From a virus, in IMG/VR virus record IMGVR_UViG_3300029319_007985, positions 32,001 through 96,000 of that record: a DNA stretch of 64,000 bases; one strand, given 5' to 3'. Positions within the stretch are counted from its first letter, which is position 1. Every line of letters starts with the position of its first letter. The notes beneath the pieces were generated by a model. It was not told where the DNA came from. It saw only the letters and a list, made by a program, of their open reading frames with translations, and did no database searches. The position numbers and the translations under genes are program-made. Positions 1 through 64,000 of this stretch are shown one piece after another.

Positions 1-138
1 ATTACATGTTTAGTTGTAGTTTCTTTAATTGCAATAAAATTTAAAGAGATCAATCTCATGCCGATTTTGTTCTCTTTTATATTAGGAAATGAATTAGAGT
101 TCGTCATTTCCCGATACATCACATTATGGACTCATTAA
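1..138 (+). CDS. tctA: C-terminal end of a tripartite tricarboxylate transporter TctA-like permease (partial, runs off window)
   Basis: Frame 1 reads ITCLVVVSLIAIKFKEINLMPILFSFILGNELEFVISRYITLWTH*; PxLxxFILGxxLE matches the TctA C-terminus; followed by a TctC-like gene. Confidence 0.65.
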   Translation: MTCLVVVSLIAIKFKEINLMPILFSFILGNELEFVISRYITLWTH

Positions 139-156
139 ACAAGGAGAAAGACTGAT

Positions 157-981
157 ATGAAAAAAATATATCTTTTTTTATTATCTACAATTTTGTTAAT
201 GACAAGTGCATTGGCAGAATCGATTACTGTTGTTCCAGGTGGTAAGCCGGGCGGGTCTAGTTTCGCCAGAGCAACAATGTATAAGGAAGTGCTAACAAAG
301 ATGGGACACGATGTAAAGTTTGAAAACATAAGTTCCACCAAGGAGGGTGCAAAATATTTAGAAAAAACAAGGGGCAAGGAAACAGTAATAATGATGTACC
401 CAACCAATCAACCTTCTCAGATTGGCTACGACATCACTGAAAACAACTTTGTGTTGAAAGAATATTTCGCTCCATACTTCTGGTGCCAATCAAATGAGGC
501 CGTCAACAAAGACGTGTTTAAGGTTGGATTGGATAAAAACATGAACCAAAAGTTTTCTGATAAACTTTTTGGTACCTTGGGTAAAGAAGTAATCTATCTA
601 AGATATAAAAACAGTGGTGCACTCTACAATGCCATTACGGCAGGAGACATAGATGCCATGTTTACTAACCAAGGTAAGTCACTTAAACTTGTGAAAAATA
701 ACCAAGGGTCTTGCATTGCCAATACAAGCAGTGAAGTAATACATGACATACCATCTGTTTACACCATAGTTAAGGATGGAACAAAATTTCCTGTGATGGA
801 ATACCCTGTTATTTCAAACAACACATCCGAAAAACTTAGAAGTATTCTTATTGAGGCAAACAAAGACGAATTATTTGTGCAATGGAGAGCAAGTAAAGGC
901 CTGCCGGAGATAGTTGGTCAGGACACTCGACAAGAAGAACTTAGACTTGCCATGGAAGGGCAAGAACTTTGGAAACAGTAG
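157..981 (+). CDS. tctC: TctC/Bug-family periplasmic substrate-binding protein
   Basis: Signal peptide; ITVVPGGKPGGS (VP..PGG) and YKNSGALYNAITAGDIDAM (YkGg..a...l.gG.vd) motifs; RBS AAGGAG at 141-146. Confidence 0.65.
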   Translation: MKKIYLFLLSTILLMTSALAESITVVPGGKPGGSSFARATMYKEVLTKMGHDVKFENISSTKEGAKYLEKTRGKETVIMMYPTNQPSQIGYDITENNFVLKEYFAPYFWCQSNEAVNKDVFKVGLDKNMNQKFSDKLFGTLGKEVIYLRYKNSGALYNAITAGDIDAMFTNQGKSLKLVKNNQGSCIANTSSEVIHDIPSVYTIVKDGTKFPVMEYPVISNNTSEKLRSILIEANKDELFVQWRASKGLPEIVGQDTRQEELRLAMEGQELWKQ

Positions 982-2096
982 TATATGATTCTTATTATGA
1001 CGTTGGTGGAAATCAATTCGCCAACGTCTTCCAAGCACTAGATCACGCGAATCAGACTCAAAAATTTTGTTACTTCAATATTCACAAAGACTGGATCAAT
1101 GCATTGGAGCGGACATATTCATTACCAAAACCAAACAGGCAATCACTTCAAGTCCTATACTTAAAAAAATTAAAACATCTAAGACAAAACCATAATAAAC
1201 TTGTGCTCGCTTACAGTGGTGGCTCTGACAGTCATACCATACTAAAAATTGCAATCGATAATGACATTTATTTTGATGAAGTTATCATTGAATATCCTGG
1301 AGTAATGGAAGCGGCAAATGACCAAATCATCAACGCAGAACAAATCATGGCGCTTGAATTTGTAAACAGGCATATTGGAAAAAGTATAGGCAAGGTCACT
1401 GTTATCAAATGGACCGAGAAGGATTATGAATACTTAAACCATGCAGGTTGGTATAAAAATCCTAAATTTTATCAGCATAACAAAATTAAGGTTCGTCCTT
1501 GTGTTAAAGTGTATATGGCAAAACATTACAATGACCTAGATGGAGTAATAATTACCGGACACGAAAAACCAGGAGTACGATTTAAAAACAATAAATTTTA
1601 TTGGTTTGTGACTGACACAGGAACAACAGAACACAAAATTATAAGAAACTCATTTCCATTTTTTCTTGATCCGGAAATTGTTGTCTCATATGCATATGTG
1701 TTAAGAGATCAACTGAAAGGTAAACTAAATTATTTCACCCAAATAGGAGACAGATATGATTTCTTTTGGAAGATTCCTTTGGCGGAAACTAAAAAATTTT
1801 ATGAGTCATTAGGCTTGGAATTTATTAATCAAGAATCAGTTAAGTTTACTCAAAAGCCAAATTGGGGTACTCATCACAACTACAAGAATAAAGGCATAAT
1901 TGATTCATTAGAAAAATATGGACACAGGCAAATACTAGATAAAATTTTTAATTTACACGAACATATTAATAATGAATACAAAAACACTAATCATGCTGTG
2001 CAGTCAGATGGAACATTTGTTAAAACAGTCGAACGTTATTCTCAGATGTTTGAATATGTAGAAAATACATTGATTTGTAGAGGGCATGACGTATAA
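969..2096 (+). CDS. PP-loop (adenine nucleotide alpha-hydrolase superfamily) protein
   Basis: LVLAYSGGSDS PP-loop motif; TTG start overlapping upstream gene. Confidence 0.6.
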   Translation: METVVYDSYYDVGGNQFANVFQALDHANQTQKFCYFNIHKDWINALERTYSLPKPNRQSLQVLYLKKLKHLRQNHNKLVLAYSGGSDSHTILKIAIDNDIYFDEVIIEYPGVMEAANDQIINAEQIMALEFVNRHIGKSIGKVTVIKWTEKDYEYLNHAGWYKNPKFYQHNKIKVRPCVKVYMAKHYNDLDGVIITGHEKPGVRFKNNKFYWFVTDTGTTEHKIIRNSFPFFLDPEIVVSYAYVLRDQLKGKLNYFTQIGDRYDFFWKIPLAETKKFYESLGLEFINQESVKFTQKPNWGTHHNYKNKGIIDSLEKYGHRQILDKIFNLHEHINNEYKNTNHAVQSDGTFVKTVERYSQMFEYVENTLICRGHDV

Positions 2097-2123
2097 CCGT
2101 TGGAAATTGGAAATTATTACCAC

Positions 2124-2151
2124 TTGACACAATACCAAATCGTGTTATAAT
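2124..2151 (+). promoter_or_regulatory. sigma70-type promoter
   Basis: TTGACA-16 bp (ending TGT)-TATAAT upstream of 2173. Confidence 0.75.
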
Positions 2152-2172
2152 AATGGTAACTTAGGAGAATAT

Positions 2173-2523
2173 ATGTATAAATGTTCAGCACAAGCACAGT
2201 TGGTTTTGGATCAAGTGACTGCAAGATGTCAAAAAGATACTGAAACTAAAAATACTTGGACAGGTAAAAGTGGGAAATACATGTTTATCATGGGCAGAGA
2301 AAATGCTGATGGTAAGGCAACTGGTGTGGTACACAAATATCAACCAGATGGCTCACACAAATTAGCCGGTTCATTTAAAATACTTGCTGATGGTATCATC
2401 ACAAGATTTACTGGTTTATCAAAAGCAGATTGGAACAACTACATGAATTCTGCAGAAGCAGAATACAAAAAGTCGTTGACTAATGCTGGAGAAGACAATA
2501 AACTAGAAACTAAAGTAGCATAA
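2173..2523 (+). CDS. hypothetical phage protein
   Basis: ORF with AGGAG RBS directly behind a consensus promoter. Confidence 0.75.
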   Translation: MYKCSAQAQLVLDQVTARCQKDTETKNTWTGKSGKYMFIMGRENADGKATGVVHKYQPDGSHKLAGSFKILADGIITRFTGLSKADWNNYMNSAEAEYKKSLTNAGEDNKLETKVA

Positions 2524-2530
2524 ACAAAAC

Positions 2531-2548
2531 GGTGCCCTTCGGGGCACC
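2531..2548. terminator. GC-rich cUUCGg hairpin (terminator or RNA-stabilising element)
   Basis: GGTGCCC-TTCG-GGGCACC perfect stem just after stop of 2173..2523; U-tract only on the minus strand. Confidence 0.55.
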
Positions 2549-2558
2549 AAATAACAAT

Positions 2559-3215
2559 ATGGAAAATTGGGAGAGGCATCTAAATAGAATTTGGAACGGT
2601 GGTAAACTGTTCATCATTGGTGCAGTGGTTTTATTCATTACATTTACTTTGGGCACATTTAAACCGAACAAACATGTAGTAAACAACATAAAACTTGATC
2701 AAGAACAAAAAACAATTAATAACCTTAAAAAATTTGGTTTACATGCACCTTTGTTTAAATTTAAAAATACAAAACAGTTTGTTGAAAACGTTCAAAACTG
2801 TGTAAACTACTTGAACCTTACAACTGAAGTCCATAAAAGAATACCTGACAAAATAATAATTGCAATGGCCGATGTGGAAAGTGCAAGTGGCACTAGTCGT
2901 TTTGCAACTGAAGGAAACGCCTTGTTTGGTGTTAGAACTTGGGACCTAGTAAACGTTCCACACATGAAACCTGGTGCAATACCAAATGCAAGTTTTGGTG
3001 TGAAGAAGTATAAGAATAAATGTGCCAGTGTTGCAGATGTAATAGACATATTAAACAGGCATCCTGCTTACAAAGATTTTAGGGCAGAAAGAAACAAACA
3101 ACTTAAAGACGCATATTGGGACTATAAGAAACTGGTTCCTTTACTTGCACCATGGAGCACCAACCCTGAGTACGGTAATATCATTCTGAGAAGAATGAAA
3201 GAGTTGAAATTGTAG
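2559..3215 (+). CDS. Membrane-anchored GH73 glucosaminidase (Bax/FlgJ-like peptidoglycan hydrolase)
   Basis: N-terminal TM helix; [25 protein letters not shown] and WSTNPEY motifs; start moved to ATG 2559 past the hairpin. Confidence 0.75.
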
Positions 3216-3231
3216 TAAAATAAGTACTACG

Positions 3232-4665
3232 ATGCAGGACGTACTTCAAAAAACACTAGATAAAAAATACCAAGCAGGGTTTACCACCAATGTGGAGTCG
3301 GAAACTTTACCACCAGGTCTAGATGAAAATACAGTAAGAAAGATTAGCAAGATCAAAAATGAACCGGAGTGGTTGCTAAAGTTTAGATTGAAAGCATTTG
3401 ACAGGTGGAAAATTTTAAAAAAGCCTGATTGGGCAAATTTAGAAATAGAACCAATAGACTATCAAGCAATTAGTTACTATTCAGCACCAAAAAAAGGACC
3501 AGCATCATACGATGAAGTTGATCCAGAGATCAAAAAGGACTTTGAAAAATTAGGAATACCTCTCCATGAAAGAGAAAAACTAGCAGGGGTGGCGGTAGAT
3601 GCAGTTTTTGATTCTGTGTCTGTGGCTACAACGTTTTCAGAAGAATTGAAAAAATTAGGTATAATCTTCTGCAGTTTTAGTGAAGCGGTACAGAACCATC
3701 CTGAACTTGTGAAAAAGTATTTGGGTTCGGTTATTCCAATCAGTGACCATAGTTTTGCGGCCTTGAACAGTGCAGTATTTACAGATGGATCATTTGTGTA
3801 TATTCCACCAGGTGTGAGATGTCCTATGGAACTGTCAACGTATTTTAGAATAAATGCGGCCAACACTGGACAATTTGAACGAACACTTATAATAGCAGAT
3901 CGAGACAGTTATGTAAGTTATCTAGAAGGATGTACAGCACCTATGAGAGATGAGAACCAATTACATGCGGCCAATGTGGAACTGGTTGCTTTGGACAACG
4001 CAGAAATAAAGTATTCAACCATACAGAATTGGTATCCAGGAGATCCTGAAACAGGCAAGGGTGGTATCTATAACTTTGTTACAAAAAGGGGAAAATGTAT
4101 TGGAAAGCATTCAAAGATTACATGGACCCAATTTGAAACAGGTTCGAGATTAACTTGGAAATATCCAAGTTGTATTTTGATGGGTGACAACAGCATTGGT
4201 GAATTTTACAGTGTGGCTCTTACTAATGGCCGACAACAGGCCGACACAGGAACCAAAATGATACACATAGGTAAAAACACTAAAAGCACAATCATATCAA
4301 AAGGCATTAGTGCAGGTAAAAGTTCCAACACATATCGAGGACAGGTCAGCATAATGAAGAGGGCAATTAACAGTAGAAACTTCACTCAGTGTGATAGTTT
4401 GATGATGGGATCCGGATGTAGTGCTTCAACTGTGCCTGTGATACAAAATAGGAATAGCAGTTCAACCTGCGAACACGAAGCCACCACTAGCAAATTAAGT
4501 GATGAACAGATGTTTTACTGTATGCAGAGAGGCATACCAACCGAAGACACAATCAATATGTTGGTCAGTGGATTTTGTAAAGAAGTTTTCCAGAAACTAC
4601 CAATGGAGTTTGCCGCGGAGGCAAATAAACTACTAGAAATTAGTATGGAAGGTTCCGTAGGCTAA
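3232..4665 (+). CDS. sufB: Fe-S cluster assembly scaffold SufB
   Basis: [52 protein letters not shown] motifs; full length 477 aa. Confidence 0.97.
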
Positions 4666-4668
4666 AAC

Positions 4669-5487
4669 ATGAATAGTAAAGGCTTGATGTTGCGTTGGTT
4701 CGGTGGATCAGGAGGTGACACCATATGCACACTAATAGACATGGCCGAAAAGGATCTGTACACTAACTTCACTTGCAAATATAACAGCAGGGCCAATGGA
4801 AAAACAAACACACATCAGTTCAAAGATCCTGAATATCCAACACTTTATAGATTTGGTATAAGTTGGAATGCAGGAATTGAATTGAAAAAGGCAGAAAAAG
4901 ATCTCAGTAAGTTAAAGAATTCAAATAAAAAGTTTTTAATAAAGTCTATGAATTTTACAAAATCATTAGATAATGTTGTTTCAGACTATATGGAGATTGT
5001 TAGCATAGGTTATGATTATTCTTTTTTACCATTTTTGGTGCAGACTAATTTAACCAAAACAAAGACAATAAAATACTATTTTACCAAGAACAACTTATCC
5101 AAATATAAAAAAGACCTAGTTCTGCTTGATATTACCAAAAAATTAAACCAAGACCAAAAAACCAAACTAGTAATTTGGAATGTTATCAAGTCAGCAATAG
5201 ATTATATGAACGATTTTAATTTGGATAAGAGTAGTATTCAAATCAGCGATATGTTCTATAACCAACAAAGTATTAAAGATTTTTTCGCAGATAGAAATAT
5301 TGAAATAGACTTTAATAACAAATTGTATAAAAACTGGTTAAAACTAAACCAGAAATATATTCCTAGTGATATTTTCAATAAATGCCTAAAAACTAGATCC
5401 TACAATTATCAAAATAGCGATATGAATTTGTTTGAAAGATATGTGCTTTTAGCAATTTCTGGAAAAAAGTTCAAGTTTCTCTCATAA
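4669..5487 (+). CDS. hypothetical protein, very AT-rich
   Basis: 272-aa ORF; N-terminal GGSGGD loop weakly reminiscent of sulfotransferase-like phage proteins. Confidence 0.6.
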   Translation: MNSKGLMLRWFGGSGGDTICTLIDMAEKDLYTNFTCKYNSRANGKTNTHQFKDPEYPTLYRFGISWNAGIELKKAEKDLSKLKNSNKKFLIKSMNFTKSLDNVVSDYMEIVSIGYDYSFLPFLVQTNLTKTKTIKYYFTKNNLSKYKKDLVLLDITKKLNQDQKTKLVIWNVIKSAIDYMNDFNLDKSSIQISDMFYNQQSIKDFFADRNIEIDFNNKLYKNWLKLNQKYIPSDIFNKCLKTRSYNYQNSDMNLFERYVLLAISGKKFKFLS

Positions 5488-5528
5488 AAAGCCAGTAAAA
5501 TCAACACTTTTTAACCAGATCAACTTGG

Positions 5529-5556
5529 TTGACGTATTTGGAAAATATGCTATAAT
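5529..5556 (+). promoter_or_regulatory. sigma70-type promoter
   Basis: TTGACG-16 bp (ending TGC)-TATAAT, 6 nt before ATG 5563. Confidence 0.7.
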
Positions 5557-5562
5557 TTACAC

Positions 5563-5727
5563 ATGATTAGATTGATAATATTGATTGCGATATTTTTTGC
5601 AGTTTATCCGATGATAGGTGAAGGCTATGATCAATTTTTGTCTGATTTTAATTTAGATGGAATTGGTAATATCTTTTCAAATCTTATTGCTTGGATGAGT
5701 GAAACTGTAGATAGGTTGCAATCTTAA
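5563..5727 (+). CDS. small membrane protein (54 aa, not in ORF track)
   Basis: MIRLIILIAIFFAVYPMIGEG...DRLQS*; fills the gap between promoter and lipoprotein gene. Confidence 0.6.
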   Translation: MIRLIILIAIFFAVYPMIGEGYDQFLSDFNLDGIGNIFSNLIAWMSETVDRLQS

Positions 5728-5738
5728 CTATAAGGAAA

Positions 5739-6290
5739 ATGAGTATGAAAAAACTAGCATTGGTTTTATTTGCAGGTTTGTTGTTGGCGCAATGTTCAAC
5801 CTACAAAATTAAGCCGGACATGACAAAGGATGGAGTTGTTAACAAGACTCCTAAATGGTATGTCAAATACGATCACGAAACAATGTTTAAGTATCAAGAG
5901 GCGGCAACTGCTGTATCTCCTGACTTAGAACTTGCTGTGAAGAAAAGTATTTTATTAGCAAAGGCTAAACTTGTTGATAGAATAAATGGTCTAATGAACA
6001 ATCAGACTACTATCAAGAAGGATGAAGTTGGTACTAATGAAACACTTACGGTACAGTCAGGTTCGCAGGACATTATCGTAAACGTGATTGAAGATACTTT
6101 AGCCAGAGGATATGAGGTAACAAAACAGGTTGTTTTTATGACAAACAACAAATCTTATAGATCTTATGTGATGGTTGAACTTTCTAAGAAAGAAGTAAAA
6201 GCCATTATCGAAGAAGTTAATAAGAAAAAAGTTGCATTCATTGATACTAGCAAACTTGAAAAAAGTGCTAAAAGCATCTTAAACAAGTAG
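5739..6290 (+). CDS. lipoprotein, LPP20-like
   Basis: Lipobox LLAQ-C; PKWY...A.SPDLELA.KK..L.AK pattern. Confidence 0.65.
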   Translation: MSMKKLALVLFAGLLLAQCSTYKIKPDMTKDGVVNKTPKWYVKYDHETMFKYQEAATAVSPDLELAVKKSILLAKAKLVDRINGLMNNQTTIKKDEVGTNETLTVQSGSQDIIVNVIEDTLARGYEVTKQVVFMTNNKSYRSYVMVELSKKEVKAIIEEVNKKKVAFIDTSKLEKSAKSILNK

Positions 6291-6296
6291 GGCAAT

Positions 6297-6647
6297 ATGA
6301 ACTACATTTACAAACTTATTGCCCTAGTTGTAGCACTTCTAATCTTTGGATTAGTTGGTGTGGCAAAGGCCGGAGGTCCATGGTCGGATCAATACTGTGA
6401 CATTAGCCATGAGACTGTGATCACAAAAAATGAAAAGGGAGAGATCATCGATAAAGTAACCAAAGAAAAAGTCAAGTGCGAAGACGGTGTAATGGACTTC
6501 CTACACGGAATGAAAATTGCGGAAAGTTGTAAGTTCTTTACTTGGCAGATGCCGATGGGAGAAAAGTTAGTAGAGCAGAGAGGTATTGCTTGTAAGAGAT
6601 TGGATGGAGGATATGAAATTGTTCAAGGTTATCACAGTATTAATTAG
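6297..6647 (+). CDS. secreted Cys-containing hypothetical protein
   Basis: Signal peptide ending AKA; four Cys. Confidence 0.65.
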   Translation: MNYIYKLIALVVALLIFGLVGVAKAGGPWSDQYCDISHETVITKNEKGEIIDKVTKEKVKCEDGVMDFLHGMKIAESCKFFTWQMPMGEKLVEQRGIACKRLDGGYEIVQGYHSIN

Positions 6648-7074
6648 TCTGGTGCTTCTAACTAATTGCACGTCATCCAATGTGCAGAAAGTATCAGTTG
6701 TGCCTAAAGAAACCGATGGCGCATTGGCACAGATGCCATATCCGGTTATGCTTGGAGAAGGTGAGATATGGAGTGCGCCAGGAATGTTATGGAACGGTGC
6801 ACAATACATTAGATTTAATCTTAACAAGGCAGAGAAGCAACAACATCAACAAGCGGTATATCATAGTTTAAACAACGCACAAATTGGTGAAATAACTGCT
6901 TGGTATAGTAAAAAACGTCTAGCAAATGGCAAGATCAGGGTTATAAGTCACTTTCCTACGTCAGATGGCTACTGCCGTGTTTATCAGAGTTATATACAGT
7001 TAAATGGTGCACAAAGGCACATGACGAACAAGGCGTGTAAAAGATTAACACTACCTTGGGTATTCCTAAAATAA
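6613..7074 (+). CDS. lipoprotein with 17-kDa surface-antigen-like C-terminal domain
   Basis: Start MKLFKVITVLISLVLLTNC (lipobox) after GGAGG; W...G...YCRVYQ...ACKR motif. Confidence 0.65.
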   Translation: MKLFKVITVLISLVLLTNCTSSNVQKVSVVPKETDGALAQMPYPVMLGEGEIWSAPGMLWNGAQYIRFNLNKAEKQQHQQAVYHSLNNAQIGEITAWYSKKRLANGKIRVISHFPTSDGYCRVYQSYIQLNGAQRHMTNKACKRLTLPWVFLK

Positions 7075-7084
7075 ATAGTTCTAG

Positions 7085-7092
7085 TATAAATA
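7085..7092 (+). promoter_or_regulatory. T4-type late promoter TATAAATA
   Basis: Exact T4 late consensus upstream of 7111; core TAAATA recurs before structural genes. Confidence 0.6.
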
Positions 7093-7110
7093 ATAGCAAG
7101 GAATTTACAA

Positions 7111-7758
7111 ATGGCAACAGTCGAACCAAAATCTTTATATAACGTTAATATTAACGAACCACAAATAACGTATTTCACAGTGGCAATAAACACTTCAGGC
7201 TTTTTAGACACTGAGACAGTAAATGGTGGAAGAGTGTCTCCGTGCATAGCGAATGACTTTGCAACTAAGCCTACAACACTAGCACAATCATTATTGGTAT
7301 CAAGAGGGAACTTAAGATGGAAAATGATGATGGAGGCTCTAGCAGTAAGATCCAATTTTAGAGTGTGCAATATTGTTACAACTTATGCCGCTGACGAAGG
7401 TGACTCACCGATTACTAACTTGGCATTTGGACTTGTTTTTGATACGCCAAACTTTGTTCCAACAACAGGTACAACAATCGACGGATCAACAACTACTACA
7501 ACAAGAGCATTATATCTTCAAGACAAAATTGCTGAAGCATTGAACACTACAAGAACTGAGAACATGAGTATTTTTGATCCAACTGGTACTGGCAATCCAC
7601 AGCAATTAAGAACAATTGAAGTAACAGCCGGTCCGGTGTTGACAGCATCAATTGGTGAAATAGTAGAAGCAATCACAGTTACAGAAGTTACTGGTTTTGC
7701 ACCAAACACTAGCAACCAATTGCCAACTGACAACTCATTGACATACTCAGCAGAGTAA
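7111..7758 (+). CDS. hypothetical protein, probable virion component
   Basis: Thr-rich beta-type composition, late-type promoter. Confidence 0.6.
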   Translation: MATVEPKSLYNVNINEPQITYFTVAINTSGFLDTETVNGGRVSPCIANDFATKPTTLAQSLLVSRGNLRWKMMMEALAVRSNFRVCNIVTTYAADEGDSPITNLAFGLVFDTPNFVPTTGTTIDGSTTTTTRALYLQDKIAEALNTTRTENMSIFDPTGTGNPQQLRTIEVTAGPVLTASIGEIVEAITVTEVTGFAPNTSNQLPTDNSLTYSAE

Positions 7759-7820
7759 TCACTTTACCAAATAATTCAGTAGCAGTAAAACGAAGTTTCT
7801 GTTATAGTAAATAATCTATA

Positions 7821-9590
7821 ATGTTTATAGCAATTCTTACACTTTTATCTGCATTATCCATCTCGGGTGTTGCAATTTTCTATTCTGTGATAGGACTCGC
7901 CACAATCTTCCCTGGAGCATTTTGGCCTGTGGTTATAATGGGGTCAGTTCTTGAGGTTGGAAAATTAATTACAGCCAGTTGGCTATATCGGCAATGGAAG
8001 TTTACACCATTCCTTCTCAAAACTTATCTTACTATTGCGGTCATAATACTGTCAATAATAACTTCAATGGGTATTTTTGGATTCTTATCTAAGGCACACC
8101 TTGAACAAAACTTAGCCAGTGATACCTTGGTGCAAAGGGTTGATATTATTAACGACAAGATAGAAAGCCAGACTATCTATATTGAAAGGCAAAAGGCAGT
8201 CATCACACGTTCTGAAAAAGCAATTGATCGAACAGGAAAAGATTTCACACAGGACATTGCGGTGCAGGAAAACATTATCAATTCTGCCTATCTAAGACTA
8301 CAAGTGCTTGACGCAGACGTAAAGGCATACACAGATCAAGGAAAAGGTTTTTGGAAGGGTGACAACATTGCCAAAGGTGTGGAACTAAGGAAACAACAAA
8401 AACCTGAACGTGATCAACTAAATGCAGAAATAAAAGAGGCCAAGGCAAAGATAGAGAAATATAGGAATGAAGGCAGGATCGCAGGAGATAATAACAAAAC
8501 TACAATTAAAGAAGCAGAAGAAAATATCATAGTTGCCCAAAATAAGATTGATGATCTTATTATCGAAAGACAGCCGTTAGAAAAAAAATTAATTAATTTA
8601 GAGGCAGAAGTAGGTCCAGTGAAATACATAGCCGCTCTTGCGGTTGACTGGGGGTTTGCCGAAGAAGTAAATTTATCCAAAGCAGTAAGATGGGTGATAT
8701 TGATTATAATTGTTGTTTTTGATCCACTTGCAGTTTTACTTTTAATTGCCGCGAACCAAAGTCTGGTTAGAAGATTTCCTGTTAAACCACCTAAGCCTCA
8801 AGAGATTATAGACTTGGAAAAACCAGATGATGAAAGTATTATTCTAAAATGGAGAGAAATGGCGGAGCAGGCTAGTAAAAAAAACGCCCAAGAAAAACAA
8901 ATCAAAATTAAACAGCAAGTAGATGAATGGCAACAAAAACTTAAAAAATTTAATGAAAAGGCTCCAAAACCAGAAGACAAGCCTGTAGAAGTTATAGTTG
9001 AGCAACCAAAGAAAGAACCGACTAAGGAACAAAAAATAGAGGCCTTTGATGAAAGATTGAGAGCAGAAGAGGCAGAACTTGAAAGAGTCGCGGCAGAAAC
9101 AAAAGCAGATATTGAGAGGATAGAAGAAACTAGCAAACCAGTTGAAGACTATAATTTTGAAGATGAAATAAAATATGATGTAGACACAGAAGTTAAAAAA
9201 ACAGACGAAGAGCCAGGCATAGCCAAGCAGATAGAAAAGGCAATGGAAGGTGTACAAGCAAGAATAAAGCCTGACTTTACAGAAGTGATAGAGCCTGAAA
9301 GCCAAATTAAAAAACCAAAAGTGGGTGCCCTAGGCACAGTGTTGGTTGATAAAGGCAAGGTGATTAAACAACAACCTGCTTACACACAAAACTCTGAGCA
9401 AAATGAATCTGGTAACTGGAGTAAGATTAACGAAAAGCGTCTTATTGACGAAGAGACATATAGACAAAAAATTGAATCAAGAATAAATGATTTAATCATC
9501 AAAGTAAAAACTGGAGAAATGAAATTGGAAGACCTTGCCGAGGAAGATCAAAAATTAGTCAAACAAGCGATGGATAATGGAAACGACTAG
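7821..9590 (+). CDS. phage membrane protein with long coiled coil and charged C-terminal tail
   Basis: Three N-terminal TMs, coiled coil, EVGPVKYIA + VVFDPLAVLLLIAA TM; TAAATA at 7808. Confidence 0.7.
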   Translation: MFIAILTLLSALSISGVAIFYSVIGLATIFPGAFWPVVIMGSVLEVGKLITASWLYRQWKFTPFLLKTYLTIAVIILSIITSMGIFGFLSKAHLEQNLASDTLVQRVDIINDKIESQTIYIERQKAVITRSEKAIDRTGKDFTQDIAVQENIINSAYLRLQVLDADVKAYTDQGKGFWKGDNIAKGVELRKQQKPERDQLNAEIKEAKAKIEKYRNEGRIAGDNNKTTIKEAEENIIVAQNKIDDLIIERQPLEKKLINLEAEVGPVKYIAALAVDWGFAEEVNLSKAVRWVILIIIVVFDPLAVLLLIAANQSLVRRFPVKPPKPQEIIDLEKPDDESIILKWREMAEQASKKNAQEKQIKIKQQVDEWQQKLKKFNEKAPKPEDKPVEVIVEQPKKEPTKEQKIEAFDERLRAEEAELERVAAETKADIERIEETSKPVEDYNFEDEIKYDVDTEVKKTDEEPGIAKQIEKAMEGVQARIKPDFTEVIEPESQIKKPKVGALGTVLVDKGKVIKQQPAYTQNSEQNESGNWSKINEKRLIDEETYRQKIESRINDLIIKVKTGEMKLEDLAEEDQKLVKQAMDNGND

Positions 9591-9891
9591 ACTAGGCAAA
9601 CTGACTTTGGTTACACCACCCAGTATCTTAGAAGATAACAAAAACAGTTTTTGTATAATAAACTTCAAAACAGAAGATCAAGACAAGTTTGCCAATTATC
9701 TAAACAGGCATCTAGCAAATGATGATGTTGTTGTTTACGTTGTAGACAGTGCCAAGGACACTGAATTAACTTTGCCATGGTTGACAAACATACTAGAAAA
9801 GTCTAAAACTGTTATAGTTAAATCACAAAATAATTTTAAAGTTTTGAAAAACGAAACAATAATTGACTTGGAGGCGATATTCAATGAGTGA
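9577..9891 (+). CDS. hypothetical protein
   Basis: ORF overlapping both neighbours in the operon. Confidence 0.6.
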
Positions 9892-11146
9892 TACAGATCA
9901 AAATCTTAATTGTTCTTTCTGTGGTAAGGGCAGGAAAGATGTCTCAAAAATGATCGTTGGTGCTGATAAAGTTACAATTTGTAATGAGTGTATAAAATTA
10001 TGCACAGAGATCATTGTGGAGGATAACCAAAAGGTTAGCAGTGAGCAAATCAAAACTGGTGAGAAACAAAATTTAAATCCTGTGGACATAAAAGAATATC
10101 TTGATCAATATGTTGTTGGGCAAGACTCTGCAAAAACTGTTCTTAGTGTTGCTGTGTCTAATCACTATAAAAGAATTTTAAATCCACCAAAGGACTTTGA
10201 ATTAGAAAAATCAAACGTTCTTATACTTGGTGCAAGTGGTTCCGGAAAAACACTTATGGCACGAACCATTGCCAAATATTTGGATGTGCCTTTTGCTATG
10301 GCAGATGCTACAAGTTTGACCGAGGCTGGATATGTTGGTGATGACGTTGAAAATGTAATCACTAAACTTTATCAAAACGCCAAGGGAGACAAATACATGA
10401 CTGAAAGAGGCATTGTGTTCATAGACGAAATTGATAAAATTTGTAAGAAATCAGAAAGCACCAGTATAACCAGAGACGTATCCGGAGAAGGAGTTCAACA
10501 AGGTTTACTTAAAATAGTCGAGGGCACAATTTGTAGGGTTCCACCACACGGAGGAAGGAAACACCCTGAACATCAACACGTTGAGATCGACACCTCAAAC
10601 ATTTTGTTTGTCGTTGGTGGTGCTTTTACAGACCTGGAACGACAAATTAAATCTAGAAAAAGCACAGGAATGGGTTTTAACTCTGAATTGATATCAAGCG
10701 AACAAAAAAACTACTTGGCAGAATCTCAACCAGAGGACCTAATTAAATTTGGACTGATACCGGAGTTTGTTGGCAGATTTAGTATGCTTACTCACGTGGA
10801 TCCATTGACAGAACTTCAATTAGTAAAAGTTTTAAATGAACCAAAAAATAGTTTACTGAAACAATATTCCTACTTGTTTAGTCTTGATCATATTAATTTA
10901 GAGATAGACAAAAAGGCCCAGTTGGCTGTTGCTAAAAAGGCTAAAAAATTAGGCACAAATGCAAGAGGATTAAGAAACATCTTGGATACTCTTCTCCTGC
11001 CTTACCAGTTTGACTCTGCTGAGATGCATAAAAAAGGAGTCACAAAAGTATCAATCACAGAAGAGTGTGTTGACAAAAACCAAGATCCTGTGTTACATTT
11101 TAAAACACCGGTAAACGAAATGAAAAAACAAAAGGCGAAAAATTAA
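9884..11146 (+). CDS. clpX: ATP-dependent Clp protease ATPase subunit ClpX
   Basis: CSFC/CNEC Zn finger, GASGSGKT Walker A, GYVG pore loop, [19 protein letters not shown] docking loop; start set to ATG 9884. Confidence 0.96.
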
Positions 11147-11376
11147 TGGCATACTACGTGGATGTTACAAAATCTGGCGGAGATGCTGTTCGAGCCTATA
11201 GAAAAATCAAAAGAAAGATCAAACAAGACAGGTTCATTGAGGAACTACGTGATAGACAATATTACCGTAAACCTTCCGAATTAAAACGTGAGAAACAAAA
11301 GAGAGCACGTATCACAATAAAGAGAAACCAAGCCAAAAGTAATTGGGCAGATCCAAGTAAAGTAAGACAAAGATAA
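11146..11376 (+). CDS. rpsU: ribosomal protein bS21
   Basis: RAYRKIKRK...ELRDRQYYRKPSELKR matches S21 (R.yY.KPS..r). Confidence 0.85.
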   Translation: MAYYVDVTKSGGDAVRAYRKIKRKIKQDRFIEELRDRQYYRKPSELKREKQKRARITIKRNQAKSNWADPSKVRQR

Positions 11377-11443
11377 TTGGTAAAATAGGTCGTAATCCTA
11401 AAATTAATGACTATATGTATAGTGTAGGTGATAAATATCTACA

Positions 11444-11508
11444 TACGATGCTAATAGATAGGTCGTACAAAAACTTAACTCGCTTAACAATAGGAGGCAA
11501 AGCACATG
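11444..11508 (+). ncRNA. ROSE-like RNA thermometer in hsp20 leader
   Basis: Hairpin TACGA(11444-48)/TCGTA(11463-67); CTCGCT(11479-84) pairs with SD AGGAG(11492-96) with a bulged G, i.e. the ROSE U(U/C)GCU signature. Confidence 0.6.
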
Positions 11509-11961
11509 ACAAACAATAAAGCACTATCTATCTTTAATCAATTAAGACCCGTAACTGTTGGGTTTGATAACGTATTCGATCATTTCGAAAGAATGTTTGA
11601 AGACGATTTTTTCAGATTGCCAACAACTTCAAACTTCCCACCTTACAACATTGTAAAGACTGGGACAAACACTTATGACGTTGAACTTGCAGTAGCAGGT
11701 TTCGGTAAAGACGACATAGAAGTGCAGTATGAAGACAACATGTTGACTGTGAAGTCCAAAAAGTCTGATAAGTCAGAAGAAAAGGACGAGGACGGAAACG
11801 TTATCCACAGAGGAATTTCCAAAAGATTTTTCTCAAAATCATTCACGATAGCGGATGATGTGGAGATCAAGGGCGCCGAATTGAAAGATGGTTTATTGAA
11901 GGTTTCTATGGAAAGAATTGTTCCAGAAGCCAAAAAAGCAAGAACTATCGACATCAAATAA
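11506..11961 (+). CDS. hsp20: small heat shock protein Hsp20 (IbpA-like)
   Basis: NFPPYNIVK, ELAVAGF, HRGISKRFF, AELKDGLLKV, IDIK tail. Confidence 0.95.
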   Translation: MTNNKALSIFNQLRPVTVGFDNVFDHFERMFEDDFFRLPTTSNFPPYNIVKTGTNTYDVELAVAGFGKDDIEVQYEDNMLTVKSKKSDKSEEKDEDGNVIHRGISKRFFSKSFTIADDVEIKGAELKDGLLKVSMERIVPEAKKARTIDIK

Positions 11962-11973
11962 GGCAACAATAGA

Positions 11974-12003
11974 TAGGGCGGTGGTCACATCGCCCTACTT
12001 AAT
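11974..12003 (+). terminator. intrinsic terminator after hsp20
   Basis: TAGGGCGGTG-GTCA-CATCGCCCTA stem-loop followed by CTTAAT. Confidence 0.65.
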
Positions 12004-12007
12004 TCAA

Positions 12008-12035
12008 TAGACATATGTTTTAAATATGTTATAAT
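12008..12035 (+). promoter_or_regulatory. sigma70-type promoter
   Basis: TAGACA-16 bp (ending TGT)-TATAAT before clpS. Confidence 0.65.
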
Positions 12036-12041
12036 TGGAGT

Positions 12042-12353
12042 ATGGCAATGGCAGATTTAGGTGTTAAAACACTAACAAAAGACAAACTAGAATTAAAAGA
12101 ACCAGACAAATACGATGTGGTATTCGTTAATGATGATGTGACCACTGTAGAATTTGTTATTAAAGTTCTAAAAAATATATTTCATAAAACAACAGAACAA
12201 GCAGTTGCATTAACAACACACATTCACGAAAAAGGCAAAGGTGTTGTTGGCACATACCTGTACGAAATTGCAGAACAAAAAGGTATAGAAACAACTGTCC
12301 TTGCCAGAGACGAAGGATATCCATTACAGGTAAAAGTTCAAAGGCACGGTTAA
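12042..12353 (+). CDS. clpS: Clp protease adaptor ClpS
   Basis: EPDKYDVVFVNDDVTTVEFV, IHEKGKGVVG, EIAEQK, YPL. Confidence 0.93.
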   Translation: MAMADLGVKTLTKDKLELKEPDKYDVVFVNDDVTTVEFVIKVLKNIFHKTTEQAVALTTHIHEKGKGVVGTYLYEIAEQKGIETTVLARDEGYPLQVKVQRHG

Positions 12354-12354
12354 A

Positions 12355-12741
12355 ATGAACTTTAATGATATTGTCAAAAACAATAGGCAAATTATAGACT
12401 TTGTAAATGCCTGGCCCGGCAGAACACAACCTTTCCATATAAAGAAAGATCTTTTACTAACGCCATACGTTGGCACACTGGACATAGCATCAGCAAGGTT
12501 AAATTCAATTTTATTAAGACTATCAGAACATCCTTTACTAAAAAGTGAATATGAACAGGACGTAAAAATTTGCAACGAAATATTGAATAAATTTTTCCGC
12601 ACTACTTTGAAGTTAAGAACTTGGCCAAAGATTTTTATTCCATTTTTTAAATGGCGACTCAAAAGAATTGGAGTAAAACATATTCCAAAAATTAAAGCGA
12701 CTTACAAGGCCATATGTAAAAAAACAGATGACAAAAGATAA
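12355..12741 (+). CDS. hypothetical protein
   Basis: In-operon ORF. Confidence 0.6.
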   Translation: MNFNDIVKNNRQIIDFVNAWPGRTQPFHIKKDLLLTPYVGTLDIASARLNSILLRLSEHPLLKSEYEQDVKICNEILNKFFRTTLKLRTWPKIFIPFFKWRLKRIGVKHIPKIKATYKAICKKTDDKR

Positions 12742-12970
12742 ATGGATCACATGGGCAGTGCCAGTAGAATATTGTCCCACATACATTATAACGTTGTTCT
12801 TGGCCATGTTCATAATGCCACTTTTTGTTTTTGGTATAACGTTTACTACTTTTGGCTGGCTGGTTAACTTCCTATGGTTCGACTTTGTTTTTTACATATG
12901 GTACAAAGTAAGAATAACTATACAAAAAACTAAAGGAAAGGACAAGGATGAAGGCGATCGTATGGAGTAA
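12728..12970 (+). CDS. small membrane protein
   Basis: Two hydrophobic segments. Confidence 0.6.
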   Translation: MTKDKWITWAVPVEYCPTYIITLFLAMFIMPLFVFGITFTTFGWLVNFLWFDFVFYIWYKVRITIQKTKGKDKDEGDRME

Positions 12971-13175
12971 TGCTGGGTGTTCATATTGTGAACAGGCAAA
13001 AAATCTATTGAAATCAAAAAATATAGAAGTCGAGGAGAGAAATATTGCTCTTGGAACTTGGACTGTTCAGCAGTTGCAAGAAGCAGTGCCAGGTGCTAGA
13101 ACAGTGCCACAAATATTTGTTGACGACAAATATGTGGGTGGTTTCAGCGAATTAAAAGAAATGTTGGATGGCTAA
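12948..13175 (+). CDS. glutaredoxin
   Basis: CSYC active site, RTVPQIF, GGF. Confidence 0.92.
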   Translation: MKAIVWSNAGCSYCEQAKNLLKSKNIEVEERNIALGTWTVQQLQEAVPGARTVPQIFVDDKYVGGFSELKEMLDG

Positions 13176-14298
13176 TAATAAATGTATTTTACCGTGGATA
13201 GCAGTAGACCGTAATCCTAAGACCCAAAAAGGAAAAATCACATTTTCTCCTTGTTGCTTTTTTGACACCTCTAAGAAATATAGGTCTGTTGCAGAATATT
13301 GGAACAGTGATGAAATCAAAGAACTGCGCCAATATTTTATCGAAGATAAAAGACATCCCGGTTGTAATCAGTGTTGGAATGCTGAGGACAAAGGAATAAA
13401 AAGTCTAAGGCAGTCAGTAAACGAGAGCAGGTTAGAAGAGTTTATAACAAGAACAGATACTACCACATGTGAAGATATGCCGGCACAGGTCAAATACACT
13501 GTTGGGAATCAGTGTAATCTGGCGTGTAGAATGTGTGTGCCAAATTCAAGTAGCAAAGTTAAAAAAGTATGGGACACACTCCAAATAGAAGATAAACTTG
13601 CTATCGATGATTTTGACTGGTATTCCTACGTAATTGAAAATTTTGACTCAATAAAGTATTTGGATATCACTGGCGGTGAACCTTTTTATCATAAAAATAC
13701 AAAGCAGATGTTAAATTTTCTTATTAGCAAAAATACTGCTAAAAACATAACACTATACATCCAAACAAATTTAACAATAATAAATGATGAGATAATAAAA
13801 TTACTAAATCAATTTAAGAAAGTTGTACTGAGAATCAGCATCGATGGTATAGGCAAAAGGCAGGAGTACATACGTCCCGGACTCAATTGGAAGTTGTTTG
13901 AAAAAAATATTAAGTTGTTAAAGAAAGAAAAATTTGACATGATGATTTCTCCGAGTCTAAGTGTGCTCAATATATGTACCTTTGAAGATTTAGAAAACTG
14001 GTGTAAAGAGAACAAGATAGGAATCTCACAACCGAGCATTGTTGAGTTTCCTGTGGAGATGGCGCCACACAACTTGCCTACTGCCTTACACAGTCTGGTA
14101 CCAAAAAAATTCAAAAAGTTTTTGGATAATCCAATAAATGCTGATAGTCTTAATTTTATAAGGAAGTTAGACAATTTTTGGAACACCGATATAAAAGAAA
14201 TCATGCCAGAATGGAAACTTGTCTATGATAGGTTGCATTGGTCCAACGTTGATCAACTTAAACAGATAGATAAAGAAACACAGAAGTATGTTGGATAA
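13168..14298 (+). CDS. radical SAM protein with N-terminal Cys-rich (SPASM/twitch-like) region
   Basis: CNLACRMC, TGGEP; N-terminal CILPW..PCC..C..CW. Confidence 0.88.
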   Translation: MANNKCILPWIAVDRNPKTQKGKITFSPCCFFDTSKKYRSVAEYWNSDEIKELRQYFIEDKRHPGCNQCWNAEDKGIKSLRQSVNESRLEEFITRTDTTTCEDMPAQVKYTVGNQCNLACRMCVPNSSSKVKKVWDTLQIEDKLAIDDFDWYSYVIENFDSIKYLDITGGEPFYHKNTKQMLNFLISKNTAKNITLYIQTNLTIINDEIIKLLNQFKKVVLRISIDGIGKRQEYIRPGLNWKLFEKNIKLLKKEKFDMMISPSLSVLNICTFEDLENWCKENKIGISQPSIVEFPVEMAPHNLPTALHSLVPKKFKKFLDNPINADSLNFIRKLDNFWNTDIKEIMPEWKLVYDRLHWSNVDQLKQIDKETQKYVG

Positions 14299-15280
14299 GG
14301 AACTTTTTTTTAAATTAAAATGGTTAGTTGCAAAAAACGAACTGGTTAAACCAGACACTACAGGATCTTTTAGTTTTCAAAGACCAAAATCTGATTCAAT
14401 AATAGATATTCACACCAGAGTATCAGGCCTCCACCTTGGATTTTCTCCTCCGCGGACCGAATCAATACTAACTTGGATCAGTTCTGTTCCAGTAGACATA
14501 TTAAACATAGATAGATGGATTGTAAAAACACAGATAGACAACATGCCTGATATTGGTATCAGATGGTCAGAATACGAAATGACCGCCATGTCAGACACGG
14601 TTCATTGCGTGTACGAGTTCCTGCAAAAACATAGAGAACGTAAGCCTGTAATATTCAAAGGAGAATTTTGGTACTTTGATAAAATCATAGAAAATAAAAT
14701 TACTCGACTGGACGAACTCACAAAAGATTCAGTTCTCATAATAAGTTGTCCATTCATGGAACGCCTGCAAGTTAAAACAGATATGAATGATATATTACAA
14801 AGATGTTGTGAACTTGGTATTCCTGTGCTTATGGACTGTATATGGTTGCCGCTAACACATGAAAAGATATCTTTGAGAAACACCGATTGTATTGAACTGA
14901 TCACTCACAGTGTAACTAAGATGTTACCATTGGCTGGTATAAAAGGGGGATTTGCTTTTTACAAAAAACCCTTACCAATAGAAATGAGGCATAACGAAAT
15001 ACATGGAAAAATTGGTGCCTATTATCTGGATGAATTGATAAAACAAAAAGGTTATTGGCATGTTAGAGACTCACATGTCCAACTACAAGAAAAGTGGTGC
15101 AAGATCTTTGGTTTGGAAAAACACGAAGTCGTAATTGCTGGATGTCTTGGAAATGATAACACATTAAAGGACTACGGAGCAAAACACATAAACCCACTTA
15201 ATTTATTTTCGTTGGTTCCATATTTTAATCATGATAAGTCATGCACAAAATTTTTAGCAGACAACGGTGTTGAAACATAA
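14288..15280 (+). CDS. PLP-dependent fold-type I enzyme-like protein
   Basis: VLMDCIW aspartate and HSVTK (SxxK) putative Schiff-base lysine followed by LAGIKGG. Confidence 0.5.
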   Translation: MLDKELFFKLKWLVAKNELVKPDTTGSFSFQRPKSDSIIDIHTRVSGLHLGFSPPRTESILTWISSVPVDILNIDRWIVKTQIDNMPDIGIRWSEYEMTAMSDTVHCVYEFLQKHRERKPVIFKGEFWYFDKIIENKITRLDELTKDSVLIISCPFMERLQVKTDMNDILQRCCELGIPVLMDCIWLPLTHEKISLRNTDCIELITHSVTKMLPLAGIKGGFAFYKKPLPIEMRHNEIHGKIGAYYLDELIKQKGYWHVRDSHVQLQEKWCKIFGLEKHEVVIAGCLGNDNTLKDYGAKHINPLNLFSLVPYFNHDKSCTKFLADNGVET

Positions 15281-15287
15281 TACTTAA

Positions 15288-15316
15288 TTGACACTATCCA
15301 ACTTATGTCATATAAT
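15288..15316 (+). promoter_or_regulatory. sigma70-type promoter of the B12 operon
   Basis: TTGACA-17 bp-TATAAT immediately before the riboswitch. Confidence 0.8.
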
Positions 15317-15327
15317 ACATAGTAAGA

Positions 15328-15430
15328 CTGTGCTAAAAGCATAGTGGGAAAGTGACGTGAAATTCGTCCACATTACTTGATACGGTCATAGTCCGAATGC
15401 CACCTAGCACAGGACAGAGCAAGGAGACTC
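15328..15430 (+). ncRNA. class II (AdoCbl-variant / env8-like) cobalamin riboswitch
   Basis: CTGTGCTA/TAGCACAG closing stem, AGTGGGAA, GACGTGAAATTCGTC T-loop, TACTTGA loop, CCGAATGCCACC B12 box, P13 GAG-CAAGGAGA-CTC holding the RBS; precedes a BtuB-like gene. Confidence 0.9.
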
Positions 15431-15432
15431 GA

Positions 15433-17262
15433 ATGATGAGATTAGTTCTTATGTTAATCTTGGTGTGGACATCTATCGCACACGCCAAAACGGAAAGTTG
15501 CAGTTGGGACAACGACGTTCCATGTGTCGTAATATCCAAACCAAATACAAATTTAATAAATGAAAAGGTGTCACCCAGCACGGTGATCACACAAGAACAA
15601 ATCAAAAAACATAATCTTTTGGACCTTAAAAGTGTTTTCAAGTTCCTCAACAACACAATTGCCGTGCAGTCAGGACCTACTGGACAACAGGCATCAGTTT
15701 TCATGCGAGGTACAAACAGCAACCACACACTAGTGTTATTGAACGGAATACCTATCAACGATCAAAGCACCACCAATGGTGCCTTTGATTTTGGACAAGA
15801 CTTCCTTTTCAACGTGCAAAGAATAGAAGTATACAAAGGTGCCGCTGGCGCACACTTTGGCGCTGACGCTATAGGAGGTGCAATAAATTTAATAACTGAC
15901 ATCGACTATCAAAATAACTTTTCAATAACAGGACATAACAATAGTAAGACCATAGAAGGAAACTATGCCTCTGAATACAATGGTTGGCAGTTTAACGTCA
16001 AAGGTGGATTGCATCAGTCTGAAACACAGTCGGCTCTAAAGGGAGGAACTGATCTTGACGGGACAAAAAATAAATCATGGACCGCAAGTGTAGTTAAATG
16101 GTTCAACGAAAAATTAAAATTTAGATCGAACCTCTTTACAAGAAATACTTTTAGTGATCTGGATGGCCATTCATTGGCCCTGCAAAATGGATATGACAGC
16201 GACAACAATCTTTATGCCTTCCAAACTGGGTTTGACTACTACACTAAAGACAGTCTCAGTTATGTCACACTGCACACCCATGGATATGACAGAGAGTACA
16301 ATAGTCCAGGCAACGAGTTCGACAACTATGAATCTGACGCCTACGTATTAAGAGCAGAACATAAAAAATACAAAGATGGGCCTTTCAAGTATGGACTAGG
16401 ATTTGAATACAAATACGATGTGGCCACGTTCACCAACAACGGATCATACAACAGCACATTGGATGGGGACTATGATAACATAGGACTATTTGTTAATTTT
16501 GGATATGAGTTCGACAACTGGGCAACCACGTTGAATCTAAGAACAGATGACAACAACCTCATAGGTAACAACGACAGTTACAAATTTGGGATATTAAGAC
16601 AGGACATATTGCCAAATCTCGATGTAAGTTTCAGTCGTGCAGAAGGGTTTAAAAATCCTAGTCTGTATGAAATGTTTGGTGCTGACAACTACGGATACAA
16701 AGGCAACATGGATTTGACAGCAGAAAACAGTATCCTCAACGAAGTCACGTTCGACTATGGTATTGACAAAAGCAAATACTCTTTGACATTGTTTAGAAAT
16801 CAAATAACAAACATGATCGAATACAGTTATCCAACATACAAAAACAATAGCACTGACTCTCTGGACCAAAGCGGAATCGAATTGTCCTACTCCTACAACG
16901 GAGATAAAAATAATTTCACCATTTGGGCAAACAGTCTCAGTAGTGAGAAAGGCAACAATTCAGCGCAGTTGAGGAGACCTGAGCATAGCATTGGTTTCAA
17001 TTATGAAAGGGTAGTCACCAACACATGGAGTTACTATGCAAACTACAACTTTACAGGCGAACACCATGACATACACAACAGTAATTGGAGCACAATTACC
17101 ATGCCCGACACCCACTTGCTTGATATAGGTATAACAAAAAATTACTATGGAATCGATTTAGGTTTAAGTATTAGCAATGTTTTCGACCAAGACTATGAAC
17201 AACCACATGGATTTAGTCAGGATGGAAGAAAAATTAATTTTATACTTAAACGTAGGTTTTGA
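15433..17262 (+). CDS. btuB: TonB-dependent receptor, BtuB-like cobalamin transporter
   Basis: Signal peptide from ATG 15433; plug motifs SVFMRGTNSNHTLVLLNG, RIEVYKG, FGADAIGGAINLIT; C-terminal NVFDQDY...F; under cobalamin riboswitch. Confidence 0.88.
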   Translation: MMRLVLMLILVWTSIAHAKTESCSWDNDVPCVVISKPNTNLINEKVSPSTVITQEQIKKHNLLDLKSVFKFLNNTIAVQSGPTGQQASVFMRGTNSNHTLVLLNGIPINDQSTTNGAFDFGQDFLFNVQRIEVYKGAAGAHFGADAIGGAINLITDIDYQNNFSITGHNNSKTIEGNYASEYNGWQFNVKGGLHQSETQSALKGGTDLDGTKNKSWTASVVKWFNEKLKFRSNLFTRNTFSDLDGHSLALQNGYDSDNNLYAFQTGFDYYTKDSLSYVTLHTHGYDREYNSPGNEFDNYESDAYVLRAEHKKYKDGPFKYGLGFEYKYDVATFTNNGSYNSTLDGDYDNIGLFVNFGYEFDNWATTLNLRTDDNNLIGNNDSYKFGILRQDILPNLDVSFSRAEGFKNPSLYEMFGADNYGYKGNMDLTAENSILNEVTFDYGIDKSKYSLTLFRNQITNMIEYSYPTYKNNSTDSLDQSGIELSYSYNGDKNNFTIWANSLSSEKGNNSAQLRRPEHSIGFNYERVVTNTWSYYANYNFTGEHHDIHNSNWSTITMPDTHLLDIGITKNYYGIDLGLSISNVFDQDYEQPHGFSQDGRKINFILKRRF

Positions 17263-17888
17263 TGCAAGTTGATTACATAGACAAAATGGGCAGTGATCTC
17301 ACCGTGGTGAACGCCGCCAGAGTCAGTTACGCAAAAACAAAAGAACTAATGGACGCCAAGGATGAGAAACTTATCAAGTTTCTGGCAGAACACAACCATT
17401 GGTCACCTTTTGGACATGCATCTATACAGTTTCGTATCAAGGCACCAATTTTTGTTGCAAGACAACTTGTTAAACACCAAGTGGGATTGGTTTGGAACGA
17501 AGTTTCAAGAAGATACGTTGATTATCAACCTGAACTGTATGAACCAAAGCAATGGAGAGGTAGGCCCAAAAATAGTAAACAAGGATCGGACGGTGAAATT
17601 GAACTTGATAAAAACGAACAGTTTAGATTGAAAAACACCATGGAGCAGTGTTTGATCATATACAATTCACTTATAGAAATGAACGTGGCACCAGAGCAGG
17701 CAAGGATGGTTCTCCCTCAAAGTATGATGACCGAATGGTATTGGTCCGGCACTCTGTATGCATTTGCTAGAGTTTGTCAACTTAGATGTGCCAAAGATAC
17801 ACAGGAAGAAACAAGAGAGATTGCTGACCAAATCAGTGAACTCTGCGCCGAACACTTTCCTATTAGTTGGAAATATTTAAAAAAATGA
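17262..17888 (+). CDS. thyX: FAD-dependent thymidylate synthase
   Basis: VNAARVS, HWSPF, ARQLVKH, WNEVSRRY, EQARMVLPQ. Confidence 0.95.
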   Translation: MQVDYIDKMGSDLTVVNAARVSYAKTKELMDAKDEKLIKFLAEHNHWSPFGHASIQFRIKAPIFVARQLVKHQVGLVWNEVSRRYVDYQPELYEPKQWRGRPKNSKQGSDGEIELDKNEQFRLKNTMEQCLIIYNSLIEMNVAPEQARMVLPQSMMTEWYWSGTLYAFARVCQLRCAKDTQEETREIADQISELCAEHFPISWKYLKK

Positions 17889-19438
17889 AAAAGAGAATAG
17901 CCTTACTGATCGCTCCTCGTATTCAAGACGATTTTGGTTACACGCCTGCAGGTGCATCATTGGTCAAGGCCGCCATAGTTAAAGCCGGTCATGAATGTAA
18001 AATTTTTGATTTTAATGCAGAACTAGAAAAAAGTTTTATGAACAAAAGGGAAGAACTGGTCCCAATAGACAACTGGTTCCTTAATCACAATTTTTATTCT
18101 GAAAAAGTTTATACTAAAATTATTGGCTTGGCACAAAAATGGATAGATGAAGTTTTTGAATATGACCCAACAGACGTTGGCATATCAGTCTTTTCATACA
18201 ATTCACAAAGGGCAACTATTCTGTTGTCGACTATGATCAAATCGAGAAAACCAGATATACCATTGTTTATGGGAGGCGCTGGCCTAAACACTGATAATAA
18301 TTTTGGGCCATATTGTTTGGAGCAAGGCATAATGGACTGTTGGATTCGGGGTGAAGGAGAACTATCTGTGCCTGCTTACCTTAATGGGGATATGTCCCAT
18401 CCTGGCCTTAATGGCATCCCACCAAAACAGATAGATAACATTGATGACCTTGAATTTCCTGACTACAGTGACTATGAACTAGCATCTTATACAAATAAAA
18501 AAGGACTTGTCGCTTTACCTATAACAGGATCCAGAGGGTGTGTAAGGGCCTGTACTTTTTGTGATATTGCCAGCATGTGGCCGAAATATAAATTTAGGTC
18601 GGGACATAGTATTGCTGAGGAGATAAAAACGCAAGTATCAAGATATGGAGCAAAAGCATTTAGATTTACAGATAGTTTGATAAACGGATCAATGAAAGCA
18701 TTCCGAGACATGACATATGAATTATCGGAGTATCGTATGAAACTTAAACCTGAGGATAGGTTCATTTGGGATAGTCATTTTATCGTTAGATCTAAAAAAC
18801 AGATGCCTCCAGAAGATTTTGAAAAAATGGCGCAGAGTGGTGCAGGCACTATGCTTATTGGAGTCGAGTCCGGATCACCAAAAGTGCGTGACCACATGAA
18901 AAAAGGATACAGTGATGAGGACCTACACTATAGTCTCAGCCAACTTTTCAAGAACAAGATCAAAGTTAGATTCTTAATGATCATTGGATATCCAGTAGAG
19001 ACCGAAGAAGATTTCAAATTGACTCTTGATTTTTTTGACCGATACGCACACTATGGAAAAAAAGGTTTAGTGGAAGAAATAAATTTAGGCCTTACTTTAA
19101 ATTTACTGCCAAACACTCCGTTGTATGACAATGCCGAGACACATGGCCTAGAGACAACTAAGAACCATATCAATGACTGGATATGTTTACAAAATCCTAC
19201 CCTTGATTTCAAAGAAAGATTAAAAAGAAGAATAATTGCCCAACATCATGTAGAAAAGTTAGGATACAAAGTTTTTGAGTCAAAAAATTATTTGCGGGCA
19301 CTTGCGATAGCATGGAATGAAGTAAGCAATATAAAAAACAAAAATATAACAAAGTTTGATGCCAGTAAGGTCAAGTTTGACAGAGAAAAAGGCATACTGG
19401 AAGAACAAAAGGATTTTGATCCATTGAGGACTTACTAA
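17885..19438 (+). CDS. cobalamin-binding radical SAM enzyme
   Basis: N-terminal B12-binding Rossmann (VGISVF...MGGAG...RGEGE) then SRGCVRACTFC and IGVESGS; start ATG 17885. Confidence 0.88.
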   Translation: MKKRIALLIAPRIQDDFGYTPAGASLVKAAIVKAGHECKIFDFNAELEKSFMNKREELVPIDNWFLNHNFYSEKVYTKIIGLAQKWIDEVFEYDPTDVGISVFSYNSQRATILLSTMIKSRKPDIPLFMGGAGLNTDNNFGPYCLEQGIMDCWIRGEGELSVPAYLNGDMSHPGLNGIPPKQIDNIDDLEFPDYSDYELASYTNKKGLVALPITGSRGCVRACTFCDIASMWPKYKFRSGHSIAEEIKTQVSRYGAKAFRFTDSLINGSMKAFRDMTYELSEYRMKLKPEDRFIWDSHFIVRSKKQMPPEDFEKMAQSGAGTMLIGVESGSPKVRDHMKKGYSDEDLHYSLSQLFKNKIKVRFLMIIGYPVETEEDFKLTLDFFDRYAHYGKKGLVEEINLGLTLNLLPNTPLYDNAETHGLETTKNHINDWICLQNPTLDFKERLKRRIIAQHHVEKLGYKVFESKNYLRALAIAWNEVSNIKNKNITKFDASKVKFDREKGILEEQKDFDPLRTY

Positions 19439-20022
19439 TGCAAATAAAGATTATAATAGAACCTAAGTTCAGTAAAAAGTGGCCTAACCTTAAGATAAAA
19501 GTAAACAGCAAAACAATGTTCGATGATGTTTGTATGCCAAACAAAGAAAAGTATTTTGTCTATGACACTTCGCTGGAGAATATGAATGAGTTAAATCATT
19601 TGGAAATTATTCATCATGGCAAAAGCGGAGATGATACTGTTGTTGACAAAGAAGGAAACGTTATTGATGACAGAGCAATAATTTTGAAATCTATCGAGTT
19701 CGACAACTATGCTGTTCCTGAAGTGCTGTTGTATGAAAATAAATTTTTTCCGGATTGGCCTGACCAGCCTGAATACATTAAAAACAATTTGTATTTTGGT
19801 TTCAATGGCACTTATAGACTAGAGTTTATAAACGATGCAAAGAAGATGTATTTTAACAACCTCTTGGAGAAAGAGAGTCTGGCAAACATTAACAACAAAA
19901 AAATAGTGCAACTTCCATCCGGTAAGGAAATAGAGAGTTTTGAGTTCAATGGTGAACTTGTTGACAGTGAAAAGAAAGACAACGTGACAATCGATGACCT
20001 TTATAAGGCGGTGACAAAATGA
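19438..20022 (+). CDS. hypothetical protein
   Basis: Coupled ORF; AIILKSIEFD pattern shared with next gene. Confidence 0.65.
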   Translation: MQIKIIIEPKFSKKWPNLKIKVNSKTMFDDVCMPNKEKYFVYDTSLENMNELNHLEIIHHGKSGDDTVVDKEGNVIDDRAIILKSIEFDNYAVPEVLLYENKFFPDWPDQPEYIKNNLYFGFNGTYRLEFINDAKKMYFNNLLEKESLANINNKKIVQLPSGKEIESFEFNGELVDSEKKDNVTIDDLYKAVTK

Positions 20023-20435
20023 AGGTTAAAATAAATTTCCATTCCAAATACAATAAAACCAAACCCAAAATACGTGTATCAACAACAAATACTTCTGTTG
20101 ATACGCACATACCAGGCACAATGGATTTTGAAAATGAATTTGATATACTAAAGGATGACAATCTCATGATCGAGTTCCTTAACAAAGATGGAGTCGACGA
20201 CAACATAGTTTTCATAAAAAGCATAGAAATAGACGGGATAAATTTACAACACTACATATATGACGGAACATTTTTTCCTGAGTATGACAAGGACTGGCTT
20301 GAGAAACAGACTGTGACTCCCCCTAATTTTTATAGGCCTTGCACGGAACTAAGACTAAAAGGAAAATGGGAACTAAAAATAACTACGCCAATATGGAAGA
20401 TGATAATGGAGAAATGGTTGCATGACAATAGATAA
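20019..20435 (+). CDS. hypothetical protein, likely paralog of 19438..20022
   Basis: VFIKSIEIDG...FFPEY...G.W.L pattern parallels upstream ORF. Confidence 0.6.
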   Translation: MKVKINFHSKYNKTKPKIRVSTTNTSVDTHIPGTMDFENEFDILKDDNLMIEFLNKDGVDDNIVFIKSIEIDGINLQHYIYDGTFFPEYDKDWLEKQTVTPPNFYRPCTELRLKGKWELKITTPIWKMIMEKWLHDNR

Positions 20436-21141
20436 TTTACCACGATTGTTACAAGACGCAATCAAGTCCAATGAATACGACATCAATGTGATCACAAAAC
20501 ATCTAAAACTTCCATGGCTAAAATTAGATCTTGATTTTGGTCTGGACGAAAATGATCACGATCAACTGATGAGCCAAGAGGATTGGAGAACAAAATGGAA
20601 CTTTCCTAGTTTAGAAGACAACTCTTATCAGGTCAAAAACTGGAACGGAAAAATATTTTTTGGGCCAAGAGACTTCTCTAAATTTCTAGACCTGTCTAAA
20701 AGCCACCAACACGACCACGACGAGGATAGTAAGTGCAGACTTTTTAGGAAAAAAATGGAGTATGGTTGGGCAACTGAAAGTGTCATTAAACAAAAAATAC
20801 AAAAGTTGATACCTGACGAAGATCTTAATTTGGTGAATTCTTACGTGCTTCCTCCTGGCGGCTATATCTTTCCACATAGAGATTACGCAATAGATGGGTT
20901 TGGATTGGCAAAAATATATGTTGCTGTACAATGGAAAAAAGGAAATATTTTTGGAATGTATGGCTGTGGCGATATACCAATCAAACAGGGTGATGTCCTA
21001 TTGGTAAACAATTACACTTTGCCTCATTGGGTCTACAATGGAAGCGATGAAAACAGGATAGTCCTCGATGTGTCTGCAAATTTGCAATCACCTAATATAA
21101 AAGACAGCATCATAGATGCCTTCAAAAAACATTTTCGGTAG
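20422..21141 (+). CDS. 2OG-Fe(II) oxygenase (Asp/Asn beta-hydroxylase-like)
   Basis: LPPGGYIFPHRD (HxD) and HWVYNGSDENR. Confidence 0.78.
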   Translation: MTIDNLPRLLQDAIKSNEYDINVITKHLKLPWLKLDLDFGLDENDHDQLMSQEDWRTKWNFPSLEDNSYQVKNWNGKIFFGPRDFSKFLDLSKSHQHDHDEDSKCRLFRKKMEYGWATESVIKQKIQKLIPDEDLNLVNSYVLPPGGYIFPHRDYAIDGFGLAKIYVAVQWKKGNIFGMYGCGDIPIKQGDVLLVNNYTLPHWVYNGSDENRIVLDVSANLQSPNIKDSIIDAFKKHFR

Positions 21142-21160
21142 TCACAAAAAAATAATATTT

Positions 21161-21180
21161 CTGTAACATTGTTGTAACAT
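21161..21180 (+). promoter_or_regulatory. Pho box upstream of pstS
   Basis: CTGTAACAT and TTGTAACAT direct repeat at 11-bp spacing; weaker in-phase TAGTCAC at 21139. Confidence 0.7.
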
Positions 21181-21241
21181 TTGTGTGTTTAAATATTACT
21201 GTTTTATAACCAATGAAAACATTAAAACAAAAGGACAATAA

Positions 21242-22195
21242 ATGAAACACATAACACAAATCCTTTGTGCAGTGTTTTTATTCTCAACCACAGTATCGGC
21301 AAAAACTCCAGCAATCAAAATTGTAGGTAGTTCAACTGTCTATCCTTTCACCACAGTAGTGGCAGAAAGATTTGGACAGGAGACAAAATATCCTACACCG
21401 GTTGTTGAGTCTACAGGTACAGGTGGCGGAATGAAACTATTCTGTGCAGGGGTAAACACAAACACTCCTTCTGTGACCAATGCCTCCAGAGCAATTAAAA
21501 GCAAAGAGAAAGCATTGTGTGAAAAGAACGGAGTATCATGGATTGAGATCGCAGTGGGCAATGACGGTATTGCTTTTGCCAATTCAAACGACGGACCAAA
21601 GATAAACATCACAAAGAAGCAGTTATGGGAAGCCATGGGTGCTCTTGGATCACATCCTAAGAAATGGTCAGACATAGACGCAAGTCTACCAGACCAAGAA
21701 ATCAAAGTGATGGTACCACCTCCAACATCAGGAACCAGAGATGCATGGAACAGTCTTGTAATGAAAAAAGGATGTCCTAAAGACATACTTGAAGCACAAG
21801 GCAAAAAGAAATGCTATCTTTTGAGAGAAGATGGAGCAATGGTTGAAGCAGGAGAAAATGACACTTTGTTAATACAAAAACTTGTGGCAGATCCTAAATA
21901 TTTTGCAATATTTGGATTCAGTTATCTAGACAATGCAAGAGACAAAGTAAAAGCGGCAACAATTGAAGATGCAGAAATAAGTCTTGATTCTATTCAGGAC
22001 TATTCTTATCCGGTGGCTAGACCTTTATTCATATACATCAAAAAAGAACACATAGGTACTGTTCCAGGACTGAACAAGTTCGTTAAGATGTATGTCAGTA
22101 AAAAGACCATGGGTCCAAAAGGTTACTTGATTGACAGAGGACTAGTGCCTTTGGACAAAGCAACCTACAAGGAAATGGTAAGCAGAACCAAATAG
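21242..22195 (+). CDS. pstS: phosphate ABC transporter substrate-binding protein PstS
   Basis: IVGSSTVYPF, ESTGTGGGMKLFC, NASR, PPPTSGTRD, YPVARPLFIY. Confidence 0.95.
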   Translation: MKHITQILCAVFLFSTTVSAKTPAIKIVGSSTVYPFTTVVAERFGQETKYPTPVVESTGTGGGMKLFCAGVNTNTPSVTNASRAIKSKEKALCEKNGVSWIEIAVGNDGIAFANSNDGPKINITKKQLWEAMGALGSHPKKWSDIDASLPDQEIKVMVPPPTSGTRDAWNSLVMKKGCPKDILEAQGKKKCYLLREDGAMVEAGENDTLLIQKLVADPKYFAIFGFSYLDNARDKVKAATIEDAEISLDSIQDYSYPVARPLFIYIKKEHIGTVPGLNKFVKMYVSKKTMGPKGYLIDRGLVPLDKATYKEMVSRTK

Positions 22196-22231
22196 ATAGA
22201 CATTGTTCGCAATACCCAATAAAATACTTTT

Positions 22232-23041
22232 ATGAAAAGATTGGGTATTGTTGGACATGGCTTTGTGGGATCTGCTATCAATCAAGGCTTTACCAAAAAC
22301 ATACAGAAATACATTGTTGATCCAAACAAGTTCAGTGGCAACACAATTCAACAACTTATAAAATTCAAACCCGACGCAGTGTTTGTTGCGGTTCCAACTC
22401 CACAACTTGAAACAGGAGAGTGTAACACAGAAATATTGGATTCAGTGTTGCAAGAACTGAATCAGGCAAAGGCCCTTTTAGTCATCATCAAGTCCACAGT
22501 GCCCGCATATAAACTACAAGCGATCAAAGAACAGTGTATAAATTTGAGAATAGTGTACAATCCAGAATTCCTAACTGAAAAGAATTATCTCCAGGATTTT
22601 AAAAGTCCTCCCATGCATGTTTTTGGAGGAGCAATCACAGACACAGAACAAGTTGAGGCGCTGTACAAGGAGTACAGCAGTTGTAAAAAGTGTCCTGTTT
22701 TCCATACAGACATCGTGTCAGCGTCTATGGTCAAGTACTGCATTAACAGTTTCCTTGCCACGAAGGTCACGTTCATGAACGAGATGTATGACGTGCTGAA
22801 AGCGGCCAAAGGAACTGATTGGAGTGAGTTTGTCAAAATAATCAACAGCGACCCAAGGATAGGCAAGACACATATGAGGGTTCCAGGCAATGACGGAGTC
22901 AGAGGTTACGCCGGGTCATGCTTTCCCAAGGACACTGCCGCACTGGCCTATTTTGCCAGAGAGATACTGAACACGCCATTTACACAACTAGAAACTAGTA
23001 TTGAAATCAACGACAAGTTAAGGAAAAAGAACCAGTCCTAA
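22232..23041 (+). CDS. UDP-glucose/GDP-mannose dehydrogenase family protein (short form, no C-terminal domain)
   Basis: GHGFVG, VPTP, IKSTVP, NPEFL, GYAGSCFPKD; TAGACA-17-TAAAAT promoter at 22197-22225. Confidence 0.85.
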   Translation: MKRLGIVGHGFVGSAINQGFTKNIQKYIVDPNKFSGNTIQQLIKFKPDAVFVAVPTPQLETGECNTEILDSVLQELNQAKALLVIIKSTVPAYKLQAIKEQCINLRIVYNPEFLTEKNYLQDFKSPPMHVFGGAITDTEQVEALYKEYSSCKKCPVFHTDIVSASMVKYCINSFLATKVTFMNEMYDVLKAAKGTDWSEFVKIINSDPRIGKTHMRVPGNDGVRGYAGSCFPKDTAALAYFAREILNTPFTQLETSIEINDKLRKKNQS

Positions 23042-23057
23042 ACGATTAAATAGTGTT

Positions 23058-24239
23058 ATGAAACCGTGGTTTATAGACGAAGCAGAAATAATCAAATTTC
23101 CTACGAAAAAAAGCAATGTGGTCACAATGCCCAATGTTAACAGTTATCCAGACTTTATCACAGGTGTGCGTGATCTACAGGCCAAACTCAAAGACAAAAC
23201 CATATCAACAGACAGTTACAACAAACTATACACTGACCTAATAAACAGATTTAGACTGCAAAGGGAGTCTGCGGACAAACCATGGTTCTTAAAAGAATTA
23301 GACGACCGTGGCATTATGAGTGTTATCAAAGCAAGACTAAAAGATCCAAATATCGACACTGAAACTTTACAAAAAGTGTTATTTGCTCTTGAAGGTGGTG
23401 GCCTAACAAAAAGATTACAAAATGTTTTAGAAAACGACCCAGATGCAAAAAGGATACTAGAAAAAGTTACAGAAACAATTTTACAGGCCAAAGGAACCAC
23501 AGAAGAAATTGATCAATTTATAAAACAATATCCACAAGGAATGGTTAAAATTGATGCATTAACATCACCAGGTGCTAAAAGTTGGGGAGACATATTTGTT
23601 GGATATGATGGCCAAAATTTTATGAGTAGAGTGGTAGAAAGATTGTATGGACTAAAAAATCAAGGAATAGGTCCAGGTGAAGTATGCCTTTCTGTATTGA
23701 GTCCACAAATATTCCATAGTGGATCAAAACCAGGAGCGGGAGATATCTTTGTTGAGGGCCAAGGTCATTTTGAAATAAAAGCCAGTGTGGCTAAACCAGG
23801 TAGACTATTTGATGGAAGAAAAGCAAAGGTTGACATGAACACAATACAGAATGTAAGAGATCAACTGAAGATTGATAAGCCTAGAGTCAACTTGAAAGAC
23901 CTTATAGCGGCCAATCCAAATCAACAACAAGTGGCTTCATTGACAAAAGCAATATTTAGACATGTTGATAACATCACACCATTTGTAAATGCAATTATGA
24001 AAAAGGACGAGGGTGCCGCAAAACTAGAACACACAAAACTGGCATACCAAAATTATCAAAATATGACAGCGCAAGGTGATGACACCTTTGTTGGAATAAT
24101 TTTCATGAGTGGTGCTAAAAAATGGTCAAATGTCGTGACAAATATTGACCAGTTGATACAGAACGTTGCAGTTGGCACGGTGTACGTTGCATCACCAGAC
24201 CAAGCAGATTTATTTCCACAGACCACCTACAAGTTTTAA
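23058..24239 (+). CDS. hypothetical late protein with possible PD-(D/E)xK nuclease-like motif
   Basis: GPGE...AGDIFV...FEIKAS; TAAATA at 23047. Confidence 0.5.
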   Translation: MKPWFIDEAEIIKFPTKKSNVVTMPNVNSYPDFITGVRDLQAKLKDKTISTDSYNKLYTDLINRFRLQRESADKPWFLKELDDRGIMSVIKARLKDPNIDTETLQKVLFALEGGGLTKRLQNVLENDPDAKRILEKVTETILQAKGTTEEIDQFIKQYPQGMVKIDALTSPGAKSWGDIFVGYDGQNFMSRVVERLYGLKNQGIGPGEVCLSVLSPQIFHSGSKPGAGDIFVEGQGHFEIKASVAKPGRLFDGRKAKVDMNTIQNVRDQLKIDKPRVNLKDLIAANPNQQQVASLTKAIFRHVDNITPFVNAIMKKDEGAAKLEHTKLAYQNYQNMTAQGDDTFVGIIFMSGAKKWSNVVTNIDQLIQNVAVGTVYVASPDQADLFPQTTYKF

Positions 24240-24267
24240 ACACCTATGACACCATAAGTAAAAGTGT

Positions 24268-24846
24268 ATGAGCACTTATCTAGATGGAAAACTTTTGGTT
24301 GCTCCTCCAAAAATGAAAGATTGGAGATTTGCCAGAAGTGTGGTTTATATCTTCAAACATGACGTCAGTGGTGCGGGCGGGATCATAGTAAATAAAAAAG
24401 TTAGTGTGCCCACCTTTGACACTGTTTGCAAAACAGGCCATATCAAAAAAGATCCAAGTGTAAACCCCACAATTTTTTATGGCGGCCCAGTTATGACCAA
24501 TCTGATTGGTTGCTTACACACCTTGGATTATAGAATAGGAACCACCAATGTCTCTACAAGCAATGTTGGATTTACTCTAGACAAGAGCATAATAGAAGAT
24601 ATCGCAGTCGGCAAAGGCCCCAAAAAGTTTTTGCTTACCATGGGAATCTCTAGTTGGGAAGCAGGACAACTGGAGTCTGAAATCGATGCGCTACCACCGA
24701 GACAAAAAACAGGTTCTTGGCTCTCAATCAATTACGACAAAGAAATAGTTTTTGGACCCAAACTACAGTCCCTTTGGTCAGATTGTGTTTTTAGGTGTGT
24801 TGAAAACACAACCAAAGACTTCACAGACAAAGTTTTTAAAAATTAA
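24268..24846 (+). CDS. YqgE/AlgH family protein
   Basis: GKLLVAPP.M.D.RF.RSVVYI..H...GAGGIIVNK, YGGPV, G.SSW.AGQLESEI. Confidence 0.88.
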   Translation: MSTYLDGKLLVAPPKMKDWRFARSVVYIFKHDVSGAGGIIVNKKVSVPTFDTVCKTGHIKKDPSVNPTIFYGGPVMTNLIGCLHTLDYRIGTTNVSTSNVGFTLDKSIIEDIAVGKGPKKFLLTMGISSWEAGQLESEIDALPPRQKTGSWLSINYDKEIVFGPKLQSLWSDCVFRCVENTTKDFTDKVFKN

Positions 24847-25250
24847 TTTACTGGACAGGTACTAATAAGTTTGTACCAAAGTTCATCATATTCCCAATTC
24901 AGTCCGTGAACTTCCAACATGTATTTTTTCTGTAGAGGATACACATCTTTTTCCCACTCTTGTACGCATTCACCTTTGAATCCGTTCTGGTCCTGCACAT
25001 AATGAAACAGTTCGTGGAACAACACACTTTTCTTCCATGGGTCATGGATATCAAAATCGTCCCTGATATAGATGATATCTTTTTTTGTGCTGTAAAAACC
25101 TTTTAGATTTCCACCACCGGTCGTGGTTTCTCCGTATATTTCTTCCAACTGTGCCTGCGGTAACATGATCACTTGAGGGTGTGGAAGGTCAACGTTGTAG
25201 TTTGTATTTGCTCCAATCCAAAGGAGCATGAACGCAATCACTGACTTCAT
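24843..25250 (-). CDS. secreted HExxH (zincin-like) protein
   Basis: Start MKSVIAFMLLW at 25250; LFHELFHYVQ; minus-strand TAAATA at 25261-25266. Confidence 0.65.
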   Translation of the reverse strand: MKSVIAFMLLWIGANTNYNVDLPHPQVIMLPQAQLEEIYGETTTGGGNLKGFYSTKKDIIYIRDDFDIHDPWKKSVLFHELFHYVQDQNGFKGECVQEWEKDVYPLQKKYMLEVHGLNWEYDELWYKLISTCPVN

Positions 25251-25365
25251 AATATACGCATATTTAATCCGATAAGAACTTAGAATAAACACCTATATAA
25301 TAATAGTATATTATTAATTTAGTAAACTGCTCTGTAAATAATCATGAGCGAGGTTAACGTACTAA

Positions 25366-28300
25366 ATGGCAGGTCACACAGAATCTATACAAATATCTTA
25401 CGAACAGTTGTCGCAAGGCAAGTATGTGCGTAATGGTGATGACCTTTCAATTACTACTCATGACCTATGGGGAGAAGCCAAAACGGTTCTGCTCAAAAAC
25501 TATTTTGAAACATCTCCCGACCTCGTCACTTTAAAAGGATCCACTCTCAAAGGCAACATTGTTAACCTCTTGGCTGTAGACAGTCAACCCGATACATCTA
25601 ATGTTGCTTTTGAGGATCCCAATGCCATAGGTAAAATTACAACCGCTGATTTGCCGGTCATAGTACAACGTGCGGACCAATTCATAGAATTACAAAAAGG
25701 CGATCTAATATATCTCAACGATGTGATAGATGCCAAAGACGGCAGTGTGGGTGTTGCATTCAAAGACGACAGTTCAATATCTGTTGACCCCGGTGCCAAA
25801 ATGGTCATAGACGACTTTGTGTATGATCCTGCTGAACCCACAACAGGATCCATGAATGCCAATATTATCACAGGAAACTTTTCTTTCATATCAGGACAGA
25901 TTGCCAAGACTGGCAACGATGCCATGCAGGTCACAACTCCTGTTTTGACCATAGGTGTTAGGGGAACAAATGTGGCAGGTAAAGCCAACCAAGACGGAGA
26001 AGAAAACGAAATAGTTTTACTTCCAAACGAAGACGGCACTGTTGGACAGGTCATGATAACAAACCAATCTGGATCTGTTTTATTGACAGAAGCATTTCAG
26101 GCCACAACCATAGCAACGGCTCTACAACCACCAACTGTGCCTGTGATACTGCCAAAAGAGATTGTGCTTAAAAAGTTTGCGAAAACGATAGCCACAACCA
26201 AAAAGACCAAAAAGTTAAGAGAAACAGAAAAAGAAGCAGAAGAGGCCGCTAAAGAAAAAGTGGAAGCAGAGGAAGAGAAAGAAGAACTGGAAGAAGAAAA
26301 AGAAGAATTAGAAGAAGAAGCCGAGGGGTTGGAAGAAGAGAAAGAACAACTTGAGGAGGAGGCCGAAGCACTGGAAGAAGAAGCGGAAGCACTGGAAGAG
26401 GAAAAAGAGCAGATCGAGGAAGAAGCAGAACTTGTTGAACAAGAAAAAGAACAGGTTGAAGAAAAAGCAGAGGCTCTGGAAGAGAAAGCAGAAGAACTTG
26501 AGAAGAAATTGGAAGAAGTGCCTGTTGAAGAAAAGGAACAGATCGAAAAAGAACTAGAAGCAATCGAAGAAGAGATTCAAGAAGTTGAAGAAATCAAAGA
26601 AGAGATTGACCAGAAGGTCCAAGAAGTAGAAGAAAAAATACAGGAAGTACAGGAAAAAGAACAGATAATAGAAGACAAAGCAGTAGAAATTGAACAGCAA
26701 GTTAAAGAAGTCGAACAACAGGTTCAGATAGTTGAAGAAAAATTTGTGCAAGTTGAACAACAGTTTGTTGAAATTGAAGAAAAAATAATACAGGTAGAAC
26801 AGAAGTTTGAACAGATTGAACAGGACTTCGAGCAGTTCCAACAGGAGTTTGTACAAGAATTTAAAGAATTTATTCCAGAAGAAGAACTACAACAGTTTGT
26901 AAATGAGGCACCAATTGAAATCATTCAAGACGTGCAAGAAATGATCAGAGAAGACATCAAAAACAATCCAGAAATTTTTGATCAAGAACCAGAGGTAATA
27001 GAAGAAGAAATAATTGACGAGGATCCTTTCCAAGAAGTGCCTGAAGAAGATGTAATTCTTCTAGATCCTGAACAGGACTTTGATCAAATGAAAGAAGAGT
27101 TTGAACAATTTGTAGAAGAAAATCCAAATGAAGTTCCTGAAGAAATACAAGATGTTTTTGCTGAGGCAGACAACATGGAAGAGTTTAATGAAGAAATGGA
27201 TGCCTTGATGCAGGACGAAGAGTTCATACAAAAGTTGGAAGAACAAATGCCAGTGCAGGATGAGGTGTTCAATGAAGAACCAGTGATAAAAGAAGAAGAG
27301 CCAATATTGGTTGAAGATGATTTACAAATTGAACAGCAAATCAATTATGATTACAATGAAGATGATCTGTTTATCGCATATGAGGGGCCTATTTTGGAAA
27401 TTGAAGGTCACAACGAACTAATAGAAGACAATAATTTTATTATTGAACTAACTCCTGAGGGAAACAATAATGATGATCTGCAATTACTGGTACAAGACCA
27501 ACAGATCGTGGCCAGTCCACTGGCTATTTCTTCCACTTCAACTGTGTCTATGGCAGAGAACGCCAGCGATGGTGCCACGGTGGCGGACATAGATCACACA
27601 GGAGGAGATGGCACAGTCACATATTCAATAACAGCAGGCAATGGTGAGGGCAAGTTTTCAATCAACAGTTCAACAGGCGTTATCACATACAACACACAGG
27701 CGGCTGTGCTGACTACGGAAACATTTGAAAGCACCACAGAAGGTGCCACACCAACAGGTTGGACAGGGGCAACAGTGGACGCAACAACCTACTACGGAAA
27801 CATATTGGGTAGGTTCAATGGAGATTCAAACACAGGACAGGATGTCTATAAGACATTTGATTTTGACAGTTCCCACGCAGGCAAAAGAGTCCAGATAGAT
27901 TTCAACTTCTGGGAGTTTGGTACGTGGGACGCAGTCAATCACGGATCGCTGGATCAGAGATTCATGGTGTATGTCAACGACACCTTGGTGGTACAGGACT
28001 TGAGAAGATACACAGGCAACAACCAACAGAAGTACGGTGAGACAGTGGGTAACCTTGGCACAGGTTGGACACCATTACCAAAGGAATCTGGAATGGCCAC
28101 CATAAACGGACAACAAGAAGGTGAACTGTACAGACTGTATGGTACCCTGGACGGCAACGGTGACATCAAGTTGGGATTTGGAGCCAGACTGGACGAATCT
28201 CTCAGCAACGAAAGTGCCGCTGTGGACAACATAAAGATTTCACTCACGGATCTTAACTATGAGGATGCCACATCACACACTTTAACAATAACTGCCACTG

Positions 28301-29781
28301 ACGCAAGTAACAACACAGACTCCGTCACACAGTTGATCACAGTGACTGACGTTAACGAAGCACCATACTTCATTGACAACGTGTACGCGGCAAGAACAAT
28401 AGACGAGAATGGTTCGTCTGGCACAGATGTTGCGAGAGTACACGCAGAGGATCTGGAGGGAGATGCAATCACTTATTCAATCACAGCGGGCAACACAGAC
28501 AACAAATTCACAATCAACTCATCCAACGGTTTGATAGAAACAGCAGGCGCACTGGACTATGAGACAACCAGTTCATACACATTAACAGTGACAGCAACAG
28601 ACGAGCACAATGCCACTGGCACCACAACAATCACAGTCAACGTGGGCAACGACACCAGTGATGACGTTCCCAACGATCCCGCAACATGGGTAACAGCAGG
28701 CGACGGATCAGCAGGTGCATACAAACAAACGATTGCCTATGCGGGTCCTGGCACAGATGGTAGAGATTATGCCTCAGCATTGGGACACCAAGGACTAGAT
28801 TTCAACGGTGCTATTGCAAGTAACTTCAATAGTTATGATGTTATTTGGTACCTCAACCAAAGCAACAGTTCATTCACAAACTCTGTATTTTACAATGACA
28901 CTAGATTCACTGATTGGCTCAACAACGGTGGTGTGTTCATAATGCACGATAGATATGTCAATGACAGTCAGTTGGACAATAACCTTCCGGGACACAACGG
29001 CAATGTAACGACTACCAGATCCTATGGTGGTAATGATTCCTCATCATATCAGATAGTGGACGAGAGCACCAGCAACCTACTCAAATACGGACCGGGAGGT
29101 ATCATGGTGGACGACACATCTTCATTTGGATCTGATACAGCAGGAGATCACTCCGGCAATACATGGCAGGGCACATTCAACATTGGTGGTGGTAATGCAA
29201 CCAATCACGGATACATGACAAATCTTGACAGTGACGTGTTGGGATTGGCAACCAACAACACCACAACACGGTACGTGGATGCGGTATGGGAATATGGATC
29301 AGGTGCAGTGTACTATTCCACATCACCACTTGACCACTACATAGGAGCCGCTCCCCAAGATAACGATGCTTGGGACGCCTATGCACTCAACAGTTTACAC
29401 TATGCCACTTCATTAATATTTGATGGATACTCACAGATCAACGGAACAACCAACGAGGACAAGATATATGCTACCGCAGGAGATGATGTGATATATGCTG
29501 GTAACAGTGCTGACACTATTTGGGGTGGTCAGGGAGACGATGTGTTTAAATATGACGCCACAGCAGAGTCTAACTCATCAGCCGTTGACACAATTCTGGA
29601 CTTTAACAAAGATGAAGATTCAATTGATATCAGTGCAATCACCAGCGGAGCATCTATTTCACGCACACTTACAGGCGGCACTAGATTCAAATTAGACATA
29701 GACAACAACGGCACTTACGACATGGAGTTTGAATTGTCAGGATACACGGGCACAGCAGATGATGTGACAGTGGTGACTTAG
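25366..29781 (+). CDS. giant T1SS-substrate-like protein: BapA-prefix-like N-terminus, FecR domain, acidic coiled-coil rod, cadherin repeats, RTX-type C-terminus
   Basis: RNGDDL.I...LKNYF; FecR motif VTTPVLTIGVRGT; EEEKEEL heptads; TYSITAGN..LDYE..DVNEAP cadherin; GGQGDDVF...DTILDF secretion-signal region; no Sec signal. Confidence 0.85.
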   Translation: MAGHTESIQISYEQLSQGKYVRNGDDLSITTHDLWGEAKTVLLKNYFETSPDLVTLKGSTLKGNIVNLLAVDSQPDTSNVAFEDPNAIGKITTADLPVIVQRADQFIELQKGDLIYLNDVIDAKDGSVGVAFKDDSSISVDPGAKMVIDDFVYDPAEPTTGSMNANIITGNFSFISGQIAKTGNDAMQVTTPVLTIGVRGTNVAGKANQDGEENEIVLLPNEDGTVGQVMITNQSGSVLLTEAFQATTIATALQPPTVPVILPKEIVLKKFAKTIATTKKTKKLRETEKEAEEAAKEKVEAEEEKEELEEEKEELEEEAEGLEEEKEQLEEEAEALEEEAEALEEEKEQIEEEAELVEQEKEQVEEKAEALEEKAEELEKKLEEVPVEEKEQIEKELEAIEEEIQEVEEIKEEIDQKVQEVEEKIQEVQEKEQIIEDKAVEIEQQVKEVEQQVQIVEEKFVQVEQQFVEIEEKIIQVEQKFEQIEQDFEQFQQEFVQEFKEFIPEEELQQFVNEAPIEIIQDVQEMIREDIKNNPEIFDQEPEVIEEEIIDEDPFQEVPEEDVILLDPEQDFDQMKEEFEQFVEENPNEVPEEIQDVFAEADNMEEFNEEMDALMQDEEFIQKLEEQMPVQDEVFNEEPVIKEEEPILVEDDLQIEQQINYDYNEDDLFIAYEGPILEIEGHNELIEDNNFIIELTPEGNNNDDLQLLVQDQQIVASPLAISSTSTVSMAENASDGATVADIDHTGGDGTVTYSITAGNGEGKFSINSSTGVITYNTQAAVLTTETFESTTEGATPTGWTGATVDATTYYGNILGRFNGDSNTGQDVYKTFDFDSSHAGKRVQIDFNFWEFGTWDAVNHGSLDQRFMVYVNDTLVVQDLRRYTGNNQQKYGETVGNLGTGWTPLPKESGMATINGQQEGELYRLYGTLDGNGDIKLGFGARLDESLSNESAAVDNIKISLTDLNYEDATSHTLTITATDASNNTDSVTQLITVTDVNEAPYFIDNVYAARTIDENGSSGTDVARVHAEDLEGDAITYSITAGNTDNKFTINSSNGLIETAGALDYETTSSYTLTVTATDEHNATGTTTITVNVGNDTSDDVPNDPATWVTAGDGSAGAYKQTIAYAGPGTDGRDYASALGHQGLDFNGAIASNFNSYDVIWYLNQSNSSFTNSVFYNDTRFTDWLNNGGVFIMHDRYVNDSQLDNNLPGHNGNVTTTRSYGGNDSSSYQIVDESTSNLLKYGPGGIMVDDTSSFGSDTAGDHSGNTWQGTFNIGGGNATNHGYMTNLDSDVLGLATNNTTTRYVDAVWEYGSGAVYYSTSPLDHYIGAAPQDNDAWDAYALNSLHYATSLIFDGYSQINGTTNEDKIYATAGDDVIYAGNSADTIWGGQGDDVFKYDATAESNSSAVDTILDFNKDEDSIDISAITSGASISRTLTGGTRFKLDIDNNGTYDMEFELSGYTGTADDVTVVT
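26269..26436 (+). repeat. 21-bp/7-aa tandem heptad repeats
   Basis: EEEKEEL EEEKEEL EEEAEGL EEEKEQL EEEAEAL EEEAEAL EEEKEQI EEEAELV. Confidence 0.9.
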
Positions 29782-29802
29782 AATAAATATGGATACATTA
29801 TT

Positions 29803-31443
29803 ATGAAAAATTGGGCGTACTTTTTAATAGCAATTCTCTTTCTGACTGTGTCACCTGTGTCTGCTGAAGACGAAAACAAAGGTTGCAAGTGGGAAACTGT
29901 GGAAGAAACAGAACAGTTTATCAGGGAACAGTGTATTGGTGATGGGCAGTTGCAGGTTCGAATGAAGTCAAAACCTGTGCCAGGTGTCACTGTGATCGAA
30001 GCACCAAACACCAAAAAAAGTAATCCTTTAAAAGAGATCAAGGAAGTAGTAAAAAGCAAAGAAGCAAAAAAACAAGAAAAGAAAATTGAAAAGATTGAAC
30101 AGGCAGTAGAAGACACTGCTAAAAAAGTAGAAGAAGTCAAAAAAGAAACAGTAGTAAAAAAACAAGAGCCAAAAGTTGAAAAAGAAAAATCCAAAAAGTC
30201 AAATTGGAAGAGGCCCTACCAACTGCTACCAGAACTAATTTTAAACAATGAAAAAATTCAAGCGGCCGAACTAGATTATGATGCCGCCCTTGAAACACTA
30301 AAGTCTGAATACAGTGCGTACAAACCACAGGTCAGTGTCAGCATTGGACAGAACTGGGAGGACGATAGGACTCCTGCAAAGGGAACTTATCCCAACAACA
30401 CAATCACACATGACAGCAAAAACGGATTGACCAAGTCGATCACCATCACACAGATGTTGTGGGACGCAGGAAGAACTAGCAGTGTTGTTGACAAGGCCAA
30501 GCACACGGCACAACAGGCATACTTCAGGCTTGATCAGGCCAAAGAAGACCTAATGGTTGAAGCACTAAACGCCTGGATCAATTTAGGCAAAGCATACAAC
30601 AACTGGCAGAGCAACATGAAGGTCCAGAAAAATGCAATGACCACACTGAAGATGACCACCGAAAAAGTGAAAAAAGGTGAAGCATCCAAAATGGAACAGT
30701 TGCAGATTGAACAGCAGTTTAGAACATATCAAACTTTGACCATGACTAGCAAATTGGCCTATGACAGTGCGGTAGAAAGATTTAGAACAGTTTGGAAGTT
30801 TACGCCAAAAAATATTGATCAAATGCCAATGCCCGTATCGGATTTATTAGGTATGATTCCAGAGGCAGGCACCAACGTTAAGAACAACACCACAATAAAA
30901 ATTGCCAGCATGGATGTTAAAATTGCTGAACAACAGTTGAGGTTTGACAATGCTGATTTCAAACCAAGAGTTGATGGCAAATTGAGTTACACAGAAAAAG
31001 AGGGTGAACTTGGTGGCGGATTTGATAACGAACAAAAAGAAGAATGGCGGGCAGACATCACAATGACCTGGCAGGTGTTTGGTGGATTCAAAAAAACCCA
31101 CGTGTACAGAGCCGACAAGAGCAGATTAAAGGCCGCTGAAATAAGACTGACAGACACAGTAAACGCAACACAGGAGCAGTTCAATAATAGTTGGAACAAT
31201 TATGTTCTCGTAGAAAAAAATCTTAAAACACTGAAACGTACTGTCGAAATAAATCAAGAGATGTATAATCTCACATTGGCAGACTTCAAAGCAGGAAACA
31301 CACCTATCATGGCAGTGTTTGGCATGAAAACTTCATTGATCATGAGTGAGGTTGCATATCAAAATGCTCAGTTGGATTTGACTATAGCAAGATACCAATT
31401 ACACAAATTGTTAGGCATAGTTAATCCATTGTTCAAACAATAA
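29803..31443 (+). CDS. TolC-family outer membrane factor with K/E-rich N-terminal extension
   Basis: Signal peptide; two OEP repeats (YKPQVSV..QMLWDAG; FKPRVDG..WQVFGG; FKAG); ARYQLHKLLG ending. Confidence 0.88.
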   Translation: MKNWAYFLIAILFLTVSPVSAEDENKGCKWETVEETEQFIREQCIGDGQLQVRMKSKPVPGVTVIEAPNTKKSNPLKEIKEVVKSKEAKKQEKKIEKIEQAVEDTAKKVEEVKKETVVKKQEPKVEKEKSKKSNWKRPYQLLPELILNNEKIQAAELDYDAALETLKSEYSAYKPQVSVSIGQNWEDDRTPAKGTYPNNTITHDSKNGLTKSITITQMLWDAGRTSSVVDKAKHTAQQAYFRLDQAKEDLMVEALNAWINLGKAYNNWQSNMKVQKNAMTTLKMTTEKVKKGEASKMEQLQIEQQFRTYQTLTMTSKLAYDSAVERFRTVWKFTPKNIDQMPMPVSDLLGMIPEAGTNVKNNTTIKIASMDVKIAEQQLRFDNADFKPRVDGKLSYTEKEGELGGGFDNEQKEEWRADITMTWQVFGGFKKTHVYRADKSRLKAAEIRLTDTVNATQEQFNNSWNNYVLVEKNLKTLKRTVEINQEMYNLTLADFKAGNTPIMAVFGMKTSLIMSEVAYQNAQLDLTIARYQLHKLLGIVNPLFKQ

Positions 31444-31461
31444 TAGTTAAATACGCATATA

Positions 31462-32208
31462 ATGACAAGTCTTATTCGACAACTATTTCGAGATAAAACT
31501 GTGGCGGCCATGCTGTTGGTCAGCAGTTTTTTTATTGGTGTATGTGCATTGGCACCTTCGCTATTTGTTATAATAGTTTTAAACAAATTTTTGGCCAGTG
31601 GAGTCACAGCGACTCTAGTAAGTTTGGCATTTGGTGCTGTACTGCTTTTGGCCTTTGAACTGGCATTTAGACAGAACAGATCCACAATGATACAGGAGTT
31701 CAATCAAAAAGTATTTGATCCATTTATTAAAATGGTAAAAGACAGATTGTCCCTAAAACAGATCACAGGTGAACAGTTTAAAAAAGTTCAACAAAATGCC
31801 AATATAATAAAAGCCACAACTTCTCCGGGCATTACAGGTTGGGTCTTGGATTGGCCATTTGTGTTGATGTTTGCTGTGATACTTTTATTAATAAATTGGA
31901 CCGCGGCAGTTATAACAGTAATTTTTATGTTGATCACTTTAGCAGTCAACTTTTATCAAAGTAATCTAAACATCACGAACGACAGTAAAGCAAACTTGGA
32001 AATATTCATTATGGGACTTTTGACCATAACCATTATAAGTGTTGGTTCACTGCAGGTGATGGCTGGTAATCTAGACATAGGATTATTGATTGGTTCTAAC
32101 ATATTGGCGGCACGAGCAGTGCAAGGCACAAGCAAGTATGCTAAAGGAGTTGATGCTTTACGACAGAGAGAAAAAGCAGTAAGGGAGATTAATGAAGTCA
32201 TCAAGTAA
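31462..32208 (+). CDS. type I secretion ABC transporter transmembrane domain only (no ATPase domain)
   Basis: LALAPSLF.I.V.N, TL..L..G, LDWPF, GNLDIGLLIG..IL..RA typical of PrtD/LapB TMDs; ends at 248 aa with no Walker A/B. Confidence 0.8.
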   Translation: MTSLIRQLFRDKTVAAMLLVSSFFIGVCALAPSLFVIIVLNKFLASGVTATLVSLAFGAVLLLAFELAFRQNRSTMIQEFNQKVFDPFIKMVKDRLSLKQITGEQFKKVQQNANIIKATTSPGITGWVLDWPFVLMFAVILLLINWTAAVITVIFMLITLAVNFYQSNLNITNDSKANLEIFIMGLLTITIISVGSLQVMAGNLDIGLLIGSNILAARAVQGTSKYAKGVDALRQREKAVREINEVIK

Positions 32209-32890
32209 ATTTTTTCTATTATTAAGTAGTTTAATTATTGGCCTGTTTGTATGGTGTTATTTGGCCAAAGTTGACATAACTTTCCAAGCACCAGGACATA
32301 TCGAAACACAGAGCAATTCAACCACTATCGACACAATGGTGGATGGTCAGATAGAAAATGTATTAATAAGAGAAGGTGATATTGTTAAAGAAGGAGACAT
32401 AGTGGTTGTGATTAATCCAGGAGTTGGCTACGAAAAATATAATGTTGTTGCAAATATAAATGGAAGGGTGCAGAGTCTTAACTATAAAAATCCAGGTGCA
32501 GTTGTAGAAAAGGGCGAATCAATATTGACCATAGTGCCGGAAGATCAAAAAATGGTTGTTATGGGCAAACTGTCTGTATCTAATAGAGGTTACGTCAAAA
32601 TAGGAAACATAGCCAAAGTAAAATTGGCAAACCAGGATCAAATAAGATTTGGACCGATCACAGGAATAATTTCAAACATATCACCAGATGTGGTGTACAC
32701 CGACGCAGGAACCTATTACGCGATTGAAATTTTATTGGAATCACAACAATTTAGTAATGGTAAAGATAATTATTTGTTAGTACCAGGCATAATGGTGGAA
32801 GTTTACATTTTAACCGGAGAGAGAACAGTAATGAGTTACATCACAAGTCCTTTCCATAATAGCCTTGGACAGGCATTACAGGAGAGATAA
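32192..32890 (+). CDS. HlyD-family membrane fusion protein, shortened
   Basis: N-terminal TM, GQIENVLIREGDIVKEGD lipoyl half, ANINGRV, GAVV..GE.IL.IVP, G.ISNISPD, LVPG..V...I.TGERTVMSY..SP...ALQER. Confidence 0.85.
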   Translation: MKSSSKFFLLLSSLIIGLFVWCYLAKVDITFQAPGHIETQSNSTTIDTMVDGQIENVLIREGDIVKEGDIVVVINPGVGYEKYNVVANINGRVQSLNYKNPGAVVEKGESILTIVPEDQKMVVMGKLSVSNRGYVKIGNIAKVKLANQDQIRFGPITGIISNISPDVVYTDAGTYYAIEILLESQQFSNGKDNYLLVPGIMVEVYILTGERTVMSYITSPFHNSLGQALQER

Positions 32891-33018
32891 TGCTGACTTG
32901 GTTTTTAGCAGGAATTTTTATTGGATTGTGTATAAGATGTATATGCACTCCACATAAGAATGAAGAAGAAAAATTTAAAGATCCATGGAACTGGACTTCA
33001 TTTGGCGGAGGAGGCTAA
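32890..33018 (+). CDS. small membrane protein (42 aa, not in ORF track)
   Basis: MLTWFLAGIFIGLCIRCICTP...DPWNWTSFGGGG*; TAATG-coupled at both ends. Confidence 0.6.
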   Translation: MLTWFLAGIFIGLCIRCICTPHKNEEEKFKDPWNWTSFGGGG

Positions 33019-33239
33019 TGGATAAGAAACTATCCTATAAACAAAGATTTAAAAAGGCTTGTAACACAGATAACGTGATAGATTTCAGTGTTGACGTTGG
33101 TTTAATTGCCTTTGACGTACTAGCCTCACCAATACTAATCGTAGTGAGAATAGCAAGATTCTATATTAGGAAATTTGTTAACAATTATCTCAAACGTTTT
33201 TTAAAATGGTTTGTGCATAAAGTTTTAAGAATAAAATGA
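33018..33239 (+). CDS. small basic membrane-associated protein
   Basis: Start MDKKL after GGAGG; TAATG/ATGA coupling to neighbours. Confidence 0.6.
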   Translation: MDKKLSYKQRFKKACNTDNVIDFSVDVGLIAFDVLASPILIVVRIARFYIRKFVNNYLKRFLKWFVHKVLRIK

Positions 33240-35074
33240 GTAAAAAATTAACAAGTGTCTGGATGGTGGTAGCACTATCCTTGATCTTATTTTCTGCTAG
33301 ATTATTTGATACAAGTCCTGTTGAAACTTTAAGGTTAAAAACATTTGACTACTATCAAAAGATATCACCCAGAGACGTAACTACAAACTCTGTAGTCATA
33401 GTCGAGATTACGGAGCAAGATCTTAAAAAATACGGCCAATGGCCATGGCCAAGAAATTTAATTGGAAACTTACACAACAGGATATATCAGCACGGGGCAA
33501 AAGTAATCCAATACAATATAATATTCGCTGAAAAAGATAGGGCCGGCAAGGATGAACTTTTTGCACAAAAATTAGCCGGCACTAACACCGTGATGATGTA
33601 TAGTATAAAAGATTCTGCCACAGACGGACAGGTGGCAAAGGTTCCTATTGTAAAACAAGGTGAGCCTGACAAATTTTTGTATAGTTTCAAAGGAGTGGTA
33701 ACAAACATATCGGAACTATTAAGATTCGCTAACGGTGCCGGAGTTAATATTATGGTGCCTAATATAGATGGTACCATTAGGCAGATCCCTTTATTTGTAA
33801 ACACAGACATAGGCACAATACCAAATCAAGTTCTAGACACAATAAGAGTTTACAATAAAAATAACAAATATAAAATTGTTGCAGATAACAACGGTGTTAC
33901 TGAAATACTTCTAAGTAGAAACAAAAAGATCTACACTGATTCTAACGCAATGTTCAATATAAATTTTGCAGAAGCAATAACCATCACAAAATACAGTGTA
34001 ACCGATATTATCAAAAACAAAATTAACCTAGAAAACAAAATTGTTGTAGTTGGGTTGAATGCCGCGGGATTGAGTTATTTAAAAGATACTCCTCTAGGAC
34101 TCATGACCGACACACAAATTAGTGCCCAGGCTATAGAAACTGATCTTACAGACAGCCAACTTATAAGAAATGGTAATACCAATCTAATAGAAATAATAGC
34201 AGTTTTTGTCATTGGATTTTTACTGATAGCCTTAGTGCCCAGGTTTAATATTACCAGCACTGTGCTCGCTTATTTGACGCTTTTAACCGGCATAATTTCG
34301 TCGAGTTTGGTCGCCTATAACGGTTACAATTATATGCTAGACGCATCTTTTCCGGTCTTGTTTATTACCATCATTTGGGGCCATTTGGTATTCAATAGTT
34401 TTGCCAAGCAGTATAGATTAAGGCAACAAATAAAGAAACAGTTTGAACATTATCTTGATCCACGCATGGTCAAAAAATTACAGAAGGATCCTGGGTTATT
34501 GAAGTTGGGTGGAGAGACAAAAACCATGACATTTATGTTTTCAGACATCCGAGGGTTCACTCCTATATCAGAAAAATACAAGGGCAATCCACAAGGACTC
34601 ACACGTTTGATCAATAGGTTTTTGACACGTATGACCAACATTATAATCAAAAACGGTGGCACAGTTGACAAGTACATGGGCGATTGCATAATGGCATTTT
34701 GGAATGCTCCGTTGGATACGCCCAGACATGAAACTTTAGCCATCAAAACTGCATTGCAAATGCAGAAAGAACTTAAAAAATTAAACAGAGAACTTAAAAA
34801 GGAAAAACTTCCTCAAATCAATATTGGCATAGGAATAAACACAGGAGAAGCATTAGTTGGCAACATGGGCAGTGATCAGCGTTTTGATTATTCTGTTATA
34901 GGTGATGATGTCAACTTAGCAAGTAGATTAGAAAGCAGTTCAAAGGAACTACAGACAACTTTGGTAATTGGTGAGAAAACACGTATAAAATGTAAAAAAA
35001 TTAAGTTTACTTCGCTGGGTTCAATCAAAGTAAAAGGAAAAACTGAAGACATCAAAGTGTACACGGTTAAATAA
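33236..35074 (+). CDS. CHASE2-domain class III adenylate cyclase
   Basis: GQWPWPR CHASE2 motif, three TMs, FSDIRGFT, DKYMGDCIMAFW, DYSVIGDDVNLASRLE, VKGK. Confidence 0.93.
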   Translation: MSKKLTSVWMVVALSLILFSARLFDTSPVETLRLKTFDYYQKISPRDVTTNSVVIVEITEQDLKKYGQWPWPRNLIGNLHNRIYQHGAKVIQYNIIFAEKDRAGKDELFAQKLAGTNTVMMYSIKDSATDGQVAKVPIVKQGEPDKFLYSFKGVVTNISELLRFANGAGVNIMVPNIDGTIRQIPLFVNTDIGTIPNQVLDTIRVYNKNNKYKIVADNNGVTEILLSRNKKIYTDSNAMFNINFAEAITITKYSVTDIIKNKINLENKIVVVGLNAAGLSYLKDTPLGLMTDTQISAQAIETDLTDSQLIRNGNTNLIEIIAVFVIGFLLIALVPRFNITSTVLAYLTLLTGIISSSLVAYNGYNYMLDASFPVLFITIIWGHLVFNSFAKQYRLRQQIKKQFEHYLDPRMVKKLQKDPGLLKLGGETKTMTFMFSDIRGFTPISEKYKGNPQGLTRLINRFLTRMTNIIIKNGGTVDKYMGDCIMAFWNAPLDTPRHETLAIKTALQMQKELKKLNRELKKEKLPQINIGIGINTGEALVGNMGSDQRFDYSVIGDDVNLASRLESSSKELQTTLVIGEKTRIKCKKIKFTSLGSIKVKGKTEDIKVYTVK

Positions 35075-35081
35075 TATTACA

Positions 35082-35255
35082 ATGACAGGTTTAGAAGTAA
35101 TGACAATAGTATCAAAGGCATGGCCAATCTTCCTTGGCTTCATTCTTTTAATTGTAACTTTGGCGCAGGCCCACTACAGAATAAAGGTGCTTGAAGAAAA
35201 AGTTAAAGTTGCCTTTGACCTAATCAACAAATTGACAGACAAGTTTAGCAAATAA
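35082..35255 (+). CDS. small single-TM coiled-coil protein (57 aa, not in ORF track)
   Basis: WPIFLGFILLIVTLAQAHYRIKVLEEKVKVAFDL; TAAATA at 35068. Confidence 0.6.
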   Translation: MTGLEVMTIVSKAWPIFLGFILLIVTLAQAHYRIKVLEEKVKVAFDLINKLTDKFSK

Positions 35256-35316
35256 ATTTTACTTTAATCAAGAAGTAGTCGCTTAACTTAGCCTCCTAAC
35301 AGGTTAAGTATTTTAG

Positions 35317-35583
35317 ATGAATTATTTTTTGGTAGTAATAATGTGTATAGGATTGGATTGCACAACAGCATGGAACCCAACTCCCTACGACTCGAAGTTC
35401 GAATGTGAAATAAGTGCCAAAGAAACAGTGCAATCACTTTCAACAACTTTTCCAGACAGTGACGGAGAAGTCTACTGTCTTACCAAAGAAGAATACAGCA
35501 CTTGGAAAAAGGCCATAGATGCTGGAGTTATACCAAGACTAAACAAACATAGACTCAACCAACCACTAGAACAATCTATCTAG
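35317..35583 (+). CDS. hypothetical Cys-containing protein
   Basis: ORF with TAAGTA motif 6 nt upstream. Confidence 0.6.
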   Translation: MNYFLVVIMCIGLDCTTAWNPTPYDSKFECEISAKETVQSLSTTFPDSDGEVYCLTKEEYSTWKKAIDAGVIPRLNKHRLNQPLEQSI

Positions 35584-35586
35584 TAA

Positions 35587-35614
35587 TTGACAATTCTTTA
35601 AGATCTGTTATAAT
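35587..35614 (+). promoter_or_regulatory. sigma70-type promoter
   Basis: TTGACA-16 bp (ending TGT)-TATAAT, 6 nt before ATG 35621. Confidence 0.75.
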
Positions 35615-35620
35615 TTAAGC

Positions 35621-35932
35621 ATGTCTTCAAAGCGTTCTAGAACTGCGGTTAAAACACTCACTTGGCGTGTATTAGCAACAACTGACACGTTTCTTATCAG
35701 TTATTTTATTACTGGTAGATTCGATTTTGCCGGAGCCATTGCTGGTATTGAGGTGGCAACAAAAATGATTTTGTACTACCTGCATGAAAGAGCATGGAGC
35801 AGAATTAAATGGGGCAAACTAATAATAGATTTGCCTACTTCACCGTATCCTTTCGAAGACTGGAAAATAAAAAGGTTACGTAATTTTTTAGATAAAAAAG
35901 GAAACAAAAGATTGGCAAGGTTATTACAATGA
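35621..35932 (+). CDS. DUF2061-like membrane protein
   Basis: KTLTWRVLAT..T...YYLHERAW..I.WG. Confidence 0.8.
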   Translation: MSSKRSRTAVKTLTWRVLATTDTFLISYFITGRFDFAGAIAGIEVATKMILYYLHERAWSRIKWGKLIIDLPTSPYPFEDWKIKRLRNFLDKKGNKRLARLLQ

Positions 35933-36099
35933 CAAAATGTTGGGAATTTGATTTAGATCTTAAGACAAGAAAAATAAAAACATTCGTGTACAGTGACACA
36001 GGAACTGACATACAGGAAAGATTTACAAAAGGATATGAAGTGAGCAACATCAAAGAAATTGATGATCCGTTGTTAGAGAATAAAAAGGTCAAAAAATGA
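35929..36099 (+). CDS. small hypothetical protein (56 aa, not in ORF track)
   Basis: MTKCWEFDL...KKVKK*; ATGA-coupled at both ends. Confidence 0.55.
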   Translation: MTKCWEFDLDLKTRKIKTFVYSDTGTDIQERFTKGYEVSNIKEIDDPLLENKKVKK

Positions 36100-36620
36100 T
36101 CCACGCAATGATTGACTTGGAAACCTTGAGCACTAATCCAAATGCTGTGGTTTTGACCATTGGGGGTGTAAAGTTTGATCCAAAGTCTCAGATGAAACCT
36201 TATGATGAAATGTATTTTCGAGTGGACGTGGACTCACAAACTAAAATTGGCAGGGACGTCATGCAAGAAACACTAGATTGGTGGGCACAACAACCAAAAG
36301 AAATATCGGAAGAAGCGTTATCTGATAGTGACAGGATTGACGTCAATAAAATGCTTGACGCTATCAATAAATTCTCAGTAGGAGTAGACGTATTTTGGTG
36401 CCAAGGCCCTTTATTTGACTACGCGATTTTACAAGATTTATACAGGCAAATGGGCAGACCTGTGCCATGGCAATACTGGCAAATCAGAGATAGTAGAACA
36501 CTTTTCAGTTTGGTGCCTAAACAAAATGATAAAAGAACTGGACTACACAATGCATTGGAGGATTGTAAGTATCAAGCACAGAAAGTTCAGAAAGTCTATA
36601 GGCAACTAGGAATAAAATGA
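36096..36620 (+). CDS. DEDDh 3'-5' exonuclease (T4 DexA / Rv2179c-like)
   Basis: MIDLETL, WCQGPLFD, RDSRT, HNALEDC. Confidence 0.88.
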   Translation: MIHAMIDLETLSTNPNAVVLTIGGVKFDPKSQMKPYDEMYFRVDVDSQTKIGRDVMQETLDWWAQQPKEISEEALSDSDRIDVNKMLDAINKFSVGVDVFWCQGPLFDYAILQDLYRQMGRPVPWQYWQIRDSRTLFSLVPKQNDKRTGLHNALEDCKYQAQKVQKVYRQLGIK

Positions 36621-37258
36621 AGATCTGTATAATATTTGGACATCACAATACCAAGGACAGTTTCAACGCCGCGATAAGAGATACTTTTATAGAAGAAGCA
36701 GAAAAGTGCGGACATCAAATAGACTTAATAAATTTGTTTGAAGAAAAAGAACAATTACCCTTTTACAATTCAAATATAAATCCACCACCCGAACTTGTAT
36801 TGGATTATAGAAAAAGATTAGAAAACAGTGACGTGATGTTCCTAATTGGTTCGTGCCACAATTTAAGGATGCCAACCATACTAGAAAATTGGATCGACTG
36901 GGTATTACACCCGAAATGGTTTTTCAGTTATAGGGCATTAGTGCCTGGCAGTAAATATTTTAAGAACTATGGTTACCCTGTGCCAGGAGCAATGAACGGC
37001 AAACTGGGATTGATATCTATGACATATGGTGGACCTATGGTGACCTATTTTAATTTTAGTTTATTTGACAATATTCCTTACAGAAGAATAAAGAAAGCCG
37101 TGTTTAACTTGGGAGGCATGGTCACGAAGTACATAAGGTTTTATTCTGTTTTACCTGGCATGGATAAGAAAGAATTTGATAGTCATATGAATAGAGTAAG
37201 AAAACTTGCCAGAAGTTTAAATCCAAACAAGAAGAAAAAAATAAGTTGGTGGGCATGA
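36617..37258 (+). CDS. flavodoxin-fold NAD(P)H:quinone oxidoreductase
   Basis: IIFGH....SFN.AI, MPTILENWIDWV, SMTYGGP. Confidence 0.8.
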   Translation: MKICIIFGHHNTKDSFNAAIRDTFIEEAEKCGHQIDLINLFEEKEQLPFYNSNINPPPELVLDYRKRLENSDVMFLIGSCHNLRMPTILENWIDWVLHPKWFFSYRALVPGSKYFKNYGYPVPGAMNGKLGLISMTYGGPMVTYFNFSLFDNIPYRRIKKAVFNLGGMVTKYIRFYSVLPGMDKKEFDSHMNRVRKLARSLNPNKKKKISWWA

Positions 37259-37617
37259 TGAGTGACATCAAATATTATAGCATCGAAGATTTATATACCA
37301 TTAAAGATTATAAAATTAGGCATCGAAAGGATCCTGTCATCAAGTGGATAAAGTTACCTTGCGTCTACAAAATAACAATAGCAAACAAGGTGGTGCACGT
37401 TGGAAGATCAGACACTTGTAAAAAACATGGCGGTGCAGAGAAGGTGAGGAAAGCAATTGTTAATCTCTTAGACGTTAATCAACATAACCCTAGTGTGCCC
37501 AAAACCAAATATTGGACAGCAATTAGGTTGAAATTTCGTCCAAATTCAAATAATATTAAAATAGGAATAATAAAAACAAATGCAATCAATAAAACCTACT
37601 TACAAGAAGCCATTTGA
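37255..37617 (+). CDS. hypothetical protein, weak GIY-YIG-like motif
   Basis: CVYKI...VVHVGRS. Confidence 0.45.
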   Translation: MMSDIKYYSIEDLYTIKDYKIRHRKDPVIKWIKLPCVYKITIANKVVHVGRSDTCKKHGGAEKVRKAIVNLLDVNQHNPSVPKTKYWTAIRLKFRPNSNNIKIGIIKTNAINKTYLQEAI

Positions 37618-37987
37618 AGAGATTAAATCTTACGATGAATGCACGTGGTTAGGAAATGACAAACCGATTTATGAAAATAAATTTTGTGCTATTTTCAAGG
37701 ATAGGTACCCTGTAACGAAAGGACATCTACTATTTGTACCAAAAAAAAATGACGTACATGAAATTGGCGAAACCTATAAACTGGCGTACATATATGGCCA
37801 AAGGGGTATAGAAGACGGAACATGGACAGGATATAATTTAGGGCAGAATCTCGGAAGATCTGCAGGACAAAGCATATTTTGGCCACACATACATCTTATA
37901 CCTAGATTAGATGGCGACAGTGATCCAAATAAACACAATGGTGTAAGACTAGCACATCCGTCAGGTGATCACACTAACTATTACTGA
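37580..37987 (+). CDS. HIT family nucleotide hydrolase
   Basis: DRYPVTKGHLLFVPK, SAGQSI, HIHLIPR. Confidence 0.9.
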   Translation: MQSIKPTYKKPFEEIKSYDECTWLGNDKPIYENKFCAIFKDRYPVTKGHLLFVPKKNDVHEIGETYKLAYIYGQRGIEDGTWTGYNLGQNLGRSAGQSIFWPHIHLIPRLDGDSDPNKHNGVRLAHPSGDHTNYY

Positions 37988-38265
37988 TGCCAAAGAAAAA
38001 AAGAAAGTTAAAGAAACCTCGCCTGTATTCAGAAGGCAAAATTTATGTTAGTCCCGATGGCGGAGAAACTGTCTATGAACAAAAAAGAGATGGTTCAAGA
38101 GGACCTTTGATAGAAAAAAGTGAATTGGCAAAAGATGTTGAGACTGCTCAGTCGGAGATGGAGATGCATGGTGTTTATGCAATTCAACTTAGAAAGAAAG
38201 TCCCTGCATTAAAAAAAGCCTGGGACAAGTATAAATTAATTTGGAATATGGTGCACAATGACTAA
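37987..38265 (+). CDS. hypothetical phage protein
   Basis: IYVSPDGGETVY motif; coupled ORF. Confidence 0.65.
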   Translation: MPKKKRKLKKPRLYSEGKIYVSPDGGETVYEQKRDGSRGPLIEKSELAKDVETAQSEMEMHGVYAIQLRKKVPALKKAWDKYKLIWNMVHND

Positions 38266-38899
38266 GTTTGTTTCTATTATAGGAAACGGTGAAAGTAGAT
38301 TGGGTTTCGATCTTACTCCACTTAAAAGTTTTTCGACAGTTGTCGGCTGTAATGCACAGTTTAGAGATTACAATTTTGATTATTTTGTTTGTGCGGATAG
38401 GCATATGTGTCAGGAGGCAGTCAACGCGGTTGGAAAGAACACCACAATATACACTAGAGATAAATGGCACAAGCAGTTTGCGATGTGGCCAAATGTGAAG
38501 CCTTTACCAACTTTGCCTTACGAAGGTGATAAAAGACAAGATGAACCATTCCACTGGGGTACCGGACCATATGCTGGTGTTGTGGCGGCTTCTTTCAAAC
38601 CAAAAGCAGTATTCATGCTAGGTTTTGATCTGTATCCTTTGCCTGGAGCGGATAAAAACAAAGATAATAACATTTATAGGAACTCTAAAGGATACACATA
38701 TATTAAAAGGCCAGTTGATCCAAGATATTGGATACACCAATTTGGAAAATTATTTGAACATGTTAGTTGTAGATGGGTCATCGTCAATCAAAAAGATTGG
38801 AAAATGCCCGATGAATGGAGTAAGCATAAAAATGTTTTTCAAGAAAGTTATGAAGGAATGGCAAAATTTATACAAAAACAGTTGACAAAATCTAAATAA
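38258..38899 (+). CDS. GNGxS-motif protein (MptE/Maf/sialyltransferase-like Rossmann fold)
   Basis: IIGNGESR, VGCNA, MLGFD; paralog at 45537. Confidence 0.55.
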   Translation: MTKFVSIIGNGESRLGFDLTPLKSFSTVVGCNAQFRDYNFDYFVCADRHMCQEAVNAVGKNTTIYTRDKWHKQFAMWPNVKPLPTLPYEGDKRQDEPFHWGTGPYAGVVAASFKPKAVFMLGFDLYPLPGADKNKDNNIYRNSKGYTYIKRPVDPRYWIHQFGKLFEHVSCRWVIVNQKDWKMPDEWSKHKNVFQESYEGMAKFIQKQLTKSK

Positions 38900-38914
38900 C
38901 TGCTATAGTAACTT

Positions 38915-39220
38915 ATGTTTGAAAATATAAAAGAAAATGAAATAATTGCACTAAAATTTTCCACAGGAGAAGAAGTGTTGGCCACGTTTAAAAGAGAAGA
39001 CAACATGACGATTTCAATCGTGAAAGGCCTTGTTTTGATGCAAGGTCCACAGGGTATAGCACTTGGAACCTTTTTTAGTACAGCAGATCCCGAAAAAGAA
39101 ATAGCATTGAACAGAAATTTAATACTCAGTGCCGCGGAACTTAATCCTAAACTTAAAGACCAATACAATAATGTTTTTAGTAAAATAAAAACACAACCTA
39201 AACCATCAATTATTACATGA
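38915..39220 (+). CDS. hypothetical phage protein (Sm-like fold candidate)
   Basis: LKFSTGEEVLA pattern; TTGACA-16-TATAGT promoter at 38882-38909. Confidence 0.6.
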   Translation: MFENIKENEIIALKFSTGEEVLATFKREDNMTISIVKGLVLMQGPQGIALGTFFSTADPEKEIALNRNLILSAAELNPKLKDQYNNVFSKIKTQPKPSIIT

Positions 39221-39453
39221 AGTCAAAACACAAAAAAGCAATAATGTGTTTGGTAGACACAACAGAAGCAATACTAAATGTTTTCCAAAAACATAAGATT
39301 AATCCTGATAAAGTTGCTGAACATTATGAATTCAAGGTTTTGGTTCATTTACTGAAAACAATAATTGATGGACAGTCTGGTATACCAAATTCATTACACG
39401 AAAAATTGAAAGATTTAGATCTTGACAAAACACCTAGTCATACAGTACACTAA
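39217..39453 (+). CDS. hypothetical protein
   Basis: Coupled ORF. Confidence 0.55.
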   Translation: MKSKHKKAIMCLVDTTEAILNVFQKHKINPDKVAEHYEFKVLVHLLKTIIDGQSGIPNSLHEKLKDLDLDKTPSHTVH

Positions 39454-39457
39454 CACT

Positions 39458-39502
39458 AGAGGACTTTAAGACAATCATCCCTCTTTAAACATTCTGCTTG
39501 TC
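39458..39502 (+). ncRNA. candidate preQ1-I-like H-type pseudoknot leader of queD
   Basis: AGAGG(39458-62)/CCTCT(39480-84) stem; loop GACAA(39470-74) pairs with TTGTC(39498-502); RBS AAGGAG at 39507. Confidence 0.5.
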
Positions 39503-39518
39503 ATCAAAGGAGAAAAAG

Positions 39519-39962
39519 ATGGCATACTATTCAAGTAAAACATATGATCACAATGAAGGACTAAGTTGCGCTTTCAGGCAGTGGAAAGCAACACACAGTC
39601 ATTGCCGTTGGATTCATGGATACGCACTTGCAGTAAAGTTGACTTTCGGTTCCCACAAACTTGACGATAGAAATTGGGTGCAGGATTTTGGAGGCTTAAA
39701 AGACATCAAGTTATGGTTGAAACAAATGTTTGATCATACTTTATGTATTGCTGAAGATGATCCGGAACTGGACAAATTCAAAGAATTACATGCAAAAGAT
39801 TTATGTGACTTAAGAATTGTTCCTGCTGTAGGTTGCGAAAAATTTGCTGAACTGATCTACAATCACGTAAGTAAGATTGTAAACAACGACAGAATATGGT
39901 TAGAATCTGTCGAAGTCAAAGAGCACAGCGGCAATGGAGCAGTATTTAAAAGACAAAATTAA
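39519..39962 (+). CDS. queD: 6-carboxy-5,6,7,8-tetrahydropterin synthase / PTPS family
   Basis: HSHCRWIHGY, WVQDFGGLK, FDH, VGCEKFAE, VEVKEH; start ATG 39519 after AAGGAG. Confidence 0.85.
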   Translation: MAYYSSKTYDHNEGLSCAFRQWKATHSHCRWIHGYALAVKLTFGSHKLDDRNWVQDFGGLKDIKLWLKQMFDHTLCIAEDDPELDKFKELHAKDLCDLRIVPAVGCEKFAELIYNHVSKIVNNDRIWLESVEVKEHSGNGAVFKRQN

Positions 39963-41082
39963 AGTTACTTTATCTGGAGATAAGGATTTAACCTATACAA
40001 TAAAATTGTATGATAATGATTTTGTTGTTAGATGGTTGAAACATTTCAAAGAAATACTGAGAAATAATTTAATACTTGAAAAAAATTATTGCTTTTTAGG
40101 ATTTGCAGACTCAAAAAGAGATTTGAAATATCTTTGTAACGAGTTAAATTCTGCCGTCAAACAAATAAATGATTTCAATCAAACTAAACAATGGCAAAAT
40201 GCAGGATTGGCATCATATCATATAAAAAATGTTTTCAGTCCCGAGGACTTTATGCATGATGAAAACCTTCCTGTAGGCAATGCACGTGATGGTGTGACCA
40301 AAGAACAAACACTTGGCTGTAGACTTAAACATGAAGCCTGTAACATTCTGCATAGATATTTTGAAGATCTCCAAGGACAGGCATGGAGCCTTTCTGAATA
40401 TTATTTTAAGGCAGATAATGAAACAAAATATGCAATAAGACAGTTGAACAACCTGTGCCATGAAATAGAAAACTGGGTAAGTGCCTTTAGAAAATCCAAG
40501 TATGAGCCTGAATGGATGCGGCCATCTCAGATAACAACATTTTTACATGCTCCAAGATCTCCTTTAAAAGAAAAAGATTATGTTTTATTTAAAAAAAATA
40601 GATACGATCGAGAACTTGGTGGTGTTTACTTACATTGGTCGCAGGTCGGAAAAACTCTATATGAAGTTTGGCGTGATAACGATGAGGCAGTTGGAGAAGG
40701 TGGAATCAATCACCAGCAGTTGTTTTCAGGTGAATTTGATATTGATTGGGGCCAAACAATAACTGAAAAACTTGATTTCAAAAAAGAAGAAACAAGAGAA
40801 TTTAAAAGTTGGCTTGAGAAAAATGGATTTGATTGGGAAGATGATAAACTAGCCTTGGGTTACATCAAATTAGGACAAGTGGATCTTGAATCATCCTTTG
40901 GTACCACAAATTTTTTAGAGGTGCATAGCAAAATGATAGACTGCTTAAATATTAGTAAAATAGAATTGATTGGATCGGAAAATGTTACTGCAAAATACAA
41001 TTACAGTTTGTCTGACCCAGATTGGAAAAAATTACAGATAGGTGAACTTAAAAAAGGATATGAATCACATAGTTTGCGTTAA
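39934..41082 (+). CDS. hypothetical phage protein
   Basis: 382-aa in-operon ORF. Confidence 0.65.
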   Translation: MEQYLKDKIKVTLSGDKDLTYTIKLYDNDFVVRWLKHFKEILRNNLILEKNYCFLGFADSKRDLKYLCNELNSAVKQINDFNQTKQWQNAGLASYHIKNVFSPEDFMHDENLPVGNARDGVTKEQTLGCRLKHEACNILHRYFEDLQGQAWSLSEYYFKADNETKYAIRQLNNLCHEIENWVSAFRKSKYEPEWMRPSQITTFLHAPRSPLKEKDYVLFKKNRYDRELGGVYLHWSQVGKTLYEVWRDNDEAVGEGGINHQQLFSGEFDIDWGQTITEKLDFKKEETREFKSWLEKNGFDWEDDKLALGYIKLGQVDLESSFGTTNFLEVHSKMIDCLNISKIELIGSENVTAKYNYSLSDPDWKKLQIGELKKGYESHSLR

Positions 41083-41755
41083 ATGGGGCAACAAGTACAT
41101 TAGTCAGTATGTCAATGTTCTTAAGAGTATGATCACTAGGCACACTACAGTGCCTTTCCAATTTCATTGTTTTACAGAAGATAAGAAGGGACTAGATGCT
41201 GACATCAACATCATTCCTTTTCCAAATGGTACACACATTAAAAGTTGGTGGAGCAAACTTGCCATGTTCCAGAACGACATTGGCATAAAAGGAACGATAT
41301 TATACTTGGACCTTGATGTTATTGTTTTTAGAAATATTGATGAATTGTTTTCTTATAATCCAGGAAAATTCATGATCATTAGAGATTTCAACAGATGTAG
41401 AGTGGCGGACTGGCGGCAAAGCAATTCAAGTATCATGCGTTGGGAAACAGGCACAATGAATTATCTATGGAATAATTTTAATGCTAACCCTAATAAAGCA
41501 ATAGGAAGAATGCATGGAGATCAAGACTGGATAATGAAAGAGGCAACCAAGGATATTAACCATTGGCCTGATGAATGGATACGTTCATACAAATGGGAAA
41601 TGATGGGTCGCAAAGACACAAAGTTAAGAAGAGGAACCAAATACATTTTCGAACATCCACCAAAAATTGAAGATAATACCAAAATAGCGGTGTTTCATGG
41701 CGAACCAAAACCATTCAACTGCGGTGATCAATTTGTAATTGACAATTGGAAGTAA
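41060..41755 (+). CDS. GT-A fold glycosyltransferase (GT8-like)
   Basis: CVKWGNKY, WWSKL, YLDLDV (DxD), NSSIM, GDQDWI, VFHGEPKP. Confidence 0.82.
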   Translation: MNHIVCVKWGNKYISQYVNVLKSMITRHTTVPFQFHCFTEDKKGLDADINIIPFPNGTHIKSWWSKLAMFQNDIGIKGTILYLDLDVIVFRNIDELFSYNPGKFMIIRDFNRCRVADWRQSNSSIMRWETGTMNYLWNNFNANPNKAIGRMHGDQDWIMKEATKDINHWPDEWIRSYKWEMMGRKDTKLRRGTKYIFEHPPKIEDNTKIAVFHGEPKPFNCGDQFVIDNWK

Positions 41756-41772
41756 TCTGTTAAAATAACAAC

Positions 41773-42819
41773 ATGCGTATAGGTTTTTGCTGTAAATGGC
41801 TTAATGATAGATCTGAGTTTGGTGGAATGAAAGTCAATGCCAAGGATCGCGAATTAAATGGTAGGTCCACCACAATGCGTTGGCTGAGAGAACATCCAAA
41901 TGACGCAGAGCAAAGACAATGGGACATTATGAATCACAATGCGGCCGCGGCCAAAAGAATGGTCGAGCGTGTTGGTAGTCTACCACCTGAACGTAGAATG
42001 GTACGACTAGGATCTGAAATGTTACAAGGCTACACAGAAAAAAATTGGAAGTCCTGGTGGCAACAAAAAGAAATACAAGATCATTGTGCCAAGATATTTG
42101 CGCCAGTTGGTGAGACTGCAAGACGTCTGGACGTCAAAGTAAGTTTTCATCCCGGACAATTTTGTTGTCTGTCTAGTGTAAATCCTGACATAGTAGAAAG
42201 ATCGATAGAAGAATTTGAATACCATGTTGACATGGCCCGTTGGATGGGATATGGAAAGACATGGCATGATGGTTGCAAGGTGAATGTACATATCTCTGGC
42301 AAACATGGGCCGGAAGGACTACTAAAAGTATTTCCAAGGCTATCCAAAGAAGCAAGGAACTTGATCACAATAGAAAATGACGAGATGGGGCATGGACTGG
42401 AAGATACATTACAAGTTGCACATAAGATTGCCTTAGTTTTAGATATTCATCATCACTGGATACGAGCAGAAGAATATATCGATCCAAATGACGACAGAGT
42501 CAAGAAAGTGATAGATAGTTGGCGAGGTGTAAGGCCCACTCTACATTATTCATACAGCAGAGATGAACACCTCAAACCAGCAGGACTAGGTGACAAAATG
42601 CATACAGAAATGCATGATATCAAAATGTTATTAGAAAGAGGATGTAAAAAACAAAAATTACGGGCACACTCTGACCTACTTCCAAATGCAAAAGTAAATG
42701 ACTGGGCATTGAGTTTTGGTGAAAATTTTGATATACAAACAGAGGCCAAAGGTAAGAACATGGCCGCTGAGCAACTGTACGACCAGTGGCTAAATATCAA
42801 TAATGGAGCCAATATCTAA
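41773..42819 (+). CDS. uvsE: UV-damage endonuclease UvsE/UVDE
   Basis: RIGFCC, RLGS, SFHPGQF, IENDE, LDIHHHW, AHSD, EAKGK; promoter TTGACA-16-TAAAAT at 41739-41766. Confidence 0.9.
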   Translation: MRIGFCCKWLNDRSEFGGMKVNAKDRELNGRSTTMRWLREHPNDAEQRQWDIMNHNAAAAKRMVERVGSLPPERRMVRLGSEMLQGYTEKNWKSWWQQKEIQDHCAKIFAPVGETARRLDVKVSFHPGQFCCLSSVNPDIVERSIEEFEYHVDMARWMGYGKTWHDGCKVNVHISGKHGPEGLLKVFPRLSKEARNLITIENDEMGHGLEDTLQVAHKIALVLDIHHHWIRAEEYIDPNDDRVKKVIDSWRGVRPTLHYSYSRDEHLKPAGLGDKMHTEMHDIKMLLERGCKKQKLRAHSDLLPNAKVNDWALSFGENFDIQTEAKGKNMAAEQLYDQWLNINNGANI

Positions 42820-43102
42820 CTCAAAACACGTCGACGGTCTGTACAAAGCAGATGCCAAAAAAAAATTAACCATCTGCGAAGTCCATAGGAAATTATACAA
42901 TAAATTAAAAGGCACAGATCTTATGACCGACGAGGTGAGATATCTATTAGAACAGGGTTTCGTGATAGGAAAGAAAATGCATTATAGGTTGGCCAAGTAC
43001 AAACACAATTGGACGGAAGATGTGTATAAAGAAAACTTAAATGGTGACCATCAAAAAATCACACAAAACCAACCTATCGAATGGAAATGGCTGTCTAAAT
43101 AA
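42803..43102 (+). CDS. hypothetical phage protein
   Basis: TICEVHR...KKMHYRL..YK. Confidence 0.6.
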   Translation: MEPISNSKHVDGLYKADAKKKLTICEVHRKLYNKLKGTDLMTDEVRYLLEQGFVIGKKMHYRLAKYKHNWTEDVYKENLNGDHQKITQNQPIEWKWLSK

Positions 43103-43110
43103 ATATAGAT

Positions 43111-43659
43111 ATGCATTACAGAGAATTTATTGATAAAAGTTGTCCAAGAACAAAAGCAGAAAGTTGTTCTTGTGAAAGCATTAAGACATTGTCTGAACAG
43201 GCGTCTGATATAAAAGCATTTGTAGAACTTCAACACAGCGACAAAGTAAAAGGCACAATACTATTGATGCAGAAGCCTGGAACTCCAACTATGATCAAAG
43301 GAAGGATAGAAGGACTAACACCTGGCGAACATGGATTTCACATACATGAATTTGGCGACATGAGTGATGGATGTAAGTCAATGGGAGGACATTATAATCC
43401 AGACGGAGTTGACCATGGCGATCTAGAACAGGGACACGTTGGTGATCTTGGAAATGTATCCGCTGATGATTCCGGCATAGCAGACTTTACGATTGTGGCC
43501 AAGAGAGTTGACCTTGTTGGCGACAGATCGGTTGTTGGACGGGGTATGGTAATACACAAGGATGAAGACGATCTTGGTCGAGGTGGAGACGCAGAGTCCA
43601 AAAAAACTGGTAACGCTGGTGATCGACTGGCCTGCGGTGTGATTGTAATTAAAGAATAA
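43111..43659 (+). CDS. sodC: Cu/Zn superoxide dismutase, no signal peptide
   Basis: GEHGFHIHEFGD, GGHYNP, HVGDLGN, IHKDEDD, GNAGDRLACG. Confidence 0.95.
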   Translation: MHYREFIDKSCPRTKAESCSCESIKTLSEQASDIKAFVELQHSDKVKGTILLMQKPGTPTMIKGRIEGLTPGEHGFHIHEFGDMSDGCKSMGGHYNPDGVDHGDLEQGHVGDLGNVSADDSGIADFTIVAKRVDLVGDRSVVGRGMVIHKDEDDLGRGGDAESKKTGNAGDRLACGVIVIKE

Positions 43660-43677
43660 ATCAGTTATAATAATTAA

Positions 43678-44517
43678 ATGGAAAACAATTCTTTATTGAG
43701 TTTTGGTTGTAGCCATATGTATGGCTGGGAACACAAAAGCACTGAAAACAATACCAAACCTAGCAAAGATGTCTATACCAATTTACTCGCTGAACATTAT
43801 AAGTTGAAACACTTTAATTTTGCCGAGGGAGGCGCCAGCAATCAAAGTATCGCAAGACAAGTTATATTTGGACTAGATTTCGAAAAAGAAAATAATTTAC
43901 AAAGCACCTATTGGATACAGTGGAGCAACTACGAGAGATTGGAGATTCCTTTTTTAAATTCAAAAAATTTAAGTAAAAATTGGCCTTACGTCCAAGTTTA
44001 TGCAGAACTTCTAAACACAACCAAGCAAAAACCACTGCTGAATTGGGCAGAAGCAATCTATAGAAACGTAGATAAGTTTGCCTGTTTACATTTGAGTCTG
44101 GCCTCAATCATACAAGTCAATAGTCTGCTAAGGCAAAAAAATAAAAAAGTAATAAACACCTTTGCACACACATGGGACCTTGACTGTAAAAAGTCAACAT
44201 ATTACATTAAAGACAACAACCTTAAGAACATGGACACCATGTACACAGATATGATATCAAAAGATAATAGTGATAAAGAGATGGTAGGTTCGTTGCTGTT
44301 AGGAAAAACTGGATCGGACTTTAAGGAATACGATCCTTATACGAAAAAACTTTGGAGTCTAGTTGATTCCTACGATTGGTTTGAATGGGGTGATAATAAC
44401 ATGGGATTCAAGCCATGGAGTGTGCAAAACGGGTACGGAGTCCATCCAGAAGGCCATCCTACTGAGAAAGCACACACTGAAGCATTCAATCTTATAAAAG
44501 AAAGAAAAATTATATAA
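43678..44517 (+). CDS. SGNH/GDSL-like hydrolase
   Basis: FGCSHMYG, N.AEGGASNQSI.R, GHPTEKAH. Confidence 0.65.
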   Translation: MENNSLLSFGCSHMYGWEHKSTENNTKPSKDVYTNLLAEHYKLKHFNFAEGGASNQSIARQVIFGLDFEKENNLQSTYWIQWSNYERLEIPFLNSKNLSKNWPYVQVYAELLNTTKQKPLLNWAEAIYRNVDKFACLHLSLASIIQVNSLLRQKNKKVINTFAHTWDLDCKKSTYYIKDNNLKNMDTMYTDMISKDNSDKEMVGSLLLGKTGSDFKEYDPYTKKLWSLVDSYDWFEWGDNNMGFKPWSVQNGYGVHPEGHPTEKAHTEAFNLIKERKII

Positions 44518-44518
44518 T

Positions 44519-44806
44519 ATGAAACCCAAAACTTTTAAATCATCTGACCTAAGCGGATACGATAAAAAATTCAAGCACAGCATTTATTTGAACAGTGATG
44601 GAGTTGTGGAAGATTACATCGACTGGTGCAGGAAAAATTGTAAAGGCCGTTGGGGATGGTGGTACGAGACCACTAGAGATTGGGACCTGCATTGGGACTC
44701 CAGTGGTAACAAGGCCTTTATGAGTTTCTCGAGAAGAAAAGAGGCCCTAAGTTTTTGGTTCCACAATTGCAAATTAATATATGACACAGATTACGGAAAA
44801 GATTGA
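44519..44806 (+). CDS. hypothetical Trp-rich phage protein
   Basis: In-operon ORF. Confidence 0.6.
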   Translation: MKPKTFKSSDLSGYDKKFKHSIYLNSDGVVEDYIDWCRKNCKGRWGWWYETTRDWDLHWDSSGNKAFMSFSRRKEALSFWFHNCKLIYDTDYGKD

Positions 44807-45191
44807 GTATTGGGGATCTAATCTAAAGTTGTTAGAAGGCTTGGATAGATTCCAGTATATTATTGAACAGGCGAGGATGGCCAAACCAATGAACGAAAAA
44901 TTTAGAATACCTGAATTTCAGATACATGGTTGTGCAAGTAAACTTTGGGTGGTGCCAGAATTGAGGCAAGATCGATTGTTCCTTACTGTTGACAGTGACG
45001 CCTTCATAACTAAAGGGACCGCGGCAATAATTGCTGACATCTTTGATGGACAATCTCGAAGAGAAATAAGTCTTATAACAAAGGAAGACATCAGCAAATT
45101 AGGTATCATTGAAATATTGACTCCACAGAGGCAAAACGGCCTTTCAAACATGATAGGAACAATTCAGCGGTACGCAAAACAGGATAATTAA
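44781..45191 (+). CDS. sufE: SufE sulfur-transfer protein
   Basis: IHGCASKLW, DSDAFITKG, LTPQRQNGL. Confidence 0.92.
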   Translation: MTQITEKIEYWGSNLKLLEGLDRFQYIIEQARMAKPMNEKFRIPEFQIHGCASKLWVVPELRQDRLFLTVDSDAFITKGTAAIIADIFDGQSRREISLITKEDISKLGIIEILTPQRQNGLSNMIGTIQRYAKQDN

Positions 45192-45195
45192 TAAT

Positions 45196-45531
45196 ATGCA
45201 ATGGTTTAAAATCACAGAATCAGCAAAGAGTCAAATTGAAAATTTGCTGTCTAAAAACCCCGAAAAATATGCAGTTAGCCTTTCGGTACTTGGCGGCGGC
45301 TGTGCCGGTTTTAAGTATGACTGGGGATTTGTTGATAAAAAAGATGACATACATAAAGATGATCATTTAGAAGATTGGGGCACAGGAAAATTTGTGGTGG
45401 ACTCACAATCAATGTTGTACGTTGCAGGAACACAGATTGACTGGAAAGAAGAAGTTTTTGGGTCTCAGTTTGAAATATCTAATCCAAACGCCACTTCAGG
45501 TTGTGGGTGCGGAGAAAGTTTTGGAGTTTAG
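45196..45531 (+). CDS. A-type Fe-S carrier (IscA/SufA/ErpA, HesB family)
   Basis: GGGCAGFKY, NPNATSGCGCGESF. Confidence 0.93.
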   Translation: MQWFKITESAKSQIENLLSKNPEKYAVSLSVLGGGCAGFKYDWGFVDKKDDIHKDDHLEDWGTGKFVVDSQSMLYVAGTQIDWKEEVFGSQFEISNPNATSGCGCGESFGV

Positions 45532-45536
45532 TAAAA

Positions 45537-46376
45537 ATGGTCAAACCCGGCAAGCCTAAACCTGATCCAGCAGAAATACAAAGAATTAATAGAGAGACAA
45601 TAAAAGATACTTGTTTCGTGATAGGCAACGGAGAAAGTAGGAACATATTCAAAAATTTAGAAACGTTGAAACACAAGGGTACAATATATGGTTGCAACGC
45701 CATATACCGTGATTGGCCGGACCTGTGTGATAAAATATTTGCGGTCAATCCTCCCATGTATGAAGAAGTCCTAGAAGCCAAAAAAGCAAACAACTACAGT
45801 TTTGAATTGATAGGCAAAGATCAAACAAGCAAGTGGAATTATCTACTTGAAGAGGATAAAGTTAAAAAACAAAAGATGCCAAAAGGTCTACAACTTTATA
45901 GATACTGGATAGGTGGCAACAATAAAACTGGTGTTATGCGAACTTTGGATCTTTCGGAGGCAAAGGGAAGTGGTTGCTCCGCTGTGTTACATGCGGCCGA
46001 ACAAGGATATAAACACATTTTTTGTATAGCATTTGACATGTTAGGCGCTGAACAATATAGAAAGCCTTACACTTTGCAATCAAGAGAACAAAACAATATC
46101 TATAAAAATACTCCTAATTACCCTACAAGAATGAACATGAAGGCCTATCTCAAGTATGAATGGATGTTTCAACTTACCCAGATAGCAAGAAAATTTACTA
46201 ATTCAAACATTTACATGATTAATCGAAAAGAATATTTGAAAGGCAATAATTTACTTCCACACTATATGAAACATAGTAAAAATAATTTTTATGGCGCCCA
46301 TTATGCCGAACTTAAAAAATTTATAGAAGATCCAAGAGACCCAAGAGGATTTTTTAAATTTTCACTAAGACCTTAG
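45537..46376 (+). CDS. GNGxS-motif protein, paralog of 38258..38899
   Basis: VIGNGESR, YGCNAIYRD, IAFD, NIYKNTPNY. Confidence 0.55.
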   Translation: MVKPGKPKPDPAEIQRINRETIKDTCFVIGNGESRNIFKNLETLKHKGTIYGCNAIYRDWPDLCDKIFAVNPPMYEEVLEAKKANNYSFELIGKDQTSKWNYLLEEDKVKKQKMPKGLQLYRYWIGGNNKTGVMRTLDLSEAKGSGCSAVLHAAEQGYKHIFCIAFDMLGAEQYRKPYTLQSREQNNIYKNTPNYPTRMNMKAYLKYEWMFQLTQIARKFTNSNIYMINRKEYLKGNNLLPHYMKHSKNNFYGAHYAELKKFIEDPRDPRGFFKFSLRP

Positions 46377-46655
46377 TTAGATAAACTTTGTAGAACTGGC
46401 ATCTAGTTTATAGATGTTGCGCATTTTTACGCCAACTTTTTGTGCAAACTTTTTAGAATCACAGTTAGGGCATACATGCTTGTAGTCGTTAGTGGCCCTT
46501 TGAGGATCAATCTTTGATCTTGCTCGTAAAAATATTACACCACAGCAGTCGCATTTGAAAACAAATATGGTACTTTTTCGTTTGAAGGAATGGTATATGC
46601 CAAGTTTGCTTTGGCGCTCATAGAGTCGGAGTGTTTTTAGTGTTTCAACGAACAT
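46377..46655 (-). CDS. small zinc-ribbon protein
   Basis: CDCC...CPNC; GGAG RBS; minus-strand TAAATA at 46671-46676. Confidence 0.7.
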   Translation of the reverse strand: MFVETLKTLRLYERQSKLGIYHSFKRKSTIFVFKCDCCGVIFLRARSKIDPQRATNDYKHVCPNCDSKKFAQKVGVKMRNIYKLDASSTKFI

Positions 46656-46717
46656 AATTGCTCCACAAATTATTTAATAAATAGTGTAAAGGATTATACG
46701 AGTAGATATAATAAAAC

Positions 46718-48271
46718 ATGACAAGATTAACAATTGACACCGGCGTTCTAGGCAATCCAGCCACTGGAGATACTCTTAGAACCGCAATGGGCAAAATCAA
46801 CAGCAATTTTATTGAATTATATGATGACGTTGCCGCGAGTGGACTAGGTGGACAACTGACAAACCCAGAAACCAATGGAGATGTTAAAATCCAACCCAAC
46901 GGCACAGGTATTGTTGAAGTTGACCAATTACAGATCACAGATGACGCAATAACTTCATTAGTAACAAACGGCAATGTATCACTATCTGGCAACGGAACAG
47001 GTGGTGTAACCATTGAAGCAATACAAGTCAATGGAACCAGTATTTCGAGTGCAGACTCAACCACAATCAATATAAATGATGCTTTGATCGTTGACGGCAG
47101 TTTTACAGTTACTGGCAATTTGACTGTAACCGGATCATCAGGCATTTCCATAGATGATAACACCATCACATCATCGGCATCAAACGCAAATCTTGAACTG
47201 TCAGCGGCAGGGTCAGGTGAAGTAACAGCAGACACTGATTTTAGGATAAAGTCTGCTACACCTTTCCTTAAGATCCAAAGAACAGATAACGCTAATGTCC
47301 CTGGCATAGATTTCATAGGCCAGGCCGATACATCAGGAGCAAAAATATTATTCGACGGCACAAGCGGAACAGCGAACGAATTGATCTTCCAGACGTTCAC
47401 AGTACCGGCGGGACTTGCTGAAGCATTTAGAGTGCAGGGAGGTGGCGCAAAAGTCACAGGAACTTTGGACATAGACGGTGGCATCAGCATAACGGACAAC
47501 ACAATAACAACATCGGCATCAAACGCCAATCTAGAACTTACAGCATCGGGCACAGGTGCAGTAAAAGTTGAAGCAATTTTATCACTACCCGATGGCAGTG
47601 TTAGTGACAACTATGTAGGAGTTGGTGATGATGATGACCTAAAAATATACCACGATACTAGTTTTGACAACGGTGTAATTGATAATTTAACCGGTCATTT
47701 AGTAATTCGTAACAACACTTCTAATACTACTAAGAATGTTTACATACAATCAGACAATGACGTTTTGATAACGAGTATTGGCGATGAAGAAACTTTTGCA
47801 AAATTTTCTGATGATGCTGGAGTAGAACTTTACTTTGACAATGTCAAAAAGTTTGAAACAACATCTACTGGAGCAACAGTCACAGGCATTTTTAATATAG
47901 GTGATGGCAGTGTTAGTGACAACTATATTGGACTTGGTGCCGCTAATGACTTAAAAATATTCCACAACGGAAGCCATTCAATAATAAGAGAAACAGGAAC
48001 AGGAAGCCTTTACATTCAGAGTGATACCAATGTTATAATCGGTAAGGATAGCAGTTCAGAAACAATGATAAAGGGTGTTGCCGACGGTGCAGTTGAACTT
48101 TATCACGACAATACCAAAAAGTTTGAAACAACATCAGGCGGTGTTTCAGTCACAGGAAACCTTGCGGCAGATGGCTCACAGATAGATTTTACAAGCCTCC
48201 CAACCTCGGACCCAGGAGTGGCAGGCAGACTGTTTAGATCAGGAAACGACGTAAAAATAAGCACAGGTTAG
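46718..48271 (+). CDS. tail fibre / baseplate-attached protein
   Basis: TGDTLRTAMGKINSNFIELY gp9/gp10-like N-terminus; N.N..L...GTG repeats; LPTSDPGVAG C-terminal motif. Confidence 0.8.
   Translation: MTRLTIDTGVLGNPATGDTLRTAMGKINSNFIELYDDVAASGLGGQLTNPETNGDVKIQPNGTGIVEVDQLQITDDAITSLVTNGNVSLSGNGTGGVTIEAIQVNGTSISSADSTTININDALIVDGSFTVTGNLTVTGSSGISIDDNTITSSASNANLELSAAGSGEVTADTDFRIKSATPFLKIQRTDNANVPGIDFIGQADTSGAKILFDGTSGTANELIFQTFTVPAGLAEAFRVQGGGAKVTGTLDIDGGISITDNTITTSASNANLELTASGTGAVKVEAILSLPDGSVSDNYVGVGDDDDLKIYHDTSFDNGVIDNLTGHLVIRNNTSNTTKNVYIQSDNDVLITSIGDEETFAKFSDDAGVELYFDNVKKFETTSTGATVTGIFNIGDGSVSDNYIGLGAANDLKIFHNGSHSIIRETGTGSLYIQSDTNVIIGKDSSSETMIKGVADGAVELYHDNTKKFETTSGGVSVTGNLAADGSQIDFTSLPTSDPGVAGRLFRSGNDVKISTG
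47591..48134 (+). repeat. internal module duplication in tail fibre gene
   Basis: GATGGCAGTGTTAGTGACAACTAT at 47591 and 47903; KKFETTS segment repeated near 47846 and 48117. Confidence 0.75.
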
Positions 48272-48311
48272 TGCTTCTTAAACACAATAAAAATCCAATA
48301 AATACCCGTGC

Positions 48312-51300
48312 ATGACACAGCAACAAATCATAAATGTAGGTGTGACCGAAAACGATGGAACTGGTGACAGTATCCAGGCGGCGGGTAGCAAGATAAACCA
48401 CAATTTTAGCCAACTCTACACTGATAACAACATTGACGGAAACATACTATGGCAGGGTAACAAAATCACTAGTAACCTGTCTAATTCAGATATTGTGCTG
48501 ACAGCATCTGGTACAGGAAAAATTCAATTGGCCGGCATTAAGATAGGCGGCACATCAATGAGCAGTGATGACAGCACCACTATCAACATAAACGAAAATT
48601 TACAGGTTGATGGCTCTGTTACTGCGACCACATTGGTTGGTGGTGGCTCTGGATTGACAGGAGCATCAATTACTAACGTTGGAGATCTTAGTGCAACTGG
48701 GTCAACACTTATATCTCCATCCAATGCAGACTTAACTTTTTCAACTGCTGGCACAGGAAGGATGATACTTGGTGATTTTATTATATTGGATGATAATAAC
48801 TTTACAGGCTCAAGAACCAATGATGACATCAACATCACTCCAAATGGTACAGGCTGTATAAATTTTCCAGCAATACAAATAAAGGCCAATAATATCAACG
48901 GCTTGCGATCAAACGATGACATAGTTATTACGCCAGCAGGCACAGGATCAATTGTGTTGCCTGCAATCACCATCAATGACAACAACATAGAAGGCAAAAG
49001 AAGTAACGATGACATAAATCTATTTGCCAGCATCAGTGGTGCTGTAAATGTCACAGATATAACAATAGATTCAAGTTTACGTCTAGCAGACAATAATATC
49101 ACAGCATTGAATACAAATTCAGATATCAACATAAATCCATCAGGCACAGGACTGATACAAATCAGCAAGATTGATGTCGATGATGGTACCATAGATGGAA
49201 CAACAGTTGGGGCGACTATTCCTGCCGCCGGAACATTTTCTACCCTTAGTGCCACAACGTTTCAAACAACGGGTCTAACAATAACCGACAACAAAATAGT
49301 AGCGAACACGTCAAACTCTGATTTAGTTTTGACTGGCAGTGGTTCTGGTGGTGTGCTATTAAATGGATTTTCTTTACCTGCTAGTGATGGCAGTTCAGGA
49401 CAAATACTACGAACGGATGGCAGTAAGACATTGAGTTTTGCCACTTCTCCTTTGATACTTGGTGTGACAACTTTTGCGGACACAACTCAAGACATAAGTT
49501 TTAGATCGACCTCAACTATAGATGTTAACACTGCCATTATTGCACATGAAATTGTGCCTAATTCTTCTACGCCATTAGATAAATTTACTTCCACACAGTT
49601 TGACAGTGTGTGGTATCATGCAGTCACCAAAGATCAAACAAATAACAGGTTTGGAGTTGCAAAATACTCATTAGCCAGAGGAACAATCAATGACGGAAGC
49701 ACAATCGATTCGGTGGTATCACAATCAAACCTAGTAAGAACTACAACGCACAATCATATCACAGTTGACACACAAATAAATGGTACATTTACTCAGTTGG
49801 ATGGCACTGGACCATCGGCAGAAAACGCATTTAAGGCCTACAGAATTGGCTTGGGTGACAGTGACTCCAGCACCAGTTCAGGTAACGTGGCCACAATTGT
49901 TAATGCTGATGTTGACAGTGCAAGTGAATCTCTGGACTCATGGGCGTATGCCAGTTACCGTGGCGCCAAATATTACATCAGTGCAGAAAACAGCGACACT
50001 GGAGAAGTCAGCAACATTGAGGCATTGGTGGTTCACAATGGAAGTGATGCTTTCATAAACTCTTACAATGTTGTAAACACAGGCAACAACGATCTACTGT
50101 CTTTGACAGCGGCCATAAGCGGAAGCAATGTGGTTTTGAGCGGAGCGGCTTTGACTCCAAACACAAAAGTACGTATGTATAGAATACTTTTGTCTGACAA
50201 CGAGACTTCCAGCACAGGAGACAATGTGAGTCTAATTGGAAATAAAACAGTAGCGGCCAGCACTGAGACAGTAATAGATCATGTGACCAGTACCGGCACA
50301 TCTGTTGGAAATGCGGCGGCCACAAAAACCGTAAACAGTTTTACAGTTGGAGAATATGATAGTGCTCTTTATTTTGTTGTAACCAAAGACAACGTAAACT
50401 CAGGCTTTGAAACAGGTAAAATAAGTTTGATGCACAATTTAAATGATGCTTTTCTAACACATTCTAGCATAGTAAGAACAGATCCTACAGATGTTCATCC
50501 TACTTTTGATGCAGACATTGTCAGTGCAGGGGACAGCACCAGCACTGTGAGATTAAGAATGACAGATGGTGATGGATCAACTGTTACGCCTGCAAACAGC
50601 ATGGCATTTTACAGAATAGGTTTGGGTGACAGTGATTCCACAGGGTACGTCGGTGAAATAACTTTGGTCAATGATATCACGGTTACAAACATCATAGATA
50701 GTTCAACCGCTACACTGGACGCATTTACGCACGGCTCACACGTTGGAGCAAAATATTTTATCTCGGTTAATAATCAATCCACAGGCGAAGTTGGAAACAT
50801 TGAAGCATTGGTCACTCATGACGGAACCAACGCATACATCACTACATACAACGAATCTTTTTCAGGCAACAACAGCCTTATCAGTCTGTCGGCGGTCATT
50901 AGTGGTACTTCTGTTATATTAAGAGGTTCTGCCACTGCAGGTGGTAGCACCAAAGTAATAGTCAACAGAGTAGTAGCATTTGGTGATTCAGAATCAAATG
51001 AAGCAAACTCAGATAGCACAAGAAAGATAATAGGTAATGTAATTGTTTCTAGCAGTGCAACGACCTTTGATAGTTTTTCGAGCGATGATGTTGATGCGGC
51101 CCATTACGTGATTACTGGTCAAAAAGGTTCCGATGAAAATTTCATTTGTGAGGCGATGGTTGTGACAGATGGGTCCAATGTGTTTGTGTCACAAGGTCCA
51201 AATGTCAGTACCAAGGAAAATGACATGTTGGAAATCACTGCAACAATTTCAGGCGGAACTGTAAGTGTTAAAGCAAGTTCTACTTCTGGTGCATCAACTG

Positions 51301-51926
51301 TACAGGCCTTTGCAATTAAATTAAAGGCACCTGTCGCAAACGAAAGTATAGTAGACTCTTGGGCAGAATCAACATTCACCGGAGCACACTATATTGTTGT
51401 GGCTAAGAAAGATGGAAGCGATGACAGTTCAATTACAGAACTACAAATGGTCACTGATGGCAGTGACTCATACGTGAATGCATCTCCACAGGTATCTACC
51501 ACCAGTGCAAATTTAATTGATTTCAGTGCAGACTACTCTGACAGCACTGCTAGATTAAAGGCATTGCCAACAGATGGCAGTTCAAGTTTCACTTTAAATG
51601 CATACAGAATAAATCTATTGAGAGAGGATGGTAGTTCCACTTCATTGACCACTCTCGATACATTTGATAAAACAGAACAGAGGTCGGTAAAGTATTTGGT
51701 CCAGACCCATAGAACAGATGACGACAAATTTGAATTTTGTGATATTAATGTCACCCATAATGGATCTGACGCTTTTTTAAGTATTTTTGGAAAAGTAGGC
51801 ACCCAGACCACAGATCTTGTCACATTTACAGCAGACGTAAGTGGAGACAATGTAAGACTGAGAGGCGAGGTTGCAGGAACACAAGATCACACAGTAAAAA
51901 TAGTTAAAAGAAACGTAAATATATAA
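48312..51926 (+). CDS. long tail fibre-like structural protein
   Basis: INVGVTENDGTGD N-terminus, 31-aa repeats, LPASDGSSGQIL.TDG, repeated D.F....AKY.I.....E..V.HDG modules. Confidence 0.82.
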   Translation: MTQQQIINVGVTENDGTGDSIQAAGSKINHNFSQLYTDNNIDGNILWQGNKITSNLSNSDIVLTASGTGKIQLAGIKIGGTSMSSDDSTTININENLQVDGSVTATTLVGGGSGLTGASITNVGDLSATGSTLISPSNADLTFSTAGTGRMILGDFIILDDNNFTGSRTNDDINITPNGTGCINFPAIQIKANNINGLRSNDDIVITPAGTGSIVLPAITINDNNIEGKRSNDDINLFASISGAVNVTDITIDSSLRLADNNITALNTNSDININPSGTGLIQISKIDVDDGTIDGTTVGATIPAAGTFSTLSATTFQTTGLTITDNKIVANTSNSDLVLTGSGSGGVLLNGFSLPASDGSSGQILRTDGSKTLSFATSPLILGVTTFADTTQDISFRSTSTIDVNTAIIAHEIVPNSSTPLDKFTSTQFDSVWYHAVTKDQTNNRFGVAKYSLARGTINDGSTIDSVVSQSNLVRTTTHNHITVDTQINGTFTQLDGTGPSAENAFKAYRIGLGDSDSSTSSGNVATIVNADVDSASESLDSWAYASYRGAKYYISAENSDTGEVSNIEALVVHNGSDAFINSYNVVNTGNNDLLSLTAAISGSNVVLSGAALTPNTKVRMYRILLSDNETSSTGDNVSLIGNKTVAASTETVIDHVTSTGTSVGNAAATKTVNSFTVGEYDSALYFVVTKDNVNSGFETGKISLMHNLNDAFLTHSSIVRTDPTDVHPTFDADIVSAGDSTSTVRLRMTDGDGSTVTPANSMAFYRIGLGDSDSTGYVGEITLVNDITVTNIIDSSTATLDAFTHGSHVGAKYFISVNNQSTGEVGNIEALVTHDGTNAYITTYNESFSGNNSLISLSAVISGTSVILRGSATAGGSTKVIVNRVVAFGDSESNEANSDSTRKIIGNVIVSSSATTFDSFSSDDVDAAHYVITGQKGSDENFICEAMVVTDGSNVFVSQGPNVSTKENDMLEITATISGGTVSVKASSTSGASTVQAFAIKLKAPVANESIVDSWAESTFTGAHYIVVAKKDGSDDSSITELQMVTDGSDSYVNASPQVSTTSANLIDFSADYSDSTARLKALPTDGSSSFTLNAYRINLLREDGSSTSLTTLDTFDKTEQRSVKYLVQTHRTDDDKFEFCDINVTHNGSDAFLSIFGKVGTQTTDLVTFTADVSGDNVRLRGEVAGTQDHTVKIVKRNVNI

Positions 51927-51927
51927 A

Positions 51928-53403
51928 ATGGCACAACAAATTTTAAATGTAGGTACAACAGCAAACGACGGAACAGGTGATACATTGCGTGAAGCAATGA
52001 TCAAAACCAACGAAAATTTCAACGAACTTTATGCATCACCACTGTTGGCTAGTGGTATTTCTGTAAGTGGCAATGAAATTATTGCATCAAGATCAAATGA
52101 TGATTTAATTTTACAAGCCGCCGGTACGGGAAGTATTGTGGCAGGTGCATTGAGTTTCAAAGGCACTAGTATCAGTTCAACTGACTCAACCATAGTAAAT
52201 GTTAATGAAGGATTAGTGGTGGACGGCACGTTAACTGCTACCAGTTTTACAGGTGATGGAAGTGCAATCACAGGCTTGAGTGCTACTGCACTTGGAGATT
52301 TATCTGTGGTTGGATCCACTATAATTGCACCTTCTAATGCTGATATAACATTCGCTCCGGCTGGAACAGGAGCCATTGTGTTTCCTGCTATCACAATCAA
52401 TGATAACAATATAACTGCAACAAGGTCAAACGATAATATCAATTTCACTCCGTCCGGAACAGGATCAATTGTGTTTCCGGCCATTACAATCAATGACAAC
52501 AACATAAGTGCAACAAGAACCAATGATGACATAGTAATTACTCCCGCTGGCACAGGAAGTATTGTGCTACCTGCGATAACAATAAATGATAACAACATCA
52601 CAGGCACAAGATCGAATGAAGACATCAATATAACACCTTCTGGAACAGGACAAGTTGTAGTTAATAAATTGAAAATAGATGGCAACATAGTAATAGAAGA
52701 CAATGAAATCACGTCAACTGTCACTAACAGTAATATAGTATTCACTCCTGCGGGCACAGGATCAGTTGTCATGTCAAAAGCGGACATTAATGGTGGTTCA
52801 ATTGATGGTACCACAATTGGTGCATCTTCGGAAACAACTGGAGTGTTTACAACTGTTACGGCAAACACCAGTGCAACTATTGACGGAATATCATTGGCTG
52901 ACAATGAAATCTCAGCAACTAGAACAAATGATCCATTGGTGCTATCAGGTAGTGGTTCAGGTGGTGTCACAATCAGTGGATTTACTTTTCCAACGTCAGA
53001 TGGATCCAGCGGACAGTTTTTAAAAACTAACGGTGCAGGTGTTTTGAGTTTTGCCACTGCTGGTGTAACATTAAGTCACAGTGCCATTGCAGATGGAACT
53101 ACAACAGTATCTTCATCCACTGTTTCCAATATTGACACATTTTCAGCGTCTAGTTTTCGAAGTGCAAAATATGTTATTTCTGCCGCCAACACAGAAGATT
53201 CTAGATTTGAAATTTTTGAAGCAAATATAACACACGATGGAACAAATGCTTATGTATCGACTTTTGGGTCAACAACAAGCGGTACAGAACCTTTGGGTAC
53301 TTTCAGTGCAGACATTGATAGTGGAAGTGTAAGGTTAAGAGTAACTTCAATCACAGACGATGATGTTGTATATAAATTCCAAAGAATAGCATTAAACGTA
53401 TAA
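51928..53403 (+). CDS. tail fibre-like structural protein
   Basis: LNVGTTANDGTGDTLR; tandem 31-aa repeats; one C-terminal AKY module. Confidence 0.82.
   Translation: MAQQILNVGTTANDGTGDTLREAMIKTNENFNELYASPLLASGISVSGNEIIASRSNDDLILQAAGTGSIVAGALSFKGTSISSTDSTIVNVNEGLVVDGTLTATSFTGDGSAITGLSATALGDLSVVGSTIIAPSNADITFAPAGTGAIVFPAITINDNNITATRSNDNINFTPSGTGSIVFPAITINDNNISATRTNDDIVITPAGTGSIVLPAITINDNNITGTRSNEDINITPSGTGQVVVNKLKIDGNIVIEDNEITSTVTNSNIVFTPAGTGSVVMSKADINGGSIDGTTIGASSETTGVFTTVTANTSATIDGISLADNEISATRTNDPLVLSGSGSGGVTISGFTFPTSDGSSGQFLKTNGAGVLSFATAGVTLSHSAIADGTTTVSSSTVSNIDTFSASSFRSAKYVISAANTEDSRFEIFEANITHDGTNAYVSTFGSTTSGTEPLGTFSADIDSGSVRLRVTSITDDDVVYKFQRIALNV
52345..52660 (+). repeat. tandem 93-bp/31-aa repeats
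   Basis: I.FTP.GTGSIVFPAITINDNNI.ATR.ND repeated about 3.5 times. Confidence 0.8.
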
Positions 53404-53447
53404 TATTTTTACATTAGGTTTATAAAATTTTCAATAAATAACTGCAA

Positions 53448-55253
53448 ATGGCAAGACAAACGATCAATATAGGTACTAATGCAAACGACGGAACAGGTGA
53501 TCCGTTAAGAACAGCATTTGACAAGATTAACGATAATTTTTCTGAATTGTATGCTGATAGTGATGCTTCTACTATTTTAGAACACGACACAGCACCAAAG
53601 TTATCAGCAAATTTAGATGTCAACAATAATCAAATTACGACAGATGTTACTAACGGAAATGTTAGTATTCAACCAAACGGTACAGGAAACGTCACCATAG
53701 CCGCAATACAAGTTCAGGGTACTTCTCTTTCTTCAAGTGATTCAACAGTAATTAACGTAAATGATGGCCTAATTGTTGACGGTACAGCGACAGTGTCAGG
53801 AGCACTTAGTTCAGCAACAAGTTTAGCATTGGCGTCAGGAGCCACTGTCACAGGTATAGCGGACGAAGACGACATGACATCAAATAGTGCAACTCTTCTT
53901 GCAACACAGCAGTCTATCAAGGCATATGTTGACACACAGATCACGGCGGAAGATTTAGATTTCAGTGCAGATGACTCAACTGTGTTATCAATTGATTTGG
54001 ATTCTGAAGTATTACACTTTGCAGGTGGAACAGGTATTAGCACTTCTGTCAGCAACAACACAGTCACACATGCGATCGACACAGGCACGGTAGTAACACT
54101 AACAGATTCACAAACACTCACAAACAAAGTTTTAACATCACCTACAATCAGTTCGCCTACAATAACAGGTGTAACCATTACGACGTCTTTGACAACTAAT
54201 GACATTACAACAAATGGTTCAAATGCCAACCTAACATTAGATCCACAAGGCACAGGAACAATAGAATTAGGTGCGGCAACAAACATTACCGGCAACGTGG
54301 ATGTTACTGGTACGCTGACAACTGATGATATCACAACCGCAGGTAACCATACTTTAACAGGAAACAGCACTATATCAGGAACATTGACAGTACAAGGCAC
54401 TGTAAATGCAGATACATTTATCAGCAACTCAAACGGTGACATAACCATAGATCCTGCAGGTACAGGCGCAATTGTTTTAACAGGTCCAATCACACACGCA
54501 GGTACACAAACCACAACAGGACAAATGAATGTTGACAATATTAGAATTGACGGCAATGCGATCACAGCCACAAATTCAAATGGCGGAATAAACATCACTC
54601 CTGATGGCACTGGTAATATTACACTAGGCGGAAACTATGTGGCAGTGACAAATGAATTAGCGGCGGCTGATGTTGCCGTATCCAGCGAATTACTTTTGGC
54701 CTCAGGTGCACAAATTGTACAAGTTGCAACAAACCAAGATTTAGTGTTAGCAACAAATGGCACAGGAGCAGTTACAACATCCGCACAATTAACTTTGACT
54801 GGATCTTTCAAAAGAGCCATACACACATTTACAGCAACTGACAGTGTCACAGAAACAGAACACGCAGGAAGAACACTTTTACTTGGTGAAGTTGGTGGAA
54901 ATGCCAACGTTGTTTTGACAATGCCTGACGCAACAGGTTCGGGTAACGTGTATGAATTCATAGTCAGTGTTGCAATGGGCGGATCAACAACATACAAAAT
55001 TCAAGCCGCGGACGCCGACAACACGTTCTCAGGCATGATACAATATTTAGATGAAGATGGTACAGCAGTAACGGCATTCCCAACTGTAGCCGCTTCTGAT
55101 ACAATCACACTAAACAGTGGCACACAAGGCGGACTAGTAGGTGACACAGTTACACTTATCGATATTGCCGCTAACAAATACGCAGTAAAAGGCCAAATGC
55201 GAGTATCTGCTGGAGCCAACCCTGCTACTCCATTCTCAGCCGCAGTATCTTAA
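53448..55253 (+). CDS. tail fibre-like structural protein
   Basis: INIGTNANDGTGDPLRTAFDKINDNF; LATQQSIKAYVD; QTLTNKVLTSP. Confidence 0.82.
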   Translation: MARQTINIGTNANDGTGDPLRTAFDKINDNFSELYADSDASTILEHDTAPKLSANLDVNNNQITTDVTNGNVSIQPNGTGNVTIAAIQVQGTSLSSSDSTVINVNDGLIVDGTATVSGALSSATSLALASGATVTGIADEDDMTSNSATLLATQQSIKAYVDTQITAEDLDFSADDSTVLSIDLDSEVLHFAGGTGISTSVSNNTVTHAIDTGTVVTLTDSQTLTNKVLTSPTISSPTITGVTITTSLTTNDITTNGSNANLTLDPQGTGTIELGAATNITGNVDVTGTLTTDDITTAGNHTLTGNSTISGTLTVQGTVNADTFISNSNGDITIDPAGTGAIVLTGPITHAGTQTTTGQMNVDNIRIDGNAITATNSNGGINITPDGTGNITLGGNYVAVTNELAAADVAVSSELLLASGAQIVQVATNQDLVLATNGTGAVTTSAQLTLTGSFKRAIHTFTATDSVTETEHAGRTLLLGEVGGNANVVLTMPDATGSGNVYEFIVSVAMGGSTTYKIQAADADNTFSGMIQYLDEDGTAVTAFPTVAASDTITLNSGTQGGLVGDTVTLIDIAANKYAVKGQMRVSAGANPATPFSAAVS

Positions 55254-55298
55254 TACTTAAATTCACGATAAATATCATCGTAAAGGAGTAAGTTCAAT

Positions 55299-57851
55299 AT
55301 GGCCTCACCAGTGTGGCAAACCACAGCAGGCTTGTTAGGTGTAATCAACGAGCGTGATTTTTATTCGGTAACACTATCAGCGACTGATAGTGATGGGGAT
55401 TCTTTAACTTATTCCAAAATAGCAGGCACTCTACCAACAGGAATTGAACTTACTTCTGCAGGTGTACTGCAAGGCGTACCAACGGAGGTCTCTACAAGAT
55501 CCCTTTACACTTTTGTTATACGAGTCTCCGATGGTACAAATGTTGCTGACAGAACATTTAGCCTGCAGGTACAAGGTGCTGATGCTCCAGTTTTCGCTAC
55601 CGCGGCCGGAGAACTAAATTTAGCAGACTCCACTCAAGGCAGAGTCAATAGATGGGTGTTGGATGGAAGTTTAGTAAATTTCAGAGTGCAGGCCACAGAC
55701 ACCGACACTGCGGCAGGACAAACACTATTCTATTTTATTCAGGAAGGTGAACTACCACCCGGACTTAAACTTACCAGCGATGGACTTATAACCGGCACTG
55801 TGCTTTTGACAGATGATGAACGATATGGGCCTATTGGTGGATATGACAATTTCTACAAGTACGACGATGTGGGATATGACCCAACAAAATTTTCTACAAG
55901 TATCAGTAAAAACTTTGAGTTTACTATTGGAGTAAGTGACGGAAGCAATGTAACCACGCAAGTAAATTCTATCTTTGTTTTCAGTGCCGACTATTGGTTA
56001 GTCAGCAACAGTCAAATCACTATCGATTCTGACACACTGGCTGGTGATGCCTTGACCATGTCTTCTGCTCCTAACAGGCGTCCTGTTTTTGAAACAGATA
56101 GTAGTTTAGGATCCTTTAGACATGATAACAATGTTGTAATTAAAATTGACGTGGTTGACTTTGATCCATTACAAGGAGACTTGAACTATTCTATACAATC
56201 AGGAAGTTTACCCACAGGCTTATCTATTGACGTCAACACTGGCGAAATATCAGGACAACTGCCAACGCAAAGTGCAGTCTCAGTAGATCACACTTTTACA
56301 GTCAGGGCGAGTAGAATTGACGCGGTATCCGGCGTAACAATTTTTGGTGACAAAGAATTCACTATGACTGTGATCGGAGAGATCGACACAGGTATAAGTT
56401 TTGTGAGTCCAACGAACTTAGGCACAGTTACCGCTGGTATTCCTAGTTTGATTAATATAGAAGCAAGTGCGGTTGCAACCAACAGAGTTTTAGAATACAC
56501 GGTTACGACAGGATCACTTCCGACAGGTTTAACTCTTTCTCGTTCAGGAAATATCATTGGAAAAGTTGATAAAACAGAATTTACTACTGTTGATGATAAT
56601 GAAATTACTTTTGATACTAATAGTCTAAGTTTCGATAGAAAGTACACTTTTACGGTTACTGTTGGTGATCAGTATCAATCACTGGCAACTTCAAAAGAAT
56701 TTACTTTAACTGTTAGTCTACCATATGGGGTTGAGTATGGAAACATGTCTGCTCAAGGTCTCATACCAACTGGTGATAGAGATCTGTTCTACCAAATTGC
56801 ACAAGATCCTAACATTAACAGTAACGAAAATATATTCAGACCAGAAGACAATTTTTTTGGTATCCAAACAAATCCTGAGATGTTATTAATATCTGGACTA
56901 GAGCACAAGACCTTAACAGAATTACAGCAACAAATGGAGCAAAATCATACACCTAAGTCACTATATTTTGGTGAAATAAAAACAGCGGTTGCCAAAGAAA
57001 ATGGCAAGGTCAAATACGAAGTTGTGTATGTTGAAATGAAAGACAATTTAGTAAACAACTCAGGCGAAGCAGTTGCATCGTCTGTGACTTTGAGAACTGA
57101 TATCGTTAGACCATTAATAGGTGGATTGGCGGATGGAAACAGAATAACTGCGGATTATGATGTTTATGATGTTACCACCGATGGTGGCCTCAGTTTTTCT
57201 ATTGCTGGATCTAAAATAAGATATGCAAACCAATTGACAGCGGATACCGGAACTTTTGAAAAATTATTTCCAAACGCTGTGGCAAACATGAGAACCAGAA
57301 TGAAATCGTTAGGCCAAAGAGAATATGTACATCTACCTCTTTGGATGAGGACTAGTCAAGATAATTCTGGCGTTCCACTAGGTTATAAAATGGCAATGGT
57401 ACTTGCCTATTGTAAACCAAACAAGTCAGGTCTAGTAAAAAAACGTATACAAGATAAAACGATTGACTTCAAAAAATTAAATTTTGTAATTGACAGATAT
57501 AAAACTACCATAAACAAAGTTGATACAGGAACATTGACGGCCGATGGATCAACAACACAATTCACTTTGAATGAGATAGTAAATGAAGAAGAAATAAAAG
57601 TCAGAGAGAACGCCGTTGTGTATTCTCATGGCCAGCAGGTCAGGGCAGATAATAATCTATCGCCGAGTTATCTTTCAGCGGATTCGTTACTACGTTCTGC
57701 TGACTATGAACCACAATTTAGCCTGTCACATGACACAACAAACAAAAAGACAACCATTAATTTTACCAACGCTCCGACTGCCACTTCTAAAATAAGAGTG
57801 GAGCGACTTGGAGATAAATATCTAGCGTTTAAAAAGAAACTAAAAGAATAA
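55299..57851 (+). CDS. baseplate wedge-like protein with putative Ig (He_PIG) repeats
   Basis: Repeated G.LP.GL.L...G.I.G domains; YEVVYVEMKD, LPLWMRT.Q, YCKP. Confidence 0.75.
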   Translation: MASPVWQTTAGLLGVINERDFYSVTLSATDSDGDSLTYSKIAGTLPTGIELTSAGVLQGVPTEVSTRSLYTFVIRVSDGTNVADRTFSLQVQGADAPVFATAAGELNLADSTQGRVNRWVLDGSLVNFRVQATDTDTAAGQTLFYFIQEGELPPGLKLTSDGLITGTVLLTDDERYGPIGGYDNFYKYDDVGYDPTKFSTSISKNFEFTIGVSDGSNVTTQVNSIFVFSADYWLVSNSQITIDSDTLAGDALTMSSAPNRRPVFETDSSLGSFRHDNNVVIKIDVVDFDPLQGDLNYSIQSGSLPTGLSIDVNTGEISGQLPTQSAVSVDHTFTVRASRIDAVSGVTIFGDKEFTMTVIGEIDTGISFVSPTNLGTVTAGIPSLINIEASAVATNRVLEYTVTTGSLPTGLTLSRSGNIIGKVDKTEFTTVDDNEITFDTNSLSFDRKYTFTVTVGDQYQSLATSKEFTLTVSLPYGVEYGNMSAQGLIPTGDRDLFYQIAQDPNINSNENIFRPEDNFFGIQTNPEMLLISGLEHKTLTELQQQMEQNHTPKSLYFGEIKTAVAKENGKVKYEVVYVEMKDNLVNNSGEAVASSVTLRTDIVRPLIGGLADGNRITADYDVYDVTTDGGLSFSIAGSKIRYANQLTADTGTFEKLFPNAVANMRTRMKSLGQREYVHLPLWMRTSQDNSGVPLGYKMAMVLAYCKPNKSGLVKKRIQDKTIDFKKLNFVIDRYKTTINKVDTGTLTADGSTTQFTLNEIVNEEEIKVRENAVVYSHGQQVRADNNLSPSYLSADSLLRSADYEPQFSLSHDTTNKKTTINFTNAPTATSKIRVERLGDKYLAFKKKLKE

Positions 57852-57852
57852 A

Positions 57853-58416
57853 ATGGCAAGTAATATAGTACCAGGTAATATAGACGGAACTTTCCCAATA
57901 GCAGGACAGGATAACTCATCTCAAGGCTTTAGAGATAATTTCACAGCAACTAAAAATAATTTTACAACTGCTTCGACAGAAATAACTGACTTGCAGGCAA
58001 ATAAGGCATCAACAAACGCGGCGTCAGACTTTGCGGATAATATAGTTTCAAGGATGGCACTAAAAGACACTGCCGAGATGGTTTATGATCATGGCACAGT
58101 ATCAACTGGCACACTGACTCTAAATCACGAAAATGCAAATTTCCAAGTTGCCAATATAACAGGAAACATTACTTTGGCTTTTAGTAATTTTCCAATATCG
58201 GGAAGATTAGGCCGGGTGATTATACTAGCAACTGTTGGTGCAAGTGTATCGGCAATAACAGTGCCTAGTGCAGTAAGAAAAGCAACAAATGTCACTGGAT
58301 CGGATGGCTCTTCAACTACAGTCAATCCTGGTGTTGGCAGATATATGTGGGAGTTCATGACTACCGACGCTGGAACCACTGTGTACATGCATCAATTGGG
58401 TGATTATCACTCATAA
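57853..58416 (+). CDS. virion structural protein
   Basis: IDGTFPIAGQDNSSQGFRDNF N-terminus of the kind seen in large myovirus structural genes. Confidence 0.7.
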   Translation: MASNIVPGNIDGTFPIAGQDNSSQGFRDNFTATKNNFTTASTEITDLQANKASTNAASDFADNIVSRMALKDTAEMVYDHGTVSTGTLTLNHENANFQVANITGNITLAFSNFPISGRLGRVIILATVGASVSAITVPSAVRKATNVTGSDGSSTTVNPGVGRYMWEFMTTDAGTTVYMHQLGDYHS

Positions 58417-58432
58417 CAAATAGGAGGTACCT

Positions 58433-58687
58433 ATGTACTTTCATCCCTTACAAGAAGAATTAGATAACATGTCCGAGGAACAACTCGGAGAAAGAATAAG
58501 AGAACTTACCAAAAAATATACTAGTGCAAGAAGGTTTGGACGTAATCCTGAACTTCAAGGACAACTCCAAAAGGCACTTGCATCATATCAACAAACACTT
58601 CGACAGAAAAGACTCAAAGGTTGGGTCGACAAAAATAAAAAAAATCGAGGTGAACCAGATCTAGGTGAATTGATAAACGTAGAATAA
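58433..58687 (+). CDS. hypothetical phage protein
   Basis: AGGAGG RBS; MYFHPL...LINVE. Confidence 0.7.
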   Translation: MYFHPLQEELDNMSEEQLGERIRELTKKYTSARRFGRNPELQGQLQKALASYQQTLRQKRLKGWVDKNKKNRGEPDLGELINVE

Positions 58688-58697
58688 TAATTACGTT

Positions 58698-59345
58698 GTG
58701 TCAAAAAAATATTTCAGTTGGAGCACAGGATTTAAAAGTATAATCATCGTAGATGGTGAACTTTTCAATAACGATTATACAATTAAGTTACACATAACTC
58801 CAATAACCACAAACCTACAGGAGCAAGGAGATTATTTTGAAAGATTGAAAATGCTTTTTGAAAATGTTTTAAACAACACTGTAGTCGCTTCAAAAGATGA
58901 AAAACTTTATCAACTCTTAGAAAAAGAAAGCAATAATAGATTTATACAATTACCAAAGCAACCTTATGATCAGTTGATGGCGGCAGTATGCTTTACCAAA
59001 TCAAATGCGGTCATGCAAGGAAAAATCCTTATAAATGAATTAGAACTTAGCAGTTACCAAGGTGATGGTATCACCTACAGAATAGTCAAAGAAGGACCCG
59101 AGATCGAATTGCTAGACGTTGACAATTGGTTTCCAACCAAGTATAATAAATTTGATCCATGGTGGTTAAGATCAGATACAGCAACATATGATAAAATTTT
59201 GGACAAAGGTATCTATACAGGACACTATCGTTGGCACAATCAAGAGACAATTATTGATACGGTTGACAAAGATAGTGCCAATCATGCTAAAATATTTGAG
59301 TTCAATCCAAAGGTTTTAGATGGCGACAAAGGTAAAGATAAATGA
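58698..59345 (+). CDS. hypothetical phage protein
   Basis: GTG start; PYDQ and WW.R.D motifs. Confidence 0.65.
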   Translation: MSKKYFSWSTGFKSIIIVDGELFNNDYTIKLHITPITTNLQEQGDYFERLKMLFENVLNNTVVASKDEKLYQLLEKESNNRFIQLPKQPYDQLMAAVCFTKSNAVMQGKILINELELSSYQGDGITYRIVKEGPEIELLDVDNWFPTKYNKFDPWWLRSDTATYDKILDKGIYTGHYRWHNQETIIDTVDKDSANHAKIFEFNPKVLDGDKGKDK

Positions 59346-59841
59346 TTACGGTGACTGCGAATATAGTGAAGAGGCTATAATCGAACAGATCTATCAAAAT
59401 CCAAAACTAGACATATCTAATTTAAATATAGAATCTAAACTGTACGAACAGGCTCTAGCAAAATTACAAATCGATCTTCCAAAACTACTATCAAAAGTTA
59501 CCCACACTGAAACAATCAGCCAGTTTGACAAAGCACATTACAACGATTGGCACATGCCAGAGTCATACACAAAAATAGATGTAAAAAATTATCTCTTGGA
59601 AAAATGTAAAAATGAGCAAGAGCGTGAAAGGGTAGAAGCAGAATATAAATTATTTGAAACTAAAGGATTCATAAAAGTTTTACAATTTTTGATATATTTT
59701 GTAGACACACTAAGGCACAATAATGTGGTATGGGGTGTTGGCAGAGGCTCCTCAGTAAGCAGTTTTTGTTTGTTCTTAATTGGTGTTCATAAAATCAATC
59801 CATTGATATACGATTTAGATTACACTGAATTTTTGAGATGA
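59320..59841 (+). CDS. stand-alone fragment of DNA polymerase III alpha (DnaE-like)
   Basis: ERVEAEY...VWGVGRGSSVSSFCLFLIGVHKINP corresponds to DnaE GPGRGS..GSLV.Y.LGIT.VDP. Confidence 0.8.
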   Translation: MATKVKINDYGDCEYSEEAIIEQIYQNPKLDISNLNIESKLYEQALAKLQIDLPKLLSKVTHTETISQFDKAHYNDWHMPESYTKIDVKNYLLEKCKNEQERERVEAEYKLFETKGFIKVLQFLIYFVDTLRHNNVVWGVGRGSSVSSFCLFLIGVHKINPLIYDLDYTEFLR

Positions 59842-59864
59842 TAAGTAAAATTAAAGGAGACAGT

Positions 59865-60248
59865 ATGCCAATATCTAGAGCACCAAGAAGAAAAATGTAT
59901 AGAACCATGCAGGGCCGTATGGTTGATATAGAAAAATTAAGAGGAGCCAACGAAAACGTTAGAGCAGTTGGTAATATGAAAGTAAATGCTCGTGGTGATG
60001 TGCTTGGTCCTGGTGGTACGGTTGCAAAACAAAAGGAGCAAGTAATGAAAGAATATTATGAAACTCCAAAAGGTAGAGCGATTGATACTCCAAAACTAAA
60101 AACTCCACCAAAACCTAGAATAGAATCTCAACCAGTAAAACCAGTGGCACCTAAGGCCGCACCTAAAATTACAAAAACAGTTGAGTCAAAAAAAACAACT
60201 ACTAAACCAAAGACTGGAATCGACGCCGCACTTGACGGATTGGAATAG
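59865..60248 (+). CDS. hypothetical phage protein
   Basis: Start MPISRAP after AAGGAG; AVGNMKVNARGD.LG.GG motif. Confidence 0.7.
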   Translation: MPISRAPRRKMYRTMQGRMVDIEKLRGANENVRAVGNMKVNARGDVLGPGGTVAKQKEQVMKEYYETPKGRAIDTPKLKTPPKPRIESQPVKPVAPKAAPKITKTVESKKTTTKPKTGIDAALDGLE

Positions 60249-60256
60249 TAGGCCCA

Positions 60257-61024
60257 ATGAAATTATTAAATTGTGGATGTAGTTTTGCACATGGCTACAA
60301 TTCAATTCCACTTGATAATTATAACATTTTAAATCAACCTGGACTAATGAGTCCAGGCACCAAAAGAACTACCGCCACCGCTTACAAAAGTGCTGGTTGG
60401 CATCTAGCACAATCAAAAGATATGGAGTATATTGACATTGCACGTAATGGCAACAGCAATGAAGGGATATTAAGAACATTAAGAACTTACATCCATCTTA
60501 ATGACACAAAAGACTTATTCGTTTTGATCGGTTGGACACATGCATTTAGGAGAGAATACATGAGTGTGGTGACAGATAAAAACAAAAATGAATTTACTCA
60601 GTACAGAGAAATTCCAAGTTCTGGATCATTTTTAAATTCATTTGCCCAGGGAAAATCACCAATGATGGTTGAATTTAATGAAAGGAACTTCCGCCCTTTG
60701 GCATATGATGACCATATAGAATATAGACAATACAACATTATGTTGCAGGCACAACAGTTGTTACAACTAAAAAACATACCTTACCTCATGTACAATGCCT
60801 GTGGTAACGAGCATCAAAGCAATGACAGAGAAGTATTACAACTAAAAGATCAAATCGATAAGAAAAATTTTTTTAGATTTACAGGGCCAAGTTTTGATGA
60901 ATATGTTTTAGCCAACAGAATGTATCTTTCCAAAGATGGAGGACATCCTGGTCCAAAAGGACATCAACATCTTGCTGATTTATTAAGACCTAAGTTTGAT
61001 ACAATATTGACAAAAACCAACTAA
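60257..61024 (+). CDS. SGNH/GDSL-like hydrolase, paralog of 43678..44517
   Basis: CGCSFAHG, GNSNEGILR, GGHPGPKGH. Confidence 0.65.
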   Translation: MKLLNCGCSFAHGYNSIPLDNYNILNQPGLMSPGTKRTTATAYKSAGWHLAQSKDMEYIDIARNGNSNEGILRTLRTYIHLNDTKDLFVLIGWTHAFRREYMSVVTDKNKNEFTQYREIPSSGSFLNSFAQGKSPMMVEFNERNFRPLAYDDHIEYRQYNIMLQAQQLLQLKNIPYLMYNACGNEHQSNDREVLQLKDQIDKKNFFRFTGPSFDEYVLANRMYLSKDGGHPGPKGHQHLADLLRPKFDTILTKTN

Positions 61025-61035
61025 AATACTATAAT
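61007..61035 (+). promoter_or_regulatory. sigma70-type promoter
   Basis: TTGACA-17 bp-TATAAT, 7 nt before groES ATG. Confidence 0.75.
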
Positions 61036-61042
61036 TATAGAC

Positions 61043-61489
61043 ATGGGACAAATAGAAGATTTACAAAATAAAGGTTTTGGCAGTCACGGTGGAAGACAGT
61101 ACACCGTTGAATATGATATTACTCCATTAAAGAAACGTGTTTTGGTAACAAACATGAAATTTGGAGAGATCAAAACTGCCGGGGGAATAATTATACCTGA
61201 CGATGACGGTACCGAATCTGGCATACACCCGCGTTGGGCAGAAGTGTACGCAGTAGGTAGCAAACAGGAAGACGTCAAAGTAGGGCAATGGATATTGGTG
61301 GCTCACGGCAGATGGAGTAGATCTTTCAAAGTTAAAAAGAATGGAAAAGAATTTGAAGTGAGAATGATTGATGAAAATGACATTTTATTAGTTTCTGACG
61401 AAAGACCCGCTGACGAAACATCTAAAAAAGCAGGTTACGTAAACACTGGCGGTATGCAACAAATGACAAGTTTACCGGGAAATGATTAA
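61043..61489 (+). CDS. groES: GroES-like co-chaperonin
   Basis: [10 protein letters not shown]...[10 protein letters not shown]...VYAVG...VKVGQ.IL...IDENDIL. Confidence 0.85.
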
Positions 61490-62748
61490 TGGAAGAAGAA
61501 AAAAAATATAAACCAGTAAACACAAACAAAGTGGCGGAGAACACTTCGCCGTTCAAAGGTGTGTTAGGTTGGCTAGATAACAGACTGCCAGTATTCAGGA
61601 TGTTCAAGCACGAATACTTGGACTTCCAAGTACCAAAAACTTTGACATACTTTTGGAGTTTTGGAGCAATATTGACATTTTGTTTATTAGGTCTAATTAT
61701 AACAGGCCTAATATTAGGAATGCATTATAAACCATCTACGGCAGAAGCATTTGACAGTGTTGAAAAAATTATGCGTGATGTCAACTACGGTTGGCTGATA
61801 AGGTACATGCATATGAACCTGGCGTCCTTTTTCTTTATTGCAGTCTATATACACATGTTCCGCGGATTATATTTTGGTTCTTACAAATCACCTCGAGAAC
61901 TTATGTGGATCTTAGGATTAATAATTTATTTCTTAATGGTGGCAACTGCATTTTTAGGATACACTTTGCCATGGGGGCAAATGAGTTTTTGGGGAGCAAC
62001 TGTTATAACAAGTTTATTTGGAGCAATACCTTATATTGGTGAAACTATAACACATTGGTTATGGGGCGCCTACGCAGTTGACGATCCAACATTAAACAGG
62101 TTTTATGTATTGCACTGGCTTATAGCATTTCTAATTGTGGGTGTTGTGTTGTTTCATGTTATTGCACTACACATGACCGGATCAAACAATCCAACAGGAG
62201 TTGAACCAAAAGACACTAGAGATACTGTAAGTTTTCATCCTTATGTCACAACAAAGGATTTATTTGCATTTTTAGTTTTTATTGTAATATTCGCGGCATT
62301 TTTATTTTTCATGCCTAACTATCTTGGACACCCTGACAACTATATAAAAGCCAATCCGTTAGTGACACCTGCACATATTGTACCTGAGTGGTATTTTTTA
62401 CCTTGGTACGCAGTGCTAAGAGCGATACCTGACAAACTAGGCGGAGTAATTGCAATGGTGTCAGCGATCGGCGTAATAGGTTTACTGCCATGGCTAGACA
62501 CTAGTAAGATAAGAAGTTCTATATATAGACCAGTCTGGAAACAGTTTGTTTGGATTTTGGTTGCGGACTTCTTCCTTCTAATGTACTGCGGTGCTATGCC
62601 GGCGGAACAACCATTTGTTCTTTTGAGTCAAATAGGTACAGCATATTGGTTCTTATTTTTCTTAGTAATTGCACCGGTTGTGGGTTGGACCGAGAAACCT
62701 ACACCTCCCCCTGCGGCTATTCACTTATACAAAAAATCTAAAAAATGA
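61489..62748 (+). CDS. petB: cytochrome b of the bc1 complex
   Basis: Four heme His (RYMH, YIHMFRG, VLHW, LFHV), [34 protein letters not shown]; alphaproteobacterial-length 419 aa. Confidence 0.96.
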
Positions 62749-62984
62749 CCGAATTTACTTGTGGTAAATGTGGAACCAATTTTAAGGATTGCGTTTATTG
62801 GTTTGATAGTTTATACTATGCTAAATTCGACCATAGAAAAATTATTCCTTTCTGTGGTCCTAAATGCGTAGACGAATGGCACAAAGAAAACAACGTAAAA
62901 GAATGGGAACTAAGAAAAGCACCTTATCCAAAAGGTCCAGAATGGCAAATGATTACAAACCTATACCCTGCCATGTTCCAATAG
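62745..62984 (+). CDS. small zinc-binding protein
   Basis: CGKC...FCGPKC. Confidence 0.6.
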
Positions 62985-63334
62985 AAAAACTAGTCACTCT
63001 GGCAGAACTAGGACTTGGAGTAGAAAGGCCACTTAATTCAGAAAAAAGAAAGTGGATAGCCAAACTAGCAAAGGAAGGCAGTGACCAACCTATTCTTGTC
63101 ACTCCAATAAAAGACTCCGGATACTTTGTGTTGGCAGATGGTTGGCATAGGGTACAAGCCGCAAAAAAGAAAAACAAGAAAAAAATCTACGCACTACAAG
63201 TTCCTGTGAGGGTAGGACTTACAATGGCAAAAGTAAACAAAATATTACGGGACATCGATAAAGAATTTGATTACAAACTTGACACTAGTGGTGTTGTGGC
63301 TCACTGGGCAGTTATGCAATCAATGTTATACTAA
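62942..63334 (+). CDS. ParB/Srx-like N-terminal domain protein
   Basis: QPILV...LADGWHRVQAA; start set to ATG 62942. Confidence 0.7.
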   Translation: MANDYKPIPCHVPIEKLVTLAELGLGVERPLNSEKRKWIAKLAKEGSDQPILVTPIKDSGYFVLADGWHRVQAAKKKNKKKIYALQVPVRVGLTMAKVNKILRDIDKEFDYKLDTSGVVAHWAVMQSMLY

Positions 63335-63342
63335 GGAGGAAA

Positions 63343-63462
63343 ATGAAGATAACCAAGAAAGCAAAAACAATAGCACAAACTAAAAGGACTTTAGCAGGAC
63401 TAATATCGATAGGCTTTGTCCTTTTGATGGTCGCAGTTTTACTAAACCAACTACAAAGATAG
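63343..63462 (+). CDS. small single-TM protein (39 aa)
   Basis: AGGAGG RBS; basic N-terminus then hydrophobic helix. Confidence 0.55.
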   Translation: MKITKKAKTIAQTKRTLAGLISIGFVLLMVAVLLNQLQR

Positions 63463-63463
63463 T

Positions 63464-63547
63464 ATGAATCAAATATTACCTTTTGCATTAGCAGTGATAA
63501 TCACGGTGGCTGTTATTTTGGCCATTGTGTATTATGTGCCAATGTAG
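63464..63547 (+). CDS. small single-TM protein (27 aa)
   Basis: MNQILPFALAVIITVAVILAIVYYVPM*; fills the gap exactly. Confidence 0.4.
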   Translation: MNQILPFALAVIITVAVILAIVYYVPM

Positions 63548-63558
63548 TATAATGAATT

Positions 63559-64000
63559 ATGAAAGAACTTTGGGTAGAAAAATATAGACCGGACACACTG
63601 AAAGACTACGTCGTCAGAGACGAAGCACAAAGACTACAGATCGGCGCATGGATAAAAGAAGGAGCGATCCCGCACTTACTATTATCAGGTGCTCCTGGTG
63701 TGGGTAAGACAACACTTGCAAAAATACTTTTTAACGAACTAAAAGTAGATGGCTATGACATACTTGAAATAAACGCTTCGAGAGAAAACAGTGTAGACAC
63801 GGTGAGAGATAAAATTATCAACTTTGTGCAAATTATGCCATTTGGTTCGTTCAAGTATGTTTTGTTGGATGAAGCAGACTATATTACTCCAAACGGTCAG
63901 GCGGCACTGCGTGGCGTGATGGAGACATATCACACGTCAGCAAGATTCATATTGACATGCAACTATCCCAACAGAATCATTCCTGCACTGCATTCAAGAT
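63559..64000 (+). CDS. clamp loader small subunit (RFC / T4 gp44-like), partial
   Basis: LWVEKYRP, GAPGVGKTT, EINAS, LLDEAD, ILTCNY..IIPALHSR; runs off window, absent from ORF track. Confidence 0.93.
   Translation, partial: MKELWVEKYRPDTLKDYVVRDEAQRLQIGAWIKEGAIPHLLLSGAPGVGKTTLAKILFNELKVDGYDILEINASRENSVDTVRDKIINFVQIMPFGSFKYVLLDEADYITPNGQAALRGVMETYHTSARFILTCNYPNRIIPALHSR

Follow-up and report, generated by a model that had tools for sequence, protein, structure and literature searches.

A conserved marine phage module with a dismantled type I exporter: a candidate trans-envelope antenna and cyclase circuit

Several described systems place a protein or pore of the outer membrane beside a CHASE2 cyclase. 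The closest of these to the locus studied here is found in pelagiphages, for which a module that joins curli secretion (T8SS), FecR and adenylate cyclase genes has been published (Wittmers et al. 2022, PMC9599517; PMC7029224; PMC9004378). In bacteria, an outer-membrane-linked protein is paired with a CHASE2 cyclase in the NsrA-CyaK/CyaD1/CyaD2 systems of Sinorhizobium (PMC7529298, PMC13001267) and in the CHASE2 cyclase-FecR cluster of Campylobacterota (PMC9239204), and for NsrA-CyaK the control of the cyclase by the outer-membrane protein has been shown genetically (PMC7529298). Two further systems offer parallels for the export machinery. LapA and MpIBP (PMC10990149; PDB 5IX9) combine a C-terminal RTX-type end, adhesion domains and an N-terminal retention domain with a dedicated TolC, and Borrelia BesA/BesC (PMC8277102) combines a hairpin-less adaptor with a weakly gated outer-membrane channel. 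The module described below shares these features, and differs from each of the systems in ways that bear on how it may work.

The locus lies in a window of 64,000 bases, the whole stretch of DNA that was analysed, which is part of a 172,389-base linear IMG/VR virus record (IMGVR_UViG_3300029319_007985) that is about 47% complete. Coordinates are those of the window, and features lie on the plus strand unless stated otherwise. The partial phage record encodes DNA polymerase B, tail fibre, baseplate and virion proteins; no terminase was detected in it, so the phage status rests on the record class together with the polymerase, tail, baseplate and virion genes. Near-identical DNA is present in marine metagenomes from seven studies, two of which possibly include the source sample. 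Contigs of independent runs span the module and continue on its right-hand side across the junctions into phage genes, and relatives on long-read contigs of 229 kb and 286 kb have the same gene order and flanks; syntenic phage flanks surround the module in many contigs, long-read ones included. The first-pass annotation of this DNA had named a chimeric or bacterial locus as a danger to its reading. Because phage genes, metagenome recurrence, independent junction coverage and long-read synteny agree, the locus is neither: the module is viral and is conserved in a family of large marine phages. Metatranscriptome contigs match pieces of the giant, tolC, abc, hlyD and cyclase genes, and these contigs prove neither transcription nor timing. 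As for the host, cytochrome b and SufB comparisons led only to small-genome Alphaproteobacteria (66-73%). The metagenome-assembled genome (MAG) MED657 contains the cluster twice, in a phage form and in a bacterial form; it was set aside as host evidence, since the phage contigs in the bin look mis-binned. An unpublished genome (G050) likewise underlies none of the claims made here.

The module has a fixed order: giant protein, TolC, ABC membrane domain, HlyD and CHASE2 cyclase. The ORF list and domain searches place the ORFs where the first-pass annotation had put them, and domain matches confirm TolC, the ABC membrane domain, HlyD and the CHASE2/class III cyclase. That annotation had also suggested looking for the same synteny in viral contigs, and the order recurs across 100 distinct related loci with a short HlyD, to which the following counts refer, with denominators that vary per gene. 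The tolC gene precedes in 62/62 loci, abc stands upstream of hlyD in 76/77, and the cyclase gene follows hlyD directly in 63 of 74, which confirms that the cyclase is co-conserved with the type I secretion (T1SS) genes. Nine of the 11 loci without a directly adjacent cyclase continue into a FecR or curli cassette; another, L234, is a metagenome contig, possibly misassembled, in which genes of bacterial appearance come after hlyD. A profile search with the mini ABC matched 849 proteins, and the best 120 of the 849 are all 248-250 aa long. Mini ABC, mini HlyD, TolC and cyclase are under purifying selection, with pairwise dN/dS values of 0.03-0.11. It should be noted that TolC as a single query found no match in viral contigs or GenBank phages and that an alignment query succeeded, and that an apparent ABC-HlyD fusion at one locus (L130) is a frameshift artefact. 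A divergent DUF6647 HExxH gene on the minus strand (24843-25292) adjoins the giant gene in at least 10 of 15 loci, and its product is a possible accessory of the module.

The promoter-like motif TAAATA stands, as had been reported, before the giant gene (25335-25340; kept in 8/8 relatives), before tolC (29784-29789; 10/11) and before the run of abc, hlyD and cyclase (31448-31453; 16/16). Of 216 gene starts, 47 have it upstream, where shuffled sequence gives 16.7+/-3.9, and genome-wide it is depleted, which marks it as a genuine upstream element. Because the motif is kept before the giant, tolC and abc genes and is not conserved before the cyclase gene in relatives, it suggests that abc, hlyD and cyclase share one transcript. 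The further claim of late expression drew on the motif being shared with tail genes, which is correct; non-structural genes also have it upstream, however, so late timing can only be surmised. The chain of coupled genes proposed to run from ABC to cyclase is incomplete, with a gap of 94 bp between hlyD and an ORF for an 84-aa protein with a single transmembrane segment (32985-33239). Two small membrane ORFs had been placed before the cyclase. One, the 84-aa ORF, is indeed called there, whereas the other, a 57-aa single-transmembrane ORF (35082-35255), sits after the cyclase with its own TAAATA at 35068, outside the module, and its homologues adjoin curli-type cyclases, not the T1SS-type module. 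Since hlyD abuts the cyclase without a spacer in several relatives, ORFs between the two read as variable inserts, and by this comparison neither small ORF belongs to the module core.

The first gene of the module encodes a giant T1SS-type substrate of 1471 aa (25366-29781) with no signal peptide. Domain searches bore out its FecR, two cadherin, RTX and M10_C matches and found no hydrophobic signal segment; no transmembrane segment is predicted in it either. Relatives range from 929 to 1830 aa, with a conserved N-terminus and a variable C-terminal half. Residues 1-80 (25366-25605) form an optional prefix that is common to bacterial giants and is missing in about half of the phage giants. This prefix had been likened to that of BapA; no HMM match to it was obtained for the phage giant, and only bacterial homologues match BapA_N, below the cut-off. 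It is followed by a retention-module-like beta domain (residues ~85-150) that overlaps a FecR/PupR signalling fold (residues 116-275), together at 25606-26190, in an N-terminal model that is confident (pLDDT 85). From residue 85 the retention-like region resembles the MpIBP anchoring domain 5IX9 by HMM (E 6.5e-5) and by Foldseek (TM 0.72, rmsd 1.3 A), while its match to NF033682 is below the cut-off; the FecR fold aligns with 4M0H at Z 15.2 (rmsd 2.7 A, 139 aligned) and with PupR at Z 14.8. Phage giants that lack the prefix start at the retention-like domain, and LapA-type retention modules likewise stand at the protein start (PMC10990149). Because the 5IX9-like region and the PupR/FecR fold overlap, the modelled N-terminus appears to merge a retention domain of the LapA type with the FecR fold, so that anchor and signalling fold would lie in one domain. 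The homology to MpIBP and LapA retention domains thus supports, at the level of sequence and model, the earlier idea that the giant is tethered in TolC. The FecR fold remains at about 70% identity among phage giants while the adhesive part varies. Beyond it lie an acidic rod (residues 276-715; 26191-27510) with a net charge of about -0.3 per residue and a weak heptad signal, and a region of cadherin domains, variable adhesion sequence, RTX repeats and a serralysin-type C-terminus (27511-29781), in which the cadherin part also gives a weak PHROG minor-head match. No anti-sigma domain, ECF sigma factor or TonB receptor of FecR/PupR signalling was found at the locus.

The first-pass annotation recognised the parts of a T1SS but overlooked that canonical secretion driven by ATP is impossible for this exporter. 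The ABC protein (31462-32208; 248 aa) is an exporter membrane domain by fold and profile matches: its model resembles the membrane domains of HlyB, PrtD and PCAT1 (TM 0.76-0.83), and it matches TIGR03375 (E 1.4e-18). It has no ATPase domain, ending after TM6, and about 48 aa of its TM4-TM5 coupling loop are deleted. In ABC exporters the TM4-TM5 loop carries a helix that docks on the ATPase domain. Since this part of the loop is missing, the phage ABC should be unable to use an ATPase in trans. No ABC ATPase domain was found in any of the 100 loci, and no partner ATPase above the cut-off in the partial phage genome; the sole ABC ATPase in five related records was considered as a partner and rejected, as it lies among suf genes and reads as SufC. 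The HlyD adaptor (32192-32890; 232 aa) retains its lipoyl and beta-barrel parts, and its helical hairpin of about 190 aa is replaced by some 8 residues.

The outer-membrane channel has changed as well. The TolC-family protein (29803-31443; PF02321, E 1.8e-49) aligns to E. coli TolC, whose gate positions Y362, R367, D371 and D374 correspond to F495, T500, A504 and G507 in the phage protein. Its best PDB match is 2XMN, a sequence carrying Y362F and R367S; in TolC these two substitutions open the channel, and the two gate aspartates form a cation filter (PMC8277102). The phage channels have in addition acquired a charged stretch at the N-terminus, roughly 110-240 residues long and measuring about 110 aa in the TolC of this locus. 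ATPase, coupling loop, HlyD hairpin and TolC gate have thus been lost together, and the exporter is coherently dismantled. An open, non-acidic TolC mouth would suit both a hairpin-less adaptor and an acidic rod. Borrelia BesA/BesC, which has a similar adaptor and channel, differs in being a proton-driven RND drug pump that has no protein substrate. Compared with LapA and MpIBP, the phage module lacks the four features just listed, its retention domain is merged with FecR, and it has a cyclase where LapA systems have LapD; a LapG-type protease (PF06035) was not found in the partial phage records, nor a conserved LapG di-alanine site in the phage giants. Because two defining features fail (the ATPase domain with its coupling loop, and the HlyD hairpin), we do not label the module a canonical T1SS, yet in our judgement it would function as an exporter of the LapA type that is linked to a receptor cyclase.

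The cyclase (33236-35074; 612 aa) consists of a transmembrane segment, CHASE2, three transmembrane segments and a class III cyclase domain with adenine-type specificity residues. Its catalytic residues are intact, as had been claimed (D437, K479, D483, S553, N560, R564 and K600), and they are kept in 25-26 of 26 relatives. Because of this conservation, and because the closest solved structure is that of CyaB (3R5G, E 2e-36), ATP is the likely substrate. For CHASE2 no solved sequence relative was found, and a prediction of the FecR + CHASE2 complex with paired alignments scored 0.00, which gives no answer either way. No cNMP-binding domain was found in the partial phage record, in two relatives or in HTVC008M and Melnitz, the last two being complete. 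In the genome whose cytochrome b is closest (66%), no gene for CHASE2, HlyD or a cNMP domain was detected.

Marine Alphaproteobacteria (Curvivirga, Rhodospirillaceae MAGs and relatives of MAG MED657) possess the same five parts at full length, in a cluster of FecR-giant, T1SS and CHASE2-cyclase genes. The five components, prefix, FecR and acidic region are shared with the phage, and two bacterial loci, L088 and L221, are near-collinear with it. The bacterial cluster differs in its full-length ABC (529-591 aa), HlyD (417-447 aa) and cyclase (about 750-800 aa). Unlike in the phage, cNMP-binding genes adjoin the cyclase in the MED657-like group, where a cNMP-HlyD fusion (a second HlyD) is also found near it; these genes are a plausible output in bacteria. 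T1SS genes occur in 20 of 41 bacterial cyclase loci with full flanks. In an ABC tree that calls for caution on account of its long branches, the phage proteins group (99/96) with L088 and small-genome relatives of MED657. The nearest bacterial ABCs have a Walker B without the catalytic Glu, no H-loop His and an altered signature, the nearest bacterial TolC is without one gate Asp, and a divergent phage (L212) with the same gene order has lost the ATPase and kept a short hairpin. Taken together, these sequences read as a graded loss of the motor from bacteria to phage.

The T1SS-type module and the pelagiphage curli module are both phage-borne, of alphaproteobacterial origin and composed of FecR, a CHASE2 cyclase and an outer-membrane pore. 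At the other viral CHASE2-cyclase loci with sufficient flanking sequence, HTVC008M and Melnitz among them, CsgF/G and FecR accompany the cyclase in 31 of 32 cases. In the T1SS-type module, TolC, mini ABC and mini HlyD take the place of CsgF, CsgG and curlin; within it no CsgF, CsgG or curlin repeats were found, while some relatives have a separate curli cassette. FecR forms the N-terminus of a signal-less giant here, whereas in the curli module it is a Sec-exported protein. Pelagiphage curli cyclases are 32-37% identical to the T1SS-linked cyclase and group with it among phage cyclases; in that midpoint-rooted tree, which has a biased composition, the T1SS-linked cyclases form one clade (28 rows, support 99). 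In one phage, L181, the two cassettes occur together, and each includes a FecR and a cyclase of its own. FecR and CHASE2 cyclase are therefore linked in both modules, and because FecR accompanies the cyclase beside either TolC or CsgF/G, the pair appears to be the constant element and the pore swappable. In mostly open literature we found no paper on the FecR/T1SS/cyclase cluster in bacteria or on its T1SS form in phages. The first-pass annotation, which knew of no phage system of this kind, overstated the novelty, because a curli version with FecR and cyclase had already been described (PMC9599517) and the T1SS form is a copy of a cluster found in bacteria.

From these data we propose that the giant is passively exported, stays tethered in TolC and controls the cyclase, an explanation to which we assign an even balance of belief and doubt. 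The giant would pass, with its C-terminal end leading, through the membrane domain that has no ATPase and through the mini-HlyD, pulled by the membrane potential acting on the acidic rod and by Ca2+-dependent folding of its RTX and cadherin part in seawater. It would cross an ungated TolC that needs no hairpin for opening, and the N-terminal extension of TolC may make the adaptor contact. The retention/FecR domain would fold in the periplasm and hold the giant in TolC; binding to, or pull on, the outer part would then alter the action of FecR on CHASE2 and change the cAMP output during infection. The cAMP would have to be received by a protein of the host or by one of the phage that has gone unrecognised. 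Gene context suggests that FecR signals to the cyclase, and the module probably serves to sense the surface of the infected cell. Two published results count against this proposal. Export of HlyA requires ATP and not Ca2+, which speaks against passive export, although it was left possible that ATP merely opens the channel (PMC5018854); and a FecR-domain gene near cyaD1 of S. meliloti is dispensable for signal perception (PMC5498481), which speaks against signalling by FecR. Also weighing against the proposal are the lack of a cNMP-binding domain in the phage sequences searched, the record being only about 47% complete, and the 11 of 74 loci in which no cyclase directly adjoins hlyD. NsrA, for its part, is a predicted beta-barrel receptor rather than a T1SS substrate, and its Clr effector has no phage counterpart.

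Control of the cyclase by the giant has to be weighed against a display function, in which the giant does no more than make the infected cell sticky or shield it, for sibling capture, aggregation or a superinfection block, and the cyclase is co-inherited or an upstream regulator. LapA-type adhesins typically have a retention domain and cadherins and vary in their C-terminal half (PMC10990149), the same roles have been proposed for phage curli (PMC7029224, PMC9599517), and the fusion of a cNMP domain to the second HlyD of bacterial relatives fits cAMP acting on secretion. The phage HlyD is without such a domain, however, FecR stays with the cyclase across pore types, and it is the full signalling fold that is conserved while the adhesive part varies; we regard display as the sole function as unlikely, though a serious competitor. 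Alternatively, the same antenna could be exported by the power of a host T1SS, with mini ABC and mini HlyD serving as scaffolds or adaptors to the host inner-membrane complex. That a canonical T1SS needs ATP (PMC5018854) and that small-genome marine Alphaproteobacteria have related T1SS genes would agree with this. Against it stand the deletion of the ATPase-docking loop, the degenerate Walker B and H-loop in both ABCs of the nearest bacterial cluster and the absence of HlyD from one host candidate, and host-powered export seems to us improbable.

Truncated subunits could also act as dominant negatives, such that ABC and HlyD would poison the host T1SS, or the open TolC could be a leak for uptake or lysis, with the giant remaining cytoplasmic or being packaged in the virion. 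The promoter motif common to the module and tail genes and the weak minor-head match over the cadherins are compatible with a virion role, but interference leaves unexplained why a complete substrate, with retention domain and RTX end, is retained in fixed order together with a cyclase, and we consider it very unlikely. Finally, three parts being truncated or degenerate, and hlyD being joined to bacterial-looking genes in L234, might indicate a chimeric assembly or a bacterial operon that was captured and is now decaying. The low dN/dS, the uniform length of the best-matching ABC proteins and the syntenic flanks and junctions covered by long reads and independent runs have largely refuted this reading, and hardly any credence is left for it. 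A bolder form of the preferred proposal, that of the passively exported, tethered giant that controls the cyclase, would be that an ATP-independent type I channel exports a 160-kDa acidic protein by membrane potential and folding, that the retained FecR reports surface contact to the cyclase, and that FecR + CHASE2 is a general core for which TolC, CsgG and a beta-barrel are interchangeable pores; we put this forward as possible, with doubt prevailing.

What is new here is that the FecR-cyclase envelope module of phages, already published in another form, also exists with a T1SS pore and an exporter that has no ATPase. Such a variant, shaped by natural selection, would make it possible to test what ATP does in type I systems, where a role as motor and a role restricted to gate opening are both under discussion (PMC5018854). 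It would also reframe the pelagiphage curli module: with FecR and cyclase constant and the pore swappable, sensing would be favoured over the making of fibres as its function. If the proposal is true, common marine phages place a surface receptor and a second-messenger source of their own on small oligotrophic hosts.

Directly beside the gene for the giant FecR/RTX protein lies a minus-strand gene (window positions 24843-25292) for a DUF6647 protein with an HExxH motif and a hydrophobic N-terminus. It has its own TAAATA motif, and among 15 loci at least 10 show it divergent from the giant gene. Speculatively, its product is a candidate protease for the release of a tethered giant.

The arrangement of the type I secretion (T1SS) cassette varies among phage relatives. 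In two phage loci (L180:683-7394 and L181:1-10536), a T1SS and a curli cassette directly adjoin each other; the T1SS cassette of L180 lacks its own cyclase. A divergent phage lineage with 31% GC carries the same five genes (L212:1-8387), its HlyD having a hairpin that is present but short, its TolC an extension of about 240 aa that is acidic and rich in Cys, and its cyclase a C-terminal extension. In many relatives (L003, L004, L167 and others), two small related membrane genes (75-95 aa) directly follow the cyclase on either strand; the window lacks this pair at the corresponding place after its cyclase. The pair also follows a viral CHASE2 cyclase (L063:10001-12055) that has no curli, T1SS or FecR genes within 10 kb. 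In another locus (L234:733-6509), an hlyD 89% identical to that of the window is joined to bacterial-looking genes and the cyclase is absent; this junction is either a chimera or a real insertion.

The window also carries host-type genes, namely SufB-like (3232-4665), ClpX-like (9863-11146), ribosomal S21-like (11146-11376), TonB receptor-like (15397-17262), PstS-like (21242-22195; named by eye), UDP-glucose dehydrogenase-like (22232-23041) and AlgH (24268-24846). Several contigs of this phage family (L083, L220, and G010 contigs C3, C5, C12 and C19) appear to be included in the MAG 'Rickettsiales MED657'. Among 251 sampled genomes, the phage cytochrome b (61489-62748) is closest (66%) to that of a 1.41-Mb alphaproteobacterial genome with 30% GC.

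Small-genome marine Alphaproteobacteria possess a second T1SS (L219:1027-10182, L229:91-7062 and L230:11804-19998), in which a cNMP-binding domain is fused to HlyD (whole in L219). It is accompanied by a CHASE2 cyclase, and by either one or two cNMP proteins that stand alone. The catalytic Glu is absent from both ABCs (bacterial loci L218 and L219). This second alphaproteobacterial T1SS is possibly a cAMP-gated, ATPase-dead secretion system.

Follow-up and report, generated by a model that had tools for sequence, protein, structure and literature searches.

A 45-nt H-type pseudoknot in front of a phage queD gene and a hairpin that competes with it for one strand form a conserved two-state RNA element, the reality of which is close to certain. 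Judged from comparative sequence analysis and computed folding, the element is likely to be a metabolite-sensing, phage-specific riboswitch that would turn translation of queD on. It was found in a window of 64,000 nucleotides (the whole stretch of DNA analysed), which is part of a 172-kb fragment of a marine jumbo phage, estimated to be 47% complete. The initial annotation had placed here a promoter, the pseudoknot helices P1 and P2, their junction, a Shine-Dalgarno (SD) sequence and the ATG of queD, with the pseudoknot beginning at the predicted transcription start; on re-check all positions, including the 45 nt of the pseudoknot, were as claimed. The features of the leader are the following.

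39422-39427, plus strand: σ70 -35 hexamer TTGACA, within the final codons of the upstream ORF
39446-39451, plus strand: σ70 -10 hexamer TACACT, spaced 18 nt from the -35 hexamer
39458-39502, plus strand: the whole H-type pseudoknot, 45 nt
39458-39462, plus strand: P1 5' strand; G5 and 39480 make the floor pair; pairs 1 and 3 covary
39463-39469, plus strand: L1; first base variable, then invariant C and U, then 1-6 variable nt
39470-39474, plus strand: P2 5' strand; pairs 2, 4 and 5 covary
39475-39479, plus strand: junction UCAUC; C-A probably extend P2, and the C at 39479 is at the preQ1-I specificity position
39480-39484, plus strand: P1 3' strand, with the P1 covariation
39485-39492, plus strand: L3, 8 nt; A invariant at positions 3, 5 and 7
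39493-39497, plus strand: near-invariant UCUGC, kept in 161 of the 162 listed cores
39498-39502, plus strand: P2 3' strand, the putative switching strand
39499-39505, plus strand: 5' arm of the sequestering helix, overlapping the P2 3' strand
39507-39512, plus strand: SD sequence AAGGAG, in the loop of the sequestering helix, 4 nt past P2
39518-39524, plus strand: 3' arm of the sequestering helix, running from base -1 over the start codon through codon 2
39519-39962, plus strand: queD-like 6-carboxytetrahydropterin synthase gene, 147 aa, CxxxHGY motif, ATG at 39519

The promoter overlaps the final codons and the stop of an upstream ORF (39217-39453), and transcription is predicted to start at about 39457-39458, i.e. 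where P1 begins. The queD product belongs to Pfam PF01242 (PTPS; E 8.7e-17) and PHROG 2389 (QueD-like), and it scores below the NCBIfam QueD cut-off. Taken alone, the single copy is not beyond chance, because its folding z-scores were near 0 and a geometry-only descriptor found three such 5 + 5 bp pseudoknots in the window. The observation is taken as real because of family-wide conservation and not on one-copy statistics.

When protein-based and pattern searches were combined, at least 225 distinct leaders with at least 162 distinct cores were found. Among 80 viral loci fetched by QueD homology alone, 32 carried the pseudoknot element, and a covariance model separated these clearly (36-71 bits) from all else (22 bits or less). 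Of the 225 leaders listed, 218 stood ahead of a QueD with E<1e-5, and the remaining seven were cut off, preceded a distant QueD or had a gene inserted ahead of queD. The link to QueD was thus exclusive among the readable listed leaders, across four QueD subfamilies, the three minor ones being 22-32% identical to the window protein. The GC content ranged from 33 to 54% across the family. Of the 188 longer loci, 170 had two or more additional genes in common with the window genome, which places the element in a single broad assemblage of large, uncultured phages. A search of 185,579 prokaryote genomes gave one exact-pattern match, on a 6-kb phage-like MAG contig that shares three genes with the window phage. 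By blastn the motif was absent from cultured phages, and by the covariance model it was absent from four of them with related genes (Phosso, Paride, Vibrio 2.275.O and Motura); the model likewise gave no second copy in the window genome or in five relatives. Weak model matches (12-21 bits) in L012-L018 lay antisense within a coding gene and were discarded, and about half of the loose-pattern matches were chance hits with neither P1 pairing nor queD. In one locus (L340) an unrelated 137-aa gene lies between leader and queD and uses the leader and its start codon as its own; the queD frame comes after the end of this gene. In another (L023) the motif (2487-2531) leads a canonical-type QueD with CxxLHGH; a second QueD, of CxxxHGY type, lies directly 3' (3001-3483) and has no motif of its own.

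Both pseudoknot helices proposed in the initial annotation showed strong covariation among the phage queD leaders. Because MAFFT misplaced the 5' end (L1 varies in length; L068 was misaligned), the counts for P1 come from a gap-free subset and from a hand-anchored parse, and those for P2 from all 109 hand-anchored cores. In the gap-free subset 98.7% of the pair cells were paired, double-sided changes numbered 55 versus 16.5 in shuffles, and slid pairing registers collapsed. Among the 109 hand-anchored cores, the third P1 pair was A-U in 55, U-A in 41 and C-G in 13, and the fifth P2 pair was U-A in 67, C-G in 31 and A-U in 5. A QueD-tree-aware analysis of 496 column pairs, of which only the ranking was used because the protein tree may not track the leader, gave its top four places to two pairs from P1, one from P2 and, from the sequestering helix, sp3/-1.

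The unpaired bases were conserved as well. L3 was 8 nt long in 109 of 109 cores parsed with free length, and its invariant adenines would make minor-groove contacts. The specificity C was present in every core, also in searches leaving that position free, and was preceded by U in 108, C in 30 and A in 24 of the 162 listed cores; in the same cores position 6 in L1 was A in 109, U in 43 and C in 10, and position 7 was always C. When junction and UCUGC were left free in a scan, all listed queD-preceding matches kept both, except for the compensated leader L260. As a check for bias, the 27 protein-found cores gave the same consensus. The C-A of the junction can pair with the U-G of UCUGC, adding two pairs to P2 past a U.C mismatch, and in L260 an A-U to G-C double change, a single event, preserves this pairing; P2 is probably extended by two pairs, which the initial annotation had not noticed. 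The U-C of UCUGC facing the specificity C is a candidate pocket.

The promoter ahead of the pseudoknot is also a trait of the family: a σ70 pattern was found in 93 of 212 listed upstream regions versus 0.65 in shuffles. The distance from the end of the -10 hexamer to P1 is 6-8 nt in 66 of these 93, and the mRNA is therefore likely to begin with the aptamer.

The P2 3' strand, together with the three bases that follow it, can pair with the stretch from base -1 to base +6 of the reading frame. Each of the seven consecutive pairs of this sequestering helix was in register in 104 to 114 out of 114 leaders, and U-A/A-U and C-G/U-A swaps occurred; tree-level covariation was absent at pairs P2b1/+7 and P2b4/+4. 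The AUG was predicted to be paired in 216 of the 223 listed leaders, and AUG or SD in 221 of them, with a median of -9.3 kcal/mol; the AUG was paired in 46% (-3.0 kcal/mol) of motif-less queD genes and in 32% (-2.5 kcal/mol) of other genes of the window genome, which served as controls. Codon 2 began with GC or AC behind 220 of 223 listed leaders, compared with 14 of 38 motif-less queD genes and 20% of the ORFs in the genome, and this start was kept even where the downstream gene had been swapped. Leaders in which the helix misses the AUG aim the same strand at the SD (L067, L068, L158, L294 and L350; L147 is borderline). Opening the ribosome site of the window copy was computed to cost 5.5 kcal/mol and only 0.9 kcal/mol once the aptamer strands were withheld. 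The drop was at least 2 kcal/mol in 173 of 223 listed leaders and smaller in the other 50; in members with a long spacer part of the hairpin persists without P2, and the median opening cost was still 4.7 kcal/mol. In one full-leader ensemble the sequestering helix named above had a pair probability of 0.43 in the window copy, where other occluding folds compete. Many long-spacer members (e.g. L050, L089 and L100) carry a conserved hairpin extension between P2 and start codon, which has an asymmetric A-rich internal loop and covers the SD too; this extension might bind a protein or serve for tuning.

Since P2 and the sequestering helix are mutually exclusive, stabilisation of the pseudoknot by a ligand would turn on queD. 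Feedback repression is therefore not favoured; the initial annotation had missed the covarying helix between P2 3' strand and start codon. No terminator-like site was seen at the locus, and the SD lies outside P2 in all listed members, 3-28 nt away and more than 10 nt away in over half. A counterpoint to the ON reading is that in the window copy 4 nt separate P2 from the SD, and preQ1-I pseudoknots, once folded, can repress over distances of up to 10 nt (PMC11625349).

In the mechanism that we propose, transcription would start at P1 and the RNA would fold either as the H-type pseudoknot or as a hairpin that buries the start codon (or, in certain lineages, the SD); both folds draw on the P2 3' strand. 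Without ligand the hairpin would win (duplex about -8 versus -4 kcal/mol) and queD would stay untranslated, this default state being an estimate because nearest-neighbour energies cannot score a pseudoknot. A ligand with a guanine-like Watson-Crick face would bind at the P1/P2 junction, pairing with the invariant C that precedes the 3' strand of P1 and, probably, with an invariant U of UCUGC. The bound ligand would lock P2 and thereby free the initiation site. The switch would probably serve to let dihydroneopterin triphosphate into the FolE-QueD-QueE-DpdL route, and hence into DNA modification, only while the pool that folate synthesis also uses is ample.

The leader has the general marks of a riboswitch, i.e. 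a covarying, aptamer-like 5' structure, an expression platform that excludes part of the aptamer (by computed and comparative evidence) and a link to one function. No relevant Rfam family matched at the locus, elsewhere in the window or at 18 other motif loci. This included preQ1-I, -II and -III, in line with the variant aptamer of the initial annotation; for preQ1-I (RF00522, gathering score 39 bits) scores stayed below gathering, with no match at the locus at E up to 10, nor at the 18 others. Like preQ1-I, the phage motif is a very small H-type pseudoknot located 5' of a que gene, with a 5-bp P1 on a G5-C floor, an invariant C just before the P1 3' strand that is mostly preceded by U as in type I, and an A-rich L3. 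The specificity C and the G-C floor are found in preQ1-I types I-III (e.g. C. antarcticum, B. subtilis queC, T. tengcongensis and E. coli), in which U6 and an L3 adenine read the other edge of the ligand (N9, and N2/N3, respectively), and all preQ1 classes covered by the same 2024 review repress (PMC11625349). The phage motif, in contrast, has no conserved U6 or UU atop P1; by sequence mapping, its L3 is followed by Y-U-C before the extended P2 and not by the ligand-contacting A. Its P2 of 5 bp plus the probable 2-bp extension never holds the SD, it would be wired ON via the start-codon hairpin, and it occurs in phages and not in bacteria, with no match to RF00522. Judged on these features, it is not a member of preQ1-I, from which it departs on four points of membership.

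The THF-II riboswitch (folE motif) is similar in that it controls a gene at the dihydroneopterin-triphosphate node and reads its ligand by C and U between two stacked helices (PMC9881143), but it is a rod-like two-helix hairpin that represses folE, whereas the phage motif is a pseudoknot before queD. THF-II gave no Rfam match, and the covariance model found no second copy of the phage motif before folE in the window genome. PreQ1-II and preQ1-III also read a guanine-like ligand by C and U in a pseudoknot before queuosine-related genes; unlike the simple 45-nt H-type fold, they are HLout pseudoknots with extra helices and U-A-U triples, and they repress. Like the phage motif, the pseudoknot of T4 gene 32 mRNA sits in a phage leader and sets translation of the downstream gene; it is a protein nucleation site for autogenous repression and has no switching helix, and we know of no sequence likeness between the two.

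The window genome encodes FolE, QueE, a DpdL-signature protein with relatives in phages ACP17 and phiST, and ThyX. Of the companion genes named in the initial annotation, folE and queE were present and dpdA has a candidate with a weak TGT link; queC was not found. The candidate is a 480-aa protein with homologues in PA5oct/Paride-type jumbo phages, for which the link to TGT comes from a language-model search alone and is a lead (AlphaFold without alignment, pLDDT 33). A 7-deazaguanine cluster without queC lies outside the window at G000 C1:125213-138962 (L088) and contains this TGT-like candidate, a DpdL-motif protein, a glycosyltransferase, galE, folE, queE and, beside folE, genes for GMP reductase, a phosphoribosyltransferase and a purine permease. 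No QueC over cut-off was found in the window genome and five motif-bearing relatives (two of the six genomes being complete), and four of the five relatives have a DpdL-like gene, so CDG or 7-deazaguanine, destined for DNA, is the likely end of the route, and preQ0 and preQ1 would play no part in it. Modification of tRNA, an option raised earlier, became less likely, as the virus fragment has no tRNA genes and the DpdL and TGT-like genes point to DNA.

Further features of these genomes were recorded. A class II cobalamin riboswitch (RF01689, 84 bits; window 15330-15410, plus strand) is the second riboswitch in the window phage and precedes a TonB-dependent receptor gene (15433-17262), which is followed by thyX. 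The 4-mer AGCT is missing from the whole genome G000 (0 versus about 543 expected on both strands; the 4-mers next in rarity reach 0.57 of their expected number), which suggests restriction-site avoidance. Outside the window, G000 has a permuted (two-piece) tmRNA gene (C1:26051-26425) with a ribosomal L7/L12-like ORF nearby; we take the tmRNA as a hint at an alphaproteobacterial host.

The ligand was argued from pathway logic, and its binding is a candidate only. ON switches in front of an enzyme most often sense the substrate of that enzyme, which makes dihydroneopterin triphosphate, the precursor shared with folate, the favoured ligand. If the element is a riboswitch, a reduced pterin (dihydroneopterin triphosphate, its dephosphorylated form, CPH4 or THF) has about an even chance of being sensed. 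Guanine or GTP is a clearly weaker candidate, ranked second because DpdA would release guanine and because purine genes lie beside folE. A 7-deazaguanine (CDG, DG, preQ0 or preQ1) is unlikely, and any other compound is less likely again. With P2 extended the specificity C faces an invariant U, and THF-II reads reduced pterins and 7-deazaguanine by C plus U (PMC9881143; PMC6800512). Of the earlier proposal of a variant aptamer that tunes 7-deazaguanine supply, the variant nature held, in that the motif is not a preQ1-I member and is probably linked to 7-deazaguanine; preQ0 as ligand lost ground since QueC was not found in the motif-bearing phages. We regard it as possible, with less than even confidence, that this is a phage-only class in which a re-purposed preQ1-I-like scaffold senses dihydroneopterin triphosphate or another intermediate for which no RNA sensor is known, and turns QueD on.

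Other explanations of the conserved leader were weighed against the riboswitch. Phages do use pseudoknot operators, T4 gene 32 being an example, and a protein (QueD, FolE, a TGT-fold protein or a ribosomal protein) might flip the switch by binding the invariant loop bases of an element that occurs once per genome and always before the same enzyme. However, one and the same leader stands before members of four QueD subfamilies and, in one case, before an unrelated inserted gene, QueD binding to the pseudoknot would mean positive feedback, and the conserved core maps on the position of a known small-molecule pocket, so we consider such a translational operator unlikely; the diversity of the QueD proteins also makes the QueD autoregulation suggested in the initial annotation less likely. 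Alternatively, the leader could be a ligand-free folding timer in which the nascent pseudoknot permits brief translation and then relaxes to the stabler start-codon hairpin. P2 can indeed form before the AUG is transcribed, the hairpin is the stabler helix, and kinetic translation windows are known in phage MS2. For a timer the helices would suffice, yet about ten unpaired bases are invariant, the spacing is fixed, and GC content varies between 33 and 54%; as the strict QueD link is also left unexplained, we find the timer quite improbable.

Still less probable is a divergent preQ1/preQ0 repressor, in which the bound pseudoknot would hinder ribosome loading indirectly, as in type I preQ1-I. 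P1, the G5-C floor and the UC before the P1 3' strand are as in that type, and the 4-nt gap of the window copy is within reach of such indirect occlusion (up to 10 nt; PMC11625349). On the other hand, position U6 is a U in only 43 of 162 listed cores, U-C stands in place of the L3 adenine ahead of P2, RF00522 has no match here even at E 10, and in over half of the listed family the SD is beyond that reach. An OFF ligand would moreover merely toggle between two OFF states, because the alternative state buries the AUG, and the six motif-bearing genomes, two of them complete, contain no QueC over cut-off. A fold that arose by chance, or as a side effect of conservation of the promoter and ribosome site, would fit the unexceptional single copy, but double-sided changes in three helices amid variable flanks and a variable L1 length leave it practically no probability, and the covariation counts refute it. 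The metabolite-sensing ON riboswitch thus remains the preferred reading.

No published description of the motif was found in a search outside of which lay the supplements of Weinberg 2017 and of the 2023 viral structured-RNA survey. McCown et al. 2017 found riboswitches to be very rare in phages and suggested that these may use classes still undiscovered (PMC5473149), and the present family, with hundreds of 45-nt copies nearly absent from bacterial genomes, is a concrete candidate for such a class. If it binds a pterin or purine, it would bring a new ligand specificity and reversed polarity to the preQ1-I scaffold. If the proposed reading is true, the element would be a first sign that 7-deazaguanine DNA modification in phages is metabolically regulated, the virus rationing a precursor shared with folate into the modification of its DNA.

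Follow-up and report, generated by a model that had tools for sequence, protein, structure and literature searches.

A solo bc1-type cytochrome b gene in a probably T4-like marine phage and its relatives in SAR11-type bacteria

The petB locus and its product

The window analysed here is a 64-kb stretch that corresponds to bases 32001-96000 of a 172,389-bp IMG/VR virus record, for which CheckV estimates a completeness of about 47%. It contains a petB gene coding for a full-length bc1-type cytochrome b of 419 amino acids with approximately eight hydrophobic segments. This gene is part of a unit of four genes on the + strand, which is preceded by a predicted promoter and followed by a terminator-like hairpin (Table 1). 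The stop codon of the gp31-like gene overlaps the petB start codon (TAATG), and the petB stop codon overlaps the start of zn79 at 62745 (ATGA); both couplings, which had been described in the original prediction, are seen directly in the sequence. petB starts about 61 kb from the first base of the window and is bordered by phage genes on either side; it lies neither at a contig edge nor at a prophage border. Upstream are the gp31-like gene, a DNA polymerase fragment, and gp9-like baseplate and tail-fibre genes, while zn79, orf156 and a clamp-loader ATPase gene are located downstream; all of these are on the + strand, like nearly all the long ORFs of the window. Since T4-like phage genes flank petB, it belongs to a T4-like phage genome, which is probably that of a marine phage of about 350 kb. 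Searches of the approximately 47%-complete record gave no Pfam match for gp23 or terminase, and the gp23 control likewise matched nowhere; in addition, no tRNA genes were found in the 64-kb window. The GC content of the phage (37%) is higher than that of SAR11 genomes (30-34%).

Table 1. Features of the four-gene unit containing petB and of its borders (window coordinates). L014 and L044 are contigs from two other metagenomes.
Feature	Position	Strand	Evidence
Predicted sigma-70 consensus promoter, TTGACA-17-TATAAT	61007..61035	+	Pattern; ends 7 nt before the ATG of the gp31-like gene
GroES/T4 gp31-like co-chaperonin gene, first of the unit	61043..61489	+	Pfam Cpn10 3.8e-10; PHROG 931 'head morphogenesis' 2.5e-15; PHROG 3188 GroES
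petB	61489..62748	+	Pfam, PDB, residues; dN/dS 0.016-0.042 against the L014/L044 orthologues
zn79, 79-aa Cys4 zinc-ribbon-like protein, without known family	62745..62984	+	89-90% identity in L014 and L044 only
orf156, 156 aa, weakly ParB-N-like, last gene of the unit	62864..63334	+	PHROG 1033 1.4e-6; Pfam ParB_N only 0.093
Terminator-like hairpin, 11 pairs	63502..63529	+	Pattern match only; between the unit and the clamp-loader gene at 63559

The window holds five perfect TTGACA-N16-18-TATAAT sites, each of them on the + strand; by chance, 0.11 would be expected. The motif that precedes the four-gene unit is also perfect in L044 and near-perfect in L014. As for the other phage clades carrying petB, a perfect sigma-70 motif ends 15 nt (contigs L010-L013) or 6 nt (L029) before the petB gene itself. 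By analogy with the early promoters of T4, this arrangement suggests that the petB unit would be transcribed early by the host RNA polymerase.

The same order of genes (gp31-like, petB, zn79 and orf156) occurs on L014 and L044. PetB is 96-97% identical between the window and these two contigs and the neighbouring genes are 62-90% identical, with orf156 at 88-89%. We also considered zn79 as a conserved partner of petB. This candidate was rejected, because zn79 is found only in these two closest relatives. A prediction of the complex between PetB and zn79 returned a score of 0.00, a result that gives no verdict and counts neither for nor against binding. The other phage clades have unrelated genes downstream of petB, except for a zf-CHCC gene in the A2-type phages (clades are defined below).

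The petB product matches Pfam Cytochrome_B (PF00033; 3e-69, 233 bits, cut-off 27.2) and Cytochrom_B_C (PF00032; 3e-40, 137 bits, cut-off 20.7). Both domains score above their gathering thresholds in a single polypeptide, which identifies the long bc1 form and not the split b6/subunit IV form. The protein aligns end to end with the solved alphaproteobacterial cytochromes b of Paracoccus and Rhodobacter in the PDB (E about 1e-139). The axial ligands of hemes bL and bH are present as H108, H122, H209 and H223, matching the ligands of Paracoccus 2yiu and invariant across the alignment; R125 is present as well. Among the Qo elements, the cd1-helix motif (WGATVIT) lies within residues 160-174 and PEWY occupies residues 299-302 (nt 62383-62394), while the Qi elements include H228, the His after the bH ligand, and K256/D257. 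In an alignment of 70 cellular alphaproteobacterial PetB sequences, 174 columns reach at least 93% conservation, and the phage protein retains 157 of them. Thus, the claim of a full petB with four heme ligands, Qo motifs and Qi residues is borne out by Pfam, by the PDB alignment and by the residue check. Read from its sequence, the phage PetB is intact, with every catalytic residue in place, and would be expected to be active.

Heme ligands, Qo and Qi sites and the eight-helix layout are all shared with the Paracoccus denitrificans (2yiu, 9fks) and Rhodobacter (1zrt, 2qjp) proteins. Unlike the Paracoccus cytochrome b, the phage PetB has no long insertion after the PEWY helix. Unlike the solved bc1 cytochromes b in general, it carries a Leu where HANGAS has Gly, and its partner subunits are not encoded nearby. 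Mitochondrial cytochrome b is matched as well (1e-119 to 1e-130), but here the genetic setting is unrelated and the likeness is one of analogy only: in mitochondria, cytochrome b is the one subunit of complex III whose gene stays apart from those of its nuclear-encoded partners.

Distribution, authenticity and origin of solo petB

Bacteria were expected to keep petA, petB and petC together, and this is indeed the rule. With the same query, used as a control on GTDB bacterial genomes, 79 of the 80 loci had petA directly upstream and petC directly downstream of petB, and the sole exception was cut off at a contig end. On the other hand, the original prediction that no Rieske or cytochrome c1 gene adjoins the phage petB holds for the whole 172-kb record: neither Pfam (PF00355 for Rieske, PF02167 for cytochrome c1) nor tblastn with ten diverse PetA/PetC queries gave a match. 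Hence petA and petC were not found elsewhere in the source record either; because the record is about 47% complete, the two genes could lie in the missing half and their absence from the full genome is unproven. COX1, cytochrome c and URO-D (heme synthesis) were likewise not found in the record. With URO-D, cytochrome c and oxidase genes all absent from it, the record carries no wider respiratory module.

A survey of viral contigs extends this picture. Scanning IMG/VR with a sequence pattern gave 59 petB loci, and a profile-based scan gave 81 relatives on about 80 contigs from about 50 metagenomes; 13 further metagenome contigs bearing petB were added by exact sequence look-up. Altogether 135 loci were fetched (some contigs twice), and in 94 of these the sequence extends 1 kb or more beyond petB in either direction. 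Neither petA nor petC was seen in the flanks of 71 viral or metagenome loci or in those of another 63 loci from IMG/VR, so that solo petB recurs on about 80 IMG/VR contigs and in none of them adjoins petA or petC. Rieske and c1 were likewise not found in five more petB-bearing viral records of large size (67-156 kb, 19-44% complete). Together with the source record, these make six large records (67-172 kb, about 675 kb in total, all incomplete) in which partner subunit genes were not found.

PHROGs has no family for this protein. The INPHARED phage genomes yield a single match (39% identity), located at the extreme end of the record of a Helicobacter phage and probably host DNA. Our literature search did not turn up any description of a bc1-type cytochrome b in a phage. 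A preprint describes a complete bc1 gene set in the genome of a temperate Nitrosospira phage, which is a different situation from that of a solo petB.

The selection acting on the gene was estimated from dN/dS by the Nei-Gojobori method. In the query's subclade the values are 0.016, 0.025 and 0.042, each pair showing between 46 and 138 synonymous differences; the lowest comes from a pair with 13.5 nonsynonymous versus 138.5 synonymous differences. For comparison, dN/dS is 0.024-0.074 in the SAR116-type phage clade described below and 0.014-0.032 in cellular petB of Pelagibacter Ia. Purifying selection acts strongly on phage petB, which is as constrained as its cellular counterparts. The composition of the gene has also drifted to that of the phage: GC3 is 33.9% in phage petB, 28.6-33.6% in the surrounding phage genes and 20-26% in most SAR11 petB genes.

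These data bear on whether the gene could be an artefact or a passenger, i.e., the product of a chimeric assembly, of cellular contamination of the viral bin, or of a recent acquisition without function. The record is metagenome-assembled and incomplete, and joins of the relevant kind can arise, as indicated by L255, a 2-kb contig of low coverage that reads as a chimera of phage and Pelagibacter Ia petB. Against this stand the shared gene order on two contigs from different metagenomes, the overlap of the petB start and stop codons with phage genes, and the lack of any cellular copy above 73% identity among 301 Pelagibacterales species. Furthermore, GC3 is like that of phage genes, dN/dS is about 0.02-0.04 over a substantial number of synonymous differences, and solo petB recurs across the many viral contigs and metagenomes of the survey. 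Given the shared order, the low dN/dS, the phage-like GC3 and the 157 conserved columns retained, misassembly, contamination or a pseudogene is very unlikely.

In a maximum-likelihood tree the query falls in clade A1 (100/99 support). Clade A1, two other clades of solo phage copies (A2 and A3) and SAR11 subclade III together form a group, hereafter clade X, with 100/100 support. The stem of clade X is very long, at 0.55 substitutions per site (0.75 with a site-heterogeneous model). The search of 301 Pelagibacterales species genomes found the cellular clade X form in nine, at 70-73% identity to the query; the remaining genomes with a match reach 60-65%, and one unpublished genome included in the search (G111) adds only to these ordinary matches. 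The cellular clade X genomes are those of Pelagibacter sp. IMCC9063 (SAR11 IIIa) and Fonsibacter/LD12 (IIIb), in which petB belongs to a normal petABC operon. Their PetB proteins (WP_013695355.1 for IMCC9063) are the nearest cellular relatives of the phage protein and share its N-terminus. The phage petB differs from its subclade III relatives in being solo, in a shorter N-terminus (419 versus 432-433 amino acids) and in the substitutions F306W and N175S. A second clade of solo phage copies is sister to the operonic PetB of SAR116 (100/99 support). Since the two phage clades group with different host lineages, petB was captured at least twice. Placing the phage protein among alphaproteobacterial PetB sequences, a comparison expected also to predict the host, thus groups it with IMCC9063 and LD12. 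The phylogeny indicates an alphaproteobacterial, SAR11-type origin of the phage petB, and the host of the phage is likely a SAR11-type alphaproteobacterium.

The HMNLAS motif (residues 108-113, nt 61810-61827) had been singled out as an oddity: position 111, three residues beyond the bL ligand, is Leu here and Gly in HANGAS. Cellular alphaproteobacterial PetB has G here in 67 of 70 sequences, while the phage clades have L (all of A1 and A2) or M or L (A3). A survey of this change found that L is not limited to phages, as it occurs also in the SAR11 IIIa genomes, and the motif of IMCC9063 is the identical HMNLAS; most LD12-type (IIIb) genomes have F (HMNFAS), and most members of the SAR116-type phage clade have G. 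The change of G to L as a phage innovation was rejected on account of IMCC9063, whose HMNLAS lies in an ordinary petABC operon. By the same token, the proposal that it marks a phage-specific retuning fails: the motif stands in the operonic PetB of IMCC9063, its F variant in LD12, and the second phage clade keeps G. As judged from its distribution, HMNLAS is a lineage trait of clade X that would work in living cells. Other hallmarks of clade X are likewise common to phages and subclade III, namely P47Q, N199D, P213A and Y387W beside G111L/F.

A few substitutions are restricted to phage copies. At position 306, immediately preceding the conserved Tyr in the PEWY helix, W is found in 23/23 clade A1 sequences and F in 69/70 cellular ones; we take this position to correspond to yeast F278, an atovaquone-resistance position in the Qo pocket. 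N175S, in the WGATVIT helix, is specific to clade A1 (23/23 sequences). Position 201 is T in 70/70 cellular sequences, F in most of A1 (A1b) and in all of A3, and L in the SAR116-type phage clade, while the query's own subclade keeps T201, P200 and F205.

Possible roles of the phage cytochrome b

In the reading that we favour, with a probability of about 0.6, petB is a functional auxiliary metabolic gene whose product would join the Rieske and c1 subunits of the host, so that complex III continues to work while the infection lasts. The consensus sigma-70 promoter in front of the four-gene unit would allow early transcription by the unmodified host RNA polymerase. The phage PetB would then insert into the host inner membrane, take up the two b hemes and assemble with the host Rieske and cytochrome c1 subunits; quinol:cytochrome c reductase capacity would be kept or raised and, with it, proton-motive force and ATP supply. 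The benefit would fall in a long infection with host gene expression shut off. Catalysis at the Qo site needs the Rieske cluster, yet the Qo elements of the phage protein are constrained as in cells, and the simplest explanation would be assembly with the host Rieske and c1. Indeed, the operons of IMCC9063 and LD12 encode a PetB of the divergent type beside ordinary SAR11-type PetA and PetC, which makes compatibility of the phage PetB with host partners plausible. Because the nearest cellular relative is only 70-73% identical, compatibility with the Rieske and c1 subunits of the actual host is an assumption.

A gene of this kind resembles the psbA/psbD, petE, petF and PTOX genes of cyanophages, each of which supplies a core membrane redox subunit of host origin but not the remainder of its complex. 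The psbA product is presumed to work with host partners, thereby keeping energy flowing during infection, and the energy-conversion auxiliary metabolic genes of phages are best known from photosynthesis. Like psbA, phage petB is under purifying selection, widespread in ocean phages and acquired more than once, as tested here. Unlike psbA, it belongs to the respiratory complex III, and the hosts are heterotrophs of SAR11 and SAR116 type. Cytochrome b is not, to our knowledge, subject to fast turnover, unlike D1, and the benefit of a 'replacement part' is therefore less obvious than in the case of psbA. The proposed respiratory analogue of psbA stands in so far as solo petB is genuine, selected, recurrent and captured at least twice; the part that relied on the G-to-L change as a phage-specific retuning does not. 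If the favoured reading is correct, the idea behind psbA extends to respiration in phages of SAR11-type and SAR116-type bacteria, and part of the respiratory electron flow in infected cells of the most abundant heterotrophs of the ocean would pass through a virus-encoded protein. It would also raise the question of why cytochrome b, a subunit that is retained in mitochondrial genomes as well, should be the one carried.

The phage protein might also assemble into the host bc1 complex as a retuned variant, altering Qo chemistry, superoxide leak or quinol affinity, or bringing insensitivity to Qo or Qi inhibitors. F306W and N175S, each present throughout clade A1, would fit such an effect, as would the convergence of two unrelated phage clades on a bulky residue at position 201 and the very long stem of clade X. 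However, the remaining hallmarks (G111L, P47Q, N199D, P213A and Y387W) are shared with ordinary operonic PetB of subclade III, and the query's own subclade retains T201 and its neighbours P200 and F205. From these residues, we consider retuning rather unlikely. A role outside complex III appears distinctly more improbable. The protein would in this case act as a stand-alone di-heme quinol-binding membrane cytochrome or as a dominant-negative subunit, and would shunt electrons or collapse respiration, with lysis timing, phage exclusion or a phage redox partner as the context. Such a role would agree with the lack of any partner subunit gene in about 675 kb of related viral sequence, with the many radical-SAM and Fe-S assembly genes of these phages (e.g., SufB at 3232-4665 of the window, and NifU and FeS_assembly_P beside petB on contig L153) and with the small zinc-finger genes that overlap the petB 3' end in two clades. 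It is difficult to reconcile with PEWY, the cd1 helix and nearly all invariant positions being constrained as in cells, given that Qo needs the Rieske cluster; moreover, a poison subunit would be expected to lose its catalytic residues.

Cytochrome b of SAR11 subclade III

The complex III proteins of SAR11 subclade III do not all diverge to the same extent. Compared with Pelagibacter Ia, PetA is 66-71% and PetC 60-71% identical, as in other deep SAR11 lineages. PetB of subclade III is 58-61% identical to that of Ia, and other SAR11 PetB sequences are 74-94% identical. In a tree of PetA and PetC, subclade III is nested within SAR11 (100/100) and its stem is short (0.10). With ordinary PetA and PetC and a divergent PetB, it is PetB alone that is anomalous in subclade III.

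It is conceivable, though we hold it as a tentative and minority view, that the chromosomal petB of subclade III is a phage-evolved copy that replaced the native gene in petABC, in which case petB would move in both directions between phages and SAR11. Alternatively, PetB may have undergone an evolutionary burst in the ancestor of subclade III and then been captured by phages. AU tests, which were framed after the tree had been seen, did not reject SAR11 plus clade X as one clade (p 0.20); monophyly of the phage copies was rejected under LG+G4 (p-AU 0.008) and was borderline under the site-heterogeneous LG+C20 PMSF model (p-AU 0.067). As regards SAR11 evolution, there is here a whole subclade with a phage-like PetB beside ordinary PetA and PetC.

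Finally, the contig L255 (1985 bp, 2.3x coverage), a product of either chimeric assembly or genuine recombination, carries on one side the 3' end of the gp31-like gene and the 5' half of petB of the phage analysed here, at 99-100% nucleotide identity. On its other side are the 3' half of a Pelagibacter Ia petB and petC, and the junction between the two halves falls in the WGATVIT codons.

PetB of SAR11 subclade III

The petABC loci of SAR11 subclade III (L162-L170 and L156-L159, from IMCC9063 and LD12) were compared with those of Pelagibacter Ia. PetA and PetC are of the ordinary SAR11 type in both IMCC9063 and LD12. PetB, on the other hand, shares only 58-61% identity with its Ia counterpart, against a usual SAR11 value of 74-94%; in the tree it clusters with the phage-borne genes, the stem measuring 0.55-0.75. 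These data suggest one of two histories: PetB evolved in a burst within subclade III, or the host gene was replaced by a phage one.

A phage/Pelagibacter join is present in one low-coverage metagenome contig, L255. From nucleotide 1 to about 575, comprising the 3′ end of the gp31-like gene and the 5′ half of petB, it is 99-100% identical to the query phage, while the remainder (the 3′ half of petB plus petC) is 89-96% identical to Pelagibacter Ia. The junction falls within the conserved WGATVIT codons. Either the join arose in assembly, or it reflects genuine recombination between phage and host.

A second phage family and convergence at T201

Solo petB is also found in a second viral family of about 40 contigs (the L033-L072 group), whose PetB is sister to that of SAR116 and whose petB neighbourhood includes genes for radical-SAM proteins and for class II ribonucleotide reductase. 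A convergent change, confined to phages, affects T201 in the DPTLNRF motif (positions 200-201 of the PetB alignment P0001). Position 201 is T in 70/70 cellular sequences, F in most members of the query's clade A1 and in all of clade A3, and L in the SAR116-type phages; P200A frequently co-occurs with it in phage PetB. Within the query's own subclade, both positions still carry the residues seen in cells.

Cytochrome b was also met in two other viral records. In Helicobacter phage Pt11470_1 (PQ159902.1, 35708-36736; 39% identity) it lies at the very end of the record and is probably host DNA. The other, a fragment on a giant-virus MAG (GVMAG) contig, L252, has 55% identity and a very long branch.

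Genomic setting of petB and promoters of the window

Mutually unrelated zinc genes overlap the 3′ end of petB in the query phage and in A2-type phages; solo petB is thus coupled to one or the other of two different small zinc proteins. The position of the gene in the genome varies among related phages, since in L010-L013 it lies about 1 kb 3′ of the same OEP/CHASE2-cyclase module that the window has at 25-35 kb; a uroporphyrinogen decarboxylase gene (heme synthesis) is found another 2 kb beyond petB. In the A2-type contigs L153-L155, petB is flanked on one side by HhH-GPD, NifU and ClpS genes and on the other by FeS_assembly_P, ClpP and several radical-SAM genes.

Features of the window and of the compared contigs
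Feature	Location	Strand	Remarks
Perfect sigma-70 promoter	window 2124-2151	+	
SufB Fe-S cluster assembly protein	window 3232-4665	+	65% identity to sufB of Microcystis phage MaAM05
HSP20 small heat-shock protein	window 11506-11961	+	
Perfect sigma-70 promoter	window 15288-15316	+	
Perfect sigma-70 promoter	window 35587-35614	+	ends 6-7 nt 5′ of ATG 35621
Perfect sigma-70 promoter	window 59119-59147	+	
Perfect sigma-70 promoter	window 61007-61035	+	ends 6-7 nt 5′ of ATG 61043
Cys4 zinc-ribbon gene	window 62745-62984	+	query phage
zf-CHCC gene (NDUFS6-like)	L204:6269-6451	+	A2-type phages; PF10276, 2.9e-11
petB, L010	8001-9269		
petB, L153-L155	6001-7290		A2-type; contigs ~172 kb
Solo petB, SAR116-type	L033:6046-7257		
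Solo petB, SAR116-type	L071:6019-7272		
Phage/Pelagibacter chimera	L255:1-1985		ENA ERZ1742203 NODE_9952; coverage 2.3x

Sigma-70 promoters matching the consensus perfectly number five in the window, where 0.11 were expected, and all are on the + strand. The very short distance between two of them and an ATG hints at leaderless early transcripts.
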